Assembly: GCA_965220505.1 (NCBI GenBank)
Contig: CBDCQE010000001.1
Span: forward strand, 1,115,082-1,179,081
DNA length: 64,000 nucleotides
From: Dehalococcoidia bacterium
GTDB lineage: Bacteria > Chloroflexota > Dehalococcoidia > Lucifugimonadales > UBA3495
Direction of reading: 5' to 3'
The position numbers and the translations under genes are program-made. Numbering within the stretch: position 1 is the stretch's first letter; each line of letters opens with the position of its first letter. The notes below the pieces were generated by a model. That model was not told where the DNA came from. It worked only from the letters and a program-made list of their open reading frames with translations, and ran no database searches. This document shows positions 1 to 64,000 of the stretch, piece after piece.

Positions 1-29
1 CAGCATTGGGCAGGCACCGCCAGGAGGCC

Positions 30-70
30 GGAGAAAAGCAAATCGCCGACGTGGTTTAGGACGTCGGCGG
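30..70 (-). terminator. Rho-independent terminator downstream of tRNA-Glu
   Basis: 9-bp inverted repeat CGCCGACGT (44-52) / ACGTCGGCG (61-69) with an 8-nt loop. On the minus strand it is followed by ATTTGCTTTTCTC. Confidence 0.7.
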
Positions 71-80
71 GAGAAATCTT

Positions 81-157
81 TGGTGGCGCATAGGGGATTC
101 GAACCCCTGATCTCCGCCTTGAGAGGGCGGTGTCCTGGGCCGCTAGACGAATGCGCC
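81..157 (-). tRNA. tRNA-Glu (anticodon CUC), CCA encoded
   Basis: The reverse complement reads GGCGCATTCGTCTAGCGGCCCAGGACACCGCCCTCTCAAGGCGGAGATCAGGGGTTCGAATCCCCTATGCGCCACCA. It has a 7-bp acceptor stem and anticodon stem CCGCC/GGCGG with loop CTCTCAA (anticodon CTC). The T-loop is GGTTCGAATCC. It closely resembles E. coli tRNA-Glu. Confidence 0.9.
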
Positions 158-265
158 AAACGATCCCGATTGACGGCCCAAACGGGAGGTTCCAGAATTA
201 TAGCACGTACCATTCAGCAGGCAACCAAATCGATGGGCTCGCACTCGCCCGGTTTCGCTGGAACT

Positions 266-356
266 GTCATTGCGAGCAAAGCGCGGCAAGCTTGTCATGG
301 CGCCAGACGCCGCCGCGGGAACGAGATCGCCGCGTTGCTGCGCTCCTTGCGACGCC
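266..356. repeat. Dispersed repeat family C, inverted pair (GTCATTGCGAGC...GCGCGGCAA / GAGATCGCCGCG...CTCCTTGCGAC)
   Basis: GTCATTGCGAGCAAAGCGCGGCAAGC at 266-292, with an oppositely oriented degenerate copy at 323-356. Related copies lie at 9110-9146, 11785-11819 and 53436-53532. The spurious ORF translation carries the typical ...PRFARNDS... string. Confidence 0.6.
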
Positions 357-659
357 AAACCGGGTACGCGTCAGAATTGGTGGGATGTGATGCCGATGAC
401 ACCCGCCAGCGATCCGGGACGTCAATCTGCTGTATCCTTACAGACATCCCAAGCCGATAATGAACTCAGCTCAACAAAGCATCGAATTATCGTATCCCCG
501 GGACCACTGCGGCCGACTACGTGGGATATCGCATGGGCCGTCAGCTACCGTCCGGTACTGTGACCGTCGGTGGCGACTACCGGAAATCGCGCTTTCGGCT
601 TATGTAAGGCACGGTTGATCCGACCCGTACAGCGCAAACACCGGACCATATCAGTGTGC

Positions 660-1784
660 ATGGGTCGGGAGAATCAACGCTCCACGCACATAGGCGACGG
701 AGTATTTTCGCAACGTTTTGGGCGTCCGGGCCATCGACTATCGACAAGGGTAAAGGCATTGGAAACAGGCAAGCTCCCTCCCGACATCCTTGAGAATCTT
801 CTGTCAGACCTCGGCGCTTCTGATCCGCGGGTATTGGTAGGGCCCGGGCTTGGCGAAGACTGCGCGGTGGTTGACATGGGCGATCGACTCCTAATCGCCA
901 AATCCGATCCTGTGACCTTCGCCGCTGACCGCGTGGGTTGGTACGTGGTCCAGGTGAACGCAAACGACGTGGCGTGCACGGGCGCGGCTCCCCGTTGGTT
1001 TTTGCCAACCGTGTTGTTGCCGACCAGCGCCACACCTGACGACCTGCGCGGCATCTTCATGGACATTTCAGTAGCATGCCGCCAGATTGGGGTCGCCGTG
1101 ATCGGTGGCCACACCGAAGTGACCGATGGGCTCCCGCACCCCATAGTTGCGGGCACGATGCTGGGTGAACTCACCGATCGGGCCCGTTTGGTTTCCACTG
1201 GTGGAGCGCAAGATGGTGACAGCATCATCGTGACTACGGGGTTGGCAATCGAGGGAACTGCGATATTGGCGCGCGAACACGCGGCCGAACTCCGGGCTCA
1301 CGGGCTCGACAAGCAGTCGTTGGAAAAAGCCGCGGGCTATCTGGGCGATCCCGGTATCAGCATCTTGCCGGCGGCGCGGGCGCTATTCGAAACACGCGCC
1401 GTACACAGCATGCACGATGTCACCGAGGGCGGGCTGATCACTGCGCTCAGGGAAATCGCAGCGGCGTCGAACCTTGGATTGGTTGCCGAAGCAGAGAGCG
1501 TGCCGCTACTTCCAGAGTGTGACGCCATCTGCGAGGCATTGGGACTTGACCCGCTGGGTTTGCTCGGATCGGGCGCATTGATCGCGACGATGTCAGCGGG
1601 AGACGTTCCGGGCGCCCTGCGCGCACTGGACCGGGTAGGGGTTACCGGCTGGGAAATCGGCCAGATGATGGAGCCTACGGACGGCCTGTGGCTGATCGAC
1701 AGGAATGGTGAACGCACGCTGCCTGAATTCCGGCGCGATGAACTGGCGCGCTACCTGGAAGAACGCAGTCACTCCTCCAGGTAG
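660..1784 (+). CDS. AIR synthase-related protein (PurM/HypE/ThiL/SelD superfamily)
   Basis: The translation has the PurM-like N and C domains (GEDCAVVD..., DPVTF, NDVACTGAAP, IGGHTEVT, MHDVTEGGL). The start is uncertain: ATG 660 or in-frame TTG 759. No SelD-type GCGCK/GUGCK motif is present. Confidence 0.75.
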   Translation: MGRENQRSTHIGDGVFSQRFGRPGHRLSTRVKALETGKLPPDILENLLSDLGASDPRVLVGPGLGEDCAVVDMGDRLLIAKSDPVTFAADRVGWYVVQVNANDVACTGAAPRWFLPTVLLPTSATPDDLRGIFMDISVACRQIGVAVIGGHTEVTDGLPHPIVAGTMLGELTDRARLVSTGGAQDGDSIIVTTGLAIEGTAILAREHAAELRAHGLDKQSLEKAAGYLGDPGISILPAARALFETRAVHSMHDVTEGGLITALREIAAASNLGLVAEAESVPLLPECDAICEALGLDPLGLLGSGALIATMSAGDVPGALRALDRVGVTGWEIGQMMEPTDGLWLIDRNGERTLPEFRRDELARYLEERSHSSR

Positions 1785-2737
1785 AGGTCGATGCAATCGC
1801 GCAGTTGCGCCAGCGTGATGTTGCCGCCGCTCACCGTGATCGATATCTTGCGCCCGCGAACCAAGTCCCCACGACGGACCGCGCCGGCCAACGCCGTTGC
1901 CCCCGCTCCTTCGGCAAGGGTGTGCGCCTTTTCGATCAACATCGCCACGGCGCGACGAATCTCGTCCTCACTCACCAGCACGAAATCGTGCAGGCGGTGC
2001 CGCATGATCTGCTGGGGCAACTCGTAGCCTTCAGCCGTGGCCGTCCCCTCTACCCAGGTGCGCATCGGCGCCTGCACCAGTTGACCCTGCTGCCAGGAGA
2101 GGTATGCAGCGGGAGCGGCTTCGGATTGAACCGCGACGACGCGGATTTCCGGGTTGAGCGCCTGCGCGACGATGCAGGCTCCGGAAATTCCGCTACCGCC
2201 ACCGATCGGCAGGAACATTACATCCACGTCGGGCAGTTCTTCGATGATCTCCAGGCTTGCCGTGGCTACTCCAGCGATGAGTTCCGGCTCATTGACCGGA
2301 TGTACATATCGGTAGCCCTCTTCTGCGGCCAGTCGCTCGCAGTACCGGCGAGCCTCATCAAAGTTCGCGCCGTGGAAGATCAGTTCGGCTCCTAAAGCCT
2401 CCATTGACGCGACCTTGTTCGGGTTCGCGTCCACCGGCAGTCCGATCAGGGCCCTGGCTCCGAACGCCCGGCAAGCGCTGGCGATCGATTGACCGTGATT
2501 CCCACTGCTGGCGGTGATCACGCCGCGCTGCCGGTCCTCTGGATCCATGTTGGCGAGGAGATTGATACCTCCGCGAGCCTTGAAAGCTCCCAGCGGCAGG
2601 TGCTCTTCGTGTTTCAGGTATACCTCCGCGTCCAGCACCTGACTCAGTCCAGCTGAATAGGTAAGCGGCGTGCGCGGGAAGTAAGGTCCGATCGTGGCGC
2701 GAGCGCGGTAAACGTCACGCAAGGTTGGGATGTACAA
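1769..2737 (-). CDS. PLP-dependent threonine/serine dehydratase family enzyme (fold type II)
   Basis: FKARGG (PLP-lysine motif), SSGNHGQS and GGGSG glycine loop. Length is 322 aa. It overlaps the convergent upstream gene by 16 nt. Confidence 0.85.
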   Translation of the reverse strand: MYIPTLRDVYRARATIGPYFPRTPLTYSAGLSQVLDAEVYLKHEEHLPLGAFKARGGINLLANMDPEDRQRGVITASSGNHGQSIASACRAFGARALIGLPVDANPNKVASMEALGAELIFHGANFDEARRYCERLAAEEGYRYVHPVNEPELIAGVATASLEIIEELPDVDVMFLPIGGGSGISGACIVAQALNPEIRVVAVQSEAAPAAYLSWQQGQLVQAPMRTWVEGTATAEGYELPQQIMRHRLHDFVLVSEDEIRRAVAMLIEKAHTLAEGAGATALAGAVRRGDLVRGRKISITVSGGNITLAQLRDCIDLYLEE

Positions 2738-2899
2738 GGTCAGTCTCCGTTGTAACCGCCATCGCGGCTATGCAGGGTCGACGGCAAGGTTAGGCAGGCC
2801 TCCCGGGAGTGTCAACCTCCGCACTTACAACATTGAGCCCGTCGGGGCATCTGAGCGCACAGCCGAAACCCGCGACTGGGTCCGTGCTCACTACACCCC

Positions 2900-3610
2900 T
2901 TGAGATGTACTGTGCGGAAATTAACAGGTTAGTACACGTACCTTTACGCCGTATGATCCACATATTGTGTAACGATGCAGTTCCTGCATTGTGATAAATG
3001 CAACGAATGCGTCGAATGGGTACAAACGGCCTGACACAGTGTAAACTACTGATCTCTCAGTACGCCACCGTTTGCATTACATTTCGGTAATTGCGGTACA
3101 CGCATTGCAACGGCTGGATCCTCCTGATGATAATGCCACTGTGCGTTACACGTGTACCGACAGATGGTACACGCATCGCTCCATGAAGCGCCGACGAATG
3201 CAACGTAGAGAACGCGGTCCCAAGCGGTACACCGACGAGTATTCGGAGGATACCAGCTGAGGCATCCGGACCCCCAGGGCCGATTATCCCCGGCAACAAC
3301 GTTCGCGTCTCCATTCGCCCGACGCCAGGCACGTCGATAGGGTCCGGAAACGCCAAACTGGCCCAAGATAGCGAAAATTGCCCGGATTCGGTTTCCGCCT
3401 TCCTAGCGTTCAGCGTCGTGGTATGCCAAAATAAGCACGTAACCAGGGGCGTTCTAAAATAATATAAAAAACTTTTAGGACTGTTCTTTGGCTGCGCTTG
3501 ACAATCGTCCAATTCGTCAGTAGTGTAACGTCACGCTCACTTCGGTAATCGAAAAATGGGGTACCTGCCCTGTCGATTAGCGAATGTACAAAAATTGGTA
3601 CACCGTCGGA
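2900..3610. repeat. Lower-GC non-coding region with iterated GGTACAC-core and ATGCAAC motifs (iteron/operator-like array)
   Basis: Exact GGTACAC occurs at 3095, 3166, 3226 and 3597 (+) and at 3152-3158 (-). Two copies extend to GGTACACGCAT. Variants are found at 2932, 3019 and 3585. There is a perfect palindrome TACACGTGTA at 3147-3156. (A/T)TGCAAC occurs at 2998, 3105 and 3198. An inverted repeat ATGCAGttcCTGCAT lies near 2974-2989. No convincing ORF is present. Confidence 0.55.
3498..3526 (+). promoter_or_regulatory. Candidate sigma-70-type promoter for the small HTH gene
   Basis: TTGACA (3498-3503), a 17-nt spacer, then TAGTGT (3521-3526). It lies about 90 nt upstream of ATG 3619. Confidence 0.35.
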
Positions 3611-3618
3611 GGTGGATC

Positions 3619-3843
3619 ATGGCACGCAAAACCAAGTTGATGCTTCGCGTAGAAAAGGAATTCGACCAGCCGCTCGAGCGCCTGCTCCCGGAACTGGTCA
3701 ACGACCAAGGGCTGACGGCAACGGCCGACACCCTGGGCGTCAGCAAAGCGACACTCGGTTACTGGATGCTCAAGATGGGCATCAACGTAAAGCGCGTCGC
3801 GTTGGCACCCGGTGAAATCCTGGAAGTCAAGCGCGTCAACTAA
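3619..3843 (+). CDS. Small helix-turn-helix DNA-binding protein (74 aa), family not recognised
   Basis: RBS GGAGGTGG at 3608-3615 precedes ATG 3619. The HTH-like segment is LTATADTLGVSKATLGYWMLKMGI. Confidence 0.65.
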   Translation: MARKTKLMLRVEKEFDQPLERLLPELVNDQGLTATADTLGVSKATLGYWMLKMGINVKRVALAPGEILEVKRVN

Positions 3844-4064
3844 TCGCAGCCACGTCGCGGAGCGCGCCTAGAGTTCGCCCGCGACGCAGGTGACACGCCA
3901 CCGGCCCACAGGCGAGCGGGTCGAAGGCGCACCGGTTCCTCGCGTGAGTGAGGGACAGCGGAACTCCCCGGCCGGTGGCAGATGGTCGGGGCGTTTTGCT
4001 GCCCGGCCGCGCCGGCGAACTGCTCGGGCGGCCCCGGCGCGATGAGTGGTTACGGCTCGGGCAT

Positions 4065-4092
4065 GAAAACAGGCGCCCCGTTTGGGGCGCCT
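4065..4092 (-). terminator. Rho-independent terminator of the formamidase gene
   Basis: AGGCGCCCC (4071-4079) / GGGGCGCCT (4084-4092) with loop GTTT. On the minus strand the stem is followed by GTTTTCATG. Confidence 0.65.
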
Positions 4093-4119
4093 CAAGTAAG
4101 TCGCAGGTGTGCGGATGAA

Positions 4120-5232
4120 CTATCCGATGAAAATGTCCTCGGGCAGGAAGGCGGACACCGTGACGTTGGGCAGGTCCACAATGTTGCTGACACGGAGATC
4201 CACGGCCACACTACAGATTATGTAGGCTTGTTCAGCGGTCCAGCCGCGCTCCTGCAACAGCGCGATCATGTTGAGCAGAGCGTTCCGAGCTGCCAACGAC
4301 AGGCTGTCTTCGCCCTCCTGGGTTCCATCCTCGCGGATGGGATAACCGATGGTGGCGGTGAAATTGCGGGGAGCGGCCCACTCCGGCGGGAGGAAGTAGC
4401 CGGGGTGAGAGTAACGGGGGAAGGTTATGTTATGCCGCGCAGCCTCGCCCTTGTGGATGGCAAAACGCACGGCCGCGGTTGCGCCCATTTCGATGGCCGT
4501 GATGCAGACCTCGCCATCGCCCTGGGCGAAGTGGCCGTCTCCGGCGGAGTAGAGGCCGCCGGGCACGGCTACGGGGATGAACAGGCGCGAACCCGTGGTC
4601 AACTGCTTGGCGTCGACGTTGCCGCAGTTCTCGCGGGGCGGGATGGTGCGCAGGCCCTCGTTGGCGATCCGGCCGCCGGCAGGCACGGCATCCTCGGGAT
4701 CGGGCGGGGCGGCCGTACCGCCCCGGCGCACGTAATCGGCCTCGCGGGCGGCCCAGGCGGCCATCTGCGCGTGGGAGGGCGCCAAACCGGCGGTGCCCAT
4801 GAAAGAGCCGTCGGGGATGCGCACGCCGGGGATCTGCGCTGAGGTGGCCCAGCCGTCGACGATGTCCCAATGGACGAGGTAGGGATCAGTGAACACGTCT
4901 CGGAGGAATCCGGCGCCGGGACGGTTGCGGGTCCAGCCGCGAGGCTGAGCGGTTATGTCAAGGTACTCAATCTCCAGCAGGTCGCCCGGTTCGGCGCCCT
5001 TGACGTAGACCGGGCCGGTCAGGGGGTGTCCGACCTTGGCATCTAGATCGGCCAGATCCGCGCCGGTCATGTCAGGCTGGATCTGGGAGTCGGAGGCATC
5101 GCGGGTTTCGAGGACGACCTCCTCGCCGGGATCGACTTCCACGATGGGCGGGATGTCCGGGTGCCAGCGGTTGTGGCCGAATTGGGGTTCTTCCTTGAGG
5201 CGCTTGGCGCGGTTGATTGTTACGGATTGCAT
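4120..5232 (-). CDS. Acetamidase/formamidase family protein (FmdA/AmdA)
   Basis: The N-terminus ...FGHNRWHPDIPPIVEVDPGEEVVLETRDASD... and overall layout are typical of the family. RBS AAGAGG lies 7 nt upstream of the ATG. Confidence 0.88.
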   Translation of the reverse strand: MQSVTINRAKRLKEEPQFGHNRWHPDIPPIVEVDPGEEVVLETRDASDSQIQPDMTGADLADLDAKVGHPLTGPVYVKGAEPGDLLEIEYLDITAQPRGWTRNRPGAGFLRDVFTDPYLVHWDIVDGWATSAQIPGVRIPDGSFMGTAGLAPSHAQMAAWAAREADYVRRGGTAAPPDPEDAVPAGGRIANEGLRTIPPRENCGNVDAKQLTTGSRLFIPVAVPGGLYSAGDGHFAQGDGEVCITAIEMGATAAVRFAIHKGEAARHNITFPRYSHPGYFLPPEWAAPRNFTATIGYPIREDGTQEGEDSLSLAARNALLNMIALLQERGWTAEQAYIICSVAVDLRVSNIVDLPNVTVSAFLPEDIFIG

Positions 5233-5283
5233 GGGACAACCTCTTACGCAATTGGTCGCTTTGTTGCGCGGTTCGGTTTGGAA

Positions 5284-6303
5284 TTACGGTGAGGTTCCGT
5301 GGTACCACTTGTCTATTATCGGGGCCAGCGCGTCGGAGTGCGACTGGAAAGCGTCATCAATTTGTCGGATGCCCACCGGGGAACCGTCGAACTCGTCGGC
5401 ATAATCTTCGACCAGGGATGCCAAGTAGAGATTTCGCAGCCCCTCACGGAAAGCTGCATCGCCCAGGGTGTTATAAATCTCCAGGACGAACTGGCCGCCC
5501 AGAGCATAGTTGCAGCGATAGTCGTAGATAACGCCGGCGGCGTCAAGGCGTTCCAGTAAGGTGATATTGTCGCCGGCCGGGCAATAGGTGTATTCGATGG
5601 TCACGGGCGCTCCGGTGCGCTCGTTTTCCGCGACGGCAGCCAACAGTTCGGCCAGCCCTTCATCAAGCCAGTTGGGGTTACCGCGCCAGTAGTAATGGGC
5701 CACCTCGTGGGCCATCAGGTGGCCGGCGTAGCCGGCTTCGTCGCCACCGTCGTCGGCATCATATTCCGGCAACATCACAAAATAATCGCCGTAGTTAGTG
5801 CCGTGAGCGTAACCCAGCACCGCGGTTCCAAAGAGCAGTCCGACAAAGTTGGTGGGCATGGCCGTGCCCATAAATCTCTCGACGCTGCCAACACTATGCT
5901 GCAACAGGTCCATGCTGCGAGGTGCGCCAGCCTCGGTGCGGATGATGGCGAGATCAACGGCGCCGGTGTGGGGCTGAGTCACTGCGTGCCGTTCCACGTC
6001 AACTCGCTTGGGGTCCAGCAGAGGACGCAGAAAAGCCGGCGCAGCCTCGTTTACACTGTCCATGAGGGCTACTACCGGGGCCCACTCGTCGGTGATGCCG
6101 TCCTTGAGCGTCGGGTGCGCAAGCACTTCGCGCAGAGCCAGAATCTCGGTATAGGCCAGCCAGGACAAAGCATCCAGCGCGGCGGCATCGGTTGGTTCCA
6201 GCGTTTCCAGGAAGGGCATGTTCGCGACGTGCCGGGCCAACGCCATATCTTCGTCGTTGATGTAATACAAGCTGCTGACCGAGCGAGCCGCGTCATCGGT
6301 CAA
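5284..6303 (-). CDS. Gluzincin-type zinc metallopeptidase domain. This is the 3' part of a frameshifted gene (see finding).
   Basis: HEVAH...WLDEGLAE (HExxH plus a downstream Glu, M1-like WLxEG signature). The listed start is TTG 6303. The N-terminus continues the repeat pattern of the upstream ORF. Confidence 0.7.
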   Translation of the reverse strand: MTDDAARSVSSLYYINDEDMALARHVANMPFLETLEPTDAAALDALSWLAYTEILALREVLAHPTLKDGITDEWAPVVALMDSVNEAAPAFLRPLLDPKRVDVERHAVTQPHTGAVDLAIIRTEAGAPRSMDLLQHSVGSVERFMGTAMPTNFVGLLFGTAVLGYAHGTNYGDYFVMLPEYDADDGGDEAGYAGHLMAHEVAHYYWRGNPNWLDEGLAELLAAVAENERTGAPVTIEYTYCPAGDNITLLERLDAAGVIYDYRCNYALGGQFVLEIYNTLGDAAFREGLRNLYLASLVEDYADEFDGSPVGIRQIDDAFQSHSDALAPIIDKWYHGTSP

Positions 6304-7301
6304 GCTTTCTGCCAGCCAAGATTTGCCAGCTCCACATCATCATCGGCAATCCAGGTCAGGCGTTCAATGGTGGTTCGCTCGAATTCGTCCAAGCCATCCA
6401 CGAGCCAGGGGAAGGAGATGAGACGGTCGGTGAGTCCCACATCATCGCGCGCGATGTAGTGCAAGTCGGATAAAAGGGTAGCTTCGATTTGCGTAACGCC
6501 GTCCTCCAGCCAAGCCAGGGCAATCAATCGCTCCGCCAGCGACGCATCATAGCGCATGGTAAATCGCAAGTCGGATAAGACACCGGCCTCCGTCTGCGTG
6601 ATGCCGTCATCCAGCCAAGAGAGCGCAATCAATTGCTTTGCCAAGTCCAAGTCGTGGTCTGAAATCTCCCACAATATTTCCACCGTTTCAGCTTCTGGTT
6701 GCGCAACGTCGTCCGCCAACCACGGCAGTTCTGTAACCTGTTTGGCAAAGGTCGGAAGATCGTAGCCAATATCGCCGATGCGCTCGATGGCGGCTCTTTC
6801 CGGGCCGTTTACGCCATCGGCGACCCAGGGGCGGTCCAATATTATTTTGGCGACGGCGGGGCTTTGCTCAATTAGCGTTGACAGTTCCCGGACCGCTGGG
6901 CGTTCGGATTCGTCGATACCATCGGCTACCCAAGGCAACCGGGCGGCACTTATGGGGGTTGGCGTCGGGGTTGGAATGGGAGTGGGGGTAGGGACGGGCG
7001 TCGGAGTTGGGATGAGCGTGGGTACAGGCGTTGGCGCCGGGAGCGGAGTATAAGCAGGCGCGGGGGTGGCCGTTGGGATCGGCGTCGGGAGGGCAGCAGC
7101 AAGCGTGGGCAGCACTCGCGCCGCGGTCGGGACGCTCACGGATGAGGCGCGCGGCTGCGTTGTGCTAGCGGCGGACGCCGGTGGATCTGACCGGAGCGGC
7201 CAGGGTCTTTCGATAGATTCAGTGAGTATGGCTAACCCAAATCCTGCGCCAACTGCGGCAACCAGAATTAACAACACTACCGAAATGGTTACGAAACGCA
7301 T
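6300..7301 (-). CDS. Membrane-anchored Pro/Thr-rich linker plus six ~35-aa W(L/V)xDG repeats. This is the 5' part of a frameshifted gene.
   Basis: N-terminal TM helix (FVTISVVLLILVAAVGAGFGLAIL), then a PT-rich linker. The repeats are PWVADGIDESER, PWVADGVNGPER, PWLADDVAQPEA, SWLDDGITQTEA, AWLEDGVTQIEA and PWLVDGLDEFER. Confidence 0.7.
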   Translation of the reverse strand: MRFVTISVVLLILVAAVGAGFGLAILTESIERPWPLRSDPPASAASTTQPRASSVSVPTAARVLPTLAAALPTPIPTATPAPAYTPLPAPTPVPTLIPTPTPVPTPTPIPTPTPTPISAARLPWVADGIDESERPAVRELSTLIEQSPAVAKIILDRPWVADGVNGPERAAIERIGDIGYDLPTFAKQVTELPWLADDVAQPEAETVEILWEISDHDLDLAKQLIALSWLDDGITQTEAGVLSDLRFTMRYDASLAERLIALAWLEDGVTQIEATLLSDLHYIARDDVGLTDRLISFPWLVDGLDEFERTTIERLTWIADDDVELANLGWQKA

Positions 7302-7330
7302 CTAATCGGGGCCACATCTAATCGGGGCCA
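7299..7330. repeat. Perfect 16-bp tandem duplication CATCTAATCGGGGCCA x2 covering the start codon
   Basis: Read directly: 7299-7314 and 7315-7330 are identical. The first copy contains the ATG (7301..7299, minus strand) of the repeat protein. Confidence 0.85.
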
Positions 7331-7368
7331 ATCGAAATAATGAGGGGCAACCTCAAGGGGTTGCCCCT
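7331..7368 (-). terminator. Rho-independent terminator of the TPP-enzyme gene 7384..9066
   Basis: AGGGGCAACC (7343-7352) / GGTTGCCCCT (7359-7368). On the minus strand it is followed by CATTATTTCGATT. Confidence 0.65.
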
Positions 7369-7383
7369 ACAGTCTGGCGACGG

Positions 7384-9066
7384 TCAGAGGGACCAGTCGT
7401 CGGGGAATTCGGGGGTGGGCAGGGGGCGGATCATGACCTCGACGAGGGCGGACTGGCCTTCCTCGGTGGCGCGAATGGCGCGCTGGAAAGCCGGCCGAAT
7501 GTCCTCGGGGTTGTCGACGCGCTCGGAGTAGCAGCCGAGGCCGTTGGCGACGACGCTGAAGTTGCCGCCCAGCACGGCCATCTCCGGGGGCGTGCCGTTC
7601 GGGTCTTCCATGCCCATCATGCCGCCGCCGGTGCCGCCGTTGTTGATGACGACGGTGAGGATGGGCAGGCCCATGCGGGAGGCGGTCTCCAGGTCCATGC
7701 CGGTCATGCCGAAGGAGGCGTCGCCGAGGACGTGGACGACCAGGTGGTCGGGGCGGCCGAGCTTGGTGCCGATGGCCGCGCCGACGGACCAACCCATGGC
7801 GGCCATGCCACCCATGGCGACGAAGTTGCGCGGTCGGGTGGTCGTCCAGAAGGGGACCACGTAGCCGCGGCTGCCGCCGGCGTCGTGGAGGGCGATGGTG
7901 CGGTCGGGGTCGATGAGTTGCTGGAGCTCGTGGACGACGCGATAGCCGTTGGTGGGGGTATCGGGGTCGGTGAAGCGGGGCATCCACTCGGCCTCAGCCT
8001 TCTCGTGGCAGGCGCGGATCTCGTCGACGATTTCCTGCTTCATGCCCCCGCCGCCGGGGCCGATGCGCTGGCGCACGGCGTCGATGATGGCGCGGAGGGC
8101 CAGCTTGGCGTCGGCGAGCATGGGAAGGTCAACCTGGTAGGTCTTGTTGAGGTCAGCGGGGTCGGCATTGATATGAATGATGCTGACGCCCTCGGGGATG
8201 GGACGGCCGTCTGTGCCGTTGGGCTGGCGGAAGGAGTTGCCGACCGCCAGGACGACGTCGGCTTTGCGGTTGATCTGGATGGCCGCGCCGGAAGCATACC
8301 GGCTGCGGGGATAGACGCCACCGCCCAGAGAGAGGGGATGGTTTTCCGGGAAGACACCCTTGCCCATGATGGTACTGGCGACGGGCATGGAGAGCATTTC
8401 CGCGATCTCGAGGACCTCATCGGCGGCGCCGGCGCTGAGGGCGCCGCCACCGACGTTGAGGATCGGGAAGCTGGCGTTGACCAGCATGTCGGCAGCGCGT
8501 TGGACCTCAGCATCGGAGGGGCCGGCCTTGCCGGGGGTGCCCACCGGGGTGTAGGCGAGGGCGGACTCGTCGGCCTCGGCGGTGAGGACATCCTGATGCA
8601 TTTCCAGGACGACCGGACCGGGTGAGCCGGAGCGCAGAGCAGTGAAGGCCCGGCGCATAACCTGGGGGATGTCCTGGACCCGGGTGAAGGCGCCGCGCCA
8701 CTTGCAAAGACCGTCGAAAATATTGGCCGAAACCTCCTGCTGCCATTCCTGGCCGAGGTTTCGCATGGGGTGCTGTCCCATGAGGAGCAGCACGGGGACG
8801 TTGTCGGCGTAGCATCCGGCGATGCCAGTGAGGCAGTTGGTGGCGCCGGGCCCGGTGCCGGTCATGGCGACGCCGACCTCACCGGTGGCGCGAGCAAAGC
8901 CGTCGGCGATCTCGACGCCGAGGCGCTCGTGGCGGGCGGCAAATGGCCGGATTGATGAGGCGCGCAAGGGGCCCCAGAGGGGGGCGAGGCCGCCGCCGGC
9001 GAATCCGGATATGTAACGTACTCCTTCCTGTTCGAGGGCCCTGACAACGGCTTCGGATCCACGCAT
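7384..9066 (-). CDS. Thiamine-pyrophosphate-dependent enzyme, acetolactate synthase large-subunit-like (paralog 1 of 3)
   Basis: N-terminal TPP-pyrimidine domain (GSEAVVRALEQEGVRYISGFAGGG). C-terminal TPP-binding motif GDASFGM...NNGG. I place the start at ATG 9066 with RBS AGAGGTG. The longer ORF to 9126 runs into a repeat element. Confidence 0.85.
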   Translation of the reverse strand: MRGSEAVVRALEQEGVRYISGFAGGGLAPLWGPLRASSIRPFAARHERLGVEIADGFARATGEVGVAMTGTGPGATNCLTGIAGCYADNVPVLLLMGQHPMRNLGQEWQQEVSANIFDGLCKWRGAFTRVQDIPQVMRRAFTALRSGSPGPVVLEMHQDVLTAEADESALAYTPVGTPGKAGPSDAEVQRAADMLVNASFPILNVGGGALSAGAADEVLEIAEMLSMPVASTIMGKGVFPENHPLSLGGGVYPRSRYASGAAIQINRKADVVLAVGNSFRQPNGTDGRPIPEGVSIIHINADPADLNKTYQVDLPMLADAKLALRAIIDAVRQRIGPGGGGMKQEIVDEIRACHEKAEAEWMPRFTDPDTPTNGYRVVHELQQLIDPDRTIALHDAGGSRGYVVPFWTTTRPRNFVAMGGMAAMGWSVGAAIGTKLGRPDHLVVHVLGDASFGMTGMDLETASRMGLPILTVVINNGGTGGGMMGMEDPNGTPPEMAVLGGNFSVVANGLGCYSERVDNPEDIRPAFQRAIRATEEGQSALVEVMIRPLPTPEFPDDWSL

Positions 9067-9109
9067 GGCTGCACCTCTAGTGGTTGTGCGGGCAACCGAC
9101 ATTCCGCCA

Positions 9110-9146
9110 GGGAACGAGATTGCCACGCTGCGCTCGCAATGACGGT
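9110..9146 (+). repeat. Dispersed repeat family C copy (GAGATTGCC.CGCT.CGCTCGCAATGAC)
   Basis: GGGAACGAGATTGCCACGCTGCGCTCGCAATGACGG. It matches 11785-11819 and 53498-53532. Confidence 0.7.
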
Positions 9147-9213
9147 CAAGGAACGGCCGTCGATTTTGCCGGGATGATAGGGCAGCGTGGGAGATGGGTC
9201 AACCGGGAGTCAT

Positions 9214-9240
9214 GGCATGGATGGACAGGATGTACGGGAT
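9214..9240 (+). repeat. Dispersed repeat family A copy 1 (GCATGGATGGACAGGATGNACGGGAT)
   Basis: GGCATGGATGGACAGGATGTACGGGAT. It is near-identical to copies at 11593, 13582 and 25005, all in the same orientation. Confidence 0.8.
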
Positions 9241-9867
9241 ATAGGCGGATCGGTTATGTCAATCCTGCGCTTTGCAATGATTCGGCGCCGGCAGGGCACA
9301 TGCGATGACCACTGCCGACGCGGGAACTCAGACTGATGTTGCGATGGGATGCCTCCAGGGTTTCGATGGTGCAGGCGATGGATTTACGATTGATGACCAG
9401 GTCTCGAAGCGGTTATCAGCCCCACGGCCGGGGGTATTGCGCTGTGTTTTTTGCTCTCATTGCCCGTGCCCACGGCACGGCGGGCTGTGGCGGGCCCGGT
9501 GGCCGGGCGACTACCCTGAGTAATATGATCAGAGACAGTCTCCCATGACGCCGTTTAGCGACTTGGATGCTGATCTGGGTGGCCGTTTTCGCTTGAGACT
9601 TGGTCGGGATAGGGATCTCTCGCCTGCACGGCTATGATAGCACGTGCGTTCGGGTTATGGTAAGGACTCGGGTGTCAGATAATCAGCGAGGCGGATTTGG
9701 GGCGTGGCTTGCCGCCGTGGACGGCGGGCTCAGGGACGCGATTTACGGAAAGGGGGAGCGATTCGACCGATTGGACAGTCAAGGCCACCAGGTTGTTGCC
9801 GCCCATTGTTGCCACCACAGTGCGGCCCCAACGAACCTGTTGCGGAGGCGGTAACGATTCGGGGCGC

Positions 9868-10479
9868 CTATGGCGCAACGCCAACCAGAACGAGGGGGAC
9901 GGATGGGACACCCCGGCCCTGGCGAACGACGTTCATCAGGTCACGCTCGAAGTACGGCACACCCGAGGACATTTCCCGTTCCAATTCCTTCATCGGCAGG
10001 ATCTCGATTCCCACGTCGATGATTTCCGCAACGTAAAAACTCAGATGCTTGACAAAAAGATCGTGGGCTACGAAAGCATATTTGCCGAATTGGATTTCGA
10101 TGGCCACGCGATCCTTCAGATAATCGGTTTGGTTGTACGAGAGGATCGGTTCGTAGCCAGCAGCTTCAATCCGATCCTTTTGTTCCCCGTCGGCGAGGTC
10201 GTAGATGCCTCGCAGCAACTTCTCGTCGGGAGCAACGTAGAACGAATTCCGGCGTTCGCCCCAATCCCTGGCTTTGAACTCCGCTTTGAAGGCGTCATTC
10301 ATGTCCCTGGGTGAGTACAAAAGCCGGCCGCGCATCGTCCGTTCGCGGGAAACTTTGGTCCGGCACGCTTCGGCGTCCACCGAAGCTATTACCTGCTTGA
10401 CCTCTTCCCAAAGCCGAGGGCGGTGAACCAGCAGGAATTCCTCGCCGTTCAAGTGGGAATAGAGGGATTTGATTTGCAT
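9868..10479 (-). CDS. Type II restriction endonuclease, BglII/BstYI-like
   Basis: KDRVAIEIQFGKYAFVA aligns from memory with the BglII catalytic segment RDTLVEVQFSNYPFLL (D...E-x-Q). N-terminal PRLWEEVKQVI matches BglII PQLWKEIEETL. The ATG overlaps the methylase stop (TGATG). GC is lower than in neighbouring genes in my spot counts. Confidence 0.8.
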   Translation of the reverse strand: MQIKSLYSHLNGEEFLLVHRPRLWEEVKQVIASVDAEACRTKVSRERTMRGRLLYSPRDMNDAFKAEFKARDWGERRNSFYVAPDEKLLRGIYDLADGEQKDRIEAAGYEPILSYNQTDYLKDRVAIEIQFGKYAFVAHDLFVKHLSFYVAEIIDVGIEILPMKELEREMSSGVPYFERDLMNVVRQGRGVPSVPLVLVGVAP

Positions 10480-11441
10480 CAATTCCCGCCGTTGGGCAGG
10501 CTCGGATCGTAAATCGGCTTTCCCATAGGACGTGTTTTCAAACGGCCAGCGCGCAGGTCGTGAATGCGATCAGCCGCAATGTTCACGTATTCGTCCACAT
10601 TGTCGCAGCCCAATCCGATGCGGCCGTGCATCAACGCCGCGATAACGGAAGACCCCACGCCCATAAACGGGTCAAAAACCCGATCACCGGGCTCGGTCAG
10701 CGCCAACACCAGCCGCTCGACCAGTTCCACTGGAAATTGACACGGGTGGACCGTTTTTTCCGGGTGGTTGTGCTTCACGTTGGGAAATTCCCACACATCG
10801 CTGGGGTTCTTTCCCTTGGGGTTCCCAGATAGCCGGCCGATATTGGGACCTTTGAAATGCCGCTTGTTGGGATACTTGGACGGCACCCTGATGGGATCCA
10901 AGTCCCAGGTGTAATCGTCCGACTTGGTCCACCAATTGACTGTCTCGTACCTGCCGGAGAGACGCTTTGAACTGTGCAGCCCATGCCCGAAATGCCAAAC
11001 TATCCGGTTGCGGAGTTTTAGGCCCAGTCGTTTGAACATCGGATAAAAGATCGTGTCCAGTGGGATTATTTCTCCCCGGTCCACGTAATTTCCGACTTGC
11101 CAACATATCGATCCCTGGTCGTGCAGCACGCGGACGCACTCGCTCACCACCAGTTCCTGGTTGTCCAGGTAATCCTCAATCGAGGTCCTGGACTCGTAGG
11201 ACTTGCCAAGATTGTAAGGCGGGGACGACACCACCAGCTTGATGCTGCCGTCGGGCAGACTCCGGGTGAATGTGAGCGCGTCCTCGCAGGCGATCAGCAA
11301 CTCATCGTCGTCGAAGGAACGGCCTGGAGTATCCGGCAAATCTACAAGCGCCGGTTGGTACTCTCCGTCCGCGCCTAGCGCAGATTGGGGCAAAACGCCG
11401 GAATGGTAGCGGGTCTGATGGTTCATAGGATGTGACGTCAA
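10479..11441 (-). CDS. Beta-class N4-cytosine/N6-adenine DNA methyltransferase (N6_N4_Mtase family), cognate of the BglII-like enzyme
   Basis: Catalytic motif IV SPPY (VVSSPPYNLGK) precedes SAM motif I DPFMGVGSS, which is the beta-class order. SPPY favours N4mC. The start is TTG 11441 or ATG 11426. Confidence 0.88.
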   Translation of the reverse strand: MTSHPMNHQTRYHSGVLPQSALGADGEYQPALVDLPDTPGRSFDDDELLIACEDALTFTRSLPDGSIKLVVSSPPYNLGKSYESRTSIEDYLDNQELVVSECVRVLHDQGSICWQVGNYVDRGEIIPLDTIFYPMFKRLGLKLRNRIVWHFGHGLHSSKRLSGRYETVNWWTKSDDYTWDLDPIRVPSKYPNKRHFKGPNIGRLSGNPKGKNPSDVWEFPNVKHNHPEKTVHPCQFPVELVERLVLALTEPGDRVFDPFMGVGSSVIAALMHGRIGLGCDNVDEYVNIAADRIHDLRAGRLKTRPMGKPIYDPSLPNGGN

Positions 11442-11592
11442 GCCGGCGTGTCCAATTGTGGAACTCTCACCAGCATCGAACCGGAAATCAGCTTCTATGG
11501 AGCGATACTATCATTCCATCACTGGCTCAACAACACACTGCTGTCAGGTGATGAGCAGCCGAGGACAGCGTTCCGTTTCAGGTGGCTTCTTT

Positions 11593-11618
11593 GCATGGAT
11601 GGACAGGATGAACGGGAT
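11593..11618 (+). repeat. Dispersed repeat family A copy 2
   Basis: GCATGGATGGACAGGATGAACGGGAT. Confidence 0.8.
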
Positions 11619-11637
11619 TTGCAGATGCGGGGGACTC

Positions 11638-11665
11638 CTGGATTCCGGCTTTCGCCGAAATGACG
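11638..11665. repeat. Dispersed repeat family B copy (palindromic TTCCGGC-nnnn-GCCGGAA hairpin with GTCAT/ATGAC ends)
   Basis: CTGGATTCCGGCTTTCGCCGAAATGACG. The same family occurs at 46331-46502 and 57812-57914. Confidence 0.75.
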
Positions 11666-11784
11666 TTAAATTAAACCGCCTAAAATGGAACGCTACCGTG
11701 GCCGAGTGGGTTTGTTGACCGGCCGGCGGGGTGTGGGTATTATCGCGGCAATTGGCCCTGACGCGCCGGGGCACGCGCGAAATC

Positions 11785-11819
11785 CACGAGATTGCCGCGC
11801 TTCGCTCGCTATGACAACG
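11785..11819 (+). repeat. Dispersed repeat family C copy
   Basis: CACGAGATTGCCGCGCTTCGCTCGCTATGACAACG. Confidence 0.7.
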
Positions 11820-11858
11820 ACCTCACCCTTGTAATGACGATTTCACTGGAGAAGTACC

Positions 11859-13577
11859 ATGCCGCAGGCCCATGAGTTGATTGTGCAGTTTCTGGAGGAG
11901 GCGGGAATCGACGCCGTGTTCGGGATACCGGGCGGCGGGACGGGGCAGATTTTCACCAACCTGGTGGGAAAGGAGCCGGCGATCAACACGTACCTGACGC
12001 GGCACGAGCAGACGGCGGCGATCATGGCCGACGCTTACGCTCGGGCGACGGGGAAACCGGCGGTGATCATGGGGCAGGGGCTGTTCATGGGATCGAACGC
12101 ATCGTTCGGGATCATGGAGGCGATGCTGAGCAGCAGCCCGATGCTGGTGCTGACGGACACGTCGGACGGCGGCGTGGGGCAGCATCCGGCGAACCAGTCG
12201 GGGGCCGGCGAGTACGGGAGCATCGACCTCCACAACATCTTCCGGTCGATGACGAAGTACACGACCCTGGCGACCTCGCCCAAGGAGGCGGCGCTGGGGG
12301 CACAACTGGCGATCAAGCACTCGATGAGCGGGCGGCCGGGTCCGACGTGCCTGCTGATGCGGACGGCGTCCATCGCGGGGGAGGTTGACCTGGAGTCGCC
12401 GCCGTTCATCCACGACACGGCGGGGTACCTGAACACGGCCAAGCCACAGGCGGCGCCGGCGGACATCGAGAAGGCGGTGGAGATCCTGTCGCAGTCGCGG
12501 CGGCCGGTGATCGTGGCGGGTAACGGCGTGCACATGGCCGGGGCGCACGGCGCGCTGCAGCAACTAGCCGAGCAATGGAACGCGCCGGTGGCGACGAGCT
12601 ACAAGGGGAAATCGGCCATCGCGGAGACGCACCCGCTGTCGGTGGGCATGGTCGGGGTCTACGGGCAGGAGGCGGCGAACCGGGCGGTGGGCGACGCCGA
12701 CACGGTGGTGATCGTGGGGGCGAAGCTGAGCCCGCAGGACACGGTGCGGGAGCGGCCCAACATATTCAACCCGCGGGGGCAGCGGATCATCCAGATTGAC
12801 ATCGATGACCGGAACGCGGGATGGACCTTCCCGGTGGAACTGGGTCTGATCGGCGACGCGGGGAGCATCCTGGGGCAAATGGTGGAGGCATCGGCGGAGG
12901 AGGCGGGATTGACGGCGGGCAACCGGAGTGAGTGGGCCGGCGCGTTGCCGGGACGGAAGAATGACGCCGGGTTCTACGAGGACGCGGGGCTGCACACCGA
13001 CTCTTCGCCGGTGTTGCCGCAGCGGCTGGTGCGGGTCCTGCAGGAAACGATGCCGGCGGACACGGTGTACGCGCTGGACGCCGGGAACAACCGGACGTGG
13101 ATGGCGCACCTGTTCCAGTCGCAGCAGGCGCACACGTTCTTCTGCCCGGGCGGCACGGCCGGCATGGGCTGGGGATTGCCAGCGTCAGTGGGGCTCCAGA
13201 TCGCGTATCCGGGGCGGCCGGTGGTGAGCGTGACGGGAGACGGCGGGTACATGATGACGGTGAACGCACTGTCGACGGCGATGCAGTACAACCTGCCGAT
13301 CATCTGCGTGGTGTTCAACGACGGCGCGCTGGGCATGGTGCGGCATCACCAGGCTCCCGGGCAGTACATCGCATCGGAGTTCGCGGAGACGGACAACGCG
13401 GCGGTGGCGCGGGGGTTCGGGTGCTTCGGCGTGCAGGTGGCGGACTCGCGGAACCTGGGGGACGCGCTGAGGGATGCGCGGGCGTCGGGTCTGCCGGCGG
13501 TGGTGGACGTGCTGATCGACCGGGGGCCGAGTCCGGACGACTGGCGGGCGGACGCGCGGAGGTCGGGGGAGACTTAA
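11859..13577 (+). CDS. Thiamine-pyrophosphate-dependent enzyme, acetolactate synthase large-subunit-like (paralog 2 of 3)
   Basis: AHELIVQFLEEAGIDAVFGIPGGG N-terminal TPP domain. C-terminal GDGGYMM...NDGALG TPP-binding motif. Length is 572 aa. Confidence 0.85.
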   Translation: MPQAHELIVQFLEEAGIDAVFGIPGGGTGQIFTNLVGKEPAINTYLTRHEQTAAIMADAYARATGKPAVIMGQGLFMGSNASFGIMEAMLSSSPMLVLTDTSDGGVGQHPANQSGAGEYGSIDLHNIFRSMTKYTTLATSPKEAALGAQLAIKHSMSGRPGPTCLLMRTASIAGEVDLESPPFIHDTAGYLNTAKPQAAPADIEKAVEILSQSRRPVIVAGNGVHMAGAHGALQQLAEQWNAPVATSYKGKSAIAETHPLSVGMVGVYGQEAANRAVGDADTVVIVGAKLSPQDTVRERPNIFNPRGQRIIQIDIDDRNAGWTFPVELGLIGDAGSILGQMVEASAEEAGLTAGNRSEWAGALPGRKNDAGFYEDAGLHTDSSPVLPQRLVRVLQETMPADTVYALDAGNNRTWMAHLFQSQQAHTFFCPGGTAGMGWGLPASVGLQIAYPGRPVVSVTGDGGYMMTVNALSTAMQYNLPIICVVFNDGALGMVRHHQAPGQYIASEFAETDNAAVARGFGCFGVQVADSRNLGDALRDARASGLPAVVDVLIDRGPSPDDWRADARRSGET

Positions 13578-13581
13578 GCTT

Positions 13582-13608
13582 GCATCGATGCACAGGATGG
13601 ACGGGATT
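13582..13608 (+). repeat. Dispersed repeat family A copy 3 (slightly diverged)
   Basis: GCATCGATGCACAGGATGGACGGGATT. It begins 5 nt after the stop of the upstream gene. Confidence 0.7.
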
Positions 13609-13630
13609 TTTGATCCTGAGATTGGACGCG

Positions 13631-13654
13631 AGGGGCGAATGGTTATTCGCCCCT
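13631..13654 (+). terminator. Perfect 10-bp hairpin, possible terminator/attenuator between the TPP enzyme and the acyl-CoA synthetase
   Basis: AGGGGCGAAT-GGTT-ATTCGCCCCT followed by GTATTTGAG. The U-tract is weak. Confidence 0.45.
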
Positions 13655-13673
13655 GTATTTGAGGGGGACACCG

Positions 13674-15797
13674 ATGGATTTCTGGACTGATGCACAGCTG
13701 GCGTCAATTGACCGGATGCTGAACCCGCGATCGATTGCGGTGGTCGGGGCGACGCCGCGGATGCAGTACGGCGGGCGGTTCGTGGCGGCGGCGATGGGGT
13801 CGATGGAGCGCGGGGTCAACGTGTATCCGGTGAACCCTCGGTACGAAGAGGTGCAGGGGTTGCAGTGTTATCCGTCGGTGTCGGCGCTGCCTGAAGCGCC
13901 GGACGTGGTGGGCATCGTTGTGCCGTACCACGCGGTACTGGACACGCTGCGCGAGAGCTACCAGAAGGGCGCGAAGTCGGCCATCGTGATCTCGGCGGGG
14001 TTCTCGGAGCGCGGTGTCGACGACCGTCGGGACCTCCAAGGCGAGCTCAGTCAGTTCGCGCGGGAATCGGGGATGAGGGTGAGCGGGCCGAACTGCCTGG
14101 GTCTGGCGAACCTGAAGGACAACATCTGGGCCAGCGCGTCGTCGCTGGGAGCGTCGGCCTTGAGCGGGCCGATCGGGCTGGTGTGCCAGAGCGGGGCGTC
14201 GGCGTTCGGGCCGTTTCTGACGCGGGCGGTTGATGAGGGCATCGGGTTCACGTACATCGTGTCGACGGGGAACGAGGCTGATTTGGACTTCTGCGACTTC
14301 GCGCGGTACCTGCTGGACGACGACGATACGCGAGTGATCGCGGGGTTCGTCGAAGGGTTCAAGGACGGCCGGAAGTTCCTGGAGGTGGCACGGCTGGCGG
14401 CAGAACGGGGCAAGCCGATTGTGCTGATCAAGATCGGGCGGTCGGACCTGGGGTCGCGAGCGGCCGGGTCGCACACGGCGGCGCTGACGGGTGAAGACAC
14501 GGCTTACGAGGCGGCGTTCGCGCAGTACGGCGTGATTCGGGTGCAGGACTATGACGACTTGCTGCAGGTGTCGAACATGATGGCGCAGTGCCCAAGGCCG
14601 CAAAAGCGGGGGGTCGCCGTGGTGTCGCACTCGGGCGGGATCAGCAGCCTGACGGCGGACATGTTCGGGCAGGCCGGGCTGGACCTGCCGCCGCTGTCGG
14701 ACCGGGCGAAGGACGGCATCAACGACATTCTGAAGGGGTTCGGCTGGGCGGCGAACCCGTCGGACGTCACGGGGTTCGCCAACAGCGACGACTTTCCGGC
14801 GATCATGTCGTTCATGGCGGAGGACGAGGGCATCGGGACGCTGGTGGTCGCGTCAGCGGGCGCGGACCCACAGGCGACGCAGGTGATTGCGCAGCGAGAC
14901 GCCAGCGGGATGCCGGTGGCGTTCCTGTGGACGGGCACTCGGGGCGCGACGTCGGGTCTGCCGATGCTGAGGCAGGCTCGGGTGCCGGTTTTCTACGTGC
15001 CGGACAAGCTGGCGGCGGGCGTGCGGTTCCTGAATGACTATCACGACTGGCGGGAACGGCGGCTGGCACGGGGGTTCGCGCAGGTTGCGGAGCTTACGAG
15101 GGAACAAACGGGTGCTGCTGAGGCGCTGAAGGGTGGCGGAGCGTTGTCGGAGTACGACAGCAAGGGGTTGATTCGGGGGTTCGGCGTATCAACGACGCGG
15201 GAAGAGATTGCGAGCGACGCTGACGCTGCGGTGGCTGCGGCAGAGCGGATCGGGTATCCCGTGGCGCTGAAGGTGAACTCGGCGGACATCCTGCACAAAA
15301 CTGAGGCCGGCGCCATTCGGCTGGGCCTGGCGGATGCCGACGCGGTGCGGGTAGCTTTTGCGGAGGTGACTGCCAACGCGCGCGGGTATGACGCAAACGC
15401 GCGAGTTGACGGGGCACTGGTGCAAGAGATGGTGGCTGGTGGCGTCGAGACAATTGTGGGTGTGTCCTACGACGCGCAGTTGGGGCCGATCCTGCTGTTC
15501 GGGACGGGCGGCGTGATGGTAGAGGTGTACAACGACGTTGCGCTGCGGCTGTGTCCGATTACCCGCGAGGACGCGCTGGAGATGATCGACGAGGTGAAGG
15601 GGGCGCGACTGCTGCGTGGGTTCCGAGGGGCGCTGGCGGCGGATGTTGACGCGTTGGCTGACGTGCTGGTGAACGTTTCGCAGATGGCGGTTCAGCTGGA
15701 GGGATCGCTGGGCGAGCTGGACATCAACCCGCTGATGGTTCTGCCGGCCGGACAGGGGGTGAAGGCGGCGGACGCGCTGGCGGTCGGCACTGGGTAA
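13674..15797 (+). CDS. ADP-forming acyl-CoA synthetase (acetate--CoA ligase [ADP-forming] family; fused CoA-binding/ligase-CoA and ATP-grasp domains)
   Basis: LNPRSIAVVGAT...NPRY CoA-binding domain and GPNCLG. The C-terminal ATP-grasp has SEYDSKGLIRGFGV...GYPVALKV. RBS GAGGGGGA precedes ATG 13674. Confidence 0.85.
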   Translation: MDFWTDAQLASIDRMLNPRSIAVVGATPRMQYGGRFVAAAMGSMERGVNVYPVNPRYEEVQGLQCYPSVSALPEAPDVVGIVVPYHAVLDTLRESYQKGAKSAIVISAGFSERGVDDRRDLQGELSQFARESGMRVSGPNCLGLANLKDNIWASASSLGASALSGPIGLVCQSGASAFGPFLTRAVDEGIGFTYIVSTGNEADLDFCDFARYLLDDDDTRVIAGFVEGFKDGRKFLEVARLAAERGKPIVLIKIGRSDLGSRAAGSHTAALTGEDTAYEAAFAQYGVIRVQDYDDLLQVSNMMAQCPRPQKRGVAVVSHSGGISSLTADMFGQAGLDLPPLSDRAKDGINDILKGFGWAANPSDVTGFANSDDFPAIMSFMAEDEGIGTLVVASAGADPQATQVIAQRDASGMPVAFLWTGTRGATSGLPMLRQARVPVFYVPDKLAAGVRFLNDYHDWRERRLARGFAQVAELTREQTGAAEALKGGGALSEYDSKGLIRGFGVSTTREEIASDADAAVAAAERIGYPVALKVNSADILHKTEAGAIRLGLADADAVRVAFAEVTANARGYDANARVDGALVQEMVAGGVETIVGVSYDAQLGPILLFGTGGVMVEVYNDVALRLCPITREDALEMIDEVKGARLLRGFRGALAADVDALADVLVNVSQMAVQLEGSLGELDINPLMVLPAGQGVKAADALAVGTG

Positions 15798-15821
15798 CGC
15801 GTCGGTACAAGCGGGGCATGG

Positions 15822-16904
15822 GTGATTGAACATCTCGTGCCGGCGCAGCGGACGGACTCGGCGCTGGCCGAGCGGTTCCGGCGTTTCGCCATCGAGGAGT
15901 GTTCGGCCGCGTCGGATGAGGGAGCCGGCTCCCAGACCTACGAGATGCTGTCCGAGACGGTGGCCAACGACCGGGAGTTGCTGAGCTTGGCGCGCATGTG
16001 CCGGGTTGGTCAACCGATTCCCAATCTGTTCTTTGCGGCGGTAAAGCGGACACTGGCGTCGTTCCCCGGCACCGAATTGGCGGAACGTTACCACAGCGCA
16101 GAAGCGGGAGACCGGCCCGCGTCTGGTTTGGGTCAGGCTTTCACGGAATTTGCCCTGGCGCATAGTGACCGTATTGACCGGTACGTGGCAACACGCATGG
16201 TGCAGACGAACGAGGTCGGCCGCTGCGCTTACCTGATGCCGGGCTTTATGACCGTTGCGGCGGAGAACCCGGGCCAGCCTTTGGCGTTGCTGGACGTGGG
16301 AGCCAGCGCGGGTCTGAACCTGAACTGGGATCAGTACCGGTACGTCTACTCGAGCGGCGATGTATTCGGTCCGACCGAGTCCGGTGTTGTCATTGAGTGC
16401 GACGCCAGGAATGGGTTGCCGAGTTTGCCATCCGCATTTCCCCGGGTGAATTTCAGGGTCGGGATCGACCTAGTGCCGGTGGACCTGGGCGAGGATGAAG
16501 AATACCTTTGGCTGCAGGCGTTGGTTTGGCCGGAACACGCGGGCCGGGGCGCCCTGTTGTCGGCGGCCAGGGACGTGTGGCTACAGTCACGGCCCACGGT
16601 ATTGCAAAGCGACGCCGTGGAACTATTGCCAGTTGCGCTGGAGGATGTGCCGGAAGATGCGGCGTTGTGCGTGTTTCACTGCCACACGCTGAACCAGTTT
16701 TCTGCCGAGGCACGGGCGAGGTTCTGGGACTTCTTGCGGGCGGCGTCAATGGAACGTGTGGTGTACCACATGCCGTCGGAGGGAGACCGGCTCTCACTGC
16801 GCAGGATTGTCAATGGATCCGCGACGACCTTGCTAACCGCACGTAGACAGGTACACGGCAGATGGGTCGCGTTTGATACCCATGCAAGGGTATCCCGTGA
16901 GTAG
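15822..16904 (+). CDS. Conserved hypothetical protein, DUF2332-like
   Basis: GTG start. N-terminal FRRFAIEEC...YEMLSETVANDRELLSL...QPIPNLFFAAVK resembles DUF2332 as I recall it. No other domain was recognised. Confidence 0.55.
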   Translation: MIEHLVPAQRTDSALAERFRRFAIEECSAASDEGAGSQTYEMLSETVANDRELLSLARMCRVGQPIPNLFFAAVKRTLASFPGTELAERYHSAEAGDRPASGLGQAFTEFALAHSDRIDRYVATRMVQTNEVGRCAYLMPGFMTVAAENPGQPLALLDVGASAGLNLNWDQYRYVYSSGDVFGPTESGVVIECDARNGLPSLPSAFPRVNFRVGIDLVPVDLGEDEEYLWLQALVWPEHAGRGALLSAARDVWLQSRPTVLQSDAVELLPVALEDVPEDAALCVFHCHTLNQFSAEARARFWDFLRAASMERVVYHMPSEGDRLSLRRIVNGSATTLLTARRQVHGRWVAFDTHARVSRE

Positions 16905-17020
16905 GAATTGCCGCAGCGGCGATGATCCTGGCGAACTCAAATCGACGCAGGGCATGGCCGTTGGCCAGCGTCTACGGAGGTGCGTAAGCCCGCGGAGAAA
17001 CGGTACCCGCGGGCCGGCGA

Positions 17021-17281
17021 TCAACGGGACCAGGACTTGACGGCTATCACCGTGGCGCACAAGAGAGAAGCGATGCAGAAGGTCGGCGTGGTCACCAGGG
17101 AAACCGCACCCCATCCGGGTATGAGCGACATTATCGCGACCGCCAGAGCGGCGGAGCCGCCCACGACCACGCCGGCGGCTATTGAATTGAGCAGGAGGTT
17201 GGAATGCCAAGGCTTACCCGCTTCGATGCGCAGAGCCTGGGCGGTGAGGTGCGAAATGGAAATCGACATTCTGCGGCTCAT
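17021..17281 (-). CDS. Small two-TM membrane protein (86 aa), hypothetical
   Basis: The ATG overlaps the TGA of the upstream PNPOx-like gene (ATGA). There are two hydrophobic helices (LLLNSIAAGVVVGGSAALAVAIMSLI; VSLVTTPTFCIASLLCATVIAV). The track embeds it in a 240-aa ORF whose upstream part is antisense noise. Confidence 0.45.
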   Translation of the reverse strand: MSRRMSISISHLTAQALRIEAGKPWHSNLLLNSIAAGVVVGGSAALAVAIMSLIPGWGAVSLVTTPTFCIASLLCATVIAVKSWSR

Positions 17282-17694
17282 CTTTCCTGTAGGACTTCTC
17301 CGGACAGCTGGTTGATGCGGTAGAGGCGGACCAGGACGGCGGCGCCGGTGCGGTCGGGGTCGCGGTCGAGCTCGCCCTGGACGGTGCGGGACATGACGTT
17401 GTCCCTGATTGCGCCTTCGCGGTACATGGATGCGGTGCCGTAGAAGCGCAAGTTCACGCGCTCGGTGGGGTGCCGATAGAAGAGGACGACCTTGGAACCG
17501 TTCTGGATATTGGCGGCGGAGTTGCGCCAGCCGCGTTCCCAGAAGGCCAGAGTCTCCCGATCGAACACCAGAACGCTGCCGCGCATGCTGATCTGGGGCT
17601 CGCCGTCCAGGGATACGGTAGCAATGAACATGGGGCAGCGGTCGGCCAGCGCGTTGTCGATACGGCGGCGAAGTTCGTCGTCGATGTAGATCAT
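17278..17694 (-). CDS. Pyridoxamine 5'-phosphate oxidase-like FMN-binding split-barrel protein
   Basis: The start MIYIDDELRRRIDNALADRCPMFIATVSLDGEPQISMRGS is typical of the PNPOx-like/general stress protein 26 fold. RBS GGAGA lies 6 nt upstream of ATG 17694. Confidence 0.7.
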   Translation of the reverse strand: MIYIDDELRRRIDNALADRCPMFIATVSLDGEPQISMRGSVLVFDRETLAFWERGWRNSAANIQNGSKVVLFYRHPTERVNLRFYGTASMYREGAIRDNVMSRTVQGELDRDPDRTGAAVLVRLYRINQLSGEVLQER

Positions 17695-17864
17695 GGGAGT
17701 CTCCTGAAGCATGCTGCCGGGTGCAGGGCCGTTTCGAGGACACCGCACCCGAGTCAGTGGATGGCTCCTATAGGATACCCGACGGAATGCGGGGTGAGCG
17801 GGACAAGGATTGACGGGCTATCGCTAGCCCGTCCGGCGCAAACTGAGTGTACAAAGCGGGACGG

Positions 17865-18818
17865 CTAGTCAATCACCGGCACCGAGGGGTCGAAATAAAC
17901 TTCGGCGGCGGCCAAGGCGGCCTGCTTTTCGGCGTCACGAACGGCGCAGGCGGCGTTCATGGCGAGCACGTCCTTGGCCCATTCGTCCACGGGCACGTCG
18001 ATCATGCGTCCGGCGAAGGGGGCGGCGGCGGTGCCGGCGGCAAGGGCCTGGGCGAACACCTCTCGAACCTGAGTGTAGTATTCGACCAACGATTCCGCGG
18101 GAGTGTAGGCGGCGTTGACGGGGGCGATCCAAGTGGGGTGCCCACAGACCATGCCCTTGAAGCCCAGGTTCCGGGAATCGGTGGCGATCTCGAACATATC
18201 CTCGTGGGAAAGATGCCCGGTTTGTACGCCCATAGGATCGGCGACGGCGATGGGCTGGACGCCGGCGGCGGTGGCCTCGATGCACAGCCGGCCGCGGGCG
18301 AACACGAAGGCGTCATGCTGCGAGGATTGGGTGATCCCGAGGGAGGCAGCCAGGGCAGCCTCATCGATGCCCACCTGTTTCACCCGAGGAGACGCGGTGA
18401 TGATCTCGCGGATGTGCCAGACGCCGGCCGCCGTCTCGATGGAGGGCGTGATTTCGAGAGAGCGGGGGACCGCGCCGTGGATCTTTTCCAGGTCGGCCAA
18501 AATTGTTTCGGCCTCCGCCACCTGATCGGCCGATTCAACGCCCGGCAACACTATCCCGGCCAAGTCAGGGCCGACGGCAGCGTTACTATCGGCGTAAACG
18601 AAGTCGGCGTTGACGCGAACGAAGACCTGCGCGCCGCCTTTGCCGGCGAGGGCCACCGACTGACGCAGAGTTTTGCGGACCCGAGCGAGTTCGGCGGTGG
18701 GCGTGCCGTCCTGCAGATCGATGGTGACCGCGTCGGCGTTGTGCATCCAACTGCGGGAGACCATCCGCGATTGGACGGCGGGAACGATCAGGTTGGAGCG
18801 TCGTACGAGTATGGACAT
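17865..18818 (-). CDS. HpcH/HpaI aldolase / citrate lyase beta (CitE)-like acyl-CoA lyase, paralog 3 in the operon
   Basis: RRSNLIVPA...ADAVTIDLQDG... family N-terminus. The start is taken at ATG 18818 with RBS GGGAG. Confidence 0.82.
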   Translation of the reverse strand: MSILVRRSNLIVPAVQSRMVSRSWMHNADAVTIDLQDGTPTAELARVRKTLRQSVALAGKGGAQVFVRVNADFVYADSNAAVGPDLAGIVLPGVESADQVAEAETILADLEKIHGAVPRSLEITPSIETAAGVWHIREIITASPRVKQVGIDEAALAASLGITQSSQHDAFVFARGRLCIEATAAGVQPIAVADPMGVQTGHLSHEDMFEIATDSRNLGFKGMVCGHPTWIAPVNAAYTPAESLVEYYTQVREVFAQALAAGTAAAPFAGRMIDVPVDEWAKDVLAMNAACAVRDAEKQAALAAAEVYFDPSVPVID

Positions 18819-18834
18819 ATAGGACAGCTCCCGA

Positions 18835-19857
18835 TCAGCCTGGGGATTCCGCGGCCTCGGCGGCACGCACGCGATCGATGGCTTCGGCTTTCTCCCGGTC
18901 GCGCTCCTGGCACAGGCTTTGCCATTGCAACAGTTCTTCTGCTCGCGCGGCTTCGTAGCGGTCGATTATGCGGTGACGGCCAAGGTAGGAGTCGGCGGCC
19001 ATCGGACGGGGAGAGGCCTCCCGATCCACTTGGGAAACGTCTACCTGGACCCAGGTATCTCCGGTGCGGGTGAGCTTGCGGTACTCTTGGAGCACCCACT
19101 GGGCGTCCGAAACCTCGTCGTCGGAAGGGGCGAACCCGCGGATCTGCGGCTCCACGACGGCCGGGTGTAAACCGCCTCCGATGCGGAACCCGCACTTTCG
19201 CGCCGCGTCCGCTTCGGCGAAAGCCCGGTCGGGGTCGCTGACGCTGCCGGTTATGTTAGGCGTGAACGGAGCCGCACGAGGTTCGCGACCGGCGGCGCGG
19301 GCCGCGAGTTCAACCTCGCCCTTGCCATACACGAACTGGTCAAAGCTCACGAACATTTCGACGCCGAGGTCGCGGGACATGTCGTATCCGGAAGCGCCGC
19401 CGAAATCGCGAACGCGACTACTCGCGGTGACGATCTCATAAGAGTTGGCGACTCCGACGGCGGTCTCGATGTTGGCGCCGATTTCGACGGTGCCGGGCCT
19501 GATGCCCCGTTCAGCTTCCAGGCGAGTGATGATCGCGTCCATGCGCTCGATTTCGCGGCCGTACTCTGCCTTGGGATAGTTGACCATCATGATACCGGGC
19601 CAGATCACGGCGTTGAGGTCTGCTTCCATCAAGTCATGGTTGATGCGGCATACTGCGTCGGCTCCGCCCTTGTTGACCACCGCGATGGATTCACGGACGA
19701 GGCTGCGCGCATAGTCCTTGAGATTGGGAGGGACCGAGTCCTCCAGGTCCATGTTGATGTAGTCGCAGCCGCGATGCCAGGCGTTGTTGATGAAGCGCGG
19801 AGTGACGATGGGCATCGTCAGACCGGACCGTTTCAGTCGCCGAGTTGAGCTGGGCAT
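18835..19857 (-). CDS. HpcH/HpaI aldolase / CitE-like acyl-CoA lyase, paralog 2
   Basis: PRFINNAW...CDYINMDLEDSVPP motif. RBS GGAG lies 7 nt upstream of ATG 19857. Confidence 0.82.
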   Translation of the reverse strand: MPSSTRRLKRSGLTMPIVTPRFINNAWHRGCDYINMDLEDSVPPNLKDYARSLVRESIAVVNKGGADAVCRINHDLMEADLNAVIWPGIMMVNYPKAEYGREIERMDAIITRLEAERGIRPGTVEIGANIETAVGVANSYEIVTASSRVRDFGGASGYDMSRDLGVEMFVSFDQFVYGKGEVELAARAAGREPRAAPFTPNITGSVSDPDRAFAEADAARKCGFRIGGGLHPAVVEPQIRGFAPSDDEVSDAQWVLQEYRKLTRTGDTWVQVDVSQVDREASPRPMAADSYLGRHRIIDRYEAARAEELLQWQSLCQERDREKAEAIDRVRAAEAAESPG

Positions 19858-19866
19858 GGGTAACTC

Positions 19867-20808
19867 CTAGGGGACAGGAACCGGAATGCCTTTCACCGCG
19901 GCGGCTTTGAATCGGTCCCGGGTCGAGCAGGCATCAGCGAGGGTGACGGTATTTGCGGCCTGCCCGACGATGTCCGGCGTCAGGACGCGCTCGTCCACGG
20001 ATACCATGGTGCACGTGCCCGATGCGGTTGCCGACGCGTACGCCTCGCACAACGCATGAGCCGCCGCGACCTCGGACTCGGAAGGGGTGAAGCCCGAGTT
20101 CAAGGGACGAACCTGATTGTCCAGAACGCAGAAAGAACCCTTGAACCCGATGGCGCGCCCGCGTTGTGCGGCGGCGAGGGTGTTTTCGGGTGTTGCCAAC
20201 AGCCCGCGATCGGGGAACCTCCACCATGCTCCTATGGGGACGGTTCCCGTGGCTGACGCCAGAGTCACCAAGCGCTGCATGAGGTACTGCATGAAGTGCG
20301 TTTCGCCCGAAGGCTCGGGCCGCAGGTCCATGACCAAGTCGGCGCGTCCCAGGGAAAGGCCCCAGGTACGTGAACTGGCGGTGGCGACCTCGAAACCGTT
20401 GTGGTTGCCCGGGGCGGTTTCCAGGCAGAGGACCAGTTCGACGCTGCCCGGCGACATGCCGCGGCGGCTCTCCAGTTCGGAGATGATGGCGTCGATGGAG
20501 ACGACCTGCTCCGGAGTTTCCACGCGGGTCACGACGATGCCGTCGAGACCGGGCCACACGGCGGCGGTGAGATCGGCGAGCATCAACTCGGGGTCGATCT
20601 GAACGAACACGTCCGCACCGGTGGACTTGGCGGGAACCAGGCAATCGCGCAGGGACTCGCGGGCCGCCGGTTTATCCGGTTCGGCCACGAATTCCGCCAG
20701 GTCCAGCACGATTACGTCGGCGCCGGCCGAGGGGGCATTCGATACGCGATCCGGATGCGAGACCGGGGTCAGCAACCAGGAACGCCTGACTGTGGAGAGC
20801 ACTGTCAT
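19867..20808 (-). CDS. HpcH/HpaI aldolase / CitE-like acyl-CoA lyase, paralog 1
   Basis: RRSWLLTPVSHPDRV...ADVIVLDLAEFV motif. Length is 313 aa. Confidence 0.82.
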   Translation of the reverse strand: MTVLSTVRRSWLLTPVSHPDRVSNAPSAGADVIVLDLAEFVAEPDKPAARESLRDCLVPAKSTGADVFVQIDPELMLADLTAAVWPGLDGIVVTRVETPEQVVSIDAIISELESRRGMSPGSVELVLCLETAPGNHNGFEVATASSRTWGLSLGRADLVMDLRPEPSGETHFMQYLMQRLVTLASATGTVPIGAWWRFPDRGLLATPENTLAAAQRGRAIGFKGSFCVLDNQVRPLNSGFTPSESEVAAAHALCEAYASATASGTCTMVSVDERVLTPDIVGQAANTVTLADACSTRDRFKAAAVKGIPVPVP

Positions 20809-21240
20809 GGTGGCTATCAGTGCCTAATTCGGGAATAAATGGCAGCATTATGTTGTATAATGCCGCCGATTGGATTGAGGTAGGTAGGTTTGACCGTAGA
20901 GTACGACGAATTATAAGTGAGTCCGCCCGGTGTGGCAACATGGCCGAACCGGGTAATGACGTGTCTGCACCGGCCAACAACACTAGCACCTTGACGTGAC
21001 TATCCTCGGCTGGCGTGGACAGGGATAGCGTTGAATGGCTGCTAAAAGTCTGCCGAAACGGGCTCCGTATGTTGCGAGAAAGGGAATGTTGTTGAACACG
21101 AACTACCACCTGCGACGTTATGTTATATCGTACGTATCTTGAAGTCTCCCGACAAGGCACCCTGATGTTTGACCGGCGCGCCCGGCCCACTCGAATCAGA
21201 CCGTCAACCGTTGCAAAACTTACAGGAGCAATTCTCCAAA

Positions 21241-24200
21241 ATGGCCGCTAGTTTGGAAATCCACGATCTGCTCAACTCCGGACAGGTGCAGGTGCGCCTG
21301 GTTGAAGCGTCGGGCGATGCACGGGAAGCAGCGCCGGCAGCTTTCGGCATAGACCTTTCCGAGGAGGAGCGCGGAGCGCTGGACCGCTATCACACGGAGT
21401 TCCGGCGCGGGTCGCCGGGGGGCATTGCCCAAATCGAAGCCGTCGAACTCGCCATGCGGAACCTAGGCCGATTGCTGTTCGAATCGGCGTTCGGCGCGGA
21501 TAGCGAAGCCCGTGAGTTGCTGGATGAGGTGATGGCGCGGGACGAACGCGGCGTGCTGGCGATCGTGTCCTCGCGCGCGGGGTTCATGTCGCTGCCGTGG
21601 GAACTGATGAACGACCCGTCGCTGGGATACTTCATCAACGGATTGGTGGGAGTGGTGCGACAATCCTCCAGCCAGGCGCCGGCGGACGATGTGGAAGTGG
21701 TAGAAGAAGACACGCTGAACGTGCTGATGCTTTCGAGCAGCCCCCTGGCGTTGGATGTCCCCAGCGCCGGATCGCTGCTGCCGGATCCGGTGGCAGCCGG
21801 CGCCAGCCTGGCCGAGGCGACGGTGGCGGCGCTGGAGGGGCTGAACGTCCAGGTGTCCTTGGACAACCCGAGGCCGGCTACGCTGTCCGCGCTACAAGAT
21901 CTCCTGGCGCGCAACCCGGGGCGCTACCACGTGGCCCACATCGACGGGGCCACCCTGAGTGATGGCGGGTCAATCGTACTGGAGCAGGATGACGGCGGTC
22001 CCAGCGCCGTTGCCGCCGCGGAACTGGGCGGCGCGCTGGCGGCGGGCGGGGTCAACGTGGCGTTGATCACTGCGGGGGTGCAGGAAGACTTTCCGCCGCT
22101 GGCATCGTGGTCCGAGGCGGCGATGGCGGTGGCTGAGGCCGGCGTCGCGCAGGTGGCAGTCCTGCCGGTTCCGGTGCATCCGGATGCCGGAGACGGCGCG
22201 GTGGCTGCGTTCTACCGTCGCATCGCGCAGGGCTATACCGTATCGGAGGCGGTATCCTCGGTGCGCCGCGGGCTGATGGACACGCCGGAGCGGGTCACGA
22301 TGTACGGCCGGCGGGTGTTCTGGGACTGGCACCTGCCGTGCGTCTACCAGTCGCGCGTCCACCAACCGCCGGTGATAGCCCAGGTCCAACCAGACCCGCT
22401 GGCTGCGCCGGTGATCCACCCGGAGGAAGCGCCGACCGACGACTTGCAGATTCCCGTGGCCGGTCAATACGGATTGGTGGGGCGACAAGCGGAACTGCGG
22501 CAGCTGGAGCGGGCCCTGAAGACGCACTCGGTGGTGCACCTGTCGGGCGACACCGGCACGGGCAAGACCGAACTGGCCCTGGCGCTGTGCCGGTGGTTCC
22601 TGAAGCCGGCTCGGGTCGCGTACCCGGGCGGCGTGTTCTACACGGCATTTGAGACCTCGCAGCCGGCCGGCCTGGAGCGAGTGGTGCACGAGATCGGGAC
22701 GGCGGTGGCGGGGCTGGATTTCGCGGACATGCCGGCGGAGCAACAACGGAGGTGGGTGACGGCTTACCTGAACGACAACGCGTCGTTATTGGTTTGGGAC
22801 AACCTGGAAAACGTGGCCGGCTTTCCAGACGGCGCTCCTGGCTTGCTGAGCGAAGAGGAACTGCCGGAGCTTGCGGCATTCCTGGGCGACGTGACCACCG
22901 GGCCCGCGGGGACACACGCGCTGCTGCTGGGCAGAAGGGCCGAGGAGGAATGGGTCTCCGGGTCACACGCCTCCCTGACGCTGGATGGGTTGGCGGGGGC
23001 GGACCGACTGGCCCTGGTCGCTCAAATCATGCACCAGGCGGAGGTGCCCGCTACGCGGGTCGACGCCGACTTTTTTGAGTTGCTGGGTCTCCTAGATGGG
23101 CACCCGTTGGCGATGCAGATCACGATACCCCCGGTGAAGGAGGTTCCGGCGGCGGCGGCAGTCAGCGAGATGGCGAGGCTCATCGACAGCGAGCCGGAGG
23201 GTGGCGAGGCGGGGCGCGGGGCGACGCTGACGGCGGCGATGGAGTACGCATTCTCGCGGATGTCGCGGCGGAACCGGACGCATCTGCCGTTCCTGTCGCT
23301 GTTCCAGCGCAGAGTGATGCTGGACGTGCTGTCGCACATCACGGAGGAGCGGGCCTACAGCCAGATCGTGGGGGACGACCTGACCGCGGGGGCATCGCGG
23401 AGCCTGCTCTCGCCGGAGGGCGGGATGCAGTCGTCCGGGCGCTCGTATGCATCTTGCCGCACTATGCTGCGGTCGGCGCACGCCGCCGGGTTCCTGGAAT
23501 CGATCTCGCCCAGCGTTTACCAGATCAACCCGTCGATACCGTGGTTCCTGGGTCGGAAATTGGGTAGGCAAGTTGCCGGCAACGGGATCCAGCAGCTTGA
23601 AATTGAGTTCGTCCGGGTGTACGCCGATACTGCGGACTACTTTATGGAAAGCCTCTATGAGAACCAGGACACCGGCGTCACGGCGGTGCTGGCGGAAGAG
23701 GGCAACCTGACGCAAGCGCTGGGGTTGGCGCTGGAGTACCGGCAGTGGGACAACGCGCAGGTGTTGTTCCAGCCATTGGCGCAGGTTTACCGGATGCAGA
23801 AACGGTTCCCGGAGTTGCGACGGCTGCGCGGCCAGTTGCTGGATACCATCGGGCACACCGCCGGCGAAGCGGAAGGCAACGGAGCCATCGAGTTCTGGCA
23901 ATACCTGCTCGGAACGGACGCAATGGAATCGGTCGAGCGGATGGACCTGGAACGGGCGGACCTGTTCAACCGGCAATTGCTGGATTACCTGCTGGAGCAA
24001 CCGGACGGAGAGACGGACGCGCGCACTGCGGCCGTCTACCACCAGAACGGTCTGATCGCCACGCGGCGGGGTCAGTACGACACCGCATCGGAGTGGCTGG
24101 AGCGGGGGCTGGAGATCATCGACGGTGGCGAGGACCAGGAGTCGATTGCCGACGCCTGTTTCGCCATCGGGCAAGTGCGGCAGCACCAGCGCCAGTACGG

Positions 24201-24996
24201 GGCGGCCAAGGAGTGGTACTCGCGGGCGTTGGACATCCACCAGCGGCTGCCCGACTATGAGGAAATGGTCAACGACTTTCGCGCCCTGGGGTCGGCTTGC
24301 CACTTGCGGTTCGAATACGACGAAGCGCGTAGCTGGTACCACCGGGCGCGGGAGATCGTGGAAGAAAACCGGGACGAAGAAACTGCGGTCTACATCTTCC
24401 ATTCGCTGGGAACGGTGGACCACTCGGAGTACCTGTTTGAGGACGCGCAATCCTGGTACCAGCAGGCTTTGGGCCTGAGCGACCGCCTGGGCATGACCGA
24501 GCAGATGATCGTCGAGTTCCATCACCTGGGCACCCTGGCGCAGGCGCGCGGCATCACGGATGAGGCGGACGAATGGCTGCGGGTAGCCATGGAGTACCGG
24601 GAAGAGATGGGCGACGTGCGGGGCGTGGGCGTGGAGGCGCGGCAGTTGGGAGTGGTCCACCACGAGCAGGGGGATCTAGACCAGGCCTATCACTGGTACG
24701 ACCAGGCCCGCATCGCGTTTGAAAATGTGCGCGACGTGCTGCGGGCGGCGCGAACTTACGGCCAGCTGGGCCTGGTTGAGGAACAGCGGGGGAATCTGCC
24801 CGACGCGCTGGAATGGGTAGCCCGGACTTACCAACTGGTTGCGGACCACCAACTGCCCATGCTGGTGCAGGTGAAGGCGCACCTGGCGCGGCTGAAGGAG
24901 CAGATGGGGGAGGAACCCTTCGCTCAATGGTGGCGGGACAACACCGGCGCGGAACCGCCGACAGACCTCGACGTGGACGCCAGTGAAATCCTGTGA
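21241..24996 (+). CDS. STAND NTPase: N-terminal CHAT-like (caspase-fold) domain, NB-ARC/AAA P-loop NTPase, C-terminal TPR array
   Basis: The CHAT-like part has LPWELM, LNVLMLSSSP, YHVAHIDG and ...EAGVAQVAVLPVPVHPDAGDGAVAAFYRRIAQGYTVSEAV. Walker A is GDTGTGKT and Walker B is LLVWDNLE. The last ~400 aa carry at least 8 TPR-like units (A..WY.RAL.I...). The start is taken at ATG 21241, 24 codons inside the listed ORF. Confidence 0.82.
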   Translation: MAASLEIHDLLNSGQVQVRLVEASGDAREAAPAAFGIDLSEEERGALDRYHTEFRRGSPGGIAQIEAVELAMRNLGRLLFESAFGADSEARELLDEVMARDERGVLAIVSSRAGFMSLPWELMNDPSLGYFINGLVGVVRQSSSQAPADDVEVVEEDTLNVLMLSSSPLALDVPSAGSLLPDPVAAGASLAEATVAALEGLNVQVSLDNPRPATLSALQDLLARNPGRYHVAHIDGATLSDGGSIVLEQDDGGPSAVAAAELGGALAAGGVNVALITAGVQEDFPPLASWSEAAMAVAEAGVAQVAVLPVPVHPDAGDGAVAAFYRRIAQGYTVSEAVSSVRRGLMDTPERVTMYGRRVFWDWHLPCVYQSRVHQPPVIAQVQPDPLAAPVIHPEEAPTDDLQIPVAGQYGLVGRQAELRQLERALKTHSVVHLSGDTGTGKTELALALCRWFLKPARVAYPGGVFYTAFETSQPAGLERVVHEIGTAVAGLDFADMPAEQQRRWVTAYLNDNASLLVWDNLENVAGFPDGAPGLLSEEELPELAAFLGDVTTGPAGTHALLLGRRAEEEWVSGSHASLTLDGLAGADRLALVAQIMHQAEVPATRVDADFFELLGLLDGHPLAMQITIPPVKEVPAAAAVSEMARLIDSEPEGGEAGRGATLTAAMEYAFSRMSRRNRTHLPFLSLFQRRVMLDVLSHITEERAYSQIVGDDLTAGASRSLLSPEGGMQSSGRSYASCRTMLRSAHAAGFLESISPSVYQINPSIPWFLGRKLGRQVAGNGIQQLEIEFVRVYADTADYFMESLYENQDTGVTAVLAEEGNLTQALGLALEYRQWDNAQVLFQPLAQVYRMQKRFPELRRLRGQLLDTIGHTAGEAEGNGAIEFWQYLLGTDAMESVERMDLERADLFNRQLLDYLLEQPDGETDARTAAVYHQNGLIATRRGQYDTASEWLERGLEIIDGGEDQESIADACFAIGQVRQHQRQYGAAKEWYSRALDIHQRLPDYEEMVNDFRALGSACHLRFEYDEARSWYHRAREIVEENRDEETAVYIFHSLGTVDHSEYLFEDAQSWYQQALGLSDRLGMTEQMIVEFHHLGTLAQARGITDEADEWLRVAMEYREEMGDVRGVGVEARQLGVVHHEQGDLDQAYHWYDQARIAFENVRDVLRAARTYGQLGLVEEQRGNLPDALEWVARTYQLVADHQLPMLVQVKAHLARLKEQMGEEPFAQWWRDNTGAEPPTDLDVDASEIL

Positions 24997-25004
24997 CCGG
25001 GAAT

Positions 25005-25031
25005 GGCATGGATGGACAGTATGGACGGGAT
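25005..25031 (+). repeat. Dispersed repeat family A copy 4
   Basis: GGCATGGATGGACAGTATGGACGGGAT. It lies 9 nt after the STAND stop codon and 19 nt before the next start codon. Confidence 0.75.
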
Positions 25032-25049
25032 TATTTGAGGTGAATTGAG

Positions 25050-27041
25050 ATGGGTTTGGTCAGGCTGGAAATCGTAACGAGGAAGCCTTTCGCCGGCGGG
25101 GAAGTGTTTGGGGACGTAGGGCGGTATGAGCAGATTGACGGGGTGGCGCACTTCGCGGTGGATCCGTCGCACCCGGACAACACGGTGATCGCCGACATCG
25201 GGCTGGCGCCGCGAAACGGTGACGGTTTGGTGGAATTCTCGTCCGATTTCCGTCTCGTCAAACCAGTGGACAATGACCACGGGAACGGTCGGCTGTTGCT
25301 GGACGTGCTGAACCGCGGCAAGGAACTGGCGCTGAAAAACCTGAACAGCGCACCGGACGGGCCGCCGGATGCCGACCCGCATCCGGGCAACGGGTTCCTG
25401 ATGAGGCAGGGTTACAGCCTGGTCTGGTGCGGGTGGCAACACGATGTGCCGGACACGCCGGGTTTGTTCCGGTGCAATGTGCCGAACGCCTACAACGCCG
25501 ACGGCTCGCCGGTTGCGGGCAAGATCGTGGTCTCTTTCCAACCGCTGGCACACAGCGACACGCAGTTTCTGTCCGACCGGGACCACCGGCCTTATCCCAC
25601 CAACCATCTGGAGAGCTGGGACTCGGTGTTGACCGTACAGGAACACGAGGATGCTCCCGAGACGGTCATTCCGCGCGAAAATTGGGCTTTCGCCCGTTTG
25701 GCCGACGGGAGGCGGGTACCCGACCCGTCACACGTGACCCTGGAAGGTGGTTTCGAGGCCGGCAAGGTGTATCGGGTGGTATACGAGACTTCCCACGCGC
25801 CGGTGGTCGGGCTGGGTTTGCTGGCGACACGGGATATCGTTGCGTGGCTACGGCACGGGAAAATGGACTCCGCGGGCACGGCCAATCCGCTGGCCGGGGC
25901 CCTGGGTCGGGCCTACGCTTACGGACGCAGCCAGAGCGGCCGTTTCCTGCGGCAGATGCTGCACCTGGGGTTGAACCGCGACGAGGACGGCAGGATCGTC
26001 TTCGAGGGGATGCTGCCCAACGTGGCCGGCGGCAAGATGGGAGAGTTCAACGTGCGGTTCGGCCAGCCGTCGAGCCTGTCCAACCGGAGCGTCAACAACC
26101 TGCCGCCGTTCCTGGATCTGGAGCAGGGCGGAGAAGAGGGCATACTTGCCGAGGTGAGCCGTCGGGGCGTGGCTCCCAAGGTGATTTACACCAACACCTC
26201 GTCGGAGTATTGGGGCGGCCACGGCGCGCTAGCTCACGTGACGCCGGACGATCGAGCCGACGCCGCGCTGCCCGACAACGTGCGTTCGTGGCTGTTCTGC
26301 GGCACGCAGCACGGACCGGCGAACCTGCCGATTTCGGACACCAACCCCGATACGGGAGCGAGGGGAACGCAAGCTCTGAACTACGTGGACTATCGCCCGC
26401 TGATGCGCGCGGCGCTGGTGCATCTGGACCATTGGGTTACCCATAACGAGCAGCCGCCAGCGAATGGGTATCCCCGATATGCGGACAATACCATCGTTGA
26501 AGCCGGGAAATTGGCGGAATTCTTCCGCGCGCTGCCGGGAGTGGAGTTCCCCCAGCACCATAAGGTCATGCGCCACCTGGACTTCGGGCCGGACCGGGCA
26601 GTCCCGACGGTGATCCCGCCGGGAGTTGGCGAGGCGTATCCATTCCTGGTGTCAGCCGTGGATTCCGACGGGAACGAAGTCGGCGGCATCCGGCTGCCGG
26701 CCATTGCGCTGCCCCTGGCCACGTACACGGGGTGGAACGTGCGCCATGCCGACATCGGCGGAACGGGTCAGGTGCTGTCGCCGGGCGGGACCGTGGTGGG
26801 CGGCGCGATTCCCTTCGCGGTGAGCCGTGCGGAGCGCGTGGCGTCCGGCGACCCGAGGCCGTCGATTGAAGAGCGGTATGGATCGCGGGACGAATACCTG
26901 GCGCGGGTGCGGGAATACGCCGAAACGCTGGTACAGCAGGGGTATCTGCTGACCGCGGACGTGGACATCGTAGTCGCGCAGGGAGCGGAGGTGTACGGCG
27001 AGATCGTGGGGGTGCGTGAGGCGGTGGCGGCGGATGACTAA
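25050..27041 (+). CDS. Large conserved hypothetical protein, probably of the alpha/beta-hydrolase-domain type
   Basis: RBS GAGGTGA. Length is 663 aa. YGRSQSGRFLRQ resembles the SQSG nucleophile-elbow-like motif I associate with a family of ~600-aa alpha/beta-hydrolase-domain proteins. This rests on memory only. Confidence 0.5.
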   Translation: MGLVRLEIVTRKPFAGGEVFGDVGRYEQIDGVAHFAVDPSHPDNTVIADIGLAPRNGDGLVEFSSDFRLVKPVDNDHGNGRLLLDVLNRGKELALKNLNSAPDGPPDADPHPGNGFLMRQGYSLVWCGWQHDVPDTPGLFRCNVPNAYNADGSPVAGKIVVSFQPLAHSDTQFLSDRDHRPYPTNHLESWDSVLTVQEHEDAPETVIPRENWAFARLADGRRVPDPSHVTLEGGFEAGKVYRVVYETSHAPVVGLGLLATRDIVAWLRHGKMDSAGTANPLAGALGRAYAYGRSQSGRFLRQMLHLGLNRDEDGRIVFEGMLPNVAGGKMGEFNVRFGQPSSLSNRSVNNLPPFLDLEQGGEEGILAEVSRRGVAPKVIYTNTSSEYWGGHGALAHVTPDDRADAALPDNVRSWLFCGTQHGPANLPISDTNPDTGARGTQALNYVDYRPLMRAALVHLDHWVTHNEQPPANGYPRYADNTIVEAGKLAEFFRALPGVEFPQHHKVMRHLDFGPDRAVPTVIPPGVGEAYPFLVSAVDSDGNEVGGIRLPAIALPLATYTGWNVRHADIGGTGQVLSPGGTVVGGAIPFAVSRAERVASGDPRPSIEERYGSRDEYLARVREYAETLVQQGYLLTADVDIVVAQGAEVYGEIVGVREAVAADD

Positions 27042-27080
27042 CCACGGGAGCCGTTTCTTGCCCGCAACGGAGGAACGAAG

Positions 27081-27593
27081 ATGTCGGTAACGGCTATCAA
27101 AGTTGCTATTTTGAAGGCTCGGAAACAACTGGAATTATTTGATCGGCATGATTACGAGTACAACGAAACTACAACCCGTTACGTGCTGATCGACCCTCTG
27201 GTCCGAGCCTCGGGGTGGGACATACACGATCTGGACCAATGCACCTTCGAATGGAGTATGCCAAGGCGCAGCCCCATCGGGAGGTCGGACTACGTGCTGT
27301 GGGACTCGGACGATGAAAGTGTCATTGTGATAGAAGCCAAAAGCATAGGCATAGCCCTGAAGACCCGCCCACCGTCAATAGAGCGCAAACTGGCAGGGTA
27401 CACTCGGGGAATGAAACGCGGTGTTGCAGTGCTGACCAACGGCCTATGTTGGCACCTATACGAACTGGATTCCAGTCGCAGGGCGTTCAAGAACAAGCAT
27501 GTGGCAGAGGTGGATATTCGGGAAGGCTATGGGAGCATTAGTGGTGCGGCCAAGACTTTGCATGAGTGGCTGAACAAAGATCGATGGCGGTAG
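27081..27593 (+). CDS. Stand-alone HsdR_N-like PD-(D/E)xK nuclease-fold protein (type I restriction enzyme R N-terminal domain-like)
   Basis: NETTTRYVLIDPLVRASGW...RSDYVLWD...VIVIEAKS gives the D...ExK arrangement typical of HsdR_N/Mrr-like domains. RBS GGAGGAA precedes ATG 27081. Confidence 0.6.
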   Translation: MSVTAIKVAILKARKQLELFDRHDYEYNETTTRYVLIDPLVRASGWDIHDLDQCTFEWSMPRRSPIGRSDYVLWDSDDESVIVIEAKSIGIALKTRPPSIERKLAGYTRGMKRGVAVLTNGLCWHLYELDSSRRAFKNKHVAEVDIREGYGSISGAAKTLHEWLNKDRWR

Positions 27594-27628
27594 CGGTTCC
27601 GGTCTGAACTGCGCAGGGAGATGTAGAA

Positions 27629-27835
27629 GTGGACGAGCTCGTTTTTGAGGTTACCGAGGCCGTCGAGGGCGGATACGATGCGCGGGCTGTTGGGCACAGC
27701 ATCTTCACGCAGGGGAACGATTGGGCAGACCTGAAAGCGATGGTGAAGGATGCGGTGCTTTGTCATTTTGATGATGACGAGTTGCCCGCCGCAATTCGGC
27801 TACACTTGGTGAAGGATGAAGTCATGATCGTATGA
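27629..27835 (+). CDS. hicB: HicB-like antitoxin (68 aa)
   Basis: Small acidic protein with a GTG start and RBS GGGAG. Its stop overlaps the hicA start (ATGA). The sequence EVTEAVEGGYDARAVGHSIFTQGNDWADLKAMVKDAV is typical of the HicB N-terminal fold. Confidence 0.6.
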   Translation: MDELVFEVTEAVEGGYDARAVGHSIFTQGNDWADLKAMVKDAVLCHFDDDELPAAIRLHLVKDEVMIV

Positions 27836-28086
27836 CGCTGCCACGTGATCTTTCGGGCGACGAGTTGGTTAGGTTGTTGCGCCGCAACTATGGATACCGC
27901 TTGATTCGGCAGCGGGGCAGCCACTTGCGATTGGCGAGCAATTTTCGTGGCACCGAGCATCGCGTGTCGGTTCCTCGTCATCGGCAATTGAATGTGGGAA
28001 CATTGAGCGGCATCATATCCGACGTTGCAGAATACTTGGGTTTGACGTCCACGGAAGTGCGCCGAGTTCTGTTCGACAACACCTAA
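27832..28086 (+). CDS. hicA: HicA-family mRNA interferase toxin
   Basis: LSGDELVRLLRRNYGYRLIRQRGSHLRL... matches the HicA/YcfA pattern (G-x-x-x-R-Q-x-GSH). Confidence 0.75.
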   Translation: MTLPRDLSGDELVRLLRRNYGYRLIRQRGSHLRLASNFRGTEHRVSVPRHRQLNVGTLSGIISDVAEYLGLTSTEVRRVLFDNT

Positions 28087-28112
28087 TCCGTTTAGACAAA
28101 GGAGCACACGTT

Positions 28113-28955
28113 ATGTCAGTCGGAACTTCCATACCGCTGCCGGCCTACACGCTGGATCCGGCCTTCATGGCCCGCACCGCCGAGGCGTTGGGGTTTGAGT
28201 CGATCTGGTACGCGGAGCACCCTATCCTGCCGGTGCAGAGCGCCAGCCAGTTTCCATCGGGGGGCGAGATACCGTGGACCTACGCCCACTTCGCCGACCC
28301 GTACATCGCGCTGGCGCGGGCTTCCGGGGCCACCAGCACCATCAAGCTGGGGACCGGCATCACCCTGGTGCCGGAACGGAACCCGTTGATGCTGGCTAAA
28401 GAGATCGCCACCCTGGACCGGGTCAGCGGCGGGAGGTTCCTCTTTGGCATCGGCGCCGGCTGGAACCGGGAAGAAACCGAGATATTCGGTGGAGACTTTG
28501 ACCACCGCTGGACGCAAACCCGGGAAGCCGTTGATGTGATGAAAGAACTGTGGACCAAGGACGAGGCGGAATTCCACGGGACGTACTACGATTTTCCGCC
28601 GGTCAAGTCCAACCCCAAACCGGTTCAGGACCCTCACCCGCCGGTGATACTGGGCGGACTGGCGCGCCGGGTGTTGCAACGGGTCGCGACCTGGGGCGAC
28701 GGCTGGCTACCTAATCGGATCACGCCGGCCGAGGTGGAGGAGAGCCGCAAACGGTTGGACGAGTTGGCCGAAGCGAGAGGGCGTGACCCTAAATCGCTGA
28801 CGATCTCAGTGTACGGTCAGGCTCCGGACGGGCAGTTGGTGCAGGATTTCCTGAACGCGGGAGCCAACCGCGTGGTGGTGCGTCCGGAGCACTGCGAGAC
28901 CGAAGCCGAGATGTCGGCGCAGATGGAGCGGATCGCGGAAGCAGTGATTCGCTGA
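28113..28955 (+). CDS. LLM-class (luciferase-like) flavin/F420-dependent oxidoreductase
   Basis: LGFESIWYAEHP...TSTIKLGTGITLVPERNPLMLAKEIATLDRVSGGRFLFGIGAGW is characteristic of the family. RBS AAGGAG. Confidence 0.85.
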   Translation: MSVGTSIPLPAYTLDPAFMARTAEALGFESIWYAEHPILPVQSASQFPSGGEIPWTYAHFADPYIALARASGATSTIKLGTGITLVPERNPLMLAKEIATLDRVSGGRFLFGIGAGWNREETEIFGGDFDHRWTQTREAVDVMKELWTKDEAEFHGTYYDFPPVKSNPKPVQDPHPPVILGGLARRVLQRVATWGDGWLPNRITPAEVEESRKRLDELAEARGRDPKSLTISVYGQAPDGQLVQDFLNAGANRVVVRPEHCETEAEMSAQMERIAEAVIR

Positions 28956-29037
28956 ACGGCGGTCAAGGGCGATTACAGGTCGGCGGGCTGTAGAATGGTT
29001 CGCGTCGGTTCGGCCGGCACACGCGAAGAAGAGAGGT

Positions 29038-30399
29038 ATGGAGCATATGGACCGCACCACCGAGCTGTTGAGTTCCTACGCTTGCAATCTCACCTACGAG
29101 GACCTGCCGCCCGAGGTGGTGCATCAAGTCAAGCGCACCGTTGCCGATACGCTGGGGTGCGCCGTCGGTGGCTACCTGAGCGAGCCGGCCAAGGTAGCCC
29201 GCAAGCTGGCCGGAGATGTGACGAGCAAAACCTCGGCCCGGATCCTGGGCACGTACGACCGGTCGTCGCTGGACATGGCCGGGTTCGCCAACGGGGTCAT
29301 GGTGCGGTACCTGGACTGCAACGACTCGTACTTCTCCCCCGGCGGCGGCCATCCCAGCGACATGATCCCGGCGGCGCTGGCCGTGGGGGACAGCGTCGAA
29401 GCGGACGGGCGGACGATCATAACGGCGATCGCGCTGGCCTACGAGGCATTCTGCCGCATCGCCGACCACGTGCCGGACAACCAATGGGACCAGGGCGTCC
29501 TCAGCGTGATCGGGGCGGCGTGCGCGGCCGGGAAGATCCTGGGTCTCGACGAGGAGCAGATGGGCCACGCCATTTCGCTGGCGGTGGTGCCCAACGTGCC
29601 CCTGCGCGTGACCCGGATGGGCGAGTTGTCGATGTGGAAGGGATGCGCCGCCGCGGCAGCGACGCGGGCCGGCATCTTCGCCGCACAATTGGCAGCCGAG
29701 GGCATGACCGGACCCTTTGAGCCGTTCGAGGGACGTAAGGGGTTGTGGGAGCAGGCCATCGGGTATCCCATTGAGCTTAACGCCATGGGCGGCGACGACG
29801 CTCCGTTCCGGATCACGGACACGATCTTCAAGTTCTACCCATCGCAAATACACACGCAGGCTCCCATAGACCTGGCGATTCAGCTGCACGACCGGGTGGA
29901 CGTGGGCGACATCGCGTCGATCAAGATCCAGTCGTATCGTTCGGCGGTGAGCAGCGCGTCCACCGAGCCCGAAAAGTGGGACCCCAAGACCCGGGAAACG
30001 GCCGACCATAGCATCCCGTTCCTGGCGGCCGTGGGCCTCCGGGACGGAGAGGTCACTCCGGCCACGTTTGCGCCGGATCGCATAGCCGACTCCGGACTGC
30101 GCGCGGTCATCAACAAGATGCGGATCGACGAGAACGCGGAGTTCACAGAGCGATACCCTGCCGAGTACAACTGCCGCATCGAGGTGATCAAGAACAACGG
30201 GCAAACCGAGGTGGCGGAAACCAGCTTCCCCAAGGGGCATGGCAAGAATCCTCTGAGCGATGCCGACGTGGACGCCAAGTTCCGACGATTGGCCTGCCCT
30301 ACGATCACTGAACAGCAATGCGAACAGGCGCTGGAGCTGATCTGGTCGCTGGAGAACCTGCCGAATATCCAGGACATATTCGACAGCCTGGTGGTGTAA
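29038..30399 (+). CDS. MmgE/PrpD family protein (2-methylcitrate dehydratase-like)
   Basis: The N-terminus ...YACNLTYEDLPPEVVHQVKRTVADTLGCAVGG and the 453-aa length are typical of MmgE/PrpD. Confidence 0.85.
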   Translation: MEHMDRTTELLSSYACNLTYEDLPPEVVHQVKRTVADTLGCAVGGYLSEPAKVARKLAGDVTSKTSARILGTYDRSSLDMAGFANGVMVRYLDCNDSYFSPGGGHPSDMIPAALAVGDSVEADGRTIITAIALAYEAFCRIADHVPDNQWDQGVLSVIGAACAAGKILGLDEEQMGHAISLAVVPNVPLRVTRMGELSMWKGCAAAAATRAGIFAAQLAAEGMTGPFEPFEGRKGLWEQAIGYPIELNAMGGDDAPFRITDTIFKFYPSQIHTQAPIDLAIQLHDRVDVGDIASIKIQSYRSAVSSASTEPEKWDPKTRETADHSIPFLAAVGLRDGEVTPATFAPDRIADSGLRAVINKMRIDENAEFTERYPAEYNCRIEVIKNNGQTEVAETSFPKGHGKNPLSDADVDAKFRRLACPTITEQQCEQALELIWSLENLPNIQDIFDSLVV

Positions 30400-30520
30400 C
30401 GCGGAGGACCGGGTTTCTGCGGGTCCCGCCAGCGATTTACGGACTGAGCAATCCAGGCAGATAGGCCGGACGTATAGACGGATAACCGGGCATTATTGAA
30501 CCCCTGATAATTTTGGAGGG

Positions 30521-31096
30521 GTGGTGTCAGATAACCCACATCGCGAAGACGCCCAGCGCATAGCATCAGTCGGCGCCGGCGACGAAAGAGCCCTGGAAGA
30601 GATCTATGATCGTTACGCCCAGCGGGTTTTTTCGCTGGCAGTTTCGGTCCTGAAGGACGAAGCCCTGGCCGAGGATGCCGTTCAGGAGGTGTTCACCAAC
30701 ATCTGGCTGAAAGCCGATAGCTACCGGCCCGAAATGGCGGCGCCGAGCACCTGGATCATGTCCGTAGCGCACCACAAGGTGGTGGACATGTACCGATCCC
30801 GTAAGCGCACCACGGATCACACGGTGTATCCGGAGATGGACGCGCTGCACCGGATACCTGACGCTAAAATAAGCGTGGAACGCGAGGTGGAGCGCGGTTT
30901 CGATGCCAGGCTGGTACGTGAAGCGCTGCTGACCCTGCCCGAGGAGCAGAGCCGGCCCTTGTACCTCTCAGCCTGGCACGGTTACAGCCAATCAGAGATC
31001 TCCAACATGTTGGGGATACCATTGGGGACGGTGAAGACCCGAATGCGTCTCGGGATGCAAAAGCTCAAGGCAGCGTTGGAAGCTCATGTGGTCTGA
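30521..31096 (+). CDS. ECF-type RNA polymerase sigma-70 family factor
   Basis: Region 2 (ALEEIYDRYAQRVFSLAVSVL...AEDAVQEVF) and region 4 HTH (GYSQSEISNMLGIPLGTVKTRM). GTG start at 30521 or 30524. Confidence 0.85.
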   Translation: MVSDNPHREDAQRIASVGAGDERALEEIYDRYAQRVFSLAVSVLKDEALAEDAVQEVFTNIWLKADSYRPEMAAPSTWIMSVAHHKVVDMYRSRKRTTDHTVYPEMDALHRIPDAKISVEREVERGFDARLVREALLTLPEEQSRPLYLSAWHGYSQSEISNMLGIPLGTVKTRMRLGMQKLKAALEAHVV

Positions 31097-32183
31097 CAAT
31101 CCAGGCGAAATTTACGCCGGATCGGAACACCCCGAAGGGGAACTGGCGGCCTTTGCGCTCAACGCGCTGGACGACGCCGAGTTCCAAGCGGTGTTCCACC
31201 ACGTGATCCGGTGCCCGCACTGTCAAGAGGTGCTGCTGGGTTTCCAGGAGACGGCGGCGAGGCTTACGGCCACAGCTCCGGAGGTTCCGCTGCCGGCCGG
31301 CCTGAAGCAGCGCGTGCTGACCAACTCCATCGGCCGCAGGAGCGGCTCGGAAACGGTACGGCGCGTCGATCCTGATCCGCGCTGGTCGATGAAGCGATTG
31401 CGCCGTTGGATCGCCCCGGTGGCAGTAGGAACATTGAGCCTGTTGTTGGCTGCCTCGGTGGGTTTCATGATTTCGCAGCAGCAGGAAATCGACAGCCTGA
31501 CGGCAGCGCAAGAGGAAATGGCGACACGGCATGAAACGGTTGCACTGGCTTCGGCGAGCGCAGCGGTTGCGGCGTTGTCACCCGCAGAGGCGCCGCCACC
31601 GGAGGCGGCGCAGGCCATTGCCGAGTCGTCACCAGCGGCGACAGTGGGCGAGGTGCAGGTCGACAAGCCAGTGGGTTCAGCGAACCTGGCCAGGAACATC
31701 AACCAGGTGGAGGGTTCTTCGAGGGTTAAAGCGCAAGTCGAGGACGGAACCGAGTCCGTGGACCAGGTCAAGAAGGAAATGGCGGACATGGTCCAGGCCA
31801 CCGTGCTTTCGGCCCAACCGGAAACGGAAAAGCTCCCGATGACGTCACCTTTGGGAACGGAACCGACGGCCCACGGGCTGTTGATGCTGCATCCTTCCGG
31901 CAAACGGGGCGTCCTGATGGTTTCCGGGATGCCGGCGGATACCTACCAGATCTGGCTGGTTCGCGATGACCAGCGGATGTTGATCGACCGCATCGTGGTG
32001 AACGAGGATGACGGAAGCGGCGTCAAGGACCTGGAACTGGACGAATCGGTGTTCGGGTTCCACGAGGTGGCATTGGTGCCGGACGAGCGGCACGGTCCGA
32101 CGGCGCCCACGGGCGAGATGTTCCTGAGCACTCGCATCATTGGTGGACCTCCGATGCCGCCGTCAATCTGGAGAGGGAGGTGA
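31086..32183 (+). CDS. Anti-sigma factor (zf-HC2, single TM, extracytoplasmic RskA-like domain)
   Basis: It overlaps the sigma gene by 11 nt. The HHVIRCPHCQEVL zinc-finger motif is followed by a TM helix (IAPVAVGTLSLLLAASVGFMI). Confidence 0.75.
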   Translation: MWSDNPGEIYAGSEHPEGELAAFALNALDDAEFQAVFHHVIRCPHCQEVLLGFQETAARLTATAPEVPLPAGLKQRVLTNSIGRRSGSETVRRVDPDPRWSMKRLRRWIAPVAVGTLSLLLAASVGFMISQQQEIDSLTAAQEEMATRHETVALASASAAVAALSPAEAPPPEAAQAIAESSPAATVGEVQVDKPVGSANLARNINQVEGSSRVKAQVEDGTESVDQVKKEMADMVQATVLSAQPETEKLPMTSPLGTEPTAHGLLMLHPSGKRGVLMVSGMPADTYQIWLVRDDQRMLIDRIVVNEDDGSGVKDLELDESVFGFHEVALVPDERHGPTAPTGEMFLSTRIIGGPPMPPSIWRGR

Positions 32184-32189
32184 TGCAAC

Positions 32190-32342
32190 ATGACCAGCCA
32201 GAGAACTGTGCCTCAGGCTCCCCGTCCCCCGAGGCGTGACGACGGGCTGGACTGCGAGATCTGCGGAAACCGCATGTACGAACGCAGCTGCAAGATCATC
32301 TGCCGCAACTGCGGGTTCACCAGGGACTGCTCAGACCCGTAG
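32190..32342 (+). CDS. Small zinc-ribbon protein (50 aa). It is absent from the ORF track because it is under 60 aa.
   Basis: RBS GGGAGGTG lies 7 nt upstream of ATG 32190. The translation is MTSQRTVPQAPRPPRRDDGLDCEICGNRMYERSCKIICRNCGFTRDCSDP, with CxxC...CxxC. Confidence 0.45.
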   Translation: MTSQRTVPQAPRPPRRDDGLDCEICGNRMYERSCKIICRNCGFTRDCSDP

Positions 32343-32354
32343 CGGCCAGCGGGA

Positions 32355-33779
32355 TCAACGCTGGGGGAACGGCCACCACACCGGGGCGTTGCGCAAAGGC
32401 AGGCGCCGAAAGAGTTCCGGCTGCGCCGCGACGGCAAGGCGCATCGCCTCCAGGATCGGCTCACGGATGGACCGGTGGGCTTCGCGGGAACTGCGCAGCT
32501 TGAACAGGTGGTAGCACTCGCGGAGGTTCATCCGGGACAAGACCCGCTGGCGGTGGGCGTGGGTTACGGCGTACTGAGCCAACGCGGGGTGCTCGCCGGC
32601 CAGCGCCGAATACAGCCGCTCCGACTGGGAAACGGCCGGCTCGAATACACCGGTCAGGCCGGATTCTTTGACCAGGGGAGGCGTATCGCAGCCGTTGGCG
32701 ACGGTCAGCGGCTGCCCAAGGTAGGTCTGCATCCGGTGGCGACGGAATTCCCGCATGGCGCCGTAGTCGAAGACAAACTCGAAGGTGTAGCCGGCCAGCT
32801 CAAACTCGCGGGGGGCGGCATCGTGCGGGCCGATGTCCCGGACAGCGCCGTCGATCAGCTCTATTCGCTGCACTTCGGTCATGACTTCGGACACGGCTAG
32901 AGCGTGGCCGTAGTCGCCGCCCCGGCGGAACAGCAGGGCGGCCGCAAGCTTGCGCGTGGCGTCGCGGTCGAAATCGAGCAGCCTGACGGAGATTGACGAG
33001 GTGCCGGGCGCCGCTTCGTCCGCTGGAGCAGGTACCTGGCGGCGCCCGGCGAGGTAGGCGCTGTGATCGGCGTACTTGACGAGGGTAGGGGTGATCGAAC
33101 GGCCCTGCTCACGCAACTCTGAGCCCACATCACGCTCCTCAGCCAAGTCCGAGGAGATCAATTTGCTGATGGCGTGCTCGAGCGTGCGGGCATTGGCGGT
33201 GACACCCACGTTGGTGAGGGTGGACGCGGGCAGGACGGCGCGGCACGCATCGGTAGCCTGGCGGCGCAACCGCAGGTCGTACGCGGAAGCGCGTTCGGCG
33301 TCGCGCTGCGGGTGCCGGGACCGCAGATGGGACATGACCCCGTCGATGAGCTGGGCGTAGGCCACGAACAGCGCGCGGCATACGGACACGTACTCGGCCC
33401 GGAGAGCAGGAAGATTGTCCAGCTCCGACGGGATGTGAAAGCTCCCGGGGTCGATGACCTGGTAGCGGGAGGACTTCTCGGTGTACGACGCGAGGCGGTT
33501 ATCTTCCAGGGTGTCGCAGGCCAGGCGGGAAATGTTCTCCACGGCCAGGTGAAGTATCGCGTGTTCGGCCACCGACGCATGACCGTATCCGACTACCCAG
33601 CGTTCGTTGAAGTCGGCGGCGCGTTCAGCAGACACCTGGGCGGCGATTTCGTCGAAAGGTTCGGGCCGACGGGAGGTCATCGCGAAGGTGACCGCGATTT
33701 GCTCCTCGGTGAGGTCAAGCGGCGAAAGGGGGTAGATGCGCCGTTGACTATCCGGCTGCTGGTCGGGTGGTTGCTGCAT
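32355..33779 (-). CDS. thyX: Tandem-domain FAD-dependent thymidylate synthase ThyX-like protein
   Basis: Two ThyX-like halves. The first has GHASVAEH...EKSSRY. The second has FRRHRMQTY...NLRECYHLFKLRSSREAH. At ~474 aa it is about twice a canonical ThyX. The start is taken at ATG 33779. Confidence 0.75.
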   Translation of the reverse strand: MQQPPDQQPDSQRRIYPLSPLDLTEEQIAVTFAMTSRRPEPFDEIAAQVSAERAADFNERWVVGYGHASVAEHAILHLAVENISRLACDTLEDNRLASYTEKSSRYQVIDPGSFHIPSELDNLPALRAEYVSVCRALFVAYAQLIDGVMSHLRSRHPQRDAERASAYDLRLRRQATDACRAVLPASTLTNVGVTANARTLEHAISKLISSDLAEERDVGSELREQGRSITPTLVKYADHSAYLAGRRQVPAPADEAAPGTSSISVRLLDFDRDATRKLAAALLFRRGGDYGHALAVSEVMTEVQRIELIDGAVRDIGPHDAAPREFELAGYTFEFVFDYGAMREFRRHRMQTYLGQPLTVANGCDTPPLVKESGLTGVFEPAVSQSERLYSALAGEHPALAQYAVTHAHRQRVLSRMNLRECYHLFKLRSSREAHRSIREPILEAMRLAVAAQPELFRRLPLRNAPVWWPFPQR

Positions 33780-33822
33780 ACGATCGATCAATCTCCTATC
33801 TGGAGCGCATTGTAACTACTAT

Positions 33823-33852
33823 CGAAAAGGCCGCCCAATTTAGCGGGCGGCC
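33823..33852 (-). terminator. Rho-independent terminator ending the lpd-E1-E2-TPP-methyltransferase operon
   Basis: GGCCGCCC (33829-33836) / GGGCGGCC (33845-33852). On the minus strand it is followed by TTTTCGATAG. Confidence 0.7.
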
Positions 33853-33880
33853 GTTCAGTAAGGGTTTTCGGACGCTGGAA

Positions 33881-34675
33881 TCAGTCGGGGCTCAGCTCAC
33901 AGACAAGGACAGCCCAATGATGGACGAACTTAAGGCGACCCTCTTCGCGGTGGGCCAGCATCCCGGTGGGCGTGCCCCCGGCGATTTCTTCCTCAAACGC
34001 CTGATGAATGGTGGCCCGGACGTCCTCGCCGGTGGCGGTCACGTCCATCCACTCATCGAGGTCACGCACTGCTTTGTTTTCGCTGGTGGTGACGACTCTG
34101 AGCCCGGAGCGCTGCGCCAGGGCGGTCAGATCAGTCAGGCAGAAAGCGGTGGTATGCGACGGATCCCGCAAACGCTCCAGCCGGTTGTGAGTGTCGGCAA
34201 TGGCAGGGTCGTCAGAGACGGTAATGTCCACTATGGTGACCCTGCCGTTTGGCTTGCAGACGCGGCGCATTTCGCCCAGTTCGACTTCGGGGTCTTCAAA
34301 GTGGTGTACGGCGATACGGCTGATGACCAGATCGAAGGAATCGTCGGGATAAGGCAGTGAAGTGGCGTCGCCCTCATCGAAGGTAAGGTTGGCAAAACCG
34401 GAGGCGGCGGCGATCTGACGGGCTTGTGCGAGCATCTCGGGCGTCACGTCGATACCAGTGACGTGAGAGACGTAAGGGGACAGATCCCGCGCCAGAAGAC
34501 CCGTGCCGGTGGCGACATCTAAAACGGTCTCAGATCCGATGGGGCCGAGCGTATCGATGATCCACGGTCCAATCGCGCGGTTGCCTTGACCGCCGATTGA
34601 CTGCTCGAAACGGGAAGATTGGATGCGAAATTGTTCGCGAACCGTTTCGGTGTGACGGCTGTGGTCGGTGGACAT
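33881..34675 (-). CDS. Class I SAM-dependent methyltransferase (Methyltransf_11/25-like)
   Basis: SAM motif I VLDVATGTGLLA and post-I acidic residue GIDVT. The stop of the upstream gene is 3 nt away. Confidence 0.8.
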   Translation of the reverse strand: MSTDHSRHTETVREQFRIQSSRFEQSIGGQGNRAIGPWIIDTLGPIGSETVLDVATGTGLLARDLSPYVSHVTGIDVTPEMLAQARQIAAASGFANLTFDEGDATSLPYPDDSFDLVISRIAVHHFEDPEVELGEMRRVCKPNGRVTIVDITVSDDPAIADTHNRLERLRDPSHTTAFCLTDLTALAQRSGLRVVTTSENKAVRDLDEWMDVTATGEDVRATIHQAFEEEIAGGTPTGMLAHREEGRLKFVHHWAVLVCELSPD

Positions 34676-34678
34676 CGG

Positions 34679-36316
34679 CTAACTCCTGCAGAAGGTGGGG
34701 AAGCCGTCGGGCATGACAACTTCGATGAGATGGATGCGGTCGGTGGTTACGGCGTCCTGGACGGCGCGGGTCATTTCGGAAACGTTGCGGACCTGGGTGC
34801 CGCCGATGCCGTAAGCGTCCGCGAGTTTCATGAAGTCGGGGTTGACCAGATCCGTCGCCATCTGTCGACTTCCGCGATCACGTTGATAGCCTTTGAGGAC
34901 GCCCCAAGCGTTGTCGTTGAAAACCATTACGACGGGGTTGATGCCGTATTGGACGGCGGTGCCAAGTTCCTGGGCGTTGTACTGAAAGCCACCGTCTCCG
35001 GATACGCAGATTACGGGGCTACCGGGCCGGCCAACTTTGGCTCCCATGGAGGCGGGGAAGGCGAAGCCCAGGCCGGCCCAGCCGTGGGGGTACATGTAGC
35101 TGCGGGGCCGGTCCATCTGGAGGCAACGCACGGCGCGGTTGGCCGGGACGGTGGCATCAAGGGAGAAGATGGTGTCGTCAGGAATAACCGAGCGGATCGA
35201 TTCCCACGCGCGCAGTTCGGGGCCCCACTGTTCCTGCAGGCCGGAGTAAATGCTGGCCTTCAGGTCGGCGATTTCCCGTTGATAGTCATTGCTGGTGCCG
35301 AGATCGTCACCGGCGGCGCTGAGGAACTGGCGGACCACCGCCCCACTGTTGGCAGCGATACCGACCTCGGTGTCGTAGTTCTTGCCGATATAGTCCTCGT
35401 CCAACAGGACGTGGACGATCTTTTCGGGGAGCTTGACGCCAACCCCGGCAGTCGAGCGGTAGGGCAGGTTGCTGCCCAGCACCAGCGCGACGTCGCAGTC
35501 ACCCATCCAATCCAGCACCGGATTTTGACCCCAGATGCGGTTGCCCAAGGCCATGCCCAGGGACAGAGGATGGCTTTCGGGGAAAGTGCCCTTGGCGCCA
35601 TCGCCGGTTACCACGGGAGCGCCGATCTTTTCGGCCAGGCGGATTATGTCATCCGCCCCGCCGGTGGTATGGATCTCTTCGCCGAGGAAGATCACGGGGC
35701 GTTTGGCGTTGCGAAGCAAATTCCAGGCGCGTTCCACCTGTACCGGGTCACCCTGGGGGACGTCCGGGTCGCGCGGCCGGAGCACCTCGACCTCCGCCTG
35801 CTGGCCGAGCAGGTCGGTGGGCACCTCGAGCTCGATGGGGCGGGGACGGCGTTCACCGAAGCGGACGAACGCCTCGACGAAGTGGTCCGGGATGGACTCG
35901 ATCTGATCGATGCGAGCGTTCCAGTCGGTAACGGCCGCGAACATGCCCAACTGGTCCTTGGTCTCATGGGTGGCCATCTTGCCGCTGCCCACGAACTCGG
36001 CTTCGACGTTGGTGGTCACCTGAAGGATGGATGAAGCGGAGAAATAGGCCTCGCCCATCGCGCCGACCGAATCGGCAGCGCCCGGGCCGGTGCTGGTCAG
36101 GATAACCCCGGGGCGTCCAGTGGCGCGCGAATAGCCGTCTGCCATGTAGCCGCAGCCCAACTCGAGCCGGCCGCCGATGAAACGCACGTCATCCTGCTTG
36201 TCAAACAGGGCATCGAAGAGGTCGAGGGTATGGACGGAGATGATGCCGAACACAGTGTCGACACCCTGGGCCTGGAGAGACGCGACCACAGCCTGGCCGC
36301 CGGTCATCTGGGGCAT
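34679..36316 (-). CDS. Thiamine-pyrophosphate-dependent enzyme, acetolactate synthase large-subunit-like (paralog 3 of 3)
   Basis: MTGGQAVVASLQAQGVDTVFGI N-terminal domain. GDGGFQYNAQELGT...NDNAWG TPP-binding motif. It starts 28 nt after the E2 stop. Confidence 0.85.
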   Translation of the reverse strand: MPQMTGGQAVVASLQAQGVDTVFGIISVHTLDLFDALFDKQDDVRFIGGRLELGCGYMADGYSRATGRPGVILTSTGPGAADSVGAMGEAYFSASSILQVTTNVEAEFVGSGKMATHETKDQLGMFAAVTDWNARIDQIESIPDHFVEAFVRFGERRPRPIELEVPTDLLGQQAEVEVLRPRDPDVPQGDPVQVERAWNLLRNAKRPVIFLGEEIHTTGGADDIIRLAEKIGAPVVTGDGAKGTFPESHPLSLGMALGNRIWGQNPVLDWMGDCDVALVLGSNLPYRSTAGVGVKLPEKIVHVLLDEDYIGKNYDTEVGIAANSGAVVRQFLSAAGDDLGTSNDYQREIADLKASIYSGLQEQWGPELRAWESIRSVIPDDTIFSLDATVPANRAVRCLQMDRPRSYMYPHGWAGLGFAFPASMGAKVGRPGSPVICVSGDGGFQYNAQELGTAVQYGINPVVMVFNDNAWGVLKGYQRDRGSRQMATDLVNPDFMKLADAYGIGGTQVRNVSEMTRAVQDAVTTDRIHLIEVVMPDGFPTFCRS

Positions 36317-36344
36317 GGTTAGAGCTCCGTGGGTTCGCCGGGGA

Positions 36345-37577
36345 TTAGAGCAGAAGGCTGACCGGGTTTTCGAGGACGCGCTTAATTTCCATCAGGAACT
36401 GGGCCGCCTCGGCGCCGTCGGCAACGCGGTGGTCGGTGGAAAGGGTCGCCTTCATCATGGTTCCGACCGCGATCTCGCCACCGCGGACGACGGGCTGCTG
36501 CTTGACGCTCCCCACCGCCAGGATCGCGGCGTGGGGCGGGTAGATGATGGCGGTGAAGCTTTCGACGTCGAACATGCCCATATTGCTGATGCTGAACGTC
36601 GTACTGCTGTATTCCTCGTTGCGCAGGGTGCCGCTGTTGGCGCGGGCGATGAGGTCCTTGGTGGCAGCTGCAATCTGGAGCAGGCTCTTGCCCTCGCAGT
36701 TGCTGACGCCGGGCAGGATCAGGCCGGACTCCAAAGCGATGGCGATACCGATGTTCATCGCGCCGTGGACTTCCAGATGGTCGCCGCGGTAGAAGGAATT
36801 GAACTTGGGATGGTTGACCAACGCCAGGGCACAGGCCTTGACCATCAGGTCGTTGACGCTGACCCGGTTCTCCGGGTCGGCGGCATCGTTCACGTCGCGA
36901 CGCATGGACATTGCTTTTTCCATGTCGATCTCGGCGGTGACGTAGAAATGGGGAGCGGTGGATTTGCTGTCCGAGGTGACCCGGGCGATGGTCTGGCGCA
37001 TCCGGCTGAGTTCGATGCGCGAATCAGCGGGGGCAGCAACGGGCTCCGCGGAGATTGCGGGCGCGGGAGCAGGAGCGGGTTCGGCGGCGGCGGCCGGGGC
37101 CTGGAAGCTTTCCACGTCCCGCTCGGTGATGCGACCGTTGGGGCCGGTGCCAGTGACCAGAGACAGGTCGATGCCGCGCTCGCGGGCCAGACGGCGGGCG
37201 ATGGGGGATGCGCGCACTTCACCATTCGGTGAGGGCGCCGCCGCCGCCGGTTGCGGGTCGGCAGGCGCCGGGGCTGGCGCATGAGCCGGGGCCGCTGCCG
37301 GGCTGGCGGCGGGGGCTGCCGCCTCTGGCACAGCCTCGCCGGGTTCAGTGATTATGGCGATCAACTCTCCGACGGGGACCGCAACGCCGGCTTCCGCCAC
37401 GATACGGCCCAGAACTCCGCCGGTGTAGGCCTCGAATTCGACCGTGGCCTTGTCGGTTTCGATGTCGGCGATGACCTCGCCGCGGTCGACGGTCTCGCCC
37501 TCCTGCTTGTACCAGCGGACGACGGTGCCTTCGCGCATATCGTATCCCATCTGGGGCATGACGACGTTGGTAGCCAC
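36345..37577 (-). CDS. Dihydrolipoamide acyltransferase (E2) of a 2-oxoacid dehydrogenase complex
   Basis: Lipoyl domain (VMPQMGYDMREGTVVRW...IETDKATVE), Ala/Pro linker, PSBD (SPIARRLARERGIDL) and catalytic DHRVADG. GTG start at 37577 with RBS AGGAGA. The 522-aa listed ORF is an upstream extension. Confidence 0.88.
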   Translation of the reverse strand: MATNVVMPQMGYDMREGTVVRWYKQEGETVDRGEVIADIETDKATVEFEAYTGGVLGRIVAEAGVAVPVGELIAIITEPGEAVPEAAAPAASPAAAPAHAPAPAPADPQPAAAAPSPNGEVRASPIARRLARERGIDLSLVTGTGPNGRITERDVESFQAPAAAAEPAPAPAPAISAEPVAAPADSRIELSRMRQTIARVTSDSKSTAPHFYVTAEIDMEKAMSMRRDVNDAADPENRVSVNDLMVKACALALVNHPKFNSFYRGDHLEVHGAMNIGIAIALESGLILPGVSNCEGKSLLQIAAATKDLIARANSGTLRNEEYSSTTFSISNMGMFDVESFTAIIYPPHAAILAVGSVKQQPVVRGGEIAVGTMMKATLSTDHRVADGAEAAQFLMEIKRVLENPVSLLL

Positions 37578-37639
37578 GATGTTCTCCTGTGGATTGCTAG
37601 TGTCGAGGGGTATCGCCGGCTCGGAACGACCGACGAGGT

Positions 37640-38623
37640 TCAAGCGCCGTTGACAAGTTTGCGGGCGGCCGCAGCGACCGATTCGGCGCTGGGGATGGCC
37701 ATCTGCTCGAGGGGGAAAGAGTAGGGAATCGGGACTTCCGCGCCGGCGACGCGGCCCACCGGAGCGTCCAGGTACTCGAAGGCCTCTTCCTGCACCTGGG
37801 ACACCAACTCGCCGGCGAAACCGCCCAGGCGGGTAGTTTCCTCGACCATCAGGGCCCGGTGGGTCTTCTTGACCGAAGCGACGACGGTTTCCATATCCAG
37901 CGGGCGGAGGCAACGCAGGTCGATCACGTCGGCCTCAATGCCTTCCTGGGCGAGGACGGCGGCCGCCTGCTCGGCGACGAGCGCCATGCGGGAATAGCCG
38001 CAGAGCGTGATGTCGCCACCGGTGCGGCGCACATCAGCCTGGCCGATGGGAATGCGGAAGTCGCCGGTATCCGGAGCCTCGCCGCGGGTGCCGTAGAGGA
38101 GGATATGCTCGACGAACATGACCGGATCGTTGAGTTCGCGACAGGATCGGAAAAGGCCGATGACGTCGCGGGGCGTGGACGGGGTGACGACGGTGAGCCC
38201 GGGAACGGAGGCGTACCACCCCTCGAAGGACTGGGAGTGGGTCGCGCCCACCGAAGCGCCGGCGCCGGTCACGGTGCGGATGATCAACGGGATCGAGAAC
38301 TGGCCACCCGACATGTACCTGATCTTGGCGGCGTGGTTCACGATCTGGTCCATGGCCAGGAGGCTGAAGTTGATGGTCATCAACTCGACCACGGGACGCA
38401 GGCCAGCCATGGCAGCGCCCACGCCGGCGCCGACGATGACCGATTCGGCGAGGGGAGAGTCCTTGATGCGTTTCTTGCCGTACTGCTCCCAGAAGCCCTT
38501 GGTGACGGCAAACGCGCCGCCGTAGGGTCCGATGTCCTCGCCCATGAGGAAGACGCGGTCGTCCTGGTCCAGGGCCTCCCTGAGGACCGACGAAACGGCG
38601 TCGCGATAAGTGATGACCGACAT
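37640..38623 (-). CDS. 2-oxoacid dehydrogenase E1 component beta subunit
   Basis: ITYRDAVSSVLREALDQDDRVFLMGEDIG...GG. Transketolase-like pyrimidine and C-terminal domains. Length is 327 aa. Confidence 0.9.
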   Translation of the reverse strand: MSVITYRDAVSSVLREALDQDDRVFLMGEDIGPYGGAFAVTKGFWEQYGKKRIKDSPLAESVIVGAGVGAAMAGLRPVVELMTINFSLLAMDQIVNHAAKIRYMSGGQFSIPLIIRTVTGAGASVGATHSQSFEGWYASVPGLTVVTPSTPRDVIGLFRSCRELNDPVMFVEHILLYGTRGEAPDTGDFRIPIGQADVRRTGGDITLCGYSRMALVAEQAAAVLAQEGIEADVIDLRCLRPLDMETVVASVKKTHRALMVEETTRLGGFAGELVSQVQEEAFEYLDAPVGRVAGAEVPIPYSFPLEQMAIPSAESVAAAARKLVNGA

Positions 38624-38653
38624 GATGGTTCCTCTCGCCTGGGGCTGTTGGTG

Positions 38654-39661
38654 TTACGCGGGGATACCTTCAGTCGGTCGATCAGTGTAGACGTGATCGT
38701 AGAGGTCGGCGGGTTCGGGCCAGGGGGATGACTCGCCGAACTCGGCCGCGACGACGATCTCTTCGTCGACGCTGGCGTCGATCTCCTCGAAGTCTTCGAC
38801 GGTAGCGATGCCCTCGTCAGTCAACCAATCGCGGTAGCGCGGTATCGGGTCCTGGCCGGCCCAGTACGAGACCTCGTCCTCGGGGCGGTAGTTAGCAGGG
38901 TCGGCGACGGAGTGGCCACGCAGGCGGTAGGTGCGAGCGACCACGAAGGCCGGGCCGCTACCGGAGCGGACTTCGGCGTTGATCTTCTGCATCAATGCCC
39001 TGACCTCGAGGACGTCGTTGCCGTCCACCTCGTAGCGGGACATGCCGTAGGCGGCAGCCATCTCGTGCAGGGAATCCCACATGACGAGGGTTTCCTTGGA
39101 AGAGGCGCCCATGCCATACAGGTTATGTTCACAGAAGAATATGACGGGGAGTTTCCAGATGGCGGCGAGGTTCATGGCTTCGTGGAACTCGCCTTCGTTG
39201 ACGGCGCCGTCACCGAAGAAGCACAGGACCACCTGGTCATCGCCGCGATATTGAACGGCGAGGGCGATGCCGGAGGCGATGCAGAGCTGTCCACCGACGA
39301 TGGCGTAGCCGCCCATGAAGTTCAGCTCGGAGCTGAACAGGTGCATGGAGCCGCCCTTGCCCTTGCTGCAGCCGGTGACCTTGCCCATCAACTCCGCCAT
39401 GACTTCGTTGCTGGTCATGCCGCGGGCGAGGGCCTGGCCGTGGTCGCGGTAATGGGTGACGATGTAATCGTCGGGGCGCAGGGTGTTGATGGCTCCGACG
39501 GCGATGGCTTCCTCGCCGTTGTAGACGTGAAGGAAACCCTTGATGTTGCCTCGGGTGTACTGCCGTTCCGACTCTCGCTCAAACTCTCGAATGAGCTTCA
39601 TCTGCCGGTAAAAACCGAGCAGGTCGGATTTGTCAAGTTCGGGGACGTCCGCTCTCAGCAT
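38654..39661 (-). CDS. 2-oxoacid dehydrogenase E1 component alpha subunit (TPP-binding)
   Basis: YRQMKLIREFE...GFLHVYNGEEA...GDGAVNEGEFHEAMN. RBS GAGGAAGG. Confidence 0.9.
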   Translation of the reverse strand: MLRADVPELDKSDLLGFYRQMKLIREFERESERQYTRGNIKGFLHVYNGEEAIAVGAINTLRPDDYIVTHYRDHGQALARGMTSNEVMAELMGKVTGCSKGKGGSMHLFSSELNFMGGYAIVGGQLCIASGIALAVQYRGDDQVVLCFFGDGAVNEGEFHEAMNLAAIWKLPVIFFCEHNLYGMGASSKETLVMWDSLHEMAAAYGMSRYEVDGNDVLEVRALMQKINAEVRSGSGPAFVVARTYRLRGHSVADPANYRPEDEVSYWAGQDPIPRYRDWLTDEGIATVEDFEEIDASVDEEIVVAAEFGESSPWPEPADLYDHVYTDRPTEGIPA

Positions 39662-39723
39662 ATCCCTTCCTCAGTGGCAGATTTGCGGCGCCGCCCGGCA
39701 CGGGGCGGCGTCTGCGCGCCGGT

Positions 39724-41124
39724 TTACATGTGCAGGGCGCGGCCCTCGGCGTCGAGGGCGGCTTCGTGCACCATCTCGGCGACGCTGGGGTGCGCGTGGA
39801 CGGCCCAGCCCAGTTCCAGCGTGGTGCCTTCCAGCAGGTGGGTCATCTGCAGTTCGGCCAGAAGTTCGGTGACCTCCGGGCCGCACATGTGGCCTCCCAA
39901 CACCTCGCCGTAGTTGGCGTCGATGACCAATTTGACCATACCGTCATTTTCGCCCATGGCGACGGCCTTGCCGCTGGCCTGGACGTTGAAGCGGCCGATC
40001 TTGACGTCGTAGCCCTGCTCTTTGGCCTGGGCCTCGGTGAGACCGAACGAGGCGACCTGGGGGTGGCAATAGGTGGCACGGGGCATGAAGGTGTAGTCCA
40101 GCGGCTGGGTCTCCTCGCCGGCGATGGACTCCACGGCGGTTACGCCCTGCGCTGACGCCACGTGCGCGAGAGCCAGCTTGCCGGTGACATCACCCACGGC
40201 GTAGATGCCCGGCACGTTGGTGGCCATCTTGTCGTCGATAACGACGTATCCTCGTTCGGTGGCCACGCCGACGGTTTCCAGACCGATATCCTCGGTGTTG
40301 GGGAGAACGCCAATGGCTACGAGAACTTTGTCGAACCGCGCGGTCTCGGTTACGCCGTCCTTGTCGATGGTCAGGGTCACCCCGTTCGCGTCGGCCCGGG
40401 CATTGGTTACGCCGGCTCCGGTGATCGCCTTGATGCCGTGGCGGTTGAAGGCGCGCTCCAGTTGCTGGCAAATTTCCTCGTCCTCGTTGGGCACGAGATG
40501 GGGCAGCAACTCGATGACGGTGACCTCGGCTCCGTACATGCGGTAGATGTACGCGAACTCTACGCCGATGGCGCCACCGCCGACGATGGCAATGGAATCG
40601 GGCACATCCTCGGCGACGATGCTTTCGCGGCTGGTGATGATGCGCTCGCCGTCGACCGGAAGGGGCGGAATGCTGCGGGGTCGCGCTCCGGTGGCGATGA
40701 TGATGTTGCGGGCCGAAATCCGGGTGGCCTGGCCGTCGGCGCCGGTGACCTCGACCGCGTTGGGGGTGGTGATGCGGGCGGTGCCGGCGATGCTGTCGAC
40801 GCCGTTCTTGCGGAGGAGGAAGTCGACGCCGCGGGTCATGCGGTCGACGACCTGCCGGCTGCGCTTCATCGCGACGCTGTAGTCGGCGCGGAAGTTATCG
40901 AATTGCAGGCCGAATTGATCGGCACGGTGGACGTAGGAGACGATCTCGGCGTTTTTGAGGAGAGCTTTGGAGGGAATGCAGCCCCAATTGAGGCATACAC
41001 CGCCCAGCGCTTCTTTTTCGATGACGCAGGACTTGAGACCCAATTGACCGGCTCGTATGCCGGCCACATAGCCGCCGGGCCCGCCGCCAATTACTGCTAC
41101 GTCATACTCCGAAACGGTCGTCAT
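39724..41124 (-). CDS. lpd: Dihydrolipoyl dehydrogenase (E3)
   Basis: YDVAVIGGGPGGY and the redox-active GGVCLNWGCIPSK disulfide motif. The C-terminal HAHPSVAE dimerisation/His-Glu motif is present. Confidence 0.92.
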   Translation of the reverse strand: MTTVSEYDVAVIGGGPGGYVAGIRAGQLGLKSCVIEKEALGGVCLNWGCIPSKALLKNAEIVSYVHRADQFGLQFDNFRADYSVAMKRSRQVVDRMTRGVDFLLRKNGVDSIAGTARITTPNAVEVTGADGQATRISARNIIIATGARPRSIPPLPVDGERIITSRESIVAEDVPDSIAIVGGGAIGVEFAYIYRMYGAEVTVIELLPHLVPNEDEEICQQLERAFNRHGIKAITGAGVTNARADANGVTLTIDKDGVTETARFDKVLVAIGVLPNTEDIGLETVGVATERGYVVIDDKMATNVPGIYAVGDVTGKLALAHVASAQGVTAVESIAGEETQPLDYTFMPRATYCHPQVASFGLTEAQAKEQGYDVKIGRFNVQASGKAVAMGENDGMVKLVIDANYGEVLGGHMCGPEVTELLAELQMTHLLEGTTLELGWAVHAHPSVAEMVHEAALDAEGRALHM

Positions 41125-41258
41125 CAATCTGTCCGGATAGGTGGATTGTTCGAGCGTAACGCGCCCCGCATCTGGCTTGCGCCGCTATGGCGGGGGCTGC
41201 GCGCGGACTTTGGCATTATAGCGGCGGCATTGGACAGCGGCAAGTTGGGGCGAACCGA

Positions 41259-41296
41259 GATCGGCCGCCCCCTCCAAGATGAGGGGGCGGCCGATT
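41259..41296 (-). terminator. Strong 15-16 bp GC hairpin downstream of the extended FTR-like gene (putative terminator, weak U-tract)
   Basis: GATCGGCCGCCCCCTC-caagat-GAGGGGGCGGCCGAT(T). It lies 40 nt past the TGA at 41336-41338. Confidence 0.5.
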
Positions 41297-41335
41297 TCCA
41301 CGGGCAGAGCCCGTTTGAGACGTACTTCCGGCGGG

Positions 41336-41761
41336 TCAGGACGGGCGGTTGCGACGCTCTTCCTCACGTTCCTCGGCCTTGTGGCGCAACGGACGACCCT
41401 TGTCCGGTGTGGGGTCTTTCACCTCGCCATATATGGCGCGGCCTTCGTGGTCCTCGGGTAGATATTCGGTGATGGGCAGACCTGCCTCATTCACGAAAAG
41501 CAGTCAATGACAGTACTTGTAGATCTGCATATCGTCGCAGGCGCAAATCCACGTGCGGTGCTTGACCTCCTCCTGCTTGCACGGGTAGAAGCGACAGGGA
41601 CAGAGTGGGCGGCCGATTTCGTCGACGTTCTGGGCCAAACCCAGGATCACGGCTTCGGCGACGCCTTCTTCCGGATGTGTGAATGTGCCGGATTTTTCGC
41701 AATATCGCTCTACAAAAAGGCGCATCCGGGCTATTGATTTTTCGCTGGGCTGGTCAGCCAC
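41336..41761 (-). CDS. Ferredoxin:thioredoxin reductase catalytic-subunit-like protein with in-frame UGA (predicted selenocysteine U86; CPC...CAC...CH-U)
   Basis: GTG 41761 follows RBS GAGGAGGA. The translation is ...GRPLCPCRFYPCKQEEVKHRTWICACDDMQIYKYCH-TGA-LLFVNEAGLPITEY...RNRPS*. The TGA (41506..41504) sits at the third position of the CHC motif. The same frame is open for 52 further codons. A SECIS-like hairpin follows, and selC is in the window. Confidence 0.75.
41469..41494 (-). promoter_or_regulatory. Bacterial SECIS-like stem-loop 9 nt downstream of the UGA
   Basis: The mRNA reads GUGAAUGAGGCAGGUCUGCCCAUCAC. It forms an ~11-bp stem with two bulged A residues and an apical GGUC loop. 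The core GCAGGUCUGC is identical to the E. coli fdhF SECIS apex as I recall it (GGUUGCAGGUCUGCACC). The loop GU lies 23-24 nt after the UGA, compared with 20-21 nt in fdhF. Confidence 0.65.
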
Positions 41762-41972
41762 TTGGGTCCTCCTCAGGTTGCAAGGTTGTCGGGCGCAATG
41801 ACGGCCTGGCGACAACCCAGTTTCTTGTACAGATGTTAGTAGGGTCTGATGGATTCTGCAACGTTCGCGACGGTCTGATCAGGGATCAGTTCCCAAGGCC
41901 GGCCGAATTTCCCCGTGATGGTATCATGAGCCGGATGAATTTACGGTCCGCAATAAATGGCGAGGCAATGAA

Positions 41973-42710
41973 ATGACCACCAAACCGACCTCGCGTTCGC
42001 TATCGTCGGCCGATCTGATCGCCCTCTACCCGCCCAATGAGGAGCCACTGCCCGACGCGATGACCCAGGAACCCTATATCACCGACAGCCTGTACCTGGC
42101 GAGGGACTACTTTCGAGGTCGTTCCGATGTGTTTATGAGCTCCAACACCTTCATTTACTACGATGAAGGCAATCGCCGCGCACACGTGGCCCCGGACTGG
42201 TACGTGTCCTTCGGAGTAGATCCGCAGACTATCCGGGAGATCGAATCGTATTTGCTTTGGATAGTGGGGAAGCCGCCGGAGTTCGTGCTGGAGATCGCCT
42301 CCCCTTCGACCTACCGCAACGACCTGGGCTGGAAGCGGGACCTGTACGCCCGGCTCGGAGTGCAGGAATACTGGCGGTACGACCCGAGAGGGGGCGAACT
42401 GTACGGCGAGCCGCTGGTGGGCGAGGAGTTGGTGGACGGAGCGTATCGCCGGCTGGAGGTTCACCGGGCGGCGGAGGGACGGGTCTGGGGTCGGAGCGCC
42501 GTATTGGGCCTGGACATCTACTGGGGAGAGGAGCAGGTGGAATTCGCGGATTCGGCTACCGGGGAACCGCTGCGGCGCATCGCGGAAGAAAGAGCGGCCC
42601 GGGAAGCGGCGGAGGCGGCGCTGGAAGCTGAACGGGCGGCTCTGCAAGATGAGCGTGCCGCTCGGCTAGAACTTGAGGCGGAACTGCGCCGCTTGCGTCA
42701 ATCGCAGTAA
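41973..42710 (+). CDS. Uma2 family (DUF820) PD-(D/E)xK endonuclease with Ala/Glu/Arg-rich coiled-coil tail
   Basis: PDAMTQEPYITDSLYL...APDWYVSFGV...PEFVLEIASPST...KRDLYARLGVQEYWRYDP. The C-terminus is EERAAREAAEAALEAERAALQDERAARLELEAELRRLR. Confidence 0.8.
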   Translation: MTTKPTSRSLSSADLIALYPPNEEPLPDAMTQEPYITDSLYLARDYFRGRSDVFMSSNTFIYYDEGNRRAHVAPDWYVSFGVDPQTIREIESYLLWIVGKPPEFVLEIASPSTYRNDLGWKRDLYARLGVQEYWRYDPRGGELYGEPLVGEELVDGAYRRLEVHRAAEGRVWGRSAVLGLDIYWGEEQVEFADSATGEPLRRIAEERAAREAAEAALEAERAALQDERAARLELEAELRRLRQSQ

Positions 42711-42848
42711 CGGTTCGGTTCTGAGGAGATTGCCGCGGCCCAAGCGTCTCGCAGTGACTTTGGAAAGGCCCTGAACGACAGCTTGCGCAAATGGTGAGGC
42801 GCTGAGCGTTCTGATAGAATGGACGCACCCACGTGGAGACAGAGCGAC

Positions 42849-43043
42849 ATGCGCATTGCGGGACTTGGCCTGACCGAACTACTGATTATCCTGTTGGTGG
42901 TGCTGCTGATATTCGGCGCCTCCCGGTTGCCGGGCGTGGGCTCCGCGCTGGGCAAGGGAATACGATCGTTCAAGACCTCGGTGACGGGGGAGGACGACAA
43001 GCCGACGGCGGACCGGAGCGCCTCGGAAGAGCAGCGCTCGTAA
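42849..43043 (+). CDS. tatA: Twin-arginine translocase subunit TatA/E
   Basis: MRIAGLGLTELLIILLVVLLIFGASRLPGVGSALGKGIRSFK (TM helix, FG hinge, amphipathic helix). RBS GGAGA. Confidence 0.85.
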   Translation: MRIAGLGLTELLIILLVVLLIFGASRLPGVGSALGKGIRSFKTSVTGEDDKPTADRSASEEQRS

Positions 43044-43071
43044 AACGCCGCAGGACAATCAACTGAATTCG

Positions 43072-43100
43072 CGGGCTCGCCGATGGCGGGCCCGTTTCAT
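43072..43100 (+). terminator. Hairpin terminator between convergent tatA and tatC
   Basis: CGGGCTCGCC (43072-43081) / GGCGGGCCCG (43085-43094) with one G-U pair, followed by TTTCATT. Confidence 0.55.
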
Positions 43101-43106
43101 TGTGCG

Positions 43107-43946
43107 CTATTCGCTGGCCGGTTCCGCGTTCAGAGCCGAGTGGGCCCGGTTGCGGCGGCCGGCCAGGCGGGCCAGCAGGACACCAACCTCATAGAGGACG
43201 ATCAGCGGGCCGGCGACGATGGCCTGGTTCAGCGGGTCGATGGTGGGCGTAATGGCGGCCGCGATCACAAAGGCGGCCACCAGCCAAAACCGCCGGAAAC
43301 GGGCGAAAGTACGCGCGTTGACCACGCCCAGCACAGCCAGCACGTACATCACCAGAGGTGTTTCAAAGGACAACCCCAGCCAGAACAGCAGGCGGATCAT
43401 GATGTTGACGAGGTTACTGATGCGGATGAGGGGGTCCGCAACCTCGCTGCCGAATCCGATGAGGAAGCTGAGGGCCGGGGGGATCATCACGAAATAGCCG
43501 AAGGCCATGCCGGCCACAAAAGCCAGCAACGCGGCCGGAAGGAACGAAAAGAGGATTTTGCGCTCCCGGGGAGTCAATCCCGGGGCGACGAAGCGGATGA
43601 CGTTGTAGAGGATTACGGGCAGAGCTAAAACCAATCCGCCCAGGAGCGAGACCCGCACGGTGATGCTCAAAAACTCGGTGACCTCGGTGCGAACGGGCTT
43701 GAAGGCCGGGGCCGCCTCGGTAGATTCGACAGGTCGGAATATGCCCAGGTTGAAGTCCTGGTAAAAGCGGAGGGGGTTGACGGTGTCGGTGGTCGCGGCA
43801 TGCTGGGCCGGCCACAGGAGAACCGCGTAAATCTCCTCGTAGAAGTAGAAGCAGACCGCCGTGCCGATGAGCAGGGCGATGGTGCAGACCAGAGCGCGGG
43901 AACGCAGTTCGCGGAAATGCTCCCGCAACGGCATCGACTGGCTCAT
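43107..43946 (-). CDS. tatC: Twin-arginine translocase subunit TatC
   Basis: MPLREHFRELRSRAL... N-terminus and a six-TM profile. Length is 279 aa. Confidence 0.88.
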   Translation of the reverse strand: MSQSMPLREHFRELRSRALVCTIALLIGTAVCFYFYEEIYAVLLWPAQHAATTDTVNPLRFYQDFNLGIFRPVESTEAAPAFKPVRTEVTEFLSITVRVSLLGGLVLALPVILYNVIRFVAPGLTPRERKILFSFLPAALLAFVAGMAFGYFVMIPPALSFLIGFGSEVADPLIRISNLVNIMIRLLFWLGLSFETPLVMYVLAVLGVVNARTFARFRRFWLVAAFVIAAAITPTIDPLNQAIVAGPLIVLYEVGVLLARLAGRRNRAHSALNAEPASE

Positions 43947-43957
43947 GGGGCGTGGCC

Positions 43958-44272
43958 TTACCGCTGGTCTGGAGGTTGGGACGCCGGGCGATTGTCGGTG
44001 GCGTCGTTCTGGGCTGCCAGGTGCGGCGGCGGCGGCACCGGATCAGTGGGCGGCGACGGCGGGGTCGGCGGCGGCGCAGGGTTTTCCCGGGCGCGTCCGC
44101 CGCGCTCTTCGACCGAGGCCGCGTCCATGATGTCGGTGAAGGTGCGCCGCGCCTCGCGGGCCATCTTGCCGATGGTGCGCGCGACTTCAACCGTCTTGCC
44201 GGGACCGAGGGCGATGAAAGCGACGGTCAGAATGACCAGCAACTCCAGCGTGCCGATTCCGAAAAAGTTCAC
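43958..44272 (-). CDS. TatA/TatB family Sec-independent translocase protein (TatB-like)
   Basis: MNFFGIGTLELLVILTVAFIALGPGKTVEVARTIGKMAREARRTF, followed by a Pro-rich tail. Confidence 0.8.
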   Translation of the reverse strand: MNFFGIGTLELLVILTVAFIALGPGKTVEVARTIGKMAREARRTFTDIMDAASVEERGGRARENPAPPPTPPSPPTDPVPPPPHLAAQNDATDNRPASQPPDQR

Positions 44273-44291
44273 GGTGCAGTATCCGACGCAA

Positions 44292-46154
44292 TCAGGGGGA
44301 CGCCGGGGGCAAAGTACAGGGACCGGTGCATCCCGGCGGAACGGACATGGACGCTCGATCCGGAAGAGCGCATCCCATCCCGGCCAGGGTGTCGACCACC
44401 CGGCAGGCGGGCAATCCCATTACGTTGGAGTAGCAACCCGAAAGCAGAGAAGCCGGCCTAAAGTCCGGGTCCTGGATGGCGTAGGCGCCGGCTTTGTCCA
44501 TGGGAGTGCCGCTGGCGATGGATTCTTCCATTTCGGCATCGGTGAAGTCGCGCATCTGGACATCGGCGGCGTTGGCGTCGGTGATGCAGCGACCGGTTGC
44601 AGCGTCGTAAACGGTGAAGCCGGTGATCACCTGGTGAGTGGTAGCGCGCAGGCGGCGGAGCATGGATCGGGCTTCCTCGGCATCCGCGGGCTTGGCGATG
44701 GACTCGCCGTCCAGGACCACCGTGCTGTCGGCGGCGACGTAATAGCCGGATGATGGCGTCTCCGCCCCGGCAACGGCCAGGGCTTTCTCCCGCGACAGCC
44801 GGCGAACCATTTGCTCAGGGCTCTCGTTGGGTTCCTGGTCCTCGGGTATGGCGGAGGGAGCCACGCGGAAATCGATACCCAAACCGGACAGCAATTCCCG
44901 GCGGCGGGGAGACGCGGACGCCAGCACTATTTCGGCGGTCGCCGGCTTGGTGACCAGCGTCGCCACGCATTCCACGTGGTGCGTTTGGGGGAACATATCC
45001 ACCGGCTGAACCGACTGGATGCGGTAGCCCCGGCTCAGCGTGCGCAAATCCCGGGCCAGCGACTCCGGGTTGCAGGACACGTAGGCGATGCGGTTCGGTC
45101 GCAGGGTGAGGAGGGTTTCCAGGACGGCGGGCTGGCATCCAGAGCGAGAGGGGTCCAGGATCACGGCGTCGGGTGTCACGTCGAGACCGGGGAGGATTTC
45201 TTCCACCTTACCAGTTGCTAACCGGACGTTAGGGTGGCCGGCGGCGTTCACGGTGGCATCGGCGATGGCCGCGGTGGATTCTTCCACCGCGATGATCTCT
45301 CGGGCGAAAGGCGCCAGCAGCACGGCGAAAGTCCCGACGCCGGCGTAGGCGTCGACCACGGTCTCGTTGCCGGTGAGTTCCAGCGCGTCCTTGACCAACT
45401 CGGCAAGCCGGGCCGCCTGCCACACGTTAACCTGGAAGAAGGACGGCGACGCAACCCGGAATTCCTGGTCGGCTACGGATTCGCGGTAAGTCTTCTGGCC
45501 AGTGGGGATCGCGATCCCAGGGTTCTTGAGGGTTGGCTGGACGAGGTAGTCGTCGGTTTGCGGAGAGGAGCGGATAGCCAACTGCGAGGTCTCCGCGGCG
45601 CGTCCCTGCAATTGGGCCAGAATGTCGTTGATGCCGTCGTGCATCAGCAGGCAACGGTCGATACGGACGAAGCGGCGGCGTTCCCGATGGGTGAACCCGA
45701 GGCTGCCGCTTTCGCGCCAGACGTTGAAACGCGCATGGTTGCGGTAGTGATATTGGCGGGGTGACGCCAGGGTGGGTTGAACGTCAGGGTCGTGGAAGTT
45801 GCCAATTCGCTCCAGCGCGTCCCGCACAATCTCGGTTTTGACAGCCAGTTGCTCCTCGTAATCGACGTGCTGCCATTGACAACCGGTGCATTGGCCGAAG
45901 TATTCGCACGGCGGTTCCACCCGAGCCGGGGACGGGGTAATCACGCGAGTGACCTGGGCAGCGATGTATTTCCGGCGCACGGCCACGATCTCGGCTTCGA
46001 CCCGCTCGCCGGGTATGCCGCCGAAGACGAAAACGTCCGATCCGGCGTAACGGGCCATAGCCTCGCCGAGGCGGCCCCACGCATGGAGGTCCAACTCGAC
46101 GATGTCGCCGCGTTCAACTGTGGCGGCGTGGTTCGAGACTGCGGTCTGCGTCAT
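44292..46154 (-). CDS. Fusion protein: RlmD/RumA-type 23S rRNA (uracil-5-)-methyltransferase (aa 1-~400) plus Maf-like nucleoside-triphosphate pyrophosphatase (aa ~408-620)
   Basis: The RumA part has a TRAM domain, Fe-S Cys motif CEYFGQCTGCQWQH, DPSRSGC, VSCNPESLARDL and DMFPQTHHVECV. The Maf part has IVLASASPRRRELL...DKAGAYAIQD. It is a single uninterrupted frame. Confidence 0.8.
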   Translation of the reverse strand: MTQTAVSNHAATVERGDIVELDLHAWGRLGEAMARYAGSDVFVFGGIPGERVEAEIVAVRRKYIAAQVTRVITPSPARVEPPCEYFGQCTGCQWQHVDYEEQLAVKTEIVRDALERIGNFHDPDVQPTLASPRQYHYRNHARFNVWRESGSLGFTHRERRRFVRIDRCLLMHDGINDILAQLQGRAAETSQLAIRSSPQTDDYLVQPTLKNPGIAIPTGQKTYRESVADQEFRVASPSFFQVNVWQAARLAELVKDALELTGNETVVDAYAGVGTFAVLLAPFAREIIAVEESTAAIADATVNAAGHPNVRLATGKVEEILPGLDVTPDAVILDPSRSGCQPAVLETLLTLRPNRIAYVSCNPESLARDLRTLSRGYRIQSVQPVDMFPQTHHVECVATLVTKPATAEIVLASASPRRRELLSGLGIDFRVAPSAIPEDQEPNESPEQMVRRLSREKALAVAGAETPSSGYYVAADSTVVLDGESIAKPADAEEARSMLRRLRATTHQVITGFTVYDAATGRCITDANAADVQMRDFTDAEMEESIASGTPMDKAGAYAIQDPDFRPASLLSGCYSNVMGLPACRVVDTLAGMGCALPDRASMSVPPGCTGPCTLPPASP

Positions 46155-46229
46155 GGGAAATATACTAACACCTCATGGCGCTGACAGACTTGGAGTGCCC
46201 ATGGGCCGCAGGGCAATCGCGCTATCGCT

Positions 46230-46502
46230 GTCATTCCTGCGCAAGCGGGGAATCGAGAGAACGAAATTGCTATATGCGCTTCAAATTCGTTCATTCTATT
46301 AGGAGTTACGCGCTTGAAATTCCCACGCCCGTCACTCCGGCGAAAGCCGGAGTCCAGAAGTCTCAGCGTGAAAGAATCGGAAAGACGGTTAACGATTTCG
46401 GGCACTGGATTCCGGCTTTCGCCGGAATGACGGAAGGAAAGGCACGCAACTGCGTAAGTCCTATCTATGACTGATGGATGCCGGCTTTCGCCGGAATGAC
46501 GG
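46230..46502. repeat. Cluster of at least four family-B hairpin repeats (two form a ~103-bp MITE-like unit with inverted ends)
   Basis: GTCATTCCTGCGCAAGCGGGGAATCGAG at 46230-46257. GTCACTCCGGCGAAAGCCGGAGTCCAG at 46331-46357. CTGGATTCCGGCTTTCGCCGGAATGACGG at 46405-46433. TGGATGCCGGCTTTCGCCGGAATGACGG at 46475-46502. Spurious translations give the familiar ...IPAFAGMT... and ...RHSGESRNP... strings. Confidence 0.8.
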
Positions 46503-46676
46503 TTCGGGATGAAAGGCCGCCAACCGGGACTTTGGAAAGGCCAGTCAGCCAGTAGGGGTTCGGTTGACCGCCCCACAGGCGGGGTATAATATTGGCAACA
46601 TCCCGGCCGGCTAACGTGGCGGCGGTTGCCGTCTGCTGTTACGGCTGCAAAGCGATTCAATCTGGAGGAATTTAGA

Positions 46677-47006
46677 ATGCCCGAACCTATCGAAGTGAAC
46701 GGAGAGAACTGGCAAAGCAACGTGATGGACTCGGATCTGCCGGTGATGGTGGACTTCTGGGCGGAATGGTGCGGGCCCTGCAAGATGATCGCTCCGGCCG
46801 TGCATGACCTGGCGCTGGAGTACGAAGGGAAGCTGAACGTGGCCAAGCTGGACGTGGACAACGCGCCGGAAATCGCCGCACAATACGGCATCCGCAGCAT
46901 CCCGGCGTTGATTTTCTTCAAGAACGGACAGCCGATTGACCAGGTCGTGGGCGCGCAGCCCAAGCCGGCCCTGAAGCGGAAGATCGACGCGGTGCTGGAG
47001 AGCTAA
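46677..47006 (+). CDS. trxA: Thioredoxin
   Basis: WAEWCGPCKMIAP active site. Length is 109 aa. RBS GGAGGA precedes ATG 46677. Confidence 0.92.
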   Translation: MPEPIEVNGENWQSNVMDSDLPVMVDFWAEWCGPCKMIAPAVHDLALEYEGKLNVAKLDVDNAPEIAAQYGIRSIPALIFFKNGQPIDQVVGAQPKPALKRKIDAVLES

Positions 47007-47018
47007 GCGCTGATTCGC

Positions 47019-47115
47019 GGGAGTGGATGGGGCCCGGTGGCTCTTGCGGACTTCAAATCCGTTATGCCTCGTGACGAGCGGGGTAGGTGGGTTCGACTCC
47101 CTCGCACTCCCGCCA
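47019..47115 (+). tRNA. selC: tRNA-Sec (anticodon UCA), selC, CCA encoded
   Basis: Length is 97 nt. The sequence is GGGAGTGG-AT-GGGGCC-CGGT-GGCTCT...GCGGA-CTTCAAA-TCCGT, followed by a long variable arm (ATGCCTCGTGACGAGCGGGGTAG), ...GGG-TTCGACT-CCC and ...CACTCCCGCCA. The 6-bp D-stem with 4-nt loop, long extra arm and UCA anticodon parallel E. coli selC. Confidence 0.85.
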
Positions 47116-47164
47116 GCGCGGATTTGCGGTCCTGAATCCCGCTAAGCCGCAGCGAACTCAAAGC

Positions 47165-47203
47165 AAACGGCTTCGAGGTGAGTACTTCGGAGCCGTTTTT
47201 TGT
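47165..47203. terminator. Bidirectional Rho-independent terminator (trxA-selC on +, hypothetical gene on -)
   Basis: AAACGGCTTCGAGG-tgagta-CTTCGGAGCCGTTT followed by TTTTTG on the plus strand. The minus strand reads ...CGTTTGCTTTG after the stem. Confidence 0.75.
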
Positions 47204-47208
47204 CTTTG

Positions 47209-47895
47209 TCAGGCGGGTTGATCGGGCGGGTCCGGGTCATCGGGCTCGGCGGGTGGTTGGGCCATTTCGCGCTGGAGCTGTTCGCTCCAATTTTGCAGCC
47301 AGCGGCGGAATTCATCGAGCGCAGGCGGTGCGATATAGATCACCTCGATGTCGGTCGGAAACTGGACCTGGTGCCTTTCGTTGATGAGCAGCAGGCCGGT
47401 CTCGTCGTCGCCCAGCGTGTTGTCGATGGCGTCGGCGACGAATTCGTAGCGGCGGCGATTGGCGTCACCGAACCATTCCTGGAGCCGACCCGCCACAGCA
47501 GGGCTCATCAGCGGCTGCATCAAGCAACGCTGGAGGTCCAATGTTTCGGCCAGTATTTCCATGGATTCCGTCGTCTCCAGAACAGCCCCGGCTTGCACGA
47601 GACCGGCGGTTAATTCGTGGCTGCCCTGGGCAGTGGCTTCCAGATAGCCGAGGCCGGCATCTGCGCCTTCCGGCAGATTCTCGTGGTAGACGTGAGTGAC
47701 GCTACCCAATGCGTTCTGAACGGCCCGGACCTGAACATCCACCTGGTCCCAATAGCGGGCAAGAATTTCGGCGCCTTCGGGCGGCATGGACTCCGCGGGA
47801 ACGGCCAAGTTGACCAGCGGGGCCAGCAACAGCTTACGTTTGCCCTGGTAGTTGGCGGTCGCGGGGCGGGTGATTCGGCCGAGTTCTTCCACCAT
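47209..47895 (-). CDS. Hypothetical protein (228 aa), no family recognised
   Basis: RBS GGAG lies 7 nt upstream of ATG 47895. The composition is coding-like with an acidic Pro-rich C-terminus. It is divergent from lutA. Confidence 0.55.
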   Translation of the reverse strand: MVEELGRITRPATANYQGKRKLLLAPLVNLAVPAESMPPEGAEILARYWDQVDVQVRAVQNALGSVTHVYHENLPEGADAGLGYLEATAQGSHELTAGLVQAGAVLETTESMEILAETLDLQRCLMQPLMSPAVAGRLQEWFGDANRRRYEFVADAIDNTLGDDETGLLLINERHQVQFPTDIEVIYIAPPALDEFRRWLQNWSEQLQREMAQPPAEPDDPDPPDQPA

Positions 47896-48033
47896 AGTTG
47901 CGCTCCGGTCCAAGAAGATGATGGCCGCACTATGATACCCAGCGACCGGGCTCAGACCAAGACCGCGCCATGCCCGCCTTGTCCGATGGGTAGCACTCTG
48001 CTAACCTTGCGGCGCCGTGAACGAGGATTTGAT

Positions 48034-48786
48034 TTGAGCCAGCCGCAGCCCATTCGGGCGTCCCTTTTCGTCACATGCATCGTTGACCAGCTTTATCCTG
48101 AGGTTGGGGTCAGCGTGGTGCGGGTGCTGAGGAATGCCGGCGTCGATGTCGACTTCCCGGAAGGCCAGACCTGCTGCGGCCAGCCGCTGTACAACTCCGG
48201 TTTCACGGCAGAGGCGCGGAAGTTAGCGGAACGCACGCTGGATATCCTGGGCGACCGGGAGTATGTGGTGGTGCCCTCGGGGTCCTGCGGCGCGATGATG
48301 CGGGTGTTTTACCTGGACCTGTTCGCGGACGACCCGGAAATGCTGGAGCGGGCGAAAGATCTCAGCCAACGCGTCCATGAATTCACCGAATTCCTGGTCG
48401 ACGTGGTCGGCTATGAGCCCGCAGCGGTAGAGAACACGCAAGGCGAGACCAAAGTTGCTTATCACCCATCGTGCCATCTGTTGCGCGAGATGGAGGTCAA
48501 AGAGGCTCCGCAGGGGTTGCTGGACGCCGCGCCGGGCGTGGAGCGCGTTGAACTGCCCGATGCAGAGCAGTGCTGCGGGTTCGGCGGGACGTTTGCCGTG
48601 AAATATCCGCACATTTCGGAGGAGATGCTGGCCGACAAGGTTGCCGCGGCTACGGACAGTGGGGCGGATACCCTTACGGCGTGTGACATGGGCTGCCTGA
48701 TGCACATCGGCGGGGCCGTGAGCCGACAGGGATTGCCGCTTCGCGTGCGGCATATCGCGCAGGTTCTGGACGGCAGGGCGGGTTAA
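48034..48786 (+). CDS. lutA: Lactate utilization protein A (LutA/YkgE; CCG-domain Fe-S oxidoreductase)
   Basis: SLFVTCIVDQ...FPEGQTCCGQP...YHPSCHL...EQCCGFGGTF closely parallels E. coli YkgE. The TTG 48034 start has RBS GAGGA. The alternative is ATG 47986. The rest of listed ORF 47617.. is antisense overlap. Confidence 0.85.
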   Translation: MSQPQPIRASLFVTCIVDQLYPEVGVSVVRVLRNAGVDVDFPEGQTCCGQPLYNSGFTAEARKLAERTLDILGDREYVVVPSGSCGAMMRVFYLDLFADDPEMLERAKDLSQRVHEFTEFLVDVVGYEPAAVENTQGETKVAYHPSCHLLREMEVKEAPQGLLDAAPGVERVELPDAEQCCGFGGTFAVKYPHISEEMLADKVAAATDSGADTLTACDMGCLMHIGGAVSRQGLPLRVRHIAQVLDGRAG

Positions 48787-48787
48787 C

Positions 48788-50248
48788 ATGGCGGAAGTCG
48801 TCACCCGACAGTTCGTGCCCGCGTCCCAGGCGGCGGTGAAGGATGCCCAACTGCGCCAGGCTCTGCGCCGCGCGGGCACGGGTTTCGACGGGACGCGGCG
48901 GGAGGCGATCGAAGAGGTCACTCCCGAAGTGTGGGAGCAGTGGCGGGTGCAGGCGCGTCGGATCAAGGAACACACCATCGGGCACCTGGACTACTACCTG
49001 GAGATGCTGGAGCGTAACGTGACCGCGGCCGGCGGGCGAGTGCATTTTGCCGTAGACGCGGAGCAGGCCAACGCCATCGTGTCCGAGATCGCGCGCGCGA
49101 ACGACGTGCGGACGGTCACGAAGAGCAAGTCGATGGTGTCCGAGGAACTTGGCCTCAACCACGTGCTGGAGGCGCGGGGAATCGAGGTGTTCGAAACCGA
49201 CCTGGGCGAGTACATCATCCAATTGGCCGACGAGACGCCTTCGCATCTGGTGGCGCCGGCGCTGCACAAGACCCGGGGGCAGGTGGCCCAACTGTTTGCG
49301 GACCAACTGGGCGTGCCGTATTCGGATGACATCGAGGAGATGGCGCGGATAGCCCGGGTGGTGCTGCGCCAGAAGTTCCTGGACGCCGACATGGGCATCA
49401 GCGGGGCCAACTTCCTGGTTGCCGAAACCGGTTCGCTGGTGATTATCACCAACGAAGGGAATGGCCGGTTGTGCACCTCCGCGCCGCGGGTCCACGTGGG
49501 CCTGGCCGGTATGGAGAAGGTGATCCCTTCACTGCAGGACCTGGCGGTGTTCCTGAGACTGCTGCCGCGTTCGGCGACGGGACAGCGCATCACGTCTTAC
49601 ATGAGCATGGTCACCGGGCCGCGTCGCGCCGAGGATGAGGACGGGCCAGAGGAATTTCACCTGGTGATCGTGGACAACGGGCGCAGCCGGCTGTTGTCCG
49701 ATCCGGCATTGCGGGAGTCGCTTTACTGCATCCGATGTGGGGCGTGCCTGAACGTGTGTCCGGTTTACCAGCGGGTGGGCGGTCACGCCTACGGCTGGGT
49801 GTATCCCGGGCCGATCGGATCCATCGTGACGCCGGGCCTAGTGGGCGTGGGACAGGCCAAGGACCTGCCCAATGCTTCGACGCTGTGCGGAGCGTGCCGG
49901 GACGCGTGCCCGGTTCAAATCAACATTCCCAGGATGCTGCTGCACCTGCGACACAACATAGCAGAGGGAACCGAATCGTACGGTGGCACGGGCACGGACA
50001 CGGAGAACCTGCTGGCGAGGGGGTTTGCCTCCGTTATGTCCAGTCCGCGGTTGTTGAATATCGGACGCAGGATTGGCCGACGATTGCTGGCGCCCATGGC
50101 GAAAGGCGGCGTGCTGGGACCCACGCGCATCCCGTTGGTGTCCCGTTGGACGCGGTCGCGGGATCTGCCCGTTCCCGCACCTCGATCATTCTCCGAAATC
50201 TGGCGGGATGAGCTGGCGGGCCAGCAGTCGACCCGCTCCGGGGACTAA
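48788..50248 (+). CDS. lutB: Lactate utilization protein B (LutB/YkgF; 4Fe-4S, LUD domain)
   Basis: Two ferredoxin-type clusters (CIRCGACLNVCP; CGACRDACP) plus a LUD/DUF162 domain. Length is 486 aa. Confidence 0.88.
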   Translation: MAEVVTRQFVPASQAAVKDAQLRQALRRAGTGFDGTRREAIEEVTPEVWEQWRVQARRIKEHTIGHLDYYLEMLERNVTAAGGRVHFAVDAEQANAIVSEIARANDVRTVTKSKSMVSEELGLNHVLEARGIEVFETDLGEYIIQLADETPSHLVAPALHKTRGQVAQLFADQLGVPYSDDIEEMARIARVVLRQKFLDADMGISGANFLVAETGSLVIITNEGNGRLCTSAPRVHVGLAGMEKVIPSLQDLAVFLRLLPRSATGQRITSYMSMVTGPRRAEDEDGPEEFHLVIVDNGRSRLLSDPALRESLYCIRCGACLNVCPVYQRVGGHAYGWVYPGPIGSIVTPGLVGVGQAKDLPNASTLCGACRDACPVQINIPRMLLHLRHNIAEGTESYGGTGTDTENLLARGFASVMSSPRLLNIGRRIGRRLLAPMAKGGVLGPTRIPLVSRWTRSRDLPVPAPRSFSEIWRDELAGQQSTRSGD

Positions 50249-50251
50249 CGC

Positions 50252-51034
50252 ATGGGTATCCCGTTCAATCGTGTTACCGGGTCTTCGGGCGGCTCGTTGG
50301 GTATCCCATCGGAGCAATTCAGGGAAACGGTGCGCGCGGCATTGGGCCGGCAAAGCGGGCCGCCCGCAGAGCCATACGAGGCGCTGACGCAGGAGTTGCC
50401 CGAGATCGAGGCACAGGCGGAGGCGGCGCGAGACCTCATTGCGCAGGCAAGGCCCGAACTCTTGGACCAATTGGCGGCGACCGCAGGGCTCCGGGGATGG
50501 AACGTGCAGCGATGCGAAGGGGCGGAGGAAGGGTTGGATTATGTCGCGTGGCTCGTGCGAAATTTGGGCGCAACGTCGGTGGCAAGATCGGAGCAGTCGG
50601 TGTTCGATACGGTTCCGGTGGACGCTGCCGTCGCGGGCGCCGGGGGACTTTGCTGGCCCGCCGTTTACGATGGCCCGTCCAGTCGAATCGAGGTGCGGCA
50701 ACGGCTGGCGGAATCGGGCATGGGGATCACCGGGGCCGACTACGCCATCGCCGAAACCGGATCGGTGGTCGTGCTGCCCAGGCGGGGCCTGAGCCGCCTG
50801 GTGTCAGTGGTGCCGCCGGTGCACGTGGCCATCGTCAGGCCTTCGGACGTGGTCGGCACACTAGACGACCTTTTCGCGCTGCGGCGGCTGGAGTACGTAA
50901 GGGACGGCGGTGAGATGGGCAGCTACCTGAACTTCATCACCGGCCCCAGCCGGACCGCCGACATTGAACAGACGATAGTGGTGGGCGTGCACGGGCCGCG
51001 TGAGGTCCACATGGTGCTGCTGAACAAGGAGTAG
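50252..51034 (+). CDS. lutC: Lactate utilization protein C (LutC/YkgG; LUD domain)
   Basis: ITGADYAIAETGSVVV...SVVPPVHVAIV...GPSRTADIEQTIVVGVHGPREVHMVLL. Confidence 0.85.
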   Translation: MGIPFNRVTGSSGGSLGIPSEQFRETVRAALGRQSGPPAEPYEALTQELPEIEAQAEAARDLIAQARPELLDQLAATAGLRGWNVQRCEGAEEGLDYVAWLVRNLGATSVARSEQSVFDTVPVDAAVAGAGGLCWPAVYDGPSSRIEVRQRLAESGMGITGADYAIAETGSVVVLPRRGLSRLVSVVPPVHVAIVRPSDVVGTLDDLFALRRLEYVRDGGEMGSYLNFITGPSRTADIEQTIVVGVHGPREVHMVLLNKE

Positions 51035-51038
51035 GCCA

Positions 51039-51380
51039 ATGCCGATGCGAGTAGGGTTCATCCAGTTCCGGCGCCAAATGATGGAACAGCAACTGTCCGA
51101 GATTATGGACGTGTTGCCCACGCTGGGCATCGAGAAGGCGATTTTGACCGGAGACATGGTCAGCGGAGATTATTCACCGGCCAGCACAATCGACCTGGTG
51201 TTTGTCCATGACACGGACCGACCGTTTGGACGGCGCGCCGATTTCTTCTCCTACCACATCGGTTCGCAGGTCGGCATGACGGCTCAGGTCTACACGCCGG
51301 CAGAATTCGCAGAGTTGCAAGACACGCTGCCGGCGCTGTACCAGGCCTGCAAGCAAGGAAGGGTGATTTTTGATGCCTGA
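51039..51380 (+). CDS. Minimal nucleotidyltransferase (MNT) domain protein, partner of the HEPN gene
   Basis: [22 protein letters not shown] shows the GS/GD...D-x-D NTase pattern. RBS AAGGAG. It starts 5 nt after the lutC stop. Confidence 0.7.
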
Positions 51381-51774
51381 TTTCGTGGCGGAAGGCGCTC
51401 GCTGGTTTCGACAGGCAGAGCAGGACCTTGAGGACGCGGGTTTCAACCGGGGAGGCGGACGCTACAACGTTGCCTGCTTCCTGAGCCAACAGGCCGCGGA
51501 GAAAGCGGTGAAGGCCTACCTGTACCGGCGAGGCGCTGAGGATGTTTGGGGAAACTCTCTGATCGACCTGTGCGAAGACGCCAAGATCTTCGAGATGTTC
51601 TTCGACACCATCAAGGCGGACGCGCGGCAGCTGGACAAGTACTACGACATCACCCGGTATCCGGAATACCTTCCCAGCGGGATACCGTCAGAGGCGTTCG
51701 ATGACGTGGACGCGGAACGGGCGATGGAGCTGGCGGGGATCGTGCTGCAGTTCGTGTCCTCGCGCGTTAACTGA
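51370..51774 (+). CDS. HEPN domain protein
   Basis: [12 protein letters not shown]...[20 protein letters not shown]...[13 protein letters not shown] matches the HEPN (PF05168-type) pattern. It overlaps the MNT gene by 11 nt. Confidence 0.75.
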
Positions 51775-51816
51775 CCGGACCGTCGATGATCGGGCTGCGC
51801 GCTGTAGCGGCGCATC

Positions 51817-52263
51817 CTAGCCGCTAAAGATTTCGGCGAGGCGCTGCTGCCGGAAGGCGAAAATTCGCCCGAGGTCGCGGCGAACCAACAAGCGGTCGGC
51901 CAACCACCCGCCGAACATGGCGTATTGCACGTGGTCGCCGACGAGGGTGCCGCCTTCGTGGGGCGTGAAGGTGTGCTCGTGGATCCAGGTTCTGTAAGGG
52001 CCCCGGACTTGCTCATCGACGAAACGGTGGGGTGGGTCCCAGACAGTGATGCGGCTGCGCCATTTCAGGCGCAGGCCATGCAGGCGCAGGCGATAGTCGA
52101 TCTCCGCGCCCGAACGCATGGTGATCGGAGCCGGAGTGACCACCTCGAAGCGCAGCCAGGGCGGGGTCAATCGTTCCAGGTTGAAGGCGTCGGCGTAGAA
52201 ATCGAACACGTCCTCGGGTTGCCGGGGCAGCCAATGCTCCATAGCCAGGATAAACGCCGACAT
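51817..52263 (-). CDS. SRPBCC (START/Bet v1-like) superfamily protein
   Basis: PEDVFDFYADAFNLERLTPPWLRFEVV...IDYRLRLHGLRLKWRSRITVWDPPHRFVDEQVRGPYRTWIHEH is typical of the SRPBCC family. Its start overlaps the glycerate kinase stop by 1 nt (TGATG). Confidence 0.7.
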   Translation of the reverse strand: MSAFILAMEHWLPRQPEDVFDFYADAFNLERLTPPWLRFEVVTPAPITMRSGAEIDYRLRLHGLRLKWRSRITVWDPPHRFVDEQVRGPYRTWIHEHTFTPHEGGTLVGDHVQYAMFGGWLADRLLVRRDLGRIFAFRQQRLAEIFSG

Positions 52264-53408
52264 CAGCGGTTACGTCCCAGCCCGTAGAGCCGAATTGCGC
52301 GCTCGGCGGCCCTTTCCAATAACTCCGCGCCGCGCTGAAGGCTGGATTCGAGATCGGCCGGTTCCTCGGCGATGGGCAGGATGGCGTCGATTCCGTGGTC
52401 GTAAAGGGTTTCGTAACCTGGTCCCAAGCTGCCGGCCATGAGCACGGTGGGGACGCCAAACTGACGGGCGCGGCGGGCGATACCCACCGGAGCCTTGTCG
52501 AACGCCGTGGAGCGATCAGCCCGCCCCTCGCCGGTGATAACGAAGTCGGCTCCGGGCGCGTGACGGTCGAAATCGAGCACGTCGCAGACCATGTCGATGC
52601 CCGAGCGCAATTCGGCGCCGGCGAAGGCGATCAGGCCCGCGCCCAAGCCGCCGGCCGCGCCGGAACCAGGGGTGTGCAGCACGTCAAGGCCCAGGTCAGA
52701 CAGCACCACGCGCGCATAATTCGCCAAACAGCCGTCCAATTCGGACACCATTTCGGGGGTGGCTCCCTTCTGCGGCCCGAAGATTGCGGACGCCCCGGTT
52801 TCGCCGCACAGGGGGTTGGTCACGTCGGTGGCTCCGATGATGGTGGTTTCGGACAACGCGGGGTGCAACCCAGTAGCGTCGACATGGACGAGGTCCACCA
52901 GGGCGGCCCCGCCGGGTGGCAACTGATCGCCGTTCACGTCCAGGAACCGGGCACCCAGGGCGGAGGCCATACCGGTTCCGCCGTCGTTGGTAGCGCTGCC
53001 ACCCAAGCCCACGATGATGCGTCGGTAGCCGTGGTCCAGCGCGGCGCGGATCAGTTCTCCCGTACCGTAGGTAGTGGCGCGGCGGGGGTCGCGACGGTCG
53101 TCGGGGATCAGGGCCAATCCCGACGCCAGGGCCATCTCGATGACAGCGGTTACGCCGTCGCCCATGACGCCCCAGCGTGCAACCAGAGGATCGCCCAGGG
53201 GGCCGGTCACCGGGGCCTCGCGATAGCCGCCGCCAGTGGTATCGATGAGCGCGGTCAATGTACCATCCCCGCCGTCGGCCACAGGGATCAGGATGGTTTC
53301 GGCGTCGGGCGAGGCCCGCAGGATGCCACGCTGAATGGCCAACGCGGCTTCACGGGCGCCGATGCTGTGCTTGAATGCCTGGGGGGAGATGACTATTCGT
53401 AGCGCCAT
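52263..53408 (-). CDS. Glycerate kinase
   Basis: IVISPQAFKHSIGAREAALAI...IPVADGGDGT...GGSATNDGG is the family signature. Length is 381 aa. Confidence 0.88.
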   Translation of the reverse strand: MALRIVISPQAFKHSIGAREAALAIQRGILRASPDAETILIPVADGGDGTLTALIDTTGGGYREAPVTGPLGDPLVARWGVMGDGVTAVIEMALASGLALIPDDRRDPRRATTYGTGELIRAALDHGYRRIIVGLGGSATNDGGTGMASALGARFLDVNGDQLPPGGAALVDLVHVDATGLHPALSETTIIGATDVTNPLCGETGASAIFGPQKGATPEMVSELDGCLANYARVVLSDLGLDVLHTPGSGAAGGLGAGLIAFAGAELRSGIDMVCDVLDFDRHAPGADFVITGEGRADRSTAFDKAPVGIARRARQFGVPTVLMAGSLGPGYETLYDHGIDAILPIAEEPADLESSLQRGAELLERAAERAIRLYGLGRNR

Positions 53409-53435
53409 TCCTGGATTATCTCACGGGCAGCCAAT

Positions 53436-53532
53436 TTGTCATCGCGAGGAGCGCAGCGGCGTGACAATCTCGTACCCACAGCCGGGTTCCTGGCTGCAAC
53501 GAGATTGCCGCGCTCCGCTCGCAATGACACTG
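53436..53532. repeat. Family-C repeat, complete ~97-bp inverted-pair (MITE-like) unit
   Basis: TTGTCATCGCGAGGAGCGCAGCGGCGTGACAATCTCGT at 53436-53473, facing CAACGAGATTGCCGCGCTCCGCTCGCAATGACACTG at 53497-53532. Confidence 0.75.
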
Positions 53533-53648
53533 TCCTCGTAACTTTAAACAGTTGCTCTCCTGGGCCCGAATAGGCACGGGGGGCAGGTTATGTTACCATT
53601 CGCGGGCGGTCGCCGAGGGTGACCTGAGATTGCCCCGGAGGGCGTGGG

Positions 53649-54980
53649 ATGCCGACGAAAGAAGAGTTGAAGGACCGGGCATTCGCCGAGATCGATTCCC
53701 GCGCCGAGGAACTGATCACCCTGTCCAAGCAGATCCTGGCCAACCCCGAGCCGGGCTTCCGGGAATTCAAGACCGCCGCGCTGGTCGGCGAGCAGTTCGC
53801 AGCGATGGGAGTGCCCTTCCGGTCCGGTCTGGGCATGACGGGCCTGCGCGGAGAAATCATCGGCGGCAGCGAAGGGCCGAGCATGGCGATCATGGGCGAA
53901 CTGGACAGCCTGATCGTCAACGAGCACCCGCACGCGGACGGGGACACCGGCGCGGCCCACGCCTGCGGACATCACTGCCAGATCGCCATGATGCTGGGCG
54001 TCACCAGGGCGCTGATGCGGGACGACGTCCTGCCCCACCTGAGCGGGCGCATATTGCCCATGGCGGTACCGGCCGAGGAATACATCGAGATCGAATACCG
54101 GGACCAGTTGCGCCGGGATGGCAAGATCGAATTCCTGGGCGGCAAACCGGAGTTCATCAAGCTGGGTGAGTTCGACGACGTGCACCTGGCCATGATGATG
54201 CACACTACCAGCGCGCCCAGCGAGAAGCAGTTGTGCCTCACGGGCACCAACAACGGCACCGTTGCCAAGAAGATACAGTTCGTGGGCAAGGGAGCCCACG
54301 CCGGCGGTTCGCCGCACCTGGGGATCAACGCGCTGAACGCGGCGACGTTGGCGATGTCGGCGATCCACTTCAACCGCGAGACCTTCCTGGACACCGACAC
54401 GGTTCGCGTGCACCCCATCATCACCAAGGGAGGTGAAGCAGTGAGCGCGGTGCCGGCGGACGTGCGGATGGAGACCTTCGTCAGGGGCAAGACCCTGGAC
54501 GCCATCATGGACGCCAATCGCAAGGTCGACCGCGCCCTGCGGGCGGGGGCCATGGCGATGGGCGCCACGGTGACCATTCAGACCATTCCCGGATATATGC
54601 CCATGTTGCAGGACGACCGAATGCAGGCCATATTCCGCGCAAACGCCGAAAAGCTGGTGGGCGTCGAGAACGTCGGTCGCACGGAGCACCGGACCGGCAG
54701 CACCGACATGGGCGACGTGAGCGCCATTATGCCCGTACTGCATCCCTACGTGGGCGGCGCCACCGGGATCGGCCACGGCGCGGACTACGTGATCCAGGAC
54801 TACCAGATGGCCGTGGTGACCGGAGCGAAAGCCATGGCATCTACGGTCATCGACCTGATGGCTGACGGAGCAAAGGAGGCCAACCAGGTGGTCGCAAACC
54901 ACCGGCCCGACATGACATCACGGGAATACCTGAAATTCATGCGGGGACTGGCGGCCGAGGAAACCTACACGGAGAAATAA
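53649..54980 (+). CDS. M20-family amidohydrolase/peptidase (AbgA/hippurate-hydrolase-like), paralog 1
   Basis: PEPGFREFKT and the metal-binding AAHACGHH motif. Length is 443 aa. RBS GGAGGG. Confidence 0.82.
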   Translation: MPTKEELKDRAFAEIDSRAEELITLSKQILANPEPGFREFKTAALVGEQFAAMGVPFRSGLGMTGLRGEIIGGSEGPSMAIMGELDSLIVNEHPHADGDTGAAHACGHHCQIAMMLGVTRALMRDDVLPHLSGRILPMAVPAEEYIEIEYRDQLRRDGKIEFLGGKPEFIKLGEFDDVHLAMMMHTTSAPSEKQLCLTGTNNGTVAKKIQFVGKGAHAGGSPHLGINALNAATLAMSAIHFNRETFLDTDTVRVHPIITKGGEAVSAVPADVRMETFVRGKTLDAIMDANRKVDRALRAGAMAMGATVTIQTIPGYMPMLQDDRMQAIFRANAEKLVGVENVGRTEHRTGSTDMGDVSAIMPVLHPYVGGATGIGHGADYVIQDYQMAVVTGAKAMASTVIDLMADGAKEANQVVANHRPDMTSREYLKFMRGLAAEETYTEK

Positions 54981-55067
54981 CCCCCGCGGCCCGTTCTGCG
55001 GGACCTCCCTCCGATACAACCTGAATCCAGCGCCCGAATCTCCCCTCCAGCACACGGAACGGATTGC

Positions 55068-56417
55068 ATGGCCACGCGCGAAGAACTGAAGCAGGCGGCA
55101 TGCGCCGCGATCGACCGGCACAGCGATGACCTGATCGCGGTGTCCAAAGACATCCTGGAACACCCGGAGCCGGGATACAGCGAATACCGGACGGCCCGGG
55201 TCGTTGCAGAGCAGTTCGCCAAGCTCGGAGTGCAGTTCCGCGCCAACCTGGCGTTGACCGGGCTCAAGGGGAATCTCAAAGGCGGCGCCGGAACCGGTCC
55301 GCGCGTGGCAATCATTGGAGAACTGGACAGCCTGATCGTGGACGGCCACCCCCACGCTGCCGACGCCACCAACGCGGCCCACGCCTGCGGGCACAACTGT
55401 CAGATCGGAATGATGCTGGGAGCAGTGATCGGGCTATCGACGTCGGAGGTGTTGCCCGAACTGAACGGGGAGATTGTGCCCTTTGCCGTACCGGCAGAGG
55501 AGTTCATCGAGGTCGCGAGGCGGTTGGACCTGCGGGAGCAAGGGAAGATCGAGTTCATGGGCGGCAAGCAGGAGTTGATCCGGCTGGGTGAGTTCGACGA
55601 CGTTGACATCGCGATGATGTGCCACACCGCCAGCGACATGGGTTCGCACTCCTTCGCCTTGGGTGGCACGAGCAACGGGCACGTGGTCAAGTACGTGCAG
55701 TTCAAAGGCCGCGCCGCCCACGCGGGATCATCGCCGCACCTGGGCATCAATGCGCTGAACGCGGCCAACTTCGCGCTACAGGCAGTGAACGCCAACCGGG
55801 AGCTTTACCGGGACCCGGATACGGTGCGGATCCACGGCATCATGACGCACGGGGGGCAGGCGGTAAACTCAGTGCCGTCGGACGTGCGGCTGGAATGGCG
55901 GGTGCGGGCGGGCACTCCCGAAGCGGTGGTGCGTTACTCGGACATCGTGGACCGCTGCTTCCGGTCGGGCGCGTTGGCGGTGGGAGCATCGGTGTCAATC
56001 ACCAACATACCGGGTTATTTGCCCATGCGGCACGACCAGAACCTGATGGACGTGTTAAGCGCGAACGCGAAAGATTTGCTAAAGGAGAGCCACGTTCTCA
56101 TTATGCCGCCCTCGCGTAACCGGGGCGGGTCCACGGACATGGGTGACCTGAGCCACATAATTCCGGCGATCCACCCGTATACCGCCGGCGCACAAGGAGC
56201 GGGTCACAGCTCGGAATACCTGATCATGGATTACCACCAAGCGGTGGTGAATCCGGCAAAGGTCATGGCGATGTCGGTGATCGACCTGCTGGCGGATAAC
56301 GCCGAAGGGGCGAAGCGGGTTACAACCTCGTTCCGTCCGGCGATGTCCAAGGGGTCGTACCTGAACTTCCAGCGCCAGCGTGCGGAAGTGGTCGAGTTCG
56401 ACGGCGCCTCTACCTGA
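55068..56417 (+). CDS. M20-family amidohydrolase/peptidase, paralog 2
   Basis: It is collinear with the upstream paralog (PEPGYSEYRT, AAHACGHN, HAGSSPHLGINALNAA). Confidence 0.82.
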   Translation: MATREELKQAACAAIDRHSDDLIAVSKDILEHPEPGYSEYRTARVVAEQFAKLGVQFRANLALTGLKGNLKGGAGTGPRVAIIGELDSLIVDGHPHAADATNAAHACGHNCQIGMMLGAVIGLSTSEVLPELNGEIVPFAVPAEEFIEVARRLDLREQGKIEFMGGKQELIRLGEFDDVDIAMMCHTASDMGSHSFALGGTSNGHVVKYVQFKGRAAHAGSSPHLGINALNAANFALQAVNANRELYRDPDTVRIHGIMTHGGQAVNSVPSDVRLEWRVRAGTPEAVVRYSDIVDRCFRSGALAVGASVSITNIPGYLPMRHDQNLMDVLSANAKDLLKESHVLIMPPSRNRGGSTDMGDLSHIIPAIHPYTAGAQGAGHSSEYLIMDYHQAVVNPAKVMAMSVIDLLADNAEGAKRVTTSFRPAMSKGSYLNFQRQRAEVVEFDGAST

Positions 56418-56429
56418 TCAAGCGCACGG

Positions 56430-57038
56430 CTACAGGCCGGCGGCGCGGGCCCCGACCATGAAGCCGCCGGCGATCAGTGGCACTGTCAGGTTGTCATCCA
56501 GCGGCAACGGCGCGAATTCCACGGCGGCCGCTACGATGGCGGTAATCGCCACGGCCCACGACCAGACCCCGAACCCTGCGGCTGCCAGGATTGCCCAGAC
56601 TGCCATCGAAGCAGCGATGAAAGCGAGGCTGCCCAGGGGCGACTTGCCCCAAAGGCGCGGGCCGGGGCAGTGCGGCCCAACCAACGCGCCCACTGGATCC
56701 CCGACGGCGACGAACATCAATACCGGCAAGGCCACGTCCATGCCGAAGAAATAGAACGCGAAGAAAACCGCGATCAACAGATAGGTGGCGCCGGTTATTC
56801 CCGTAGCTTCGGTTGGTTTCAGGATTGAGCTGAAAATACCCAGGTAGACGCGGTTGAAGAAACCGGCGCGCTGCCGGCTGACGTCCACCGCCAGTGAGAG
56901 CAGAGCGCCGCCGCCGACCAGGGTCATGTAGGCCGGCTCCGGCATGACGAGGGCCAAAAGCGTGGTGCAGCTGGCGGCGACCAGATGGAAAACCCGCCGG
57001 CCTACCGGTATGGAGTCCCTGCCGGCGGGTTGGCTCAT
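56430..57038 (-). CDS. Polytopic membrane protein, CTP-dependent polyprenol/diacylglycerol (dolichol/phytol) kinase-like
   Basis: It has 5-6 TM helices. VGDPVGALVG...WGKSPLGSLAF resembles the GD..A..VG....K(S/T).EGS motif of this family. The start is taken at ATG 57038. The listed ORF extends 74 codons further upstream without support. Confidence 0.5.
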   Translation of the reverse strand: MSQPAGRDSIPVGRRVFHLVAASCTTLLALVMPEPAYMTLVGGGALLSLAVDVSRQRAGFFNRVYLGIFSSILKPTEATGITGATYLLIAVFFAFYFFGMDVALPVLMFVAVGDPVGALVGPHCPGPRLWGKSPLGSLAFIAASMAVWAILAAAGFGVWSWAVAITAIVAAAVEFAPLPLDDNLTVPLIAGGFMVGARAAGL

Positions 57039-57138
57039 GCGAGGCACGACGATAGGACTGACGGCACTGCGGGTCGCGCCGGTCGGCTCATGCGAAAAAT
57101 CCGGTCGGAGCCCGGTTGGCGGCGCACGCCAATAACGA

Positions 57139-57816
57139 TCAAAAGTCGATGATGACGGTGTCGCCGGCGCCCCAACGGAAAGAACGGAACTCGGTGCCCC
57201 TGGGAGCTTCGAACACCATCCACCCGTCCAGGCCGGTCCCCCGGGGGAGTTGCTGGGCACGCTGGACCAACTTGACCTGGCCGTCAGGCTGCTGCTCCTC
57301 GTATACGGCGTTCCAGAGGAACCTGACGCATTCCGTGGGGGTCTCGGGATTCACTGGGACGTTGCAGCGGTCGGACGGTTTTTCCGGGACTTCGGCATCC
57401 TGCGCCAGGGCGCCTACGTTGACTGGAGCGTACTTGCCCTGGAAGAAGTCGCGCAACTGCGCCGAATCGCGGTCGATGTTGACAATGGCGCTGGTGGCGG
57501 TGTGGTTTTCGACCCTGACCCGCAGGAGAACCAGTTCGTTTTCGTCGGACTGCGGCGACAGCTTGTAGAGAGGCTCGCCAACCGCGCCCTGGGCAGGATA
57601 GCGGGTCGAGGTAGTCCAGCGCAGTTCATCGGTGCGCTGCAAATCGGCGACGCTGACGTGGAGGATCCGGCCCTTGTAATACCTGCCGATGTTGGGCGAC
57701 TGCGAGGAGCAGGCCAAGCTGGCCGCCAGTACCAGCAACGCCAAGAGGAAAACCGGCGCAGCCCGCCGGACCGAAACGCGACCGTGGAGCCTAGAACGTG
57801 TTGACATTTGCGTCAT
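57139..57816 (-). CDS. Secreted/lipoprotein-like hypothetical protein
   Basis: Signal peptide RRAAPVFLLALLVLAASLAC-SS (lipobox-like), followed by a beta-rich domain. The alternative start is ATG 57807. Confidence 0.6.
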   Translation of the reverse strand: MTQMSTRSRLHGRVSVRRAAPVFLLALLVLAASLACSSQSPNIGRYYKGRILHVSVADLQRTDELRWTTSTRYPAQGAVGEPLYKLSPQSDENELVLLRVRVENHTATSAIVNIDRDSAQLRDFFQGKYAPVNVGALAQDAEVPEKPSDRCNVPVNPETPTECVRFLWNAVYEEQQPDGQVKLVQRAQQLPRGTGLDGWMVFEAPRGTEFRSFRWGAGDTVIIDF

Positions 57817-57914
57817 TCCGGCGAAAGCCGGAATCCATTGAGTTCGAGAATAGGTACTTTTGAGATGCTGCGCTTGTTTGGAACACTGGATTCCGGCTCA
57901 AGGCCGGAATGACG
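57812..57914. repeat. Family-B repeat, ~103-bp MITE-like unit with inverted hairpin ends
   Basis: GTCATTCCGGCGAAAGCCGGAATCCAT at 57812-57838, facing CTGGATTCCGGCTCAAGGCCGGAATGACGG at 57885-57914. Confidence 0.8.
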
Positions 57915-57942
57915 GTACGGGGTTTCAAAAGATGAACACAGC

Positions 57943-59139
57943 CTAACCATCGCCGGTTCCGGACAGAGTAGGCAGTTGGCGCAGGTCATCGATGAGTTCG
58001 GTAAGCACGGACAACAGGCGGTCGACCTCCGCGTCCGTGTTGTGCTTGCCGAGGGTGACGCGGAGGGAGCCGCGGGCGGTATCAGCGGTCTGGCCCAGCG
58101 CCAGGAGGACGTGCGAGGGCTCCAGCGAGCCGCTGCTGCAAGCGCTGCCGCTGCTGGCGGCAATGCCCTGGAGGTCCAGACCCAGGAGGATGGATTCGCC
58201 CTCGACGCCGTCGAAGGAAAAGTTGACGTTATTGGGCAGCCGGTCGGTGGGATGTCCGTTGAGGATGGCATCGGGGATGAGTTGTCGGACCTCGGCGATG
58301 ATGCGGTCGCGCAGGGCGGCGCATTGGGCGCCAACTGCGTCGCGCTGGCTGTCGGCCAGTTCCAACGCCACGGACAGGCCGATGATGCCGGCCACGTTTT
58401 CGGTACCGGAACGGCGCTCGCGCTCCTGACCGCCGCCGGTGATCAAGGGAAGGTAGGGGACGCCCCGGCGTAAAAAGAGGACACCCACCCCTTTGGGCCC
58501 GTAGAACTTGTGGCCGGACAGGCTCATCATGTCCACGCCCAAGCGACGAACATCCAGATCCAGGAAACCGGCCGCTTGCACGGCGTCCGTGTGCATGACG
58601 ATAGTGCGGCTGAGAGCCTGAGCGCGGTCCTTGACGGCGGCAGATATTTCGGGGATGGGGTTGATGGTGCCGATCTCGTTGTTGGCGTACATTATGGAAA
58701 CGAGAGCGGTCTCCGGGGTGATGGCGTTGGCGACCTGCTGAGGGTCCACGCGGCCGTAGTCGTCGACGGGCAGGTAGGTAACCTCCCAACCGCGATTTTC
58801 CAGCATCTGGCACGCATGGAGGACGGCGTGGTGCTCGGCGGCGGCGGTGATGACGTGGCGGCCGGTCTCCTCCAGGGCGTAGGCAGCGCCGCGGATGGCC
58901 GCGTTGTCGGATTCGGTGCCGCCGCTGGTGAAGACCACCTCGCGGTTGCGGCAGTTGAGCACTTTGGCTACGCGCTCGCGAGCGGCGTCCAGGGCGTAGC
59001 GCGCCTCCTGGCCGACGGTGTGGACGCTGGAGGCGTTGCCGTAAAGCTGCGTAAAGTAGGGCAGCATCGCCTCCAGGACGCGTTCGTCCATGGGTGTGGT
59101 ACCGGCGTGGTCGAAGTAGATGTGGTTTTGGGTCGTCAT
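57943..59139 (-). CDS. Cysteine desulfurase (NifS/IscS class, PLP-dependent)
   Basis: [10 protein letters not shown], the [15 protein letters not shown]-lysine motif and the active-site SGSACSSG. The start is taken at ATG 59139 ([10 protein letters not shown]). Confidence 0.9.
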
Positions 59140-59223
59140 GACGCGTCGTGCTGAATCAAATTTTAGCATAGGGGCCGCCGGCATCCGCCCGCGGCCCGAC
59201 AGCGGCAAACCATCACAGCGCCG

Positions 59224-61116
59224 TCAGGGTAGCCACTTGTACCACAACAAAGCGCCGTAAGCGATAGTCACCAGCAATCCGATTACGATTGATGTGGTCT
59301 GCTCCAACCGTCGGCTGACCGCGTCGCGGAACACTACACCATATCCCTCGTAGAAAACTGCGCCTTCGTGGTCTTGATATTGCTGCTCTTCCAATATGTC
59401 GCCGGCCCGGTCGCGGTGCAGATCCCACACGTTGATAATCAGGAATACGATAACGGCGGAGAACAGCACCACCAACATTTCGACGAGGAAGCCGATCCAG
59501 CCGGTTACGCCGGGACGCGAGGCCATGCCGATGAACACGGTAATGCCGCCGAATATGATCAGCGCAAACAACTCACCGAACTCGATGCCCTGTTGCCGTG
59601 AATGGGCGATGACGTTGAGCTGGGTTTCGGCCTCGGCGAGTTGGACCTGATCGTCAGGGTTGGGATTCGATGCCTCGGCCCGGTCCAAACAATCCTTGGT
59701 GTCCTGGTAAGCGGTTTTCAGTTGTTCGGGAGTCACCGCCTTGTCAATGCTGATGACGTGCATTCGGGCGGCCTGGTGGATTACGTCGCGGCGGGCCAGC
59801 AAGTCAACGTTCTGGAACAGGGTGTAGAGGCGGTTATCCTCTTCCTGGGTCTGTGTGGATAGCCGGGCTACCCGGAAGGAGCGCAACAGAGTGAACACAG
59901 TGGCGGACAGGCCCAGGGCGCCGAAGTAGGTTTCTCCGGGCCACTGCCATTCACCAAAGGGCAGGTATTGCAGCACATCGTCCCGCAGATAGACGAAGGC
60001 GCCGCAGGTCCACAGGGCCAGCAGCAGAGCCTTGAAGCCGAACCTGACCTCCGCCTCAGAGTTAATCAGCAGGTTGACGATGACTATTCCTATGATCCCA
60101 ATGATGAGATAGTCCAAGTTCTCCGGCTGAGTCTGGGTGAGCAAAAAGAGCCATGCCAGGCTGAATACGGGAGCCGCAAAGGCCAGAGCGTTGACGCCCG
60201 CGTGGTGGGCAATAAGGTTGGCTTTACGCCAGGCCGCGTTGGCGATGCCGCTGGCTGCGCCGCCCACGACAATCGCGATGAAGAGCGAGCGGGAATCCAT
60301 CACTTCGCCGCTGCTGATTCCGACAAAGGTGTTCAAAAGGCCGGAGACGGCGCTGGCGATAAGGAGGGCAACCAGAAGGCCCAAGAAGTCCAAATCGCCT
60401 TGATCCGGGGCCTCGTCTTGGTCCGACTCATCGTCCGCGGTGACTGGCCGGCCCGCATGTGAAATTTCTTCCGCCAGGTCGGTTCCCCAGCGGAATCCGA
60501 AGGCGTTGCAGGCGGTGGCAATTGCGCCCAGCGTCGCGAGGACGACACCGATGACGAGCTCGGCGAGACGACCGGTTTCGACGTTCTGGAAGCCGCCGGC
60601 CTGCCCGACAATGATGAAGGCGAAACCCAGCAAGCCAAATGCGATCAACAACAATATTTCAGGGGAGAGCCGGTGGTATCGCTCTTCATGTTTGTACAAT
60701 CGGTCGTGAATGATGACAATGAAAATCGGCCAGGTACCGAACATGATGGCGCTGATGGACACGTCCACAAAGCGAGTCGACCAGGCCAAAAAGGCGAAGT
60801 TGAAGTTGGCGGCTATGGAGAGGACAATCCTGTGATCGATGGCACGACCAACGACCAGGCGCAGCATATTGGCGTTGAACAGCAGGGAAGGGTACCGGTA
60901 GGCGATAAAGACCAGACAGCCAAGGACGACACCGGCACTCATGGCGGCGTTGAACAGGAAGGGCGTTTTTCCGCCCCCACCCCAGGAAATGATCAGAGGC
61001 AGGGCCGAAAAGAGGGCTACGGCCAACAGCATGTAGGCATTGGCGAGACGGTTCCCAATCAGGCGGTCCCTGGCCATATTGGGTATCTGTATCAACGTCC
61101 GGGGCGCGTTTCTCAT
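59224..61116 (-). CDS. ~15-TM membrane protein of unrecognised family, tandem paralog 1
   Basis: RBS GGGAGG lies 7 nt upstream of ATG 61116. There are about 12 N-terminal TM segments; the first ~10 are DMT/EamA-like in layout only. A ~105-aa helical soluble insert follows, then 2 TM, a ~50-aa loop and a terminal TM ending LLWYKWLP. Confidence 0.7.
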   Translation of the reverse strand: MRNAPRTLIQIPNMARDRLIGNRLANAYMLLAVALFSALPLIISWGGGGKTPFLFNAAMSAGVVLGCLVFIAYRYPSLLFNANMLRLVVGRAIDHRIVLSIAANFNFAFLAWSTRFVDVSISAIMFGTWPIFIVIIHDRLYKHEERYHRLSPEILLLIAFGLLGFAFIIVGQAGGFQNVETGRLAELVIGVVLATLGAIATACNAFGFRWGTDLAEEISHAGRPVTADDESDQDEAPDQGDLDFLGLLVALLIASAVSGLLNTFVGISSGEVMDSRSLFIAIVVGGAASGIANAAWRKANLIAHHAGVNALAFAAPVFSLAWLFLLTQTQPENLDYLIIGIIGIVIVNLLINSEAEVRFGFKALLLALWTCGAFVYLRDDVLQYLPFGEWQWPGETYFGALGLSATVFTLLRSFRVARLSTQTQEEDNRLYTLFQNVDLLARRDVIHQAARMHVISIDKAVTPEQLKTAYQDTKDCLDRAEASNPNPDDQVQLAEAETQLNVIAHSRQQGIEFGELFALIIFGGITVFIGMASRPGVTGWIGFLVEMLVVLFSAVIVFLIINVWDLHRDRAGDILEEQQYQDHEGAVFYEGYGVVFRDAVSRRLEQTTSIVIGLLVTIAYGALLWYKWLP

Positions 61117-61132
61117 TCGCCGGCCTCCCGGT

Positions 61133-62956
61133 TCAGCTGATCCATTTGTACCAGAGCAGCACCGCGTAGGCAGCTATTATCAGCAAGCCGATTACAACCG
61201 ACACGCCCCGTTCAAATCGGCGGCTTCTGGGATCGCGAAAGATTACGCCGTAACCCTCCGGCCCCTCCTGGGTGTCCAGGACCAGGTTGGCGCGGTCCCG
61301 ATGCAAGTCCCACACGTTGACAATGAGGAAGATTATCACCGCCGGGAACAGCGCGCTGAATACCTCATACAGGAATGCCGTCCATCCCGAGACCTCAGGC
61401 CGGGACAGCAAGGACAGCAGCACGGTGCTGCCGCCGAAAATGATGAGGGCAAATAGCTCGCCAAAGTCCACGCCCTGCTGGCGGGAGTGGACCATCATGT
61501 TGAGCTGGGTCTCGGCGTTGGCCAACAGCCGGCGGTCGGCGACGGGCAGGTCCACGGCGGCGGCCTGAACGAAACAGAATTTGACCCGAGTGTAGGCACG
61601 TCGCAGTTCTTCGACGTTCCGGGAGCCGTCGACGGCGCGGAGATGTTCGCTGGCCTCGGGAGCGATCAGGCGGCGGCGGGCCAGCAGTTCCAGGTTGCGG
61701 TGCAAGGCGAAGATGCGGTTGTCCTCGTCCTGGGTGCGTGGAGCGATGCGGGCGACGCGGAAGGTGAGCAGCAGGATAAAGACAGTGGCCGAGAAGCCCA
61801 GGGCGCCCAGGTAGGTCTCCCGAGGCCAGAGCCAGCCGCCAAAGGGGAGGTAGATTAGGAATTCGTCGCGGAGATAGACGAAGGCGCCACAGCCCCAGAG
61901 GGCCAGCATCAAAGCTTTAAACCCAAAACGTATATCAGCCTCAAAGTTGATAAGGAGATTTGTGGAGATGATGGCGACTGCGCCGATGACCAAGTAGTCA
62001 ACACGGAGCACATCAACCTTTCCGAACACCGCAAGCCAAGCGAGGCTAGCGACCGGTATCGCGTACCCAAGCGCGTTGATACCAAGATTCGTGGTGACCA
62101 TATTGGCCTTGCGTAGCAGGATGCTCGCAGGAGCATGCAAGAGCAAACCACCCAATGCGGCGACTGTAAGCATACTAAGGTTTACGGGGCCTCCCGAAGC
62201 GAAACCGATCCCGGCGTTCATCACTGCAACCAAGAAGCTGCTGATCCCGAACCCAAGAATCACTCCAAAAAAGACCGTACCGTCATTGCCTAAATGAAAA
62301 CGGGCCGCCTCCTTCAGCCTTCCGGCCAACTCCCTACCCCACACAAATGGGAAAGCACCAAGAGAGGCTGCGACCGCTGCCAGAAGCGCAAGAAAGACAC
62401 CGAACAGGATGTCGGAAAAAAGCACTCCATCGAAACTGACAAAATCCTCGGTCTGGCTGCCGACTACCAGGACAAAGCCTCCTAACGCTACAACCAGAAA
62501 GAGAAAGATGGATTGGAAATTCCTCCGATAGACCCTTTCTTCACGGAGCAGCCAGCCAGTCAGCAGTATGAAGAATACGGGCCATGTTTCGAGAAGGATC
62601 GCAGCAATTGAAACATCGACGAAGCGAGTCGCCCAAGCGAACAGAGCATAGTCAAAATTTCCGATAGTGGCCCAGAAGATTGCCCAACTCGCGGTGTGGC
62701 GGGCGGCCAAGGAAATCACCACCGGGTCCATGATCAACGACCGGTAGAGCGCCAACAAGACTAGGGCACAACCCCCGGCAACCCCCAATCTCCACGCCGC
62801 ATTGAACAGGAACGGATTCTCAAAACCGCCGGCCTGGCTAATCAACAACGGTACGAGCGAATAAAAAAACACCGCCATGAGCATATAGCCGGCGGCGAGA
62901 TTGTTATTTGAATCCCTATTTGTGGACTCAGCAGCCATGACAACGGATTGTAGCAC
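61133..62956 (-). CDS. ~15-TM membrane protein of unrecognised family, tandem paralog 2
   Basis: It is collinear with paralog 1 throughout (e.g. LINFEADIRFGFKALMLALWGCGAFVYLRDE vs LINSEAEVRFGFKALLLALWTCGAFVYLRDD; ends LLWYKWIS). The start is uncertain (GTG 62956 or ATG 62938). Confidence 0.7.
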   Translation of the reverse strand: MLQSVVMAAESTNRDSNNNLAAGYMLMAVFFYSLVPLLISQAGGFENPFLFNAAWRLGVAGGCALVLLALYRSLIMDPVVISLAARHTASWAIFWATIGNFDYALFAWATRFVDVSIAAILLETWPVFFILLTGWLLREERVYRRNFQSIFLFLVVALGGFVLVVGSQTEDFVSFDGVLFSDILFGVFLALLAAVAASLGAFPFVWGRELAGRLKEAARFHLGNDGTVFFGVILGFGISSFLVAVMNAGIGFASGGPVNLSMLTVAALGGLLLHAPASILLRKANMVTTNLGINALGYAIPVASLAWLAVFGKVDVLRVDYLVIGAVAIISTNLLINFEADIRFGFKALMLALWGCGAFVYLRDEFLIYLPFGGWLWPRETYLGALGFSATVFILLLTFRVARIAPRTQDEDNRIFALHRNLELLARRRLIAPEASEHLRAVDGSRNVEELRRAYTRVKFCFVQAAAVDLPVADRRLLANAETQLNMMVHSRQQGVDFGELFALIIFGGSTVLLSLLSRPEVSGWTAFLYEVFSALFPAVIIFLIVNVWDLHRDRANLVLDTQEGPEGYGVIFRDPRSRRFERGVSVVIGLLIIAAYAVLLWYKWIS

Positions 62957-63194
62957 GGCGATTAAGACCGCCTTGCCACGCTCATAGTAGGCGACTATAT
63001 TGTTGCGCTGGTGGAGAACGCTGCCGAGGGATAGAAATGGCTATTGCAGAGATAAGCGAGTTTCGGATGCATGACCAGGTGTTCGGCGCGACGGACTTTC
63101 CGGCGCTGGCACTGGTACAAGGTGGGTTGGGCAGCGGGCGGTAGGAACCCGAGTGTAACCCGGTCAACCACTTGTGGAAGCGGTTGATCGTGCG

Positions 63195-63902
63195 CTAACG
63201 TCCTCCGCGCAGCCGACGCAACTCGGCTTGCAGTTCCCGCACTTGCGCCTCCGCGGTTTCTGCCCGGGCGGTCTGTGATTGGAAGGTTGGGATGTGCTCT
63301 CCGGTAGCGGGATCATGCCAACCCAGATAGCCGCCATCAACCCTCAGGATCAAGTTCAGCGCCGCGCTATAACCCTGGAACACGCCGGCCCGGATCTCGT
63401 GCATCTCTATCTCCTCGTATTTCCCATCCACCAACCGGTAACCCCGCAACGTGAACCCGTAGAACCGACCTTCGCTGTCGAACAGCCAGTATTCAGATAC
63501 GCCCAGCCGCTCGTAGTAATCCTTCTTCGGCCCCAGATCGTCGTTGGAAGTGCGTTGGGAGGCCACCTCCAGGATGAAGTCCGGCGGCTTGGCCTGCTCG
63601 GACACGACGTAGCCGTTGCGGGCCTCGTAGGCGGCGGGGTCAGCGTCGAAGGCCACCAGCAGGTCCGGGTAGCGGCAGTCGTTGGGGTCGTAGTCTGGCC
63701 CGAGGATGACGTAGCGTTCGCCGGTGACCAGGGTGGTGTCGTGGTTGCCCAGGTATTGAGAAAGGTGGTGGGTCTGACCCGGTTCGTGCAGATGTTTTAC
63801 GGAGGTCATGTCGTCGGGATGACGCTGCGGGATGTCGGGCAGGGGGAAGGGTTGGGCCGGGGCGGATGCCGCGGGCGGGTTGGCGGGTCGTGCTGTGGTC
63901 AT
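63195..63902 (-). CDS. Uma2 family (DUF820) endonuclease with coiled-coil tail, second copy
   Basis: YPDLLVAFDADP...PPDFILEVASQRT...KKDYYERLGVSEYWLFD. The C-terminus is ARAETAEAQVRELQAELRRLRGGR. Confidence 0.8.
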   Translation of the reverse strand: MTTARPANPPAASAPAQPFPLPDIPQRHPDDMTSVKHLHEPGQTHHLSQYLGNHDTTLVTGERYVILGPDYDPNDCRYPDLLVAFDADPAAYEARNGYVVSEQAKPPDFILEVASQRTSNDDLGPKKDYYERLGVSEYWLFDSEGRFYGFTLRGYRLVDGKYEEIEMHEIRAGVFQGYSAALNLILRVDGGYLGWHDPATGEHIPTFQSQTARAETAEAQVRELQAELRRLRGGR

Positions 63903-64000
63903 GCTGAACCTCGACGGACGGGGTCAGGTGCGATCAGGCGAGGGTATCGTACTGGACCGGATCATACCATTCTTGAAGCACTATGGCCTGACGGCAACGG

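Follow-up and report, generated by a model that had tools for sequence, protein, structure and literature searches.

Caspase-fold domains without catalytic residues are used for binding and regulation, as in c-FLIP (with caspase-8) and in the separase pseudo-protease domain. Among known systems, KrAvs12 joins a caspase-like protease to an Avs STAND and is found with EACC1, and LcCaspase is found with an alpha/beta-hydrolase zymogen (Evans et al. 2025 preprint, PMC12642450). STAND clades without a defence role are interspersed with defence clades (PMC13581612). The literature searched contained no paper on the family described here, in which a STAND-TPR protein carries a dead CHAT domain.

Gene and domain architecture

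The preliminary description of this locus, made from the sequence alone, had proposed a 1251-aa protein with a CHAT-like N-terminus, an NB-ARC-type STAND NTPase and a TPR array. An ORF of exactly that length, with AGGAG 12 nt before its ATG, was found in the window (the whole 64,000-nt stretch of Dehalococcoidia DNA analysed), encoding a caspase/CHAT-fold head, followed by an Apaf-1/NB-ARC-like STAND NTPase and the TPR array (Table 1). The N-terminal domain has the caspase/CHAT fold, as expected from that description: Pfam CHAT matched residues 101–352 with 32.5 bits (cut-off 24), the AF2 model has a pLDDT of 85, and Foldseek matched it to separase, SAVED-CHAT, Csx29, DdvA and caspases with E values of 1e-7 to 1e-3, the c-FLIP:caspase-8 complex (3h11_B) being among the fold matches.

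The STAND module was modelled with a pLDDT of 88, and the best Foldseek matches to residues 405–920 were NRC2/NRC3, CED-4, Apaf-1 and Sr35. The predicted Walker A and Walker B motifs were located at residues 436–443 and 516–523 and, together with a GHPLA motif, are intact here and invariant in 59 sequences. The STAND architecture was correctly recognized; the NB-ARC label is supported by the fold and the GHPLA motif, but the 1251-aa protein gave no Pfam NB-ARC match. The TPR array was likewise recovered, by Pfam TPR_12 (7.5e-26) and TPR_MalT, with a weak, partial AfsR TPR match. No DNA-binding domain or HTH was detected in the protein by Pfam or NCBIfam.

Table 1. Features of the STAND gene and its surroundings (nucleotide positions in the window).
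Feature	Position	Strand	Basis or remark
Divergent intergenic region, CitE-like operon (minus strand) / STAND gene	20809–21240		432 nt, GC 0.516
Palindromic element GCATTATGTTGTATAATGC with TATAAT	20845–20863	+	Spacer block kept across genus
Sigma-70-like promoter match TTGCCA-17-TATAAT, facing CitE-like genes	20910–20938	-	11/12 positions, consensus match only
RBS AGGAG	21224–21228	+	12 nt 5' of ATG; ACAGGAG conserved in genus alignment
STAND gene, 1251 aa, CHAT-like / STAND NTPase / TPR	21241–24996, stop codon included	+	ORF (ATG at 21241, stop at 24996), domain searches
N-terminal extension, residues 1–100, beta-hairpin and helices	21241–21540	+	AF2 model
Helix RNLGRLLFE, residues 73–81, in N-terminal extension	21457–21483	+	Conservation specific to dead clade
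Caspase/CHAT-fold domain, residues 101–380, catalytically dead	21541–22380	+	Pfam CHAT, Foldseek
Codon A237, catalytic His position	21949–21951	+	His in 105/105 dyad-bearing stretches; A/V/I/L in family
Codon G279, catalytic Cys position	22075–22077	+	Cys in 105/105 dyad-bearing stretches
STAND nucleotide-binding oligomerisation module (NOD), residues 411–915: NBD, helical domain, winged helix	22471–23985	+	AF2, Foldseek
Walker A GDTGTGKT	22546–22569	+	Residues 436–443
Walker B LLVWDNLE	22786–22809	+	Residues 516–523
GHPLA motif	23098–23112	+	
TPR array, ~residues 916–1215	23986–24885	+	Pfam TPR_12, TPR_MalT
C-terminal tail, residues 1216–1251, conserved	24886–24993	+	Sequence conservation
Acidic motif DLDVDASEIL at end of tail	24964–24993	+	Specific to family
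Dispersed ~26–31-nt intergenic repeat, one copy, GCATGGATGGACAG.ATG.ACGGGAT	25001–25031	+	In 53-nt spacer after STAND stop
Abhydrolase_10 (PF20091) gene, 663 aa	25050–27041	+	53 nt 3' of STAND gene

The catalytic dyad was placed by residue using sequence and profile alignment and the strand register of the AF2 model, rather than coordinate superposition. In dyad-bearing relatives the two motifs are v-H-F-D-G-H-G and v-L-N-A-C-(Q/R)-S. The segment VALITAGVQ (residues 273–281), previously singled out as lacking the catalytic Cys, is present, with G279 in place of that residue. YHVAHIDG (229–236) is present too, but H233, taken earlier for the catalytic His, is the upstream structural His of H-F-D-G-H-G; because the relatives read v-H-F-D-G-H-G, the catalytic His aligns with A237 and is also lost. 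The comparison set for both columns was the 105 dyad-bearing stretches among 129 aligned stretches from distant relatives, and profile alignment revealed a dyad His or Cys at these columns in none of 103 family members, residue 279 being Gly in 96 of them and never Cys. Further losses across the family are the Gly after the catalytic His (T238 here), the conserved Ser/Thr at 281 and an Arg at position 167 that is invariant in active relatives (S167 here), and no Cys within residues 1–400 is conserved among family members. The suggestion of a pseudo-protease or scaffold thus holds more strongly than it was first worded, since His, Cys, Gly, Ser/Thr 281 and Arg are lost in every member. About 25 positions of the CHAT-like domain are invariant in the family, and the RNLGRLLFE helix, N124, W290 and W361 are conserved in the dead clade only.

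Distribution, synteny and selection

Within one GTDB family of SAR202-type Dehalococcoidia, the STAND gene is part of the core genome, occurring as a single syntenic copy that is inherited vertically. It is present in one copy in the window's own genome, in 24/24 species of the genus, and as a single full-length copy in 188 of the 191 genomes of the family (25/26 genera; 99/99 high-quality genomes), including genomes of 1.5–1.8 Mb. CHAT-less NOD-TPR homologs of ~835–850 aa occur in two other families of the order. In the tree, the dead clade (100/100) is sister to the CHAT-less NOD-TPR clade (99/96), and with midpoint rooting the two together (100/100) branch from among dyad-bearing lineages, the nearest of which is greatly expanded in filamentous cyanobacteria.

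The backbone ACS–PNPOx–(CitE x2)–STAND–Abhydrolase_10–LLM–PrpD was the same in 10/10 and 80/80 loci, with conserved ECF sigma and anti-sigma genes a few genes downstream of the STAND gene, and no defence genes were present among the immediate neighbours. Neighbour annotation agreed with the reported placement: minus-strand CitE-like genes precede the gene and an alpha/beta hydrolase gene follows it. The gene had been described as sitting alone and as inserted in a metabolic cluster; its position is instead ancestral for the whole family, and it does not quite sit alone, as the Abhydrolase_10 gene starts 53 nt downstream and adjoins it on the same strand in most of 80 related loci, although it is missing there in several family members. 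Abhydrolase_10 is a multi-copy family in 135 of 251 genomes of the order, most of which are without the STAND gene, and is a conserved neighbour that is not phyletically coupled to it. Two genes downstream of the STAND gene there is an HsdR_N-like/HicAB islet, which is variable.

The upstream spacer matched the earlier account of ~430 bp of non-coding, lower-GC DNA (0.660 in the STAND gene), and an Rfam search of 20809–21240 gave no match. The spacer is conserved only among close relatives, except for the palindrome, the CitE-facing promoter match, whose TTGCCA and TATAAT hexamers are visible in the aligned relatives too, and the RBS. The GCATTATGTTGTATAATGC palindrome occurs once in the window and is the sole spacer block that divergent species of the genus have in common, among them one without CitE genes; it may supply the -10 box of the STAND gene, or serve the CitE operon as an operator or 5'-UTR hairpin. 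The GCATGGATGGACAG repeat has 4 same-strand copies in the window, and a copy lies at the same place 3' of the STAND stop in ~14 related loci.

Pairwise dN/dS was 0.25 for the CHAT domain, 0.10–0.13 for the STAND NTPase and 0.056 for the TPR array, values that are rough because dS is near saturation (~1.2). Conservation across the protein peaks in the TPR array, at a mean genus-level identity of 88%, and is lowest in the CHAT region (63%). Purifying selection acts on the gene, and most strongly on its TPR "sensor".

Proposed function and alternative readings

We propose, with a probability of about 0.7, that the protein is a domesticated, catalytically dead CHAT-NOD-TPR STAND (NLR-like) protein, a pseudo-protease switch that signals by binding. 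The dead protease head and the fixed, vertically inherited gene make such a re-purposed binding switch more likely than an antiviral weapon. The protein would still act as a nucleotide-driven switch: binding of a conserved cellular ligand or protein to the TPR array would trigger ADP/ATP exchange and NOD oligomerisation, in the manner of Apaf-1, CED-4 and plant NLRs. Clustered in this way, the caspase-fold domains would then form a docking or trapping platform, presenting the family-specific RNLGRLLFE helix, N124, W290 and W361 on its surface, so that the output would be binding, not cleavage. Since sister families deleted CHAT, the NOD-TPR core probably carries the essential function.

An Avs-type defence role, suggested in the preliminary description, is not supported, because the orthologs are syntenic core genes in the relatives, without defence-island context; PADLOC returned only a generic TPR match at the locus and no defence family for the STAND protein. 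A core gene with vertical inheritance may still serve immunity, and the TPR array might sense a phage protein, with Abhydrolase_10 or another effector recruited to the dead CHAT platform in antiviral defence or abortive infection. In overall architecture the protein matches Avs-like and bacterial NLR-like proteins, and modules of a caspase-like protease and an alpha/beta-hydrolase zymogen are a known defence type (PMC12642450), but activation of the known hydrolase requires the catalytic Cys that is absent here (PMC12642450). The co-directional Abhydrolase_10 gene is kept in most loci, yet its family is multi-copy and mostly found without the STAND gene. The variable HsdR_N-like/HicAB islet nearby is in keeping with such a role, but the STAND gene is neither patchy nor mobile, its synteny being fixed across the whole family, and the supposed sensor is its most conserved part (dN/dS 0.056). 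We regard such an antiviral sensor as unlikely.

It is also quite unlikely that only the NOD-TPR part is functional, with the CHAT-like domain a decaying relic heading for the deletion seen in the sister families. The CHAT-less homologs and the low conservation of the CHAT region are in keeping with decay, but the domain is full-length in 188/191 genomes, even those of 1.5–1.8 Mb, is folded confidently by AF2, retains its invariant and dead-clade-only residues, and has a dN/dS that, though rough, is well below neutral. A cryptic protease in which residues such as S110, H233 and D235 replace the lost dyad is scarcely credible: these are 92–98% conserved in the family but equally conserved in dyad-bearing relatives, and are therefore structural, not replacements. 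We know of no caspase-fold enzyme that uses a triad of this type. Regulation of the neighbouring catabolic genes by a MalT/AfsR-like transcription regulator, or of the ECF sigma/anti-sigma pair, is improbable as well. TPR_MalT and AfsR TPR matches were obtained, and non-immune STAND-TPR regulators are known (PMC13581612), but no DNA-binding domain accompanies them here. The sigma pair is conserved in the backbone, and one of the fold matches, DdvA, is a known CHAT-TPR anti-sigma factor (PMC11506125); the link to the pair is, however, one of synteny only, and DdvA keeps its dyad and is a membrane protein, whereas the STAND protein is cytoplasmic.

Comparison with known systems

Like KrAvs12 and LcCaspase, the protein combines a caspase-like head with a STAND sensor, and, as in one of those modules, an alpha/beta hydrolase is encoded next to it. 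Those proteases need the catalytic Cys and cleave an effector (PMC12642450), whereas both Cys and His are absent here; compared by size and family only, the LcHydrolase fragments sum to ~33 kDa (PMC12642450), against 663 aa for the Abhydrolase_10 neighbour, whose multi-copy family looks metabolic. MalT, AfsR and GutR share the chromosomal, non-mobile setting and likewise couple a STAND NTPase to a TPR-like sensor, theirs for a cellular ligand, but carry a DNA-binding output domain where this protein has a dead caspase-fold domain. c-FLIP pairs with an active paralog, whereas a search of the window's genome for the CHAT family alone found no second CHAT gene.

In structure, the NOD is closest to the Apaf-1/CED-4 apoptosome and plant CNL resistosomes, with which it shares GxPLA and Walker A/B; by analogy, oligomerisation may bring caspase-type domains together here as well. 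Apaf-1 and CED-4 use CARD domains to bring in a separate, active caspase, whereas the present protein has an inactive caspase-fold domain fused to it, and its sensor consists of TPR instead of WD40 or LRR repeats.

Dyad-bearing CHAT-NOD-TPR STANDs from filamentous cyanobacteria as well as other bacteria, such as those of Tolypothrix sp. PCC 7601 (P0265) and Nostoc sp. UHCC 0702 (P0294), are colinear over the full length with the same domain order. Identity to these relatives is 25–30% in CHAT, 25–31% in NOD and 22–32% in TPR, and the scaffold motifs PWE, H-x-D-G, R342, R351 and DW are common to both groups; the relatives keep R167, H237, G238, C279 and S281, while the family here is catalytically dead. 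Two loci of the nearest active clade were inspected and both lie in variable or mobile contexts, one alongside an integrase, prophage genes and other caspase-STAND genes, the other alongside a PIN-domain gene and small unnamed genes. The dyad-bearing relatives have undergone a huge expansion, to 3334 proteins at E<=1e-30, and differ in length among themselves, whereas the window's family is single-copy and syntenic.

The N-terminal domain and its active site

The N-terminal region of the window protein, a CHAT-like STAND NTPase with a TPR array, matched the Pfam CHAT profile (PF12770; clan CD peptidases) over residues 101-352 at 32.5 bits against a curated cut-off of 24, and at 34.2 bits in a whole-genome profile search. 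Sequence searches of the PDB with this region, as a single query or as a 16-sequence profile, returned chance-level matches only and were uninformative, so that a fold comparison was required. AlphaFold2, run on residues 1-410 with 59 sequences of the family (the orthologs in one GTDB family of SAR202-type Dehalococcoidia), gave a model with a pLDDT of 85 and a pTM of 0.86. Comparison of this model with the PDB using Foldseek retrieved separase, a SAVED-CHAT filament, Csx29 (the TPR-CHAT protein of type III-E CRISPR), DdvA (a CHAT-bearing anti-sigma factor) and caspase-8/-9, with E values of 1e-7 to 1e-3.

The catalytic His-Cys dyad was placed by a phmmer search of residues 1-400 against 1.84 billion representative proteins, which gave 1134 matches at E<=1e-3. 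Most of the farther matches are 1000-1500 aa long and share the N-terminal domain; they carry the motifs Y-H-[IVL]-V-H-F-D-G-H-G and V-L-N-A-C-[QR]-S. The window protein reads Y-H-V-A-H-I-D-G-A-T and L-I-T-A-G-V-Q at these motifs, with A237-T238 in place of H-G after beta3 and A278-G279 in place of A-C after beta4, and thus lacks the dyad. The alignment identifies H233 as the upstream structural His of the H-x3-H-G motif, and A237 and G279 as the predicted positions of the catalytic His and Cys. In caspase-fold enzymes the dyad is located after two particular strands, and positions 237 and 279 come right after the corresponding strands of the model (231-237 and 273-278). The preliminary description was right in that the catalytic Cys is missing; the Cys column holds G279. 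The His of YHVAHIDG, which it had taken as catalytic, is reassigned, since H233 aligns with the structural His and the catalytic His column holds A237; the catalytic His is therefore absent too.

In an HMM-anchored alignment, His or Cys occupied the dyad columns in none of 103 family members, and both residues were present in 105 of 129 aligned stretches of distant relatives. These 105 stretches served as the comparison set, in which His237 and Cys279 are fixed because the set was chosen by having both. R167 (105/105), G238 (104/105) and S/T281 (101/105) are near-invariant in this set and lost in the family. Scaffold motifs common to both are PWE 119-121, R140, H233, D235, E248, R342, R351 and D362-W363, and the dead clade has newly conserved the helix RNLGRLLFE 73-81, N124, W290 and W361. 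No conserved Cys was found within residues 1-400 of the family. By predicted fold and by descent the window protein is a CHAT member, and the comparison of dyad columns (0/103 against 105/129) indicates that it is not an active peptidase, which supports the earlier idea of a pseudo-protease. c-FLIP pairs with caspase-8; a genome-wide CHAT search found no active paralog in the same genome that could partner the dead CHAT domain.

The STAND and TPR modules and the gene

The P-loop region (~412-548) gave only sub-threshold Pfam matches to AAA_16, AAA_25, nSTAND3 and AAA_22, and the window protein had no match to the NB-ARC (PF00931) or NACHT (PF05729) profile; some of its relatives pass NACHT or carry PF00931. 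The P-loop is evident from a Walker A motif (GDTGTGKT, 436-443) and a Walker B motif (LLVWDN, 516-521), and GHPLA at 620-624 is an NB-ARC 'GLPLA' type motif. All three are invariant or nearly so across 59 sequences. An AlphaFold2 model of residues 405-920 (pLDDT 88) has the NBD-helical domain-winged helix (NOD) architecture, and its best Foldseek matches were NRC2/NRC3/NRC4, Sr35, CED-4 and Apaf-1, then NLRP7 and ORC/Cdc6. Motifs and model together indicate an Apaf-1/NB-ARC-like STAND module, its motifs intact, in the middle of the protein. The motifs quoted in the preliminary description were all found where it had placed them.

The TPR array (~916-1215) matched several TPR profiles, as expected of a TPR-repeat protein: TPR_12 at 7.5e-26 in five stretches, together with TPR_1, TPR_2 and TPR_MalT. 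Searched by sequence against the PDB, the NOD-TPR part matched only designed or consensus-TPR structures. C-terminal EEVD-type peptides dock into TPR grooves. The acidic C-terminal tail of the window protein recalls such peptides and, by analogy, might serve in self-inhibition or partner binding.

The stretch preceding the gene is indeed non-coding and of lower GC content, as first described. An Rfam scan of this spacer gave zero matches. Across divergent species of the genus, only the palindrome GCATTATGTTGTATAATGC, the RBS and a minus-strand promoter-like site are conserved within it; the palindrome, which holds a TATAAT at 20858-20863, is retained in one species without the CitE genes, and is a candidate -10 box or operator of the STAND gene. 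A dispersed repeat follows the STAND gene 10-15 nt past its stop in about 14 related loci. All copies lie on the + strand in short spacers directly past stop codons, and the repeat may be an RNA-level element for processing, termination or translation coupling. Upstream, a tblastn search with the PNPOx protein of a related locus located a conserved 139-aa PNPOx-like gene within a 240-aa ORF, suggesting that its real start is probably downstream of the start in the ORF list.

Features of the STAND locus and related elements (window coordinates unless a contig is named)
Feature	Position	Strand	Remarks
PNPOx-like gene, enclosing ORF	17021-17743	-	240-aa ORF
Non-coding spacer	20809-21240		432 nt, GC 0.516
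Palindrome GCATTATGTTGTATAATGC	20845-20863		spacer block conserved across divergent species of genus
STAND gene	ATG 21241 to stop 24996	+	1251 aa, GC 0.660; AGGAG 12 nt before ATG
Acidic C-terminal tail DLDVDxSxIL	24964-24993 (residues 1242-1251)		F..WW ahead of it; family-specific, kept in most members
Dispersed repeat GCATGGATGGACAG.ATG.ACGGGAT	25001-25031, 9210-9240, 11588-11618, 13577-13607	+	~26-31 nt
Abhydrolase_10 gene, neighbour of STAND gene	25050-27041	+	663 aa
Abhydrolase_10, other copies in genome	C3:855933-857882; C1:1595288-1597216		
Variable accessory islet	27081-28086		between hydrolase and LLM genes

Distribution, selection and relatives

The STAND gene occurs once in the window's own genome, and 24/24 species of the genus carry it intact and single-copy. 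It was detected in 188/191 genomes and 25/26 genera of the GTDB family, with one match in most genomes, and in all 99 high-quality genomes, including those of 1.5-1.8 Mb. A single gene backbone surrounds it in 10/10 divergent species of the genus. This backbone runs from a TPP enzyme through an ADP-forming acyl-CoA synthetase, PNPOx (-) and, in brackets, two CitE-like genes (-) to the STAND gene, and then through Abhydrolase_10, variable small genes, an F420/LLM oxidoreductase, MmgE/PrpD, an ECF sigma factor and its anti-sigma factor to ThyX. It recurs in 80/80 loci of MAGs of Dehalococcoidia, SAR202 and Chloroflexota, with isolate names suggestive of sponge, open-ocean and Lake Baikal samples, and persists in relatives whose N-terminal identity is only 35-40%. 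The STAND gene is thus a vertically inherited core gene, and not one inserted in a metabolic cluster, as initially proposed.

Selection was estimated within the genus as dN/dS, with values that are rough because dS, at about 1.2, is near saturation. On these rough values every domain is under purifying selection (N-terminal extension, 0.23; CHAT, 0.25; NTPase, 0.13; middle, 0.10; TPR, 0.056), and the TPR array, the supposed 'sensor', has the lowest ratio and is therefore the most constrained part.

No full-length homolog was found in 240 other genomes of the order. Seven genomes from two other families of the order encode ~835-850-aa NOD + TPR homologs without CHAT, which begin exactly at the conserved LPPxGxYGFVGR and occupy a different chromosomal place. 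These CHAT-less proteins share 37-40% (NOD) and 30-35% (TPR) identity with the window protein, and are nearer to it than the dyad-bearing relatives, distant homologs that retain the catalytic His and Cys and are colinear over the full length (CHAT, 25-30%; NOD, 25-31%; TPR, 22-32%). In an IQ-TREE phylogeny of the NOD region with midpoint rooting, the dead-CHAT clade (100/100) is sister to the CHAT-less clade (99/96), and the two together form a group (100/100) that arises among dyad-bearing lineages. Most simply read, protease activity was no longer needed on the stem of this group, and its two branches then diverged, with the residues lost in one and the domain in the other. Filamentous cyanobacteria have a great expansion of the nearest dyad-bearing clade (3334 proteins at E<=1e-30).

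Neighbouring genes and proposed function

A caspase-like protease and an alpha/beta-hydrolase zymogen form a known defence module (PMC12642450), and the link between the STAND gene and the adjoining hydrolase gene was therefore put to test. The adjacency occurs in most of the 80 loci and is absent in several. Abhydrolase_10 and the STAND gene differed in phyletic pattern: the former is multi-copy (three copies in the window's genome) and was present in 135/251 genomes across the order, mostly without the STAND gene. The best homologs of the hydrolase in five genomes from other families within the order lie outside the backbone, and four of the five genomes lack a full-length STAND gene. This mismatch and the homologs elsewhere weaken the idea of an obligate two-gene system. 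In the known module, hydrolase cleavage requires an active protease with its catalytic Cys (PMC12642450), whereas the window protein lacks the dyad. For all these reasons the hydrolase is classed as a syntenic neighbour that may be co-transcribed, rather than as a demonstrated partner. The ~660-aa Abhydrolase_10 (PF20091) proteins are widespread in the order and have no NCBIfam name; they constitute an expanded enzyme family of SAR202-type bacteria. Literature searches returned no paper that mentions Abhydrolase_10 or PF20091, and none that links the CHAT domain with SAR202.

PADLOC analysis of the window protein gave a generic 'TPR repeats' model (PDLC01169) as the sole match, with no match to Avs, bNACHT or other STAND models. 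Among ten neighbouring genes PADLOC detected no defence system around the STAND gene, and the immediate neighbours had no defence matches. Defence-type genes nearby are variable accessories only, namely a type II R-M system about 10 kb upstream and an HsdR_N-like islet downstream. The islet encodes a 170-aa HsdR_N-like PD-(D/E)xK protein (weak PADLOC REase_I match), two genes downstream of the STAND gene, followed by two small ORFs (68 and 84 aa) that overlap. The HsdR_N gene is found in only some relatives (37-57% identity), so the islet resembles an insertion hot spot.

We tentatively propose, at a probability of roughly 0.35, that one SAR202 family captured at its base an immune-type, apoptosome-like receptor, which became an indispensable housekeeping switch. 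The dead caspase head, on which purifying selection still acts and which has a newly conserved surface, would serve a conserved cellular partner as substrate-trap or docking platform; such a partner might, for instance, regulate the neighbouring carbon-catabolic genes or the ECF sigma/anti-sigma pair. Apart from this proposal, the protein most likely works as a binding switch: a conserved cellular ligand or protein would bind the highly conserved TPR array, nucleotide exchange at the intact NTPase motifs would then drive oligomerisation, and the clustered pseudo-protease domains would dock or trap the partner, giving an output of binding rather than cleavage.

The Avs/antiviral role first implied for the protein is not borne out, and its persistence as a defence sensor is unlikely: no Avs-type model matched, the supposed sensor is the most constrained part, and the orthologs are core genes in fixed synteny (80/80 loci; 188/191 genomes), with no defence-island or mobile context or patchy distribution seen. 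The sole candidate effector is the CHAT domain, which lacks the dyad. That CHAT is a relic domain is quite unlikely, given the purifying selection acting on it. A role in regulating the adjacent genes or the ECF sigma pair is improbable, and a cryptic protease can be given hardly any credence.

The missing Cys and the pseudo-protease of the preliminary description are thus upheld, and its framing as an inserted defence gene is not supported; the present tests add a corrected His assignment, a family-wide census, a per-domain selection profile, a CHAT-less sister clade and a test of the hydrolase link. If true, the proposed capture would be a clear bacterial NLR-like exaptation from conflict to core physiology, kept even in streamlined genomes of 1.5 Mb. 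The family offers a natural experiment in the domestication of immune-type receptors, cautions against annotating such architectures as defence genes, and marks a conserved gene that deserves attention in SAR202 biology.

Characterisation of STAND/NLR-like proteins with caspase-like heads is under way, and treats them as bacterial immune and cell-death devices. The family shows the opposite fate: protease chemistry was discarded, as residues in one family and as a whole domain in sister families, the ATP switch and repeat array were retained under strong constraint, and an abundant lineage of marine and sponge-associated bacteria now carries the gene near-universally and in single copy. Among the dyad-bearing cyanobacterial members, that of Tolypothrix sp. 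PCC 7601 adjoins a phage integrase, prophage genes and other Peptidase_C14-STAND genes, and that of Nostoc sp. UHCC 0702 a PIN-domain gene and small unnamed genes. The contrast between these contexts and a core-gene family fits the published view of STAND proteins, in which clades with and without a defence role intermingle and function has switched many times (PMC13581612).

Follow-up and report, generated by a model that had tools for sequence, protein, structure and literature searches.

A predicted single-selenocysteine lineage of the ferredoxin:thioredoxin reductase catalytic-subunit family in Dehalococcoidia

The locus and its surroundings

The gene described here lies on the minus strand of a 64-kb stretch of DNA from a Dehalococcoidia bacterium (64,000 nucleotides, hereafter the window, with positions counted from its first letter). 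It sits between a divergent Uma2 endonuclease gene and an lpd-pdhABC cluster, and its product resembles the catalytic subunit of ferredoxin:thioredoxin reductase (FTR). The reading frame from GTG 41761 runs through ...RPLCPCRFYPCKQEEVKHRTWICACDDMQIYKYCH to an in-frame TGA at 41506..41504, and then continues in the same frame to the TGA at 41338..41336. The features of the locus, together with the evidence that places them, are as follows.

41336..41761, minus strand: FTR-catalytic-subunit-like gene of 141 codons, predicted to be recoded, with GTG start at 41761, selenocysteine (Sec) codon 86 and stop TGA at 41338..41336
41774..41768, minus strand: Shine-Dalgarno sequence GAGGAGG, 6 nt 5' of the GTG start (direct reading of the sequence)
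41506..41504, minus strand: in-frame UGA, codon 86, third residue of the CH[C/U] motif (ortholog alignment, 1DJ7 alignment)
41504..41602, minus strand: predicted cluster and redox motif C54-P-C56 ... C73-A-C75 ... C84-H-U86 (columns invariant in the alignments)
41336..41503, minus strand: 55 codons after the Sec codon (LLFVNEAGLPITEYLPEDHEGR...RNRPS) and the true stop TGA 41338..41336 (dN/dS, conservation)
41465..41497, minus strand: SECIS-like hairpin, +10..+42 counted from the U of the UGA (RNAfold, contrasts between Sec and Cys loci)
41482..41479, minus strand: apical loop GGUC of the SECIS-like hairpin (RNAfold)
41485..41476, minus strand: decamer GCAGGUCUGC, identical to fdhF and forming the hairpin apex (comparison with the verified E. 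coli fdhF)
41260..41295, minus strand: GC-rich stem-loop of 15 bp, 41 nt 3' of the stop codon, without a U-tract (RNAfold)
47019..47115, plus strand: tRNA-Sec, anticodon UCA (ARAGORN, Rfam RF01852)

Re-reading of the sequence recovered the gene, the TGA, the motif and the hairpin exactly where the first-pass annotation had placed them. The cysteine spacing that it had reported, with 16 and 8 residues between the motifs, is exact: C54-P-C56, X16, C73-A-C75, X8, C84-H-[TGA]86. Its total length of 141 residues is also right, but the open frame past the TGA comprises 55 codons rather than 52, the latter figure being the length of a separately callable GTG ORF (41494..41336). The N-termini of homologues (MA/P-DQPSEK) are consistent with a start at GTG 41761, and the C-terminal part of the protein is a subfamily-specific tail outside the Pfam domain.

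Downstream of the gene, the stem-loop at 41295..41260 and a promoter-like site at 41243..41215 separate it from lpd, and the segment 41336..41256 folds with -47.8 kcal/mol (RNAfold). A strong hairpin after the extended stop had been proposed from the sequence; its 15-bp stem is indeed present, although a terminator scan does not call it, since it is not followed by a U-tract. The structure may mark the end of the transcript or stabilise it.

The tRNA-Sec gene is called by ARAGORN and matches Rfam RF01852 with 66.4 bits (gathering score 47). It starts 12 nt after trxA (TIGR01068, 127.6 bits) and 5.5 kb from the FTR-like gene, as the first-pass annotation had stated; the suggestive proximity, in contrast, is not conserved. 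In six other genomes carrying the Sec-type gene, the neighbours are genes for UDP-glucose dehydrogenase, DinB and DNA ligase, and within 10 kb of the gene there is no tRNA-Sec, only tRNA-Val. Conserved synteny with trxA and tRNA-Sec is thereby ruled out; given these differing neighbours, the gene looks monocistronic, and its closeness to trxA and tRNA-Sec appears incidental to the window genome.

Family models for selA, selB and selD, run against the larger ORFs of the 64-kb window (about 40 of 54 candidates, those left out being smaller and below the size of these proteins), found none of the three genes. One ORF (570..1784) was considered as a disguised SelD; it reaches 72 bits against the selD cutoff of 125 and is without the SelD N-terminal motif, and is best described as a generic AIR-synthase-family protein. 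A scan of the window for in-frame TGA codons with coding signal on both sides gave no other convincing selenoprotein gene. TGA is the stop codon of 13 of 30 family-supported genes in the window, where it is the commonest normal stop, and it also terminates the FTR-like gene itself. This ordinary use of TGA, including at the end of the very gene under study, excludes a reassigned genetic code.

Protein family and the alternation of TGA and TGC/TGT at codon 86

The read-through product matches Pfam PF02943 (FeThRed_B) with 72.7 bits and the truncated form with 60.8 bits, both well above the cutoff of 22. The best matches in the PDB are FTR catalytic chains, namely those of Arabidopsis (7BZK, E = 4e-23) and Synechocystis (1DJ7, E = 9e-21), with which the six motif positions align residue for residue; Sec takes the sixth position. 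Specifically, both structures read CHCMLFL where the window protein reads CH[TGA]LLFV. The 1DJ7 alignment is offset by +1, so that C56 corresponds to Cys57 and the TGA codon 86 to Cys87 of Synechocystis FTR. The UGA therefore occupies the position of a redox-active cysteine, the partner of the nucleophilic Cys57, as had been proposed from the motif. By analogy with established FTR structures, C54, C73, C75 and C84 are the predicted ligands of a [4Fe-4S] cluster, and C56 and U86 the predicted redox pair. A preprint on plant FTRC describes the CPC cysteine as the nucleophile that forms a mixed disulfide with thioredoxin and, in an indirect statement, places its partner 30 residues downstream (Arabidopsis numbering), a distance that matches C56 and U86. 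An AlphaFold2 model of a Cys-type orthologue (P0001) has a mean pLDDT of 64, with the cluster region below 50.

A protein search with the window product returned 2,474 homologues. The closest are Cys-type proteins of 141 aa with 75-84% identity over 100% of the query. Column 86 is Cys in all 23 aligned close homologues, which run to about 141 aa; it is followed by LLF, and the tail is strongly conserved. The family alignment thus bears out what had been expected of Cys-containing homologues, namely a FeThRed_B match, CHC followed by LLF at the column of codon 86 and a similar length, and the opposite outcome, homologues genuinely ending at ...YCH, was not observed.

We then surveyed orthologous loci at the nucleotide level, taking one per species-level genome, nearly all of them Dehalococcoidia/SAR202 MAGs. 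Among the 80 loci, codon 86 is TGA in 36 and a Cys codon in 44 (TGC in 40, TGT in 4), which is the alternation between UGA and UGC that a selenoprotein gene had been expected to display. Every one of the 80 continues for an identical 55 codons. Together with the window gene, the TGA loci make up a set of 37 Sec loci, in which we found no second in-frame TGA or other stop and no frame disruption, with the CPC motif always encoded by Cys codons. In a neighbour-joining tree, the TGA forms fall into two separate clades, one of 35 loci including the window and one consisting of the pair L051 and L053, which implies at least two switches between Sec and Cys. The orthologue in the complete genome OZ242004.1 is 99% identical to the window gene.

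The region past the TGA is under purifying selection. Over the 37 Sec loci, codons 87-141 have a dN/dS of 0.082 and codons 1-85 one of 0.062, so the sequence 3' of the TGA is as constrained as that 5' of it; a tail free of such selection had been named beforehand as an outcome that would speak against recoding. The constraint also covers the short interval between the UGA and GTG 41494: codons 87-89 (L-L-F) are conserved in their amino acids and variable at synonymous sites.

The gene is poorly represented in public data. The exact 85-aa truncated product is found, unnamed, on 19 contigs, and 12 contigs have the 52-aa tail called as an ORF of its own; among the full-length matches of the protein search, there is no full-length Sec-type orthologue (90-99% identical). 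The prediction that standard gene callers would truncate the gene is therefore borne out, as the public calls amount to a split into 85 and 52 aa.

The hairpin downstream of the UGA

The hairpin proposed to begin 9 nt after the UGA folds as described. RNAfold gives -10.8 kcal/mol for the 33 nt of 41497..41465, with a GGUC loop and two bulged A residues (A17 and A20). The claimed identity of its apex to that of the E. coli fdhF SECIS also holds against the verified E. coli sequence, for which the reference used here matches at 100% inside fdhF in 5,413 records. The decamer GCAGGTCTGC stands at +19..28 in fdhF and at +22..31 in the window gene, that is, 3 nt further out and in the same codon phase, and occurs once in the whole window. 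The Rfam SECIS models gave no match, either in the whole window at the gathering threshold or in 41380..41560 at E <= 10, where only a chance miRNA match appeared; we regard this outcome as uninformative and not as a negative.

Folding by itself is weak evidence here. The hairpin is more stable than shuffled sequences (z = -2.26), with 7 of 200 shuffles folding equally well; its 66-nt context is no more stable than shuffled sequence (z = -0.29), and 15 of the 1,670 TGA triplets in the window satisfy a crude SECIS-like rule. The contrast between Sec and Cys loci, on the other hand, is convincing. The mean MFE of the segment +10..+42 is -10.1 kcal/mol in Sec loci and -4.5 kcal/mol in Cys loci at an equal GC content of 0.55 (Mann-Whitney p = 7e-13). 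The upper-stem pairs 18-34, 19-33 and 21-32 are present in 28-32 of 32 Sec sequences, as against 10-16 of 42 Cys sequences. The lower stem, by comparison, forms in Sec and Cys loci alike and is thus best seen as a by-product of the F-V...I-T-E coding sequence.

The same contrast is evident in codon usage. Of the 37 Sec loci, 35 use GGT for the loop glycine and 35 use CTG for the leucine that follows it; among the 44 Cys loci, these codons occur in 1 and 12, respectively. Relative to the gene average, synonymous third-position entropy over codons 89-100 drops to 0.53 in Sec loci (lowest 4 of 119 sliding windows), whereas the ratio is 0.88 in Cys loci (36 of 119 windows). Covariation adds little. 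In the alignment of 32 Sec sequences, the single compensatory change is from G-C to U-A at columns 15-36, seen in L051 and L053, the second Sec clade; it is the one compensatory pair of structure S1, whose observed scores are often matched by shuffles, and structure S2 has no covariation. With covariation this thin, the case for the hairpin is built on the contrasts between Sec and Cys loci, and these demonstrate selection at the RNA level on the hairpin, in Sec loci only.

Two forms of the apex occur. The window type, GGCA[GGUC]UGCC, is found in proteins that read NEAG at this point, and a variant, GGGC[GGUCU]GCCC, in those that read TEGG. In the TEGG sub-clade the MFE fold is a different hairpin of 10-12 bp, which encloses the UGA and has a free energy of -14 to -23 kcal/mol. 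For this part of the family, the exact SECIS geometry is accordingly less certain.

Interpretation and comparison with known enzymes

We conclude that the gene is very probably a genuine Sec-decoding gene, whose product would be a 141-residue selenoprotein of the FeThRed_B family. Termination at the UGA would instead yield an 85-residue FTR-like protein lacking the sixth thiol, possibly along with a 52-residue peptide initiated separately at GTG 41494. This is exactly the split that public gene calls give, and TGA is a normal stop in the window genome; yet no Shine-Dalgarno sequence precedes GTG 41494, and the L-L-F codons ahead of it are conserved in amino acids while varying synonymously. 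The truncated product would also lose half of a redox pair that is invariant in all Cys homologues, and termination leaves both the Sec-specific hairpin and its loop codons unexplained. We accordingly regard it as very unlikely. Hardly credible at all is an artefactual TGA that arose in sequencing or assembly, or a pseudogene recently inactivated by a change from TGC to TGA. A single base separates TGA from TGC and the window comes from a MAG-like source, but the same TGA recurs in 36 independently assembled species-level genomes of two clades, the exact truncated product lies on 19 contigs, and the sequence downstream has a dN/dS of 0.08 and zero frame disruptions; the 36 TGA genomes and the constrained tail exclude both error and pseudogenisation.

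Low-level misreading of UGA as Cys or Trp occurs in bacteria, and read-through without Sec, by near-cognate suppression or through a lineage-specific code change, would fit both the Cys at codon 86 of the homologues and the absence of selA, selB and selD among the window ORFs scanned. Such a reading has to contend with the presence of tRNA-Sec, and with UGA being the most frequent genuine stop codon of the window and the one that ends the FTR-like gene itself. Moreover, simple read-through has no need of a conserved fdhF-like hairpin whose loop nucleotides are under selection, whereas recoding through SelB requires one. We consider read-through as Cys or Trp to have only a slight chance of being correct. 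The evidence thus supports the observation and the selenoprotein interpretation of the first-pass annotation, and of the contrary findings that it had listed, none of the testable ones turned up.

Beyond these data, we infer that Sec is in fact inserted and SelB bound, and likewise infer the cluster, the electron donor and the substrate. When the ribosome reaches the UGA of codon 86, Sec-tRNA(Sec) would be delivered by an elongation factor of the SelB type, tethered by the hairpin 10-42 nt downstream, whose apical loop contains GGU and lies 22 nt past the UGA. Sec would then be inserted and the 55 further codons translated to the real stop. In the folded protein, C54, C73, C75 and C84 are expected to hold the [4Fe-4S] cluster, with C56 and U86 forming the redox-active bond beside it, a selenenylsulfide in place of a disulfide. 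If the enzyme works as FTR does, the attack on the substrate disulfide, probably that of a thioredoxin-fold protein, would come from C56 as the exposed nucleophile. Cys87 of FTR is reportedly bound transiently by the cluster; U86, as the cluster-proximal partner, would likewise be held by the cluster transiently after the first electron and then resolve the mixed disulfide.

The first-pass annotation was not aware of this family as a commonly annotated selenoprotein, but FTR-like selenoproteins have been on record since 2008. Zhang and Gladyshev (2008; PMC2398784) counted the FTR catalytic subunit among the seven selenoprotein families that they newly reported from the GOS metagenome. Their two GOS reads (Dataset S2, JCVI_READ_1093012271142 and JCVI_READ_841845) encode ...YCPU...ICPC...FCIU..., with Sec at both redox positions. 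Reviews of 2022 and 2026 list the family with the motif CxU, and NCBIfam curates it as NF041072, 'FtrB family double-selenoprotein'. The window protein shares with the NF041072 family the FeThRed_B fold, the six-position Cys/Sec motif and a Sec at the CxU position aligned with U86. Both come from uncultured marine sources, and the prediction was reached alike in both cases, from a SECIS and a UGA that aligns with Cys. Over 94 residues, the identity between the GOS protein and the window protein is 32%, and their Sec and Cys positions line up; against NF041072, whose cutoff is 160, the window protein scores 45.9 bits. The NF041072 family has two Sec residues (CPU, CIU), giving a diselenide, whereas the window protein keeps CPC and has one Sec, for which a selenenylsulfide is predicted; the former are about 105 aa long, the latter 141 aa with a conserved 55-residue tail. 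Given the low identity, the score of 45.9 bits and the single Sec, the window protein is not an equivalog of NF041072 but belongs to a distinct lineage of this kind, one with a single Sec.

Canonical FTR catalytic subunits (the Synechocystis 1DJ7/2PVO series and Arabidopsis 7BZK) have the same CPC-X16-CxC-X8-CHC spacing, with (M/L)LF after CHC. The window protein differs from them in having Sec for Cys87, CAC rather than CPC as its middle motif and a longer C-terminal tail, and its host is a non-photosynthetic Dehalococcoidia/SAR202 bacterium. No variable-subunit gene was seen beside it, in the window or in the six other genomes: FeThRed_A was found neither among the window ORFs scanned nor among the Pfam-annotated neighbours in the six orthologous 20-kb loci. 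The FTR-like disulfide reductase FDR of Methanosarcina acetivorans (4TPU), a distant FeThRed_B relative (weak match, E = 2.5e-4), functions without a variable subunit; it is archaeal, contains only Cys and has a fused rubredoxin domain. Much closer are the Cys-type Dehalococcoidia/SAR202 orthologues, named 'ferredoxin:thioredoxin reductase [Chloroflexi bacterium]' (for example P0001, P0095 and P0108), which have 141 aa, 75-84% identity and the same tail and motifs. They differ in carrying TGC or TGT at codon 86, in having neither upper stem nor GGU loop, and in varying freely at synonymous sites over codons 89-100. At the RNA level, the window apex and that of the E. coli fdhF SECIS are identical, including the GGU loop nucleotides, and share the codon phase. 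Relative to the UGA, the window apex is shifted 3 nt outwards; bulged A residues take the place of the bulged U of fdhF, the lower stem is a different one, and the cognate SelB would come from a different phylum.

The family, the Sec position and the logic of prediction are already published; what is new is a single-Sec lineage that is routinely mis-annotated. As the phenomenon has been published, and curated for the sister subfamily, the first-pass annotation overestimated its novelty, and the gene opens no new category. The gene stands split into an 85-aa fragment plus a 52-aa orphan ORF in no fewer than 36 species-level genomes of Dehalococcoidia/SAR202, of which many are complete chromosomes. 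The sole curated selenoprotein model of the family, NF041072, misses it, so that a new model or an exception rule would fix a recurrent error.

A more far-reaching idea, which we put forward as speculation and think unlikely, is that in the single-Sec (CPC...CHU) enzymes of Dehalococcoidia/SAR202 Cys was converted to Sec on at least two independent occasions, each time at the cluster-proximal and not the substrate-attacking residue, and that the UGA-sequestering hairpin of 10-12 bp in the TEGG sub-clade is perhaps a switch that competes with the SECIS. Were the independent conversions real, they would point to a selective advantage of an Fe-Se interaction or of a selenenylsulfide in cluster-coupled one-electron chemistry, and would constitute a natural experiment on the FTR mechanism, distinct from that of the double-Sec family. 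The single-Sec lineage itself brings an abundant group of marine and sponge-associated bacteria into the range of FTR-like selenoproteins, and the closely related sets of Sec and Cys orthologues found there (75-84% identity) are well suited to asking what Sec adds at the cluster-proximal position of a disulfide reductase that depends on an Fe-S cluster.

3' flank and paralogues of the FTR-like gene

The region past the stop codon of the FTR-like gene (FeThRed_B family, UGA codon 86 read as predicted selenocysteine) carries two elements.

41260..41295, minus strand, perfect GC-rich stem-loop of 15 bp without a U-tract, 41 nt past the FTR-like stop codon
41243..41215, minus strand, sigma-70-like promoter match for lpd, downstream of the stem-loop

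Elsewhere, the complete Dehalococcoidia chromosome OZ253455.1 contains two paralogues of the FTR-like gene (loci L065 and L072), both of the Cys type with TGC or TGT at codon 86, which are separated by ~0.9 Mb.

The trxA/tRNA-Sec pair and its surroundings

The following features lie in and around the trxA/tRNA-Sec pair.

44292..46154, minus strand, RlmD-Maf fusion, a single ORF of 620 aa
46329-46357, 46405-46433 and 46475-46502, both orientations, REP-like palindromic element of 29 nt in three copies
46626..47115, plus strand, trxA (active site WCGPC) and tRNA-Sec

In the fusion protein, residues ~17-400 correspond to an RlmD-type 23S rRNA methyltransferase and residues ~405-600 to a Maf nucleotide pyrophosphatase. 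All three REP-like copies (CCGTCAyTCCGGCGAAAGCCGGArTCCAG) are located within the 450-nt gap from rlmD-maf to trxA, where they give rise to spurious ORFs with 'PAFAGMT' and 'HSGESRNP' in their translations. The trxA gene probably starts at the ATG at 46677, and its end is followed after 12 nt by tRNA-Sec, a spacing that suggests co-transcription of the two genes. Such a pair near the FTR-like gene was not seen in six other Sec-type genomes (TGA at codon 86).

Other genes of the window

570..1784, plus strand, AIR-synthase-family protein (PF00586 and PF02769)
7384..9126, 11859..13577 and 34679..36316, three scattered TPP-dependent acetolactate-synthase-like paralogues
17865..20808, minus strand, three citE/HpcH-like lyase genes in tandem (paralogue run)
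59224..61116 and 61133..62956, minus strand, two neighbouring ORFs, 607-630 aa long and both showing a good coding signal
59595..59686, plus strand, tRNA-Arg(tcg) of 92 nt called by ARAGORN, antisense to the 630-aa ORF

The AIR-synthase-family protein shows similarity to HypE, ThiL and SelD, all below threshold (72 bits against a cutoff of 125 for selD), and lacks the SelD-type N-terminal Cys/Sec-Lys motif. Neither of the two neighbouring ORFs matched a significant family in NCBIfam or Pfam, the sole match of 61133..62956 being a sub-threshold one to EamA. The tRNA-Arg call is probably a false positive, as Rfam gave no match there even with E <= 1.

A possible alternative hairpin over the UGA codon in TEGG-type loci

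In the TEGG-type loci, a Sec sub-clade named by its protein residues (L004, L034, L035, L039 and others), the minimum-energy fold (locus positions ~3257..3283, -14 to -23 kcal/mol) is a hairpin of 10-12 bp, which spans the UGA codon itself and competes with the SECIS apex. The Leu88 codon, almost always CTC in these loci, pairs within this hairpin. The hairpin may serve as an alternative structure with a regulatory role, or it may be coincidental.

Follow-up and report, generated by a model that had tools for sequence, protein, structure and literature searches.

In a stretch of 64,000 nucleotides from a Dehalococcoidia bacterium (hereafter, the window), two adjacent genes encode similar polytopic membrane proteins that belong to no named family. 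This locus raises two questions. What kind of proteins are these, and why do their C-terminal halves resemble each other more closely than their N-terminal halves? A preliminary description of the window offered gene conversion or stronger constraint on the C-terminal part as possible answers to the latter question.

Two paralogous genes and their surroundings

The upstream gene, designated here gene B (61133-62956, minus strand), encodes 607 aa if translated from the GTG at 62956. In the corresponding database entry (P0001) and in most homologs, translation begins instead at the ATG at 62938; this shorter form has 601 aa and is probably the right one. Its downstream paralog, gene A (59224-61116, minus strand), encodes 630 aa and is 98% identical to its counterpart in the related genome L038 (L038_A). 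The family profile matches B with 943 bits and A with 961 bits. A and B are 46% identical over the full length (BLASTP, E = 2e-175). Both genes had been described as collinear paralogs lying on one strand with a 16-nt gap, and the open reading frames and the alignment agree with this.

The proposed common layout of about 15 transmembrane (TM) helices with a soluble insert was also borne out by AlphaFold2 modelling and a hydropathy scan. Each protein consists of 10 TM helices, two more TM helices, a helical insert of ~97 aa, another two TM helices, a loop of ~23 aa and a terminal TM helix. The insert contains 16 K/R residues and the WxWP loop none, which fits a cytoplasmic position of the insert. 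The spacer between B and A (61117-61132, minus strand) carries a GGGAGG Shine-Dalgarno sequence 8 nt before the ATG of A, and a gap of exactly 16 nt is found, by coordinates, in 9 of 18 tandem pairs. A terminator scan found none in the spacer, which suggests that A and B are co-transcribed.

The pair is flanked upstream by a Uma2-family gene (63195-63902, minus strand; Pfam PF05685) and downstream by a cysteine desulfurase of the class-V aminotransferase family (57943-59208, minus strand; PF00266), both on the same strand, as had been noted. The Uma2 gene is ~93% conserved at the nucleotide level in L038 and is absent at this position in L018 (blastn). The cysteine desulfurase accompanies the pair as part of a gene order shared by one group of related genomes; other members of the family are found in other contexts, and gene context gave no consistent functional hint.

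The family comprises 776 clusters (50% identity) at E <= 1e-30, with hundreds of unnamed members, almost all of them in metagenome-assembled genomes (MAGs) of Dehalococcoidia. No Pfam or NCBIfam model matches A or B above threshold, and no homolog is named. The family was thus rightly called unrecognised as a whole, with the exception of its N-terminal domain, which belongs to the DMT/EamA transporters. Gene callers truncate B, as in L099, because its N-terminal part has a low GC content. The resulting "C-module only" proteins in databases are spurious, which is a practical lesson for anyone who meets them.

The DMT/EamA domain and the C-terminal module

The N-terminal domain (N-domain) of B occupies 61961-62956 (minus strand, residues 1 to ~332) and that of A 60070-61116 (minus strand); in the A-B alignment the latter has an acidic stretch inserted into the cytoplasmic loop between TM6 and TM7. 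The B N-domain was modelled with pLDDT of about 85-95, and its helices over residues 15-338 form 10 TM segments. Hydropathy and K/R counts place loops 137-146 and 206-223 inside, and the topology, with both ends of the domain on the cytoplasmic side, fits the positive-inside rule. The top Foldseek matches are to YddG (5i20; TMt 0.70-0.73, E = 1.6e-5), followed by the triose-phosphate translocator 5y78 at 0.64 and the SLC35 transporters CST, Vrg4 and SLC35B1 at 0.49-0.61.

Profile-profile comparison gave the same assignment. A 133-row N-domain profile was aligned by hhalign with 12 genuine EamA x2 proteins, three of which were checked directly (EamA x2 at E about 1e-42 to 1e-45). The probability was 95.6% (E = 1.2e-8, 277 columns), and the alignment joins N-domain positions 5-324 with positions 39-322 of the EamA proteins, i.e., covers both repeats. 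The Pfam EamA model (PF00892) stays below its gathering score (25.3 bits for B residues 22-154 vs the cut-off of 28.2; no match in A) and reaches E < 0.01 in only 3 of 53 family members, with 25.3 bits as the best. The internal 5+5 repeat scored a probability of 0.2% in hhalign (15-172 vs 178-340), a weak negative given the low diversity of the alignment. Judged by the predicted fold and the profiles, the N-terminal ~335 aa form a genuine two-repeat 10-TM DMT/EamA domain. The resemblance to DMT/EamA proteins had been seen before; to call it only loose was an understatement.

The remaining part of each protein (hereafter, the C-module) lies at 61133-61954 in B (minus strand, residues 335-607, from models and alignment) and at 59224-60069 in A (minus strand, 281 aa). 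In B it runs through TM11, the WxWP outer loop, TM12, the cytoplasmic helical insert, TM13, TM14, the WDLHRDR loop and TM15. Searches of Pfam, NCBIfam and PDB sequences returned no match, and the C-module is undescribed. It was never seen as a stand-alone protein; apparent cases are gene-calling artefacts or genes split by an IS. It may act as a scaffold shared by both proteins, with a role in oligomerisation, in gating or in regulation.

One structural reading of the C-module deserves discussion. It could have a bestrophin fold that has diverged very far (a cytosolic helical bundle combined with four TM helices, as in KpBest, YneE and VCCN1), so that A and B would be transporter-channel fusions arranged around a central pore, possibly as pentamers, with DMT domains at the periphery. 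Modelled alone (pLDDT 75.5), the C-module has almost exclusively bestrophins (KpBest, VCCN1, BEST1) as its best PDB matches, with TM-scores of 0.43-0.50 over 250-300 columns. The Foldseek probabilities are mostly 0.9-1.0, but the E-values are only 0.05-0.4, and the matches represent three distinct proteins, mostly mutant chains of one. In a relaxed hhalign alignment with 18 genuine Bestrophin_2 proteins, all four TM helices follow in collinear order and the TM12 motif ..FRvxRL..R..E falls opposite ..FRNnaxYxRwwEAR of bestrophin TM2; the alignment is not significant (probability 0.6-1.0%, P = 0.056). Control pairings scored worse (C-module vs EamA, P = 0.8; N-domain vs bestrophin, P = 0.15), and a single face of TM12 carries the invariant residues T57, L61, F65 and R69. 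Against this, PF01062 and PF25539 have no match in the window's genome, nor in 121 and 151 sampled Chloroflexota genomes, although PF25539 did match its positive controls in E. coli and Synechococcus; moreover, the fifth TM helix of the C-module is absent in bestrophins. We therefore treat this reading as tentative, somewhat more doubtful than credible.

The difference between the two halves can be accounted for more firmly. The identities between A and B had been estimated by eye at ~70% for the C-terminal and ~45% for the N-terminal halves; the direction was right and the figures were not, since we found 59% for the C-module and 36% for the N-domain. Among orthologs, identity is 79-83% in the C-module and 49-68% in the N-domain. 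A and B are no more similar within a genome (39.5% in the N-domain, 59.0% in the C-module) than across genomes (39.3% and 59.2%), and they form separate clades in the tree, which excludes gene conversion between them. The alternative, stronger constraint, proved correct: the C-module is the most constrained part of the proteins and is for this reason more conserved between A and B. The lower N-terminal identity has a further cause in the exchange of N-domains as cassettes, described below. The duplication that produced A and B is best explained as an event that preceded the split between the genomes now carrying them.

Mosaic history of the locus

The cassette exchange is visible only by comparison with relatives, not from a single sequence. 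All relatives compared are MAGs, which makes strain-level relationships uncertain, and with dS of 0.2-0.7 in the flanks, "close" means here genus-like rather than clonal. In these genomes the pair occupies the same chromosomal site between flanks that are 88-93% identical in nucleotides and 91-98% in amino acids. Within the flank-defined group X, the cysteine desulfurase retains 94-98% amino acid identity, and identity recovers sharply at the start of this gene.

Compared with L038, L018 and L020, the DNA of the window retains 88-93% identity at all but positions 61990-63200; blastn and sliding identity give 90-98% outside these positions and 40-55% inside them. The replaced block of ~1.2 kb delimited in this way includes the B N-domain and the 238-nt region upstream of B. 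Its 5' junction is at the end of the Uma2 gene. The 3' junction has a fixed position, at which identity falls within about 100-150 nt; it lies in a transition zone at 61850-61990, where the end of TM10 passes into TM11. Beyond it, the B C-modules of the same three genomes are 90-93% identical to that of the window. No tandem pair shows a break in the reading frame at the junction.

B N-domains are 37-42% identical among genomes with flanks of 91-98% amino acid identity. In 18 genomes they fall into 10 types, most of them 31-45% identical to each other, vs a single cluster of C-modules. The nearest relative of the window's B N-domain among 5.8 billion proteins is 58% identical. The composition changes as well: GC3 in the window's B is 0.62 in the N-domain and 0.79 in the C-module, and across genomes it is 0.41-0.69 (0.78 in one genome) vs 0.74-0.88, with a shift of 0.15-0.4 exactly at the junction. 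In L099 the GC content of the N-domain is 0.47 vs 0.62. The A N-domain has a normal GC3 of 0.74; group X contains two types of it, which are 53-56% identical to each other.

The N-domains and their surroundings have different histories. The B N-type of L018 is common to L030, L035 and L023 (86-87% identity), though the haplotypes of their A genes and B C-modules differ. The L040 N-domain is 79% identical to that of L032_B, while the C-modules are only ~50% identical. Similarly, the database proteins with the closest N-domains have distant C-modules, and vice versa. The flank-defined clade, with 100% support in the flank tree, is rejected in AU tests by the B N-domain (dlnL 303, p = 1e-5), the A N-domain (dlnL 69, p = 3e-5) and the B C-module (p = 0.006). 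Some shared types may simply be vertical, since the cassette dS of 0.72 between L018 and L030 is about equal to that of their flanks. dN/dS within a cassette type is 0.09-0.11, and the types are thus under purifying selection. These comparisons reveal the locus as a mosaic hypervariable island between conserved flanks, whose trees conflict strongly with those of the flanking genes. No vector or recombinase was found that could account for the exchange.

Could the diversity of B N-domains have arisen in place, by very fast divergence or positive selection and with no exchange of DNA? B orthologs are in general more divergent than A orthologs and the B clade has long branches, as this account would predict. 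It leaves unexplained the steep fall of identity and the shift in GC3 at one fixed junction, the recurrence of types across haplotypes and across lineages with dissimilar C-modules, the low dN/dS within types and the rejection of vertical descent by the AU tests; it is largely refuted, and we give it almost no weight. A metagenomic artefact, i.e., chimeric contigs assembled or binned from mixed strains, is nearly as improbable. Low-GC segments are indeed prone to mis-assembly and mis-calling, as the truncated B of L099 illustrates, and the relatives are MAGs throughout. But the window's genome consists of three contigs (3.9 Mb) and many relatives are single-chromosome assemblies, the junction has the same position in independent assemblies with the frame preserved, one cassette type recurs in four of them, and purifying selection acts at the codon level.

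Proposed explanation and comparison with known systems

The reading that we prefer, with a probability of roughly 60%, is that A and B are co-transcribed secondary transporters of the DMT type built on a conserved scaffold, and that their transport domains are swapped between lineages at a hypervariable island. By analogy with YddG-type exporters, the DMT/EamA domain would most likely move a small metabolite across the cytoplasmic membrane, and the C-module, with its five TM helices and helical bundle, would be the shared scaffold under both transport domains. Homologous recombination anchored on the C-module and the flanking genes would exchange whole transport domains between lineages. The B N-domain with its upstream region would act as a low-GC cassette with many deeply divergent but putatively functional versions, and the A N-domain would occur in two or more versions in a single genome group. 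Related strains would then share the scaffold and differ in the transport core, and thus possibly in substrate specificity or in exposed membrane proteins.

A different driving force of the turnover is conceivable. Outside recognition, e.g. by phages using an exposed membrane protein as a receptor, could maintain the variants through negative frequency-dependent selection in place of substrate differences. Many deeply divergent, low-GC alleles at one site between conserved flanks are the usual pattern of replacement islands. Chloroflexota are generally described as monoderm, so their cytoplasmic-membrane proteins would be exposed, and candidate defence or toxin genes lie beside the cassette (the Uma2 gene, which matches PADLOC candidate PDC-S03, and a BrnT inserted in L099). 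However, divergence extends through TM1-TM8 and is not concentrated in the short outer loops of only 5-13 residues; PADLOC has no match for A or B, and no phage carrying a relative was found. We consider this driving force rather unlikely. An extension of the preferred reading seems about equally improbable: a DMT domain fused to a divergent bestrophin-fold channel scaffold, with A (constant) and B (variable) co-assembling through their C-modules into one oligomer, and with a population pool of at least 10 interchangeable, functionally distinct B heads kept by recombination at the junction. If true, such an oligomer with swappable heads would represent domain-level balancing selection on a membrane transporter.

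The analysis defines a sizeable nameless family of DMT transporters in which an additional membrane module, strongly conserved and described in no database, is obligatory. The family is a clear target for structure determination, and the C-module may have a bestrophin-like channel fold. The locus also offers an unusually clean case in which recombination among related uncultured bacteria breaks at the edge of a protein domain and swaps that domain alone; the swapped N-domains are deeply divergent and compositionally foreign, and are still under purifying selection. Such loci usually mark molecules by which strains differ ecologically, such as those that determine which substrates are imported or exported or what phages or hosts recognise at the surface. 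Therefore the cassette could mark niche or host specialisation in these Dehalococcoidia.

Among known systems, YddG and other EamA exporters of the DMT superfamily (PF00892; TCDB 2.A.7; 5i20) share with the N-domains of A and B the same 10-TM fold (TMt 0.73), the typical TM4-(E/R-rich loop)-TM5 motif and the N-in topology. Unlike them, A and B are too divergent for the Pfam model, are fused to a five-TM C-module of ~270 aa that ordinary EamA proteins of ~300 aa lack, and form a tandem pair with a domain exchanged as a cassette. Bestrophins (KpBest/YneE, VCCN1, BEST1; PF25539, PF01062) weakly resemble the modelled C-module in the order and similar size of TM11-TM14, in the helical bundle between TM12 and TM13 and, within a weak alignment, in the FR..R..E motif of the second helix; they are the only fold family among its top PDB matches. 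The C-module differs in having no significant sequence or profile similarity to them, an additional terminal TM helix and no stand-alone form. Replacement-type flexible islands and hypervariable surface loci, such as O-antigen and capsule loci with divergent wzx/wzy alleles, have many deeply divergent alleles at one site, conserved flanks and low GC. The A/B locus is similar in its fixed site between conserved flanks, in alleles that are deeply divergent among close relatives and conflict with the flank phylogeny, and in the atypically low GC of the B cassette, although the A N-domain has a normal composition. In contrast to O-antigen and capsule-type loci, the unit exchanged here is one protein domain with its promoter region (~1.2 kb) rather than a multi-gene glycosylation cluster, one breakpoint coincides with a domain boundary within the B gene, and what is encoded is a polytopic transporter.

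The gene pair and its family

Genes A (59224-61116, 630 aa) and B (61133-62956, 607 aa) are adjacent ORFs on the minus strand, as placed in the preliminary description, and are indeed collinear paralogs, with 46% identity along the full length (E = 2e-175). The start of B is more likely the ATG at 62938, which gives 601 aa as in the database entry. The 16-nt spacer between B and A carries GGGAGG 8 nt ahead of the ATG of A, and no terminator-like site was found between the genes; B followed by A would thus constitute one operon. The flanking genes reported earlier are present on the same strand as the pair: a class-V aminotransferase/cysteine desulfurase (57943-59208) and a Uma2 gene (63195-63902), directly upstream of the replaceable part of the locus. 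The Uma2 gene matches the PADLOC candidate defence family PDC-S03 (E = 3.6e-13); A and B have no PADLOC match. Tandem M20 peptidase paralogs (53649-56417, plus strand) keep their synteny across related genomes, with 91-98% amino acid identity in the close group, and were used as neutral flank markers.

Searched against clusters at 50% identity, the family profile detects 1,645 representatives (E ≤ 1e-3), or 776 when E ≤ 1e-30 is required. All named members are “hypothetical protein”, in agreement with the initial impression of an unrecognised family. In one-genome-per-species collections, on which the rarity counts are based, a full-length copy was found, besides the window's own genome, in one of 400 sampled Chloroflexota genomes; 61 loci were found in a collection of 185,579 species, nearly all in Dehalococcoidia MAGs, together with two Acidimicrobiia and one Arenicellales. 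These members outside Chloroflexota (loci L076, 8978-11731, L074, and L075) suggest inter-phylum transfer of the family; in L076 the ORF of 917 aa was perhaps called too long at the N-terminus. All comparisons rest on MAGs; we guess from isolate names that the related ones are sponge-associated, a literature search for where these isolates came from having given no useful result.

The window's genome has these two family copies only. Of the complete loci, 18 carry B and A in tandem, nine of these with the 16-nt gap; in other genomes one copy alone is present, at this syntenic site or at a different place. The genes around them do not point consistently to any function. One subgroup lies among a TPP enzyme, glyoxalase, hydrolase, cysteine desulfurase, and M20 peptidases, the other among CoxL/CoxM-like subunits and SurE. 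These contexts are metabolically unrelated to one another, so we rejected a function derived from synteny. Loci L047-L053, L056, L060, L061, and L066 have single-copy members of ~650 aa, in the order CoxL-like molybdopterin subunit, CoxM-like FAD subunit, family gene, SurE, all on one strand.

Database entries of 289-344 aa could be taken for stand-alone C-terminal proteins, an interpretation that we rejected: they reflect a gene-calling artefact (locus L099) or a split gene (L100). In L099 (3047-4870) the frame is open over all 600 aa (912 bits; HMM positions 2-600), but the call of the B homolog begins at the C-terminal module and gives 289 aa; the skipped N-terminal domain has a GC content of 0.47 vs 0.62. 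Short entries are therefore probably truncated gene calls. In L100 (1700-4897) a family member is interrupted by an IS66-family transposase at HMM position ~297-300, shortly ahead of the domain junction, so that its N-part and C-part are separate. In L045 (4545-7983, 10001-11845) a second, broken copy in pieces of 347, 289, and 94 aa is located upstream of the intact gene; the N-domain piece of this copy and the N-domain of L039, another genome, share 97% identity. In L021 (15301-16329) and L023 (19994-21022) minus-strand genes 6-8 kb from the pair encode stand-alone 342-aa proteins that match the N-domain only (43-46% identity), i.e., a DMT domain without the C-terminal module and with a divergent junction motif; they have no Pfam match.

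Two domains of the proteins

An AlphaFold2 model of B (53-sequence alignment; mean pLDDT 76, about 85-95 over residues 20-330) bears out the ~15-TM layout. Ten TM helices up to residue 338 form the N-domain. The C-module includes TM11, a short conserved WxWP loop, TM12, which runs on into a helical region, TM13, TM14, a ~23-aa loop, and TM15. The insert is helical and, by K/R counts, cytoplasmic, as previously suggested, with a size of ~97 rather than ~105 aa. With 16 K/R in the insert and 0-2 in the outer loops, the counts favour the cytoplasmic side for the insert, the WDLHRDR loop, and the loops at 137-146 and 206-223.

The N-domain was initially said to resemble DMT/EamA only loosely. This holds for Pfam: the EamA model scores 25.3 bits on residues 22-154 of B, below the 28.2 cut-off, and reaches E < 0.01 in only three of 53 family members. 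The fold and profile comparisons place it in DMT nevertheless. The first Foldseek match of the B model in the PDB is YddG (5i20; E = 1.6e-5), followed by the triose-phosphate translocator and SLC35 nucleotide-sugar transporters. In hhalign a diverse N-domain profile (133 rows) aligned with twelve EamA proteins at 95.6% probability and E = 1.2e-8; the alignment has 277 columns and extends across both repeats. Of these twelve, the three that were looked up in Pfam carry two EamA domains each (E about 1e-42 to 1e-45). The internal 5+5 DMT repeat was not detectable by hhalign. We regard the N-domain as a divergent member of DMT and infer that it transports; a literature search on a 15-TM DMT architecture returned nothing useful.

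Within the family the C-module shows the highest conservation, with near-invariant blocks NLLINFEAE.RFGFKAL, SATVF.LLL.FRVARL..RT.DEDNR, HSRQQG..FGELFALIIFGG, VNVWDLHRDR, and LLW.KW. It is undescribed, as supposed from the start: neither alone nor as a profile did it match Pfam, NCBIfam, or PDB sequences, and PDB sequence searches with the full-length profile also gave nothing meaningful. When it was modelled alone (pLDDT 75.5), its best PDB matches were almost exclusively the bestrophins KpBest, VCCN1, and BEST1 (TM-score 0.43-0.50, probability mostly 0.9-1.0, E only 0.05-0.4), mostly mutant chains of one protein. PF01062 and PF25539 have no match in the window's genome; the controls, E. coli and Synechococcus, do have one for PF25539. 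Against 18 genuine Bestrophin_2 proteins from Pseudomonadota hhalign was not significant (probability 0.6-1%, P = 0.056), with controls worse still (P = 0.15 and 0.8); neither HMM nor hhalign thus gave significant homology. A relaxed alignment sets FR..R..E of TM12 opposite FRNnaxYxRwwEAR of bestrophin TM2. On the model, a bestrophin-like fold would be a lead, possible though less likely than not, and does not amount to membership.

Constraint, cassettes, and the variable island

The C-terminal halves of A and B are the more similar ones, as had been noticed, at 59% identity vs 36% for the N-domains rather than ~70% vs ~45%. Gene conversion and stronger constraint had been offered as explanations. 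Conversion between A and B was rejected: identity within a genome (39.5% in the N-domain, 59.0% in the C-module) equals that across genomes (39.3% and 59.2%), and A and B form separate clades with support of 100/100 and 94/100 (63 full-length rows; the ~650-aa subgroup was left out, its hits being split by the filter). The duplication is thus older than these genomes, and the C-module is simply under stronger constraint than the N-domain.

The DNA of the window is 88-93% identical to that of L038, L018, and L020, loci in related genomes, over the cysteine desulfurase, gene A, and the C-module of B. Similarity collapses at 61850-61990 (end of TM10/start of TM11), lies at 40-55% as far as ~63200, and recovers to 86-93% within the Uma2 gene. 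Correspondingly, among these four loci the B N-domains are 37-42% identical vs 90-93% for the B C-modules and 89-99% for gene A. We call the replaceable N-domain of B with its upstream region (~61990-63200) a cassette. At 70% identity the B N-domains of the 18 pairs form 10 clusters and the C-modules one. The nearest N-domain to that of the window's B among 5.8 billion proteins is 58% identical, with a C-module only 45% identical, while proteins with C-modules 93-95% identical to the window's have N-domains at 38-40%. Among the single-copy genes at this site, some combine an N-domain that matches B cassettes at 59-79% identity with a C-module at ~50%. GC3 of B N-domains is 0.41-0.69 (0.78 in one genome) vs 0.74-0.88 in their own C-modules; A N-domains have normal GC3. 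Since dN/dS within a cassette type is 0.09-0.11, cassettes are functional. A ~100-nt segment between Uma2 and B (63037-63137), single-copy in the window and carrying a 35-codon plus-strand ORF, is 78% identical to L038 and L020, where it lies on the far side of the Uma2 gene.

Gene A was rejected as a vertical reference because its N-domain is itself dimorphic within the group defined by flanks: between L018 and L030 the flanks and B N-domain are 81-94% identical in DNA, and the A N-domain only 54-67%. The baseline was therefore the cysteine desulfurase and both M20 peptidases, by which nine genomes (the window's, L038, L018, L020, L030, L035, L023, L021, and L019) form one group with 91-98% amino acid identity, flank dS of 0.2-0.7, and, in the tree of the flanks, 100% support. 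AU tests asked whether this group is a clade in each segment. This was rejected for the B N-domain (dlnL 303, p-AU 1e-5), A N-domain (dlnL 69, p-AU 3e-5), and B C-module (dlnL 37, p-AU 0.006), and not for the A C-module (dlnL 5.7, p-AU 0.10). The block of B C-module plus gene A has two haplotypes in the group, 53-56% identical in the A N-domain, 78-84% in the A C-module, and 77-81% in the B C-module, and five B N-domain types are combined with them independently. These sequence comparisons indicate that both genes lie within a hypervariable island of about 4-5 kb, with junctions at the domain boundary of B and the gene ends; the B N-domain is its most diverse segment. Some shared cassette types may be vertical, the neighbouring block having been replaced, since in L018/L030 cassette dS (0.72) is close to flank dS.

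Probable exchange of transport cores

The best-supported interpretation is that A and B are a pair of DMT transporters on a shared constrained C-terminal scaffold, with transport cores swapped among related lineages. Homologous recombination is the simplest mechanism: imported DNA would recombine with the conserved C-module and flanks as anchors. No silent donor cassettes were found in the window's genome with its two copies, no relatives among IMG/VR contigs, plasmids, or phage records, and no integrase.

As to what maintains the diversity, we mildly favour selection on substrate specificity of the swapped cores, because divergence is spread through the helices: identity between cassette types is 28-59% over TM1-TM8, not in the outer loops alone, and rises to 69-74% at TM9-TM10. 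Selection may also act through recognition from outside; candidate defence or toxin genes beside the cassette are no more than circumstantial here. Besides Uma2 with its PDC-S03 match, a BrnT toxin gene adjoins the Uma2-family gene in the syntenic locus L099 (796-2752), and L018 has no Uma2 upstream of B, so this space has the look of a hot spot at which small genes of the defence or toxin type insert.

Compared with known proteins, the swapped core as modelled in B is similar in fold to YddG (TM-score 0.70-0.73 on the target). The profile similarity of the scaffold to bestrophins is not significant; any likeness would lie in the order of TM helices, collinear over the 216 columns of the relaxed alignment.
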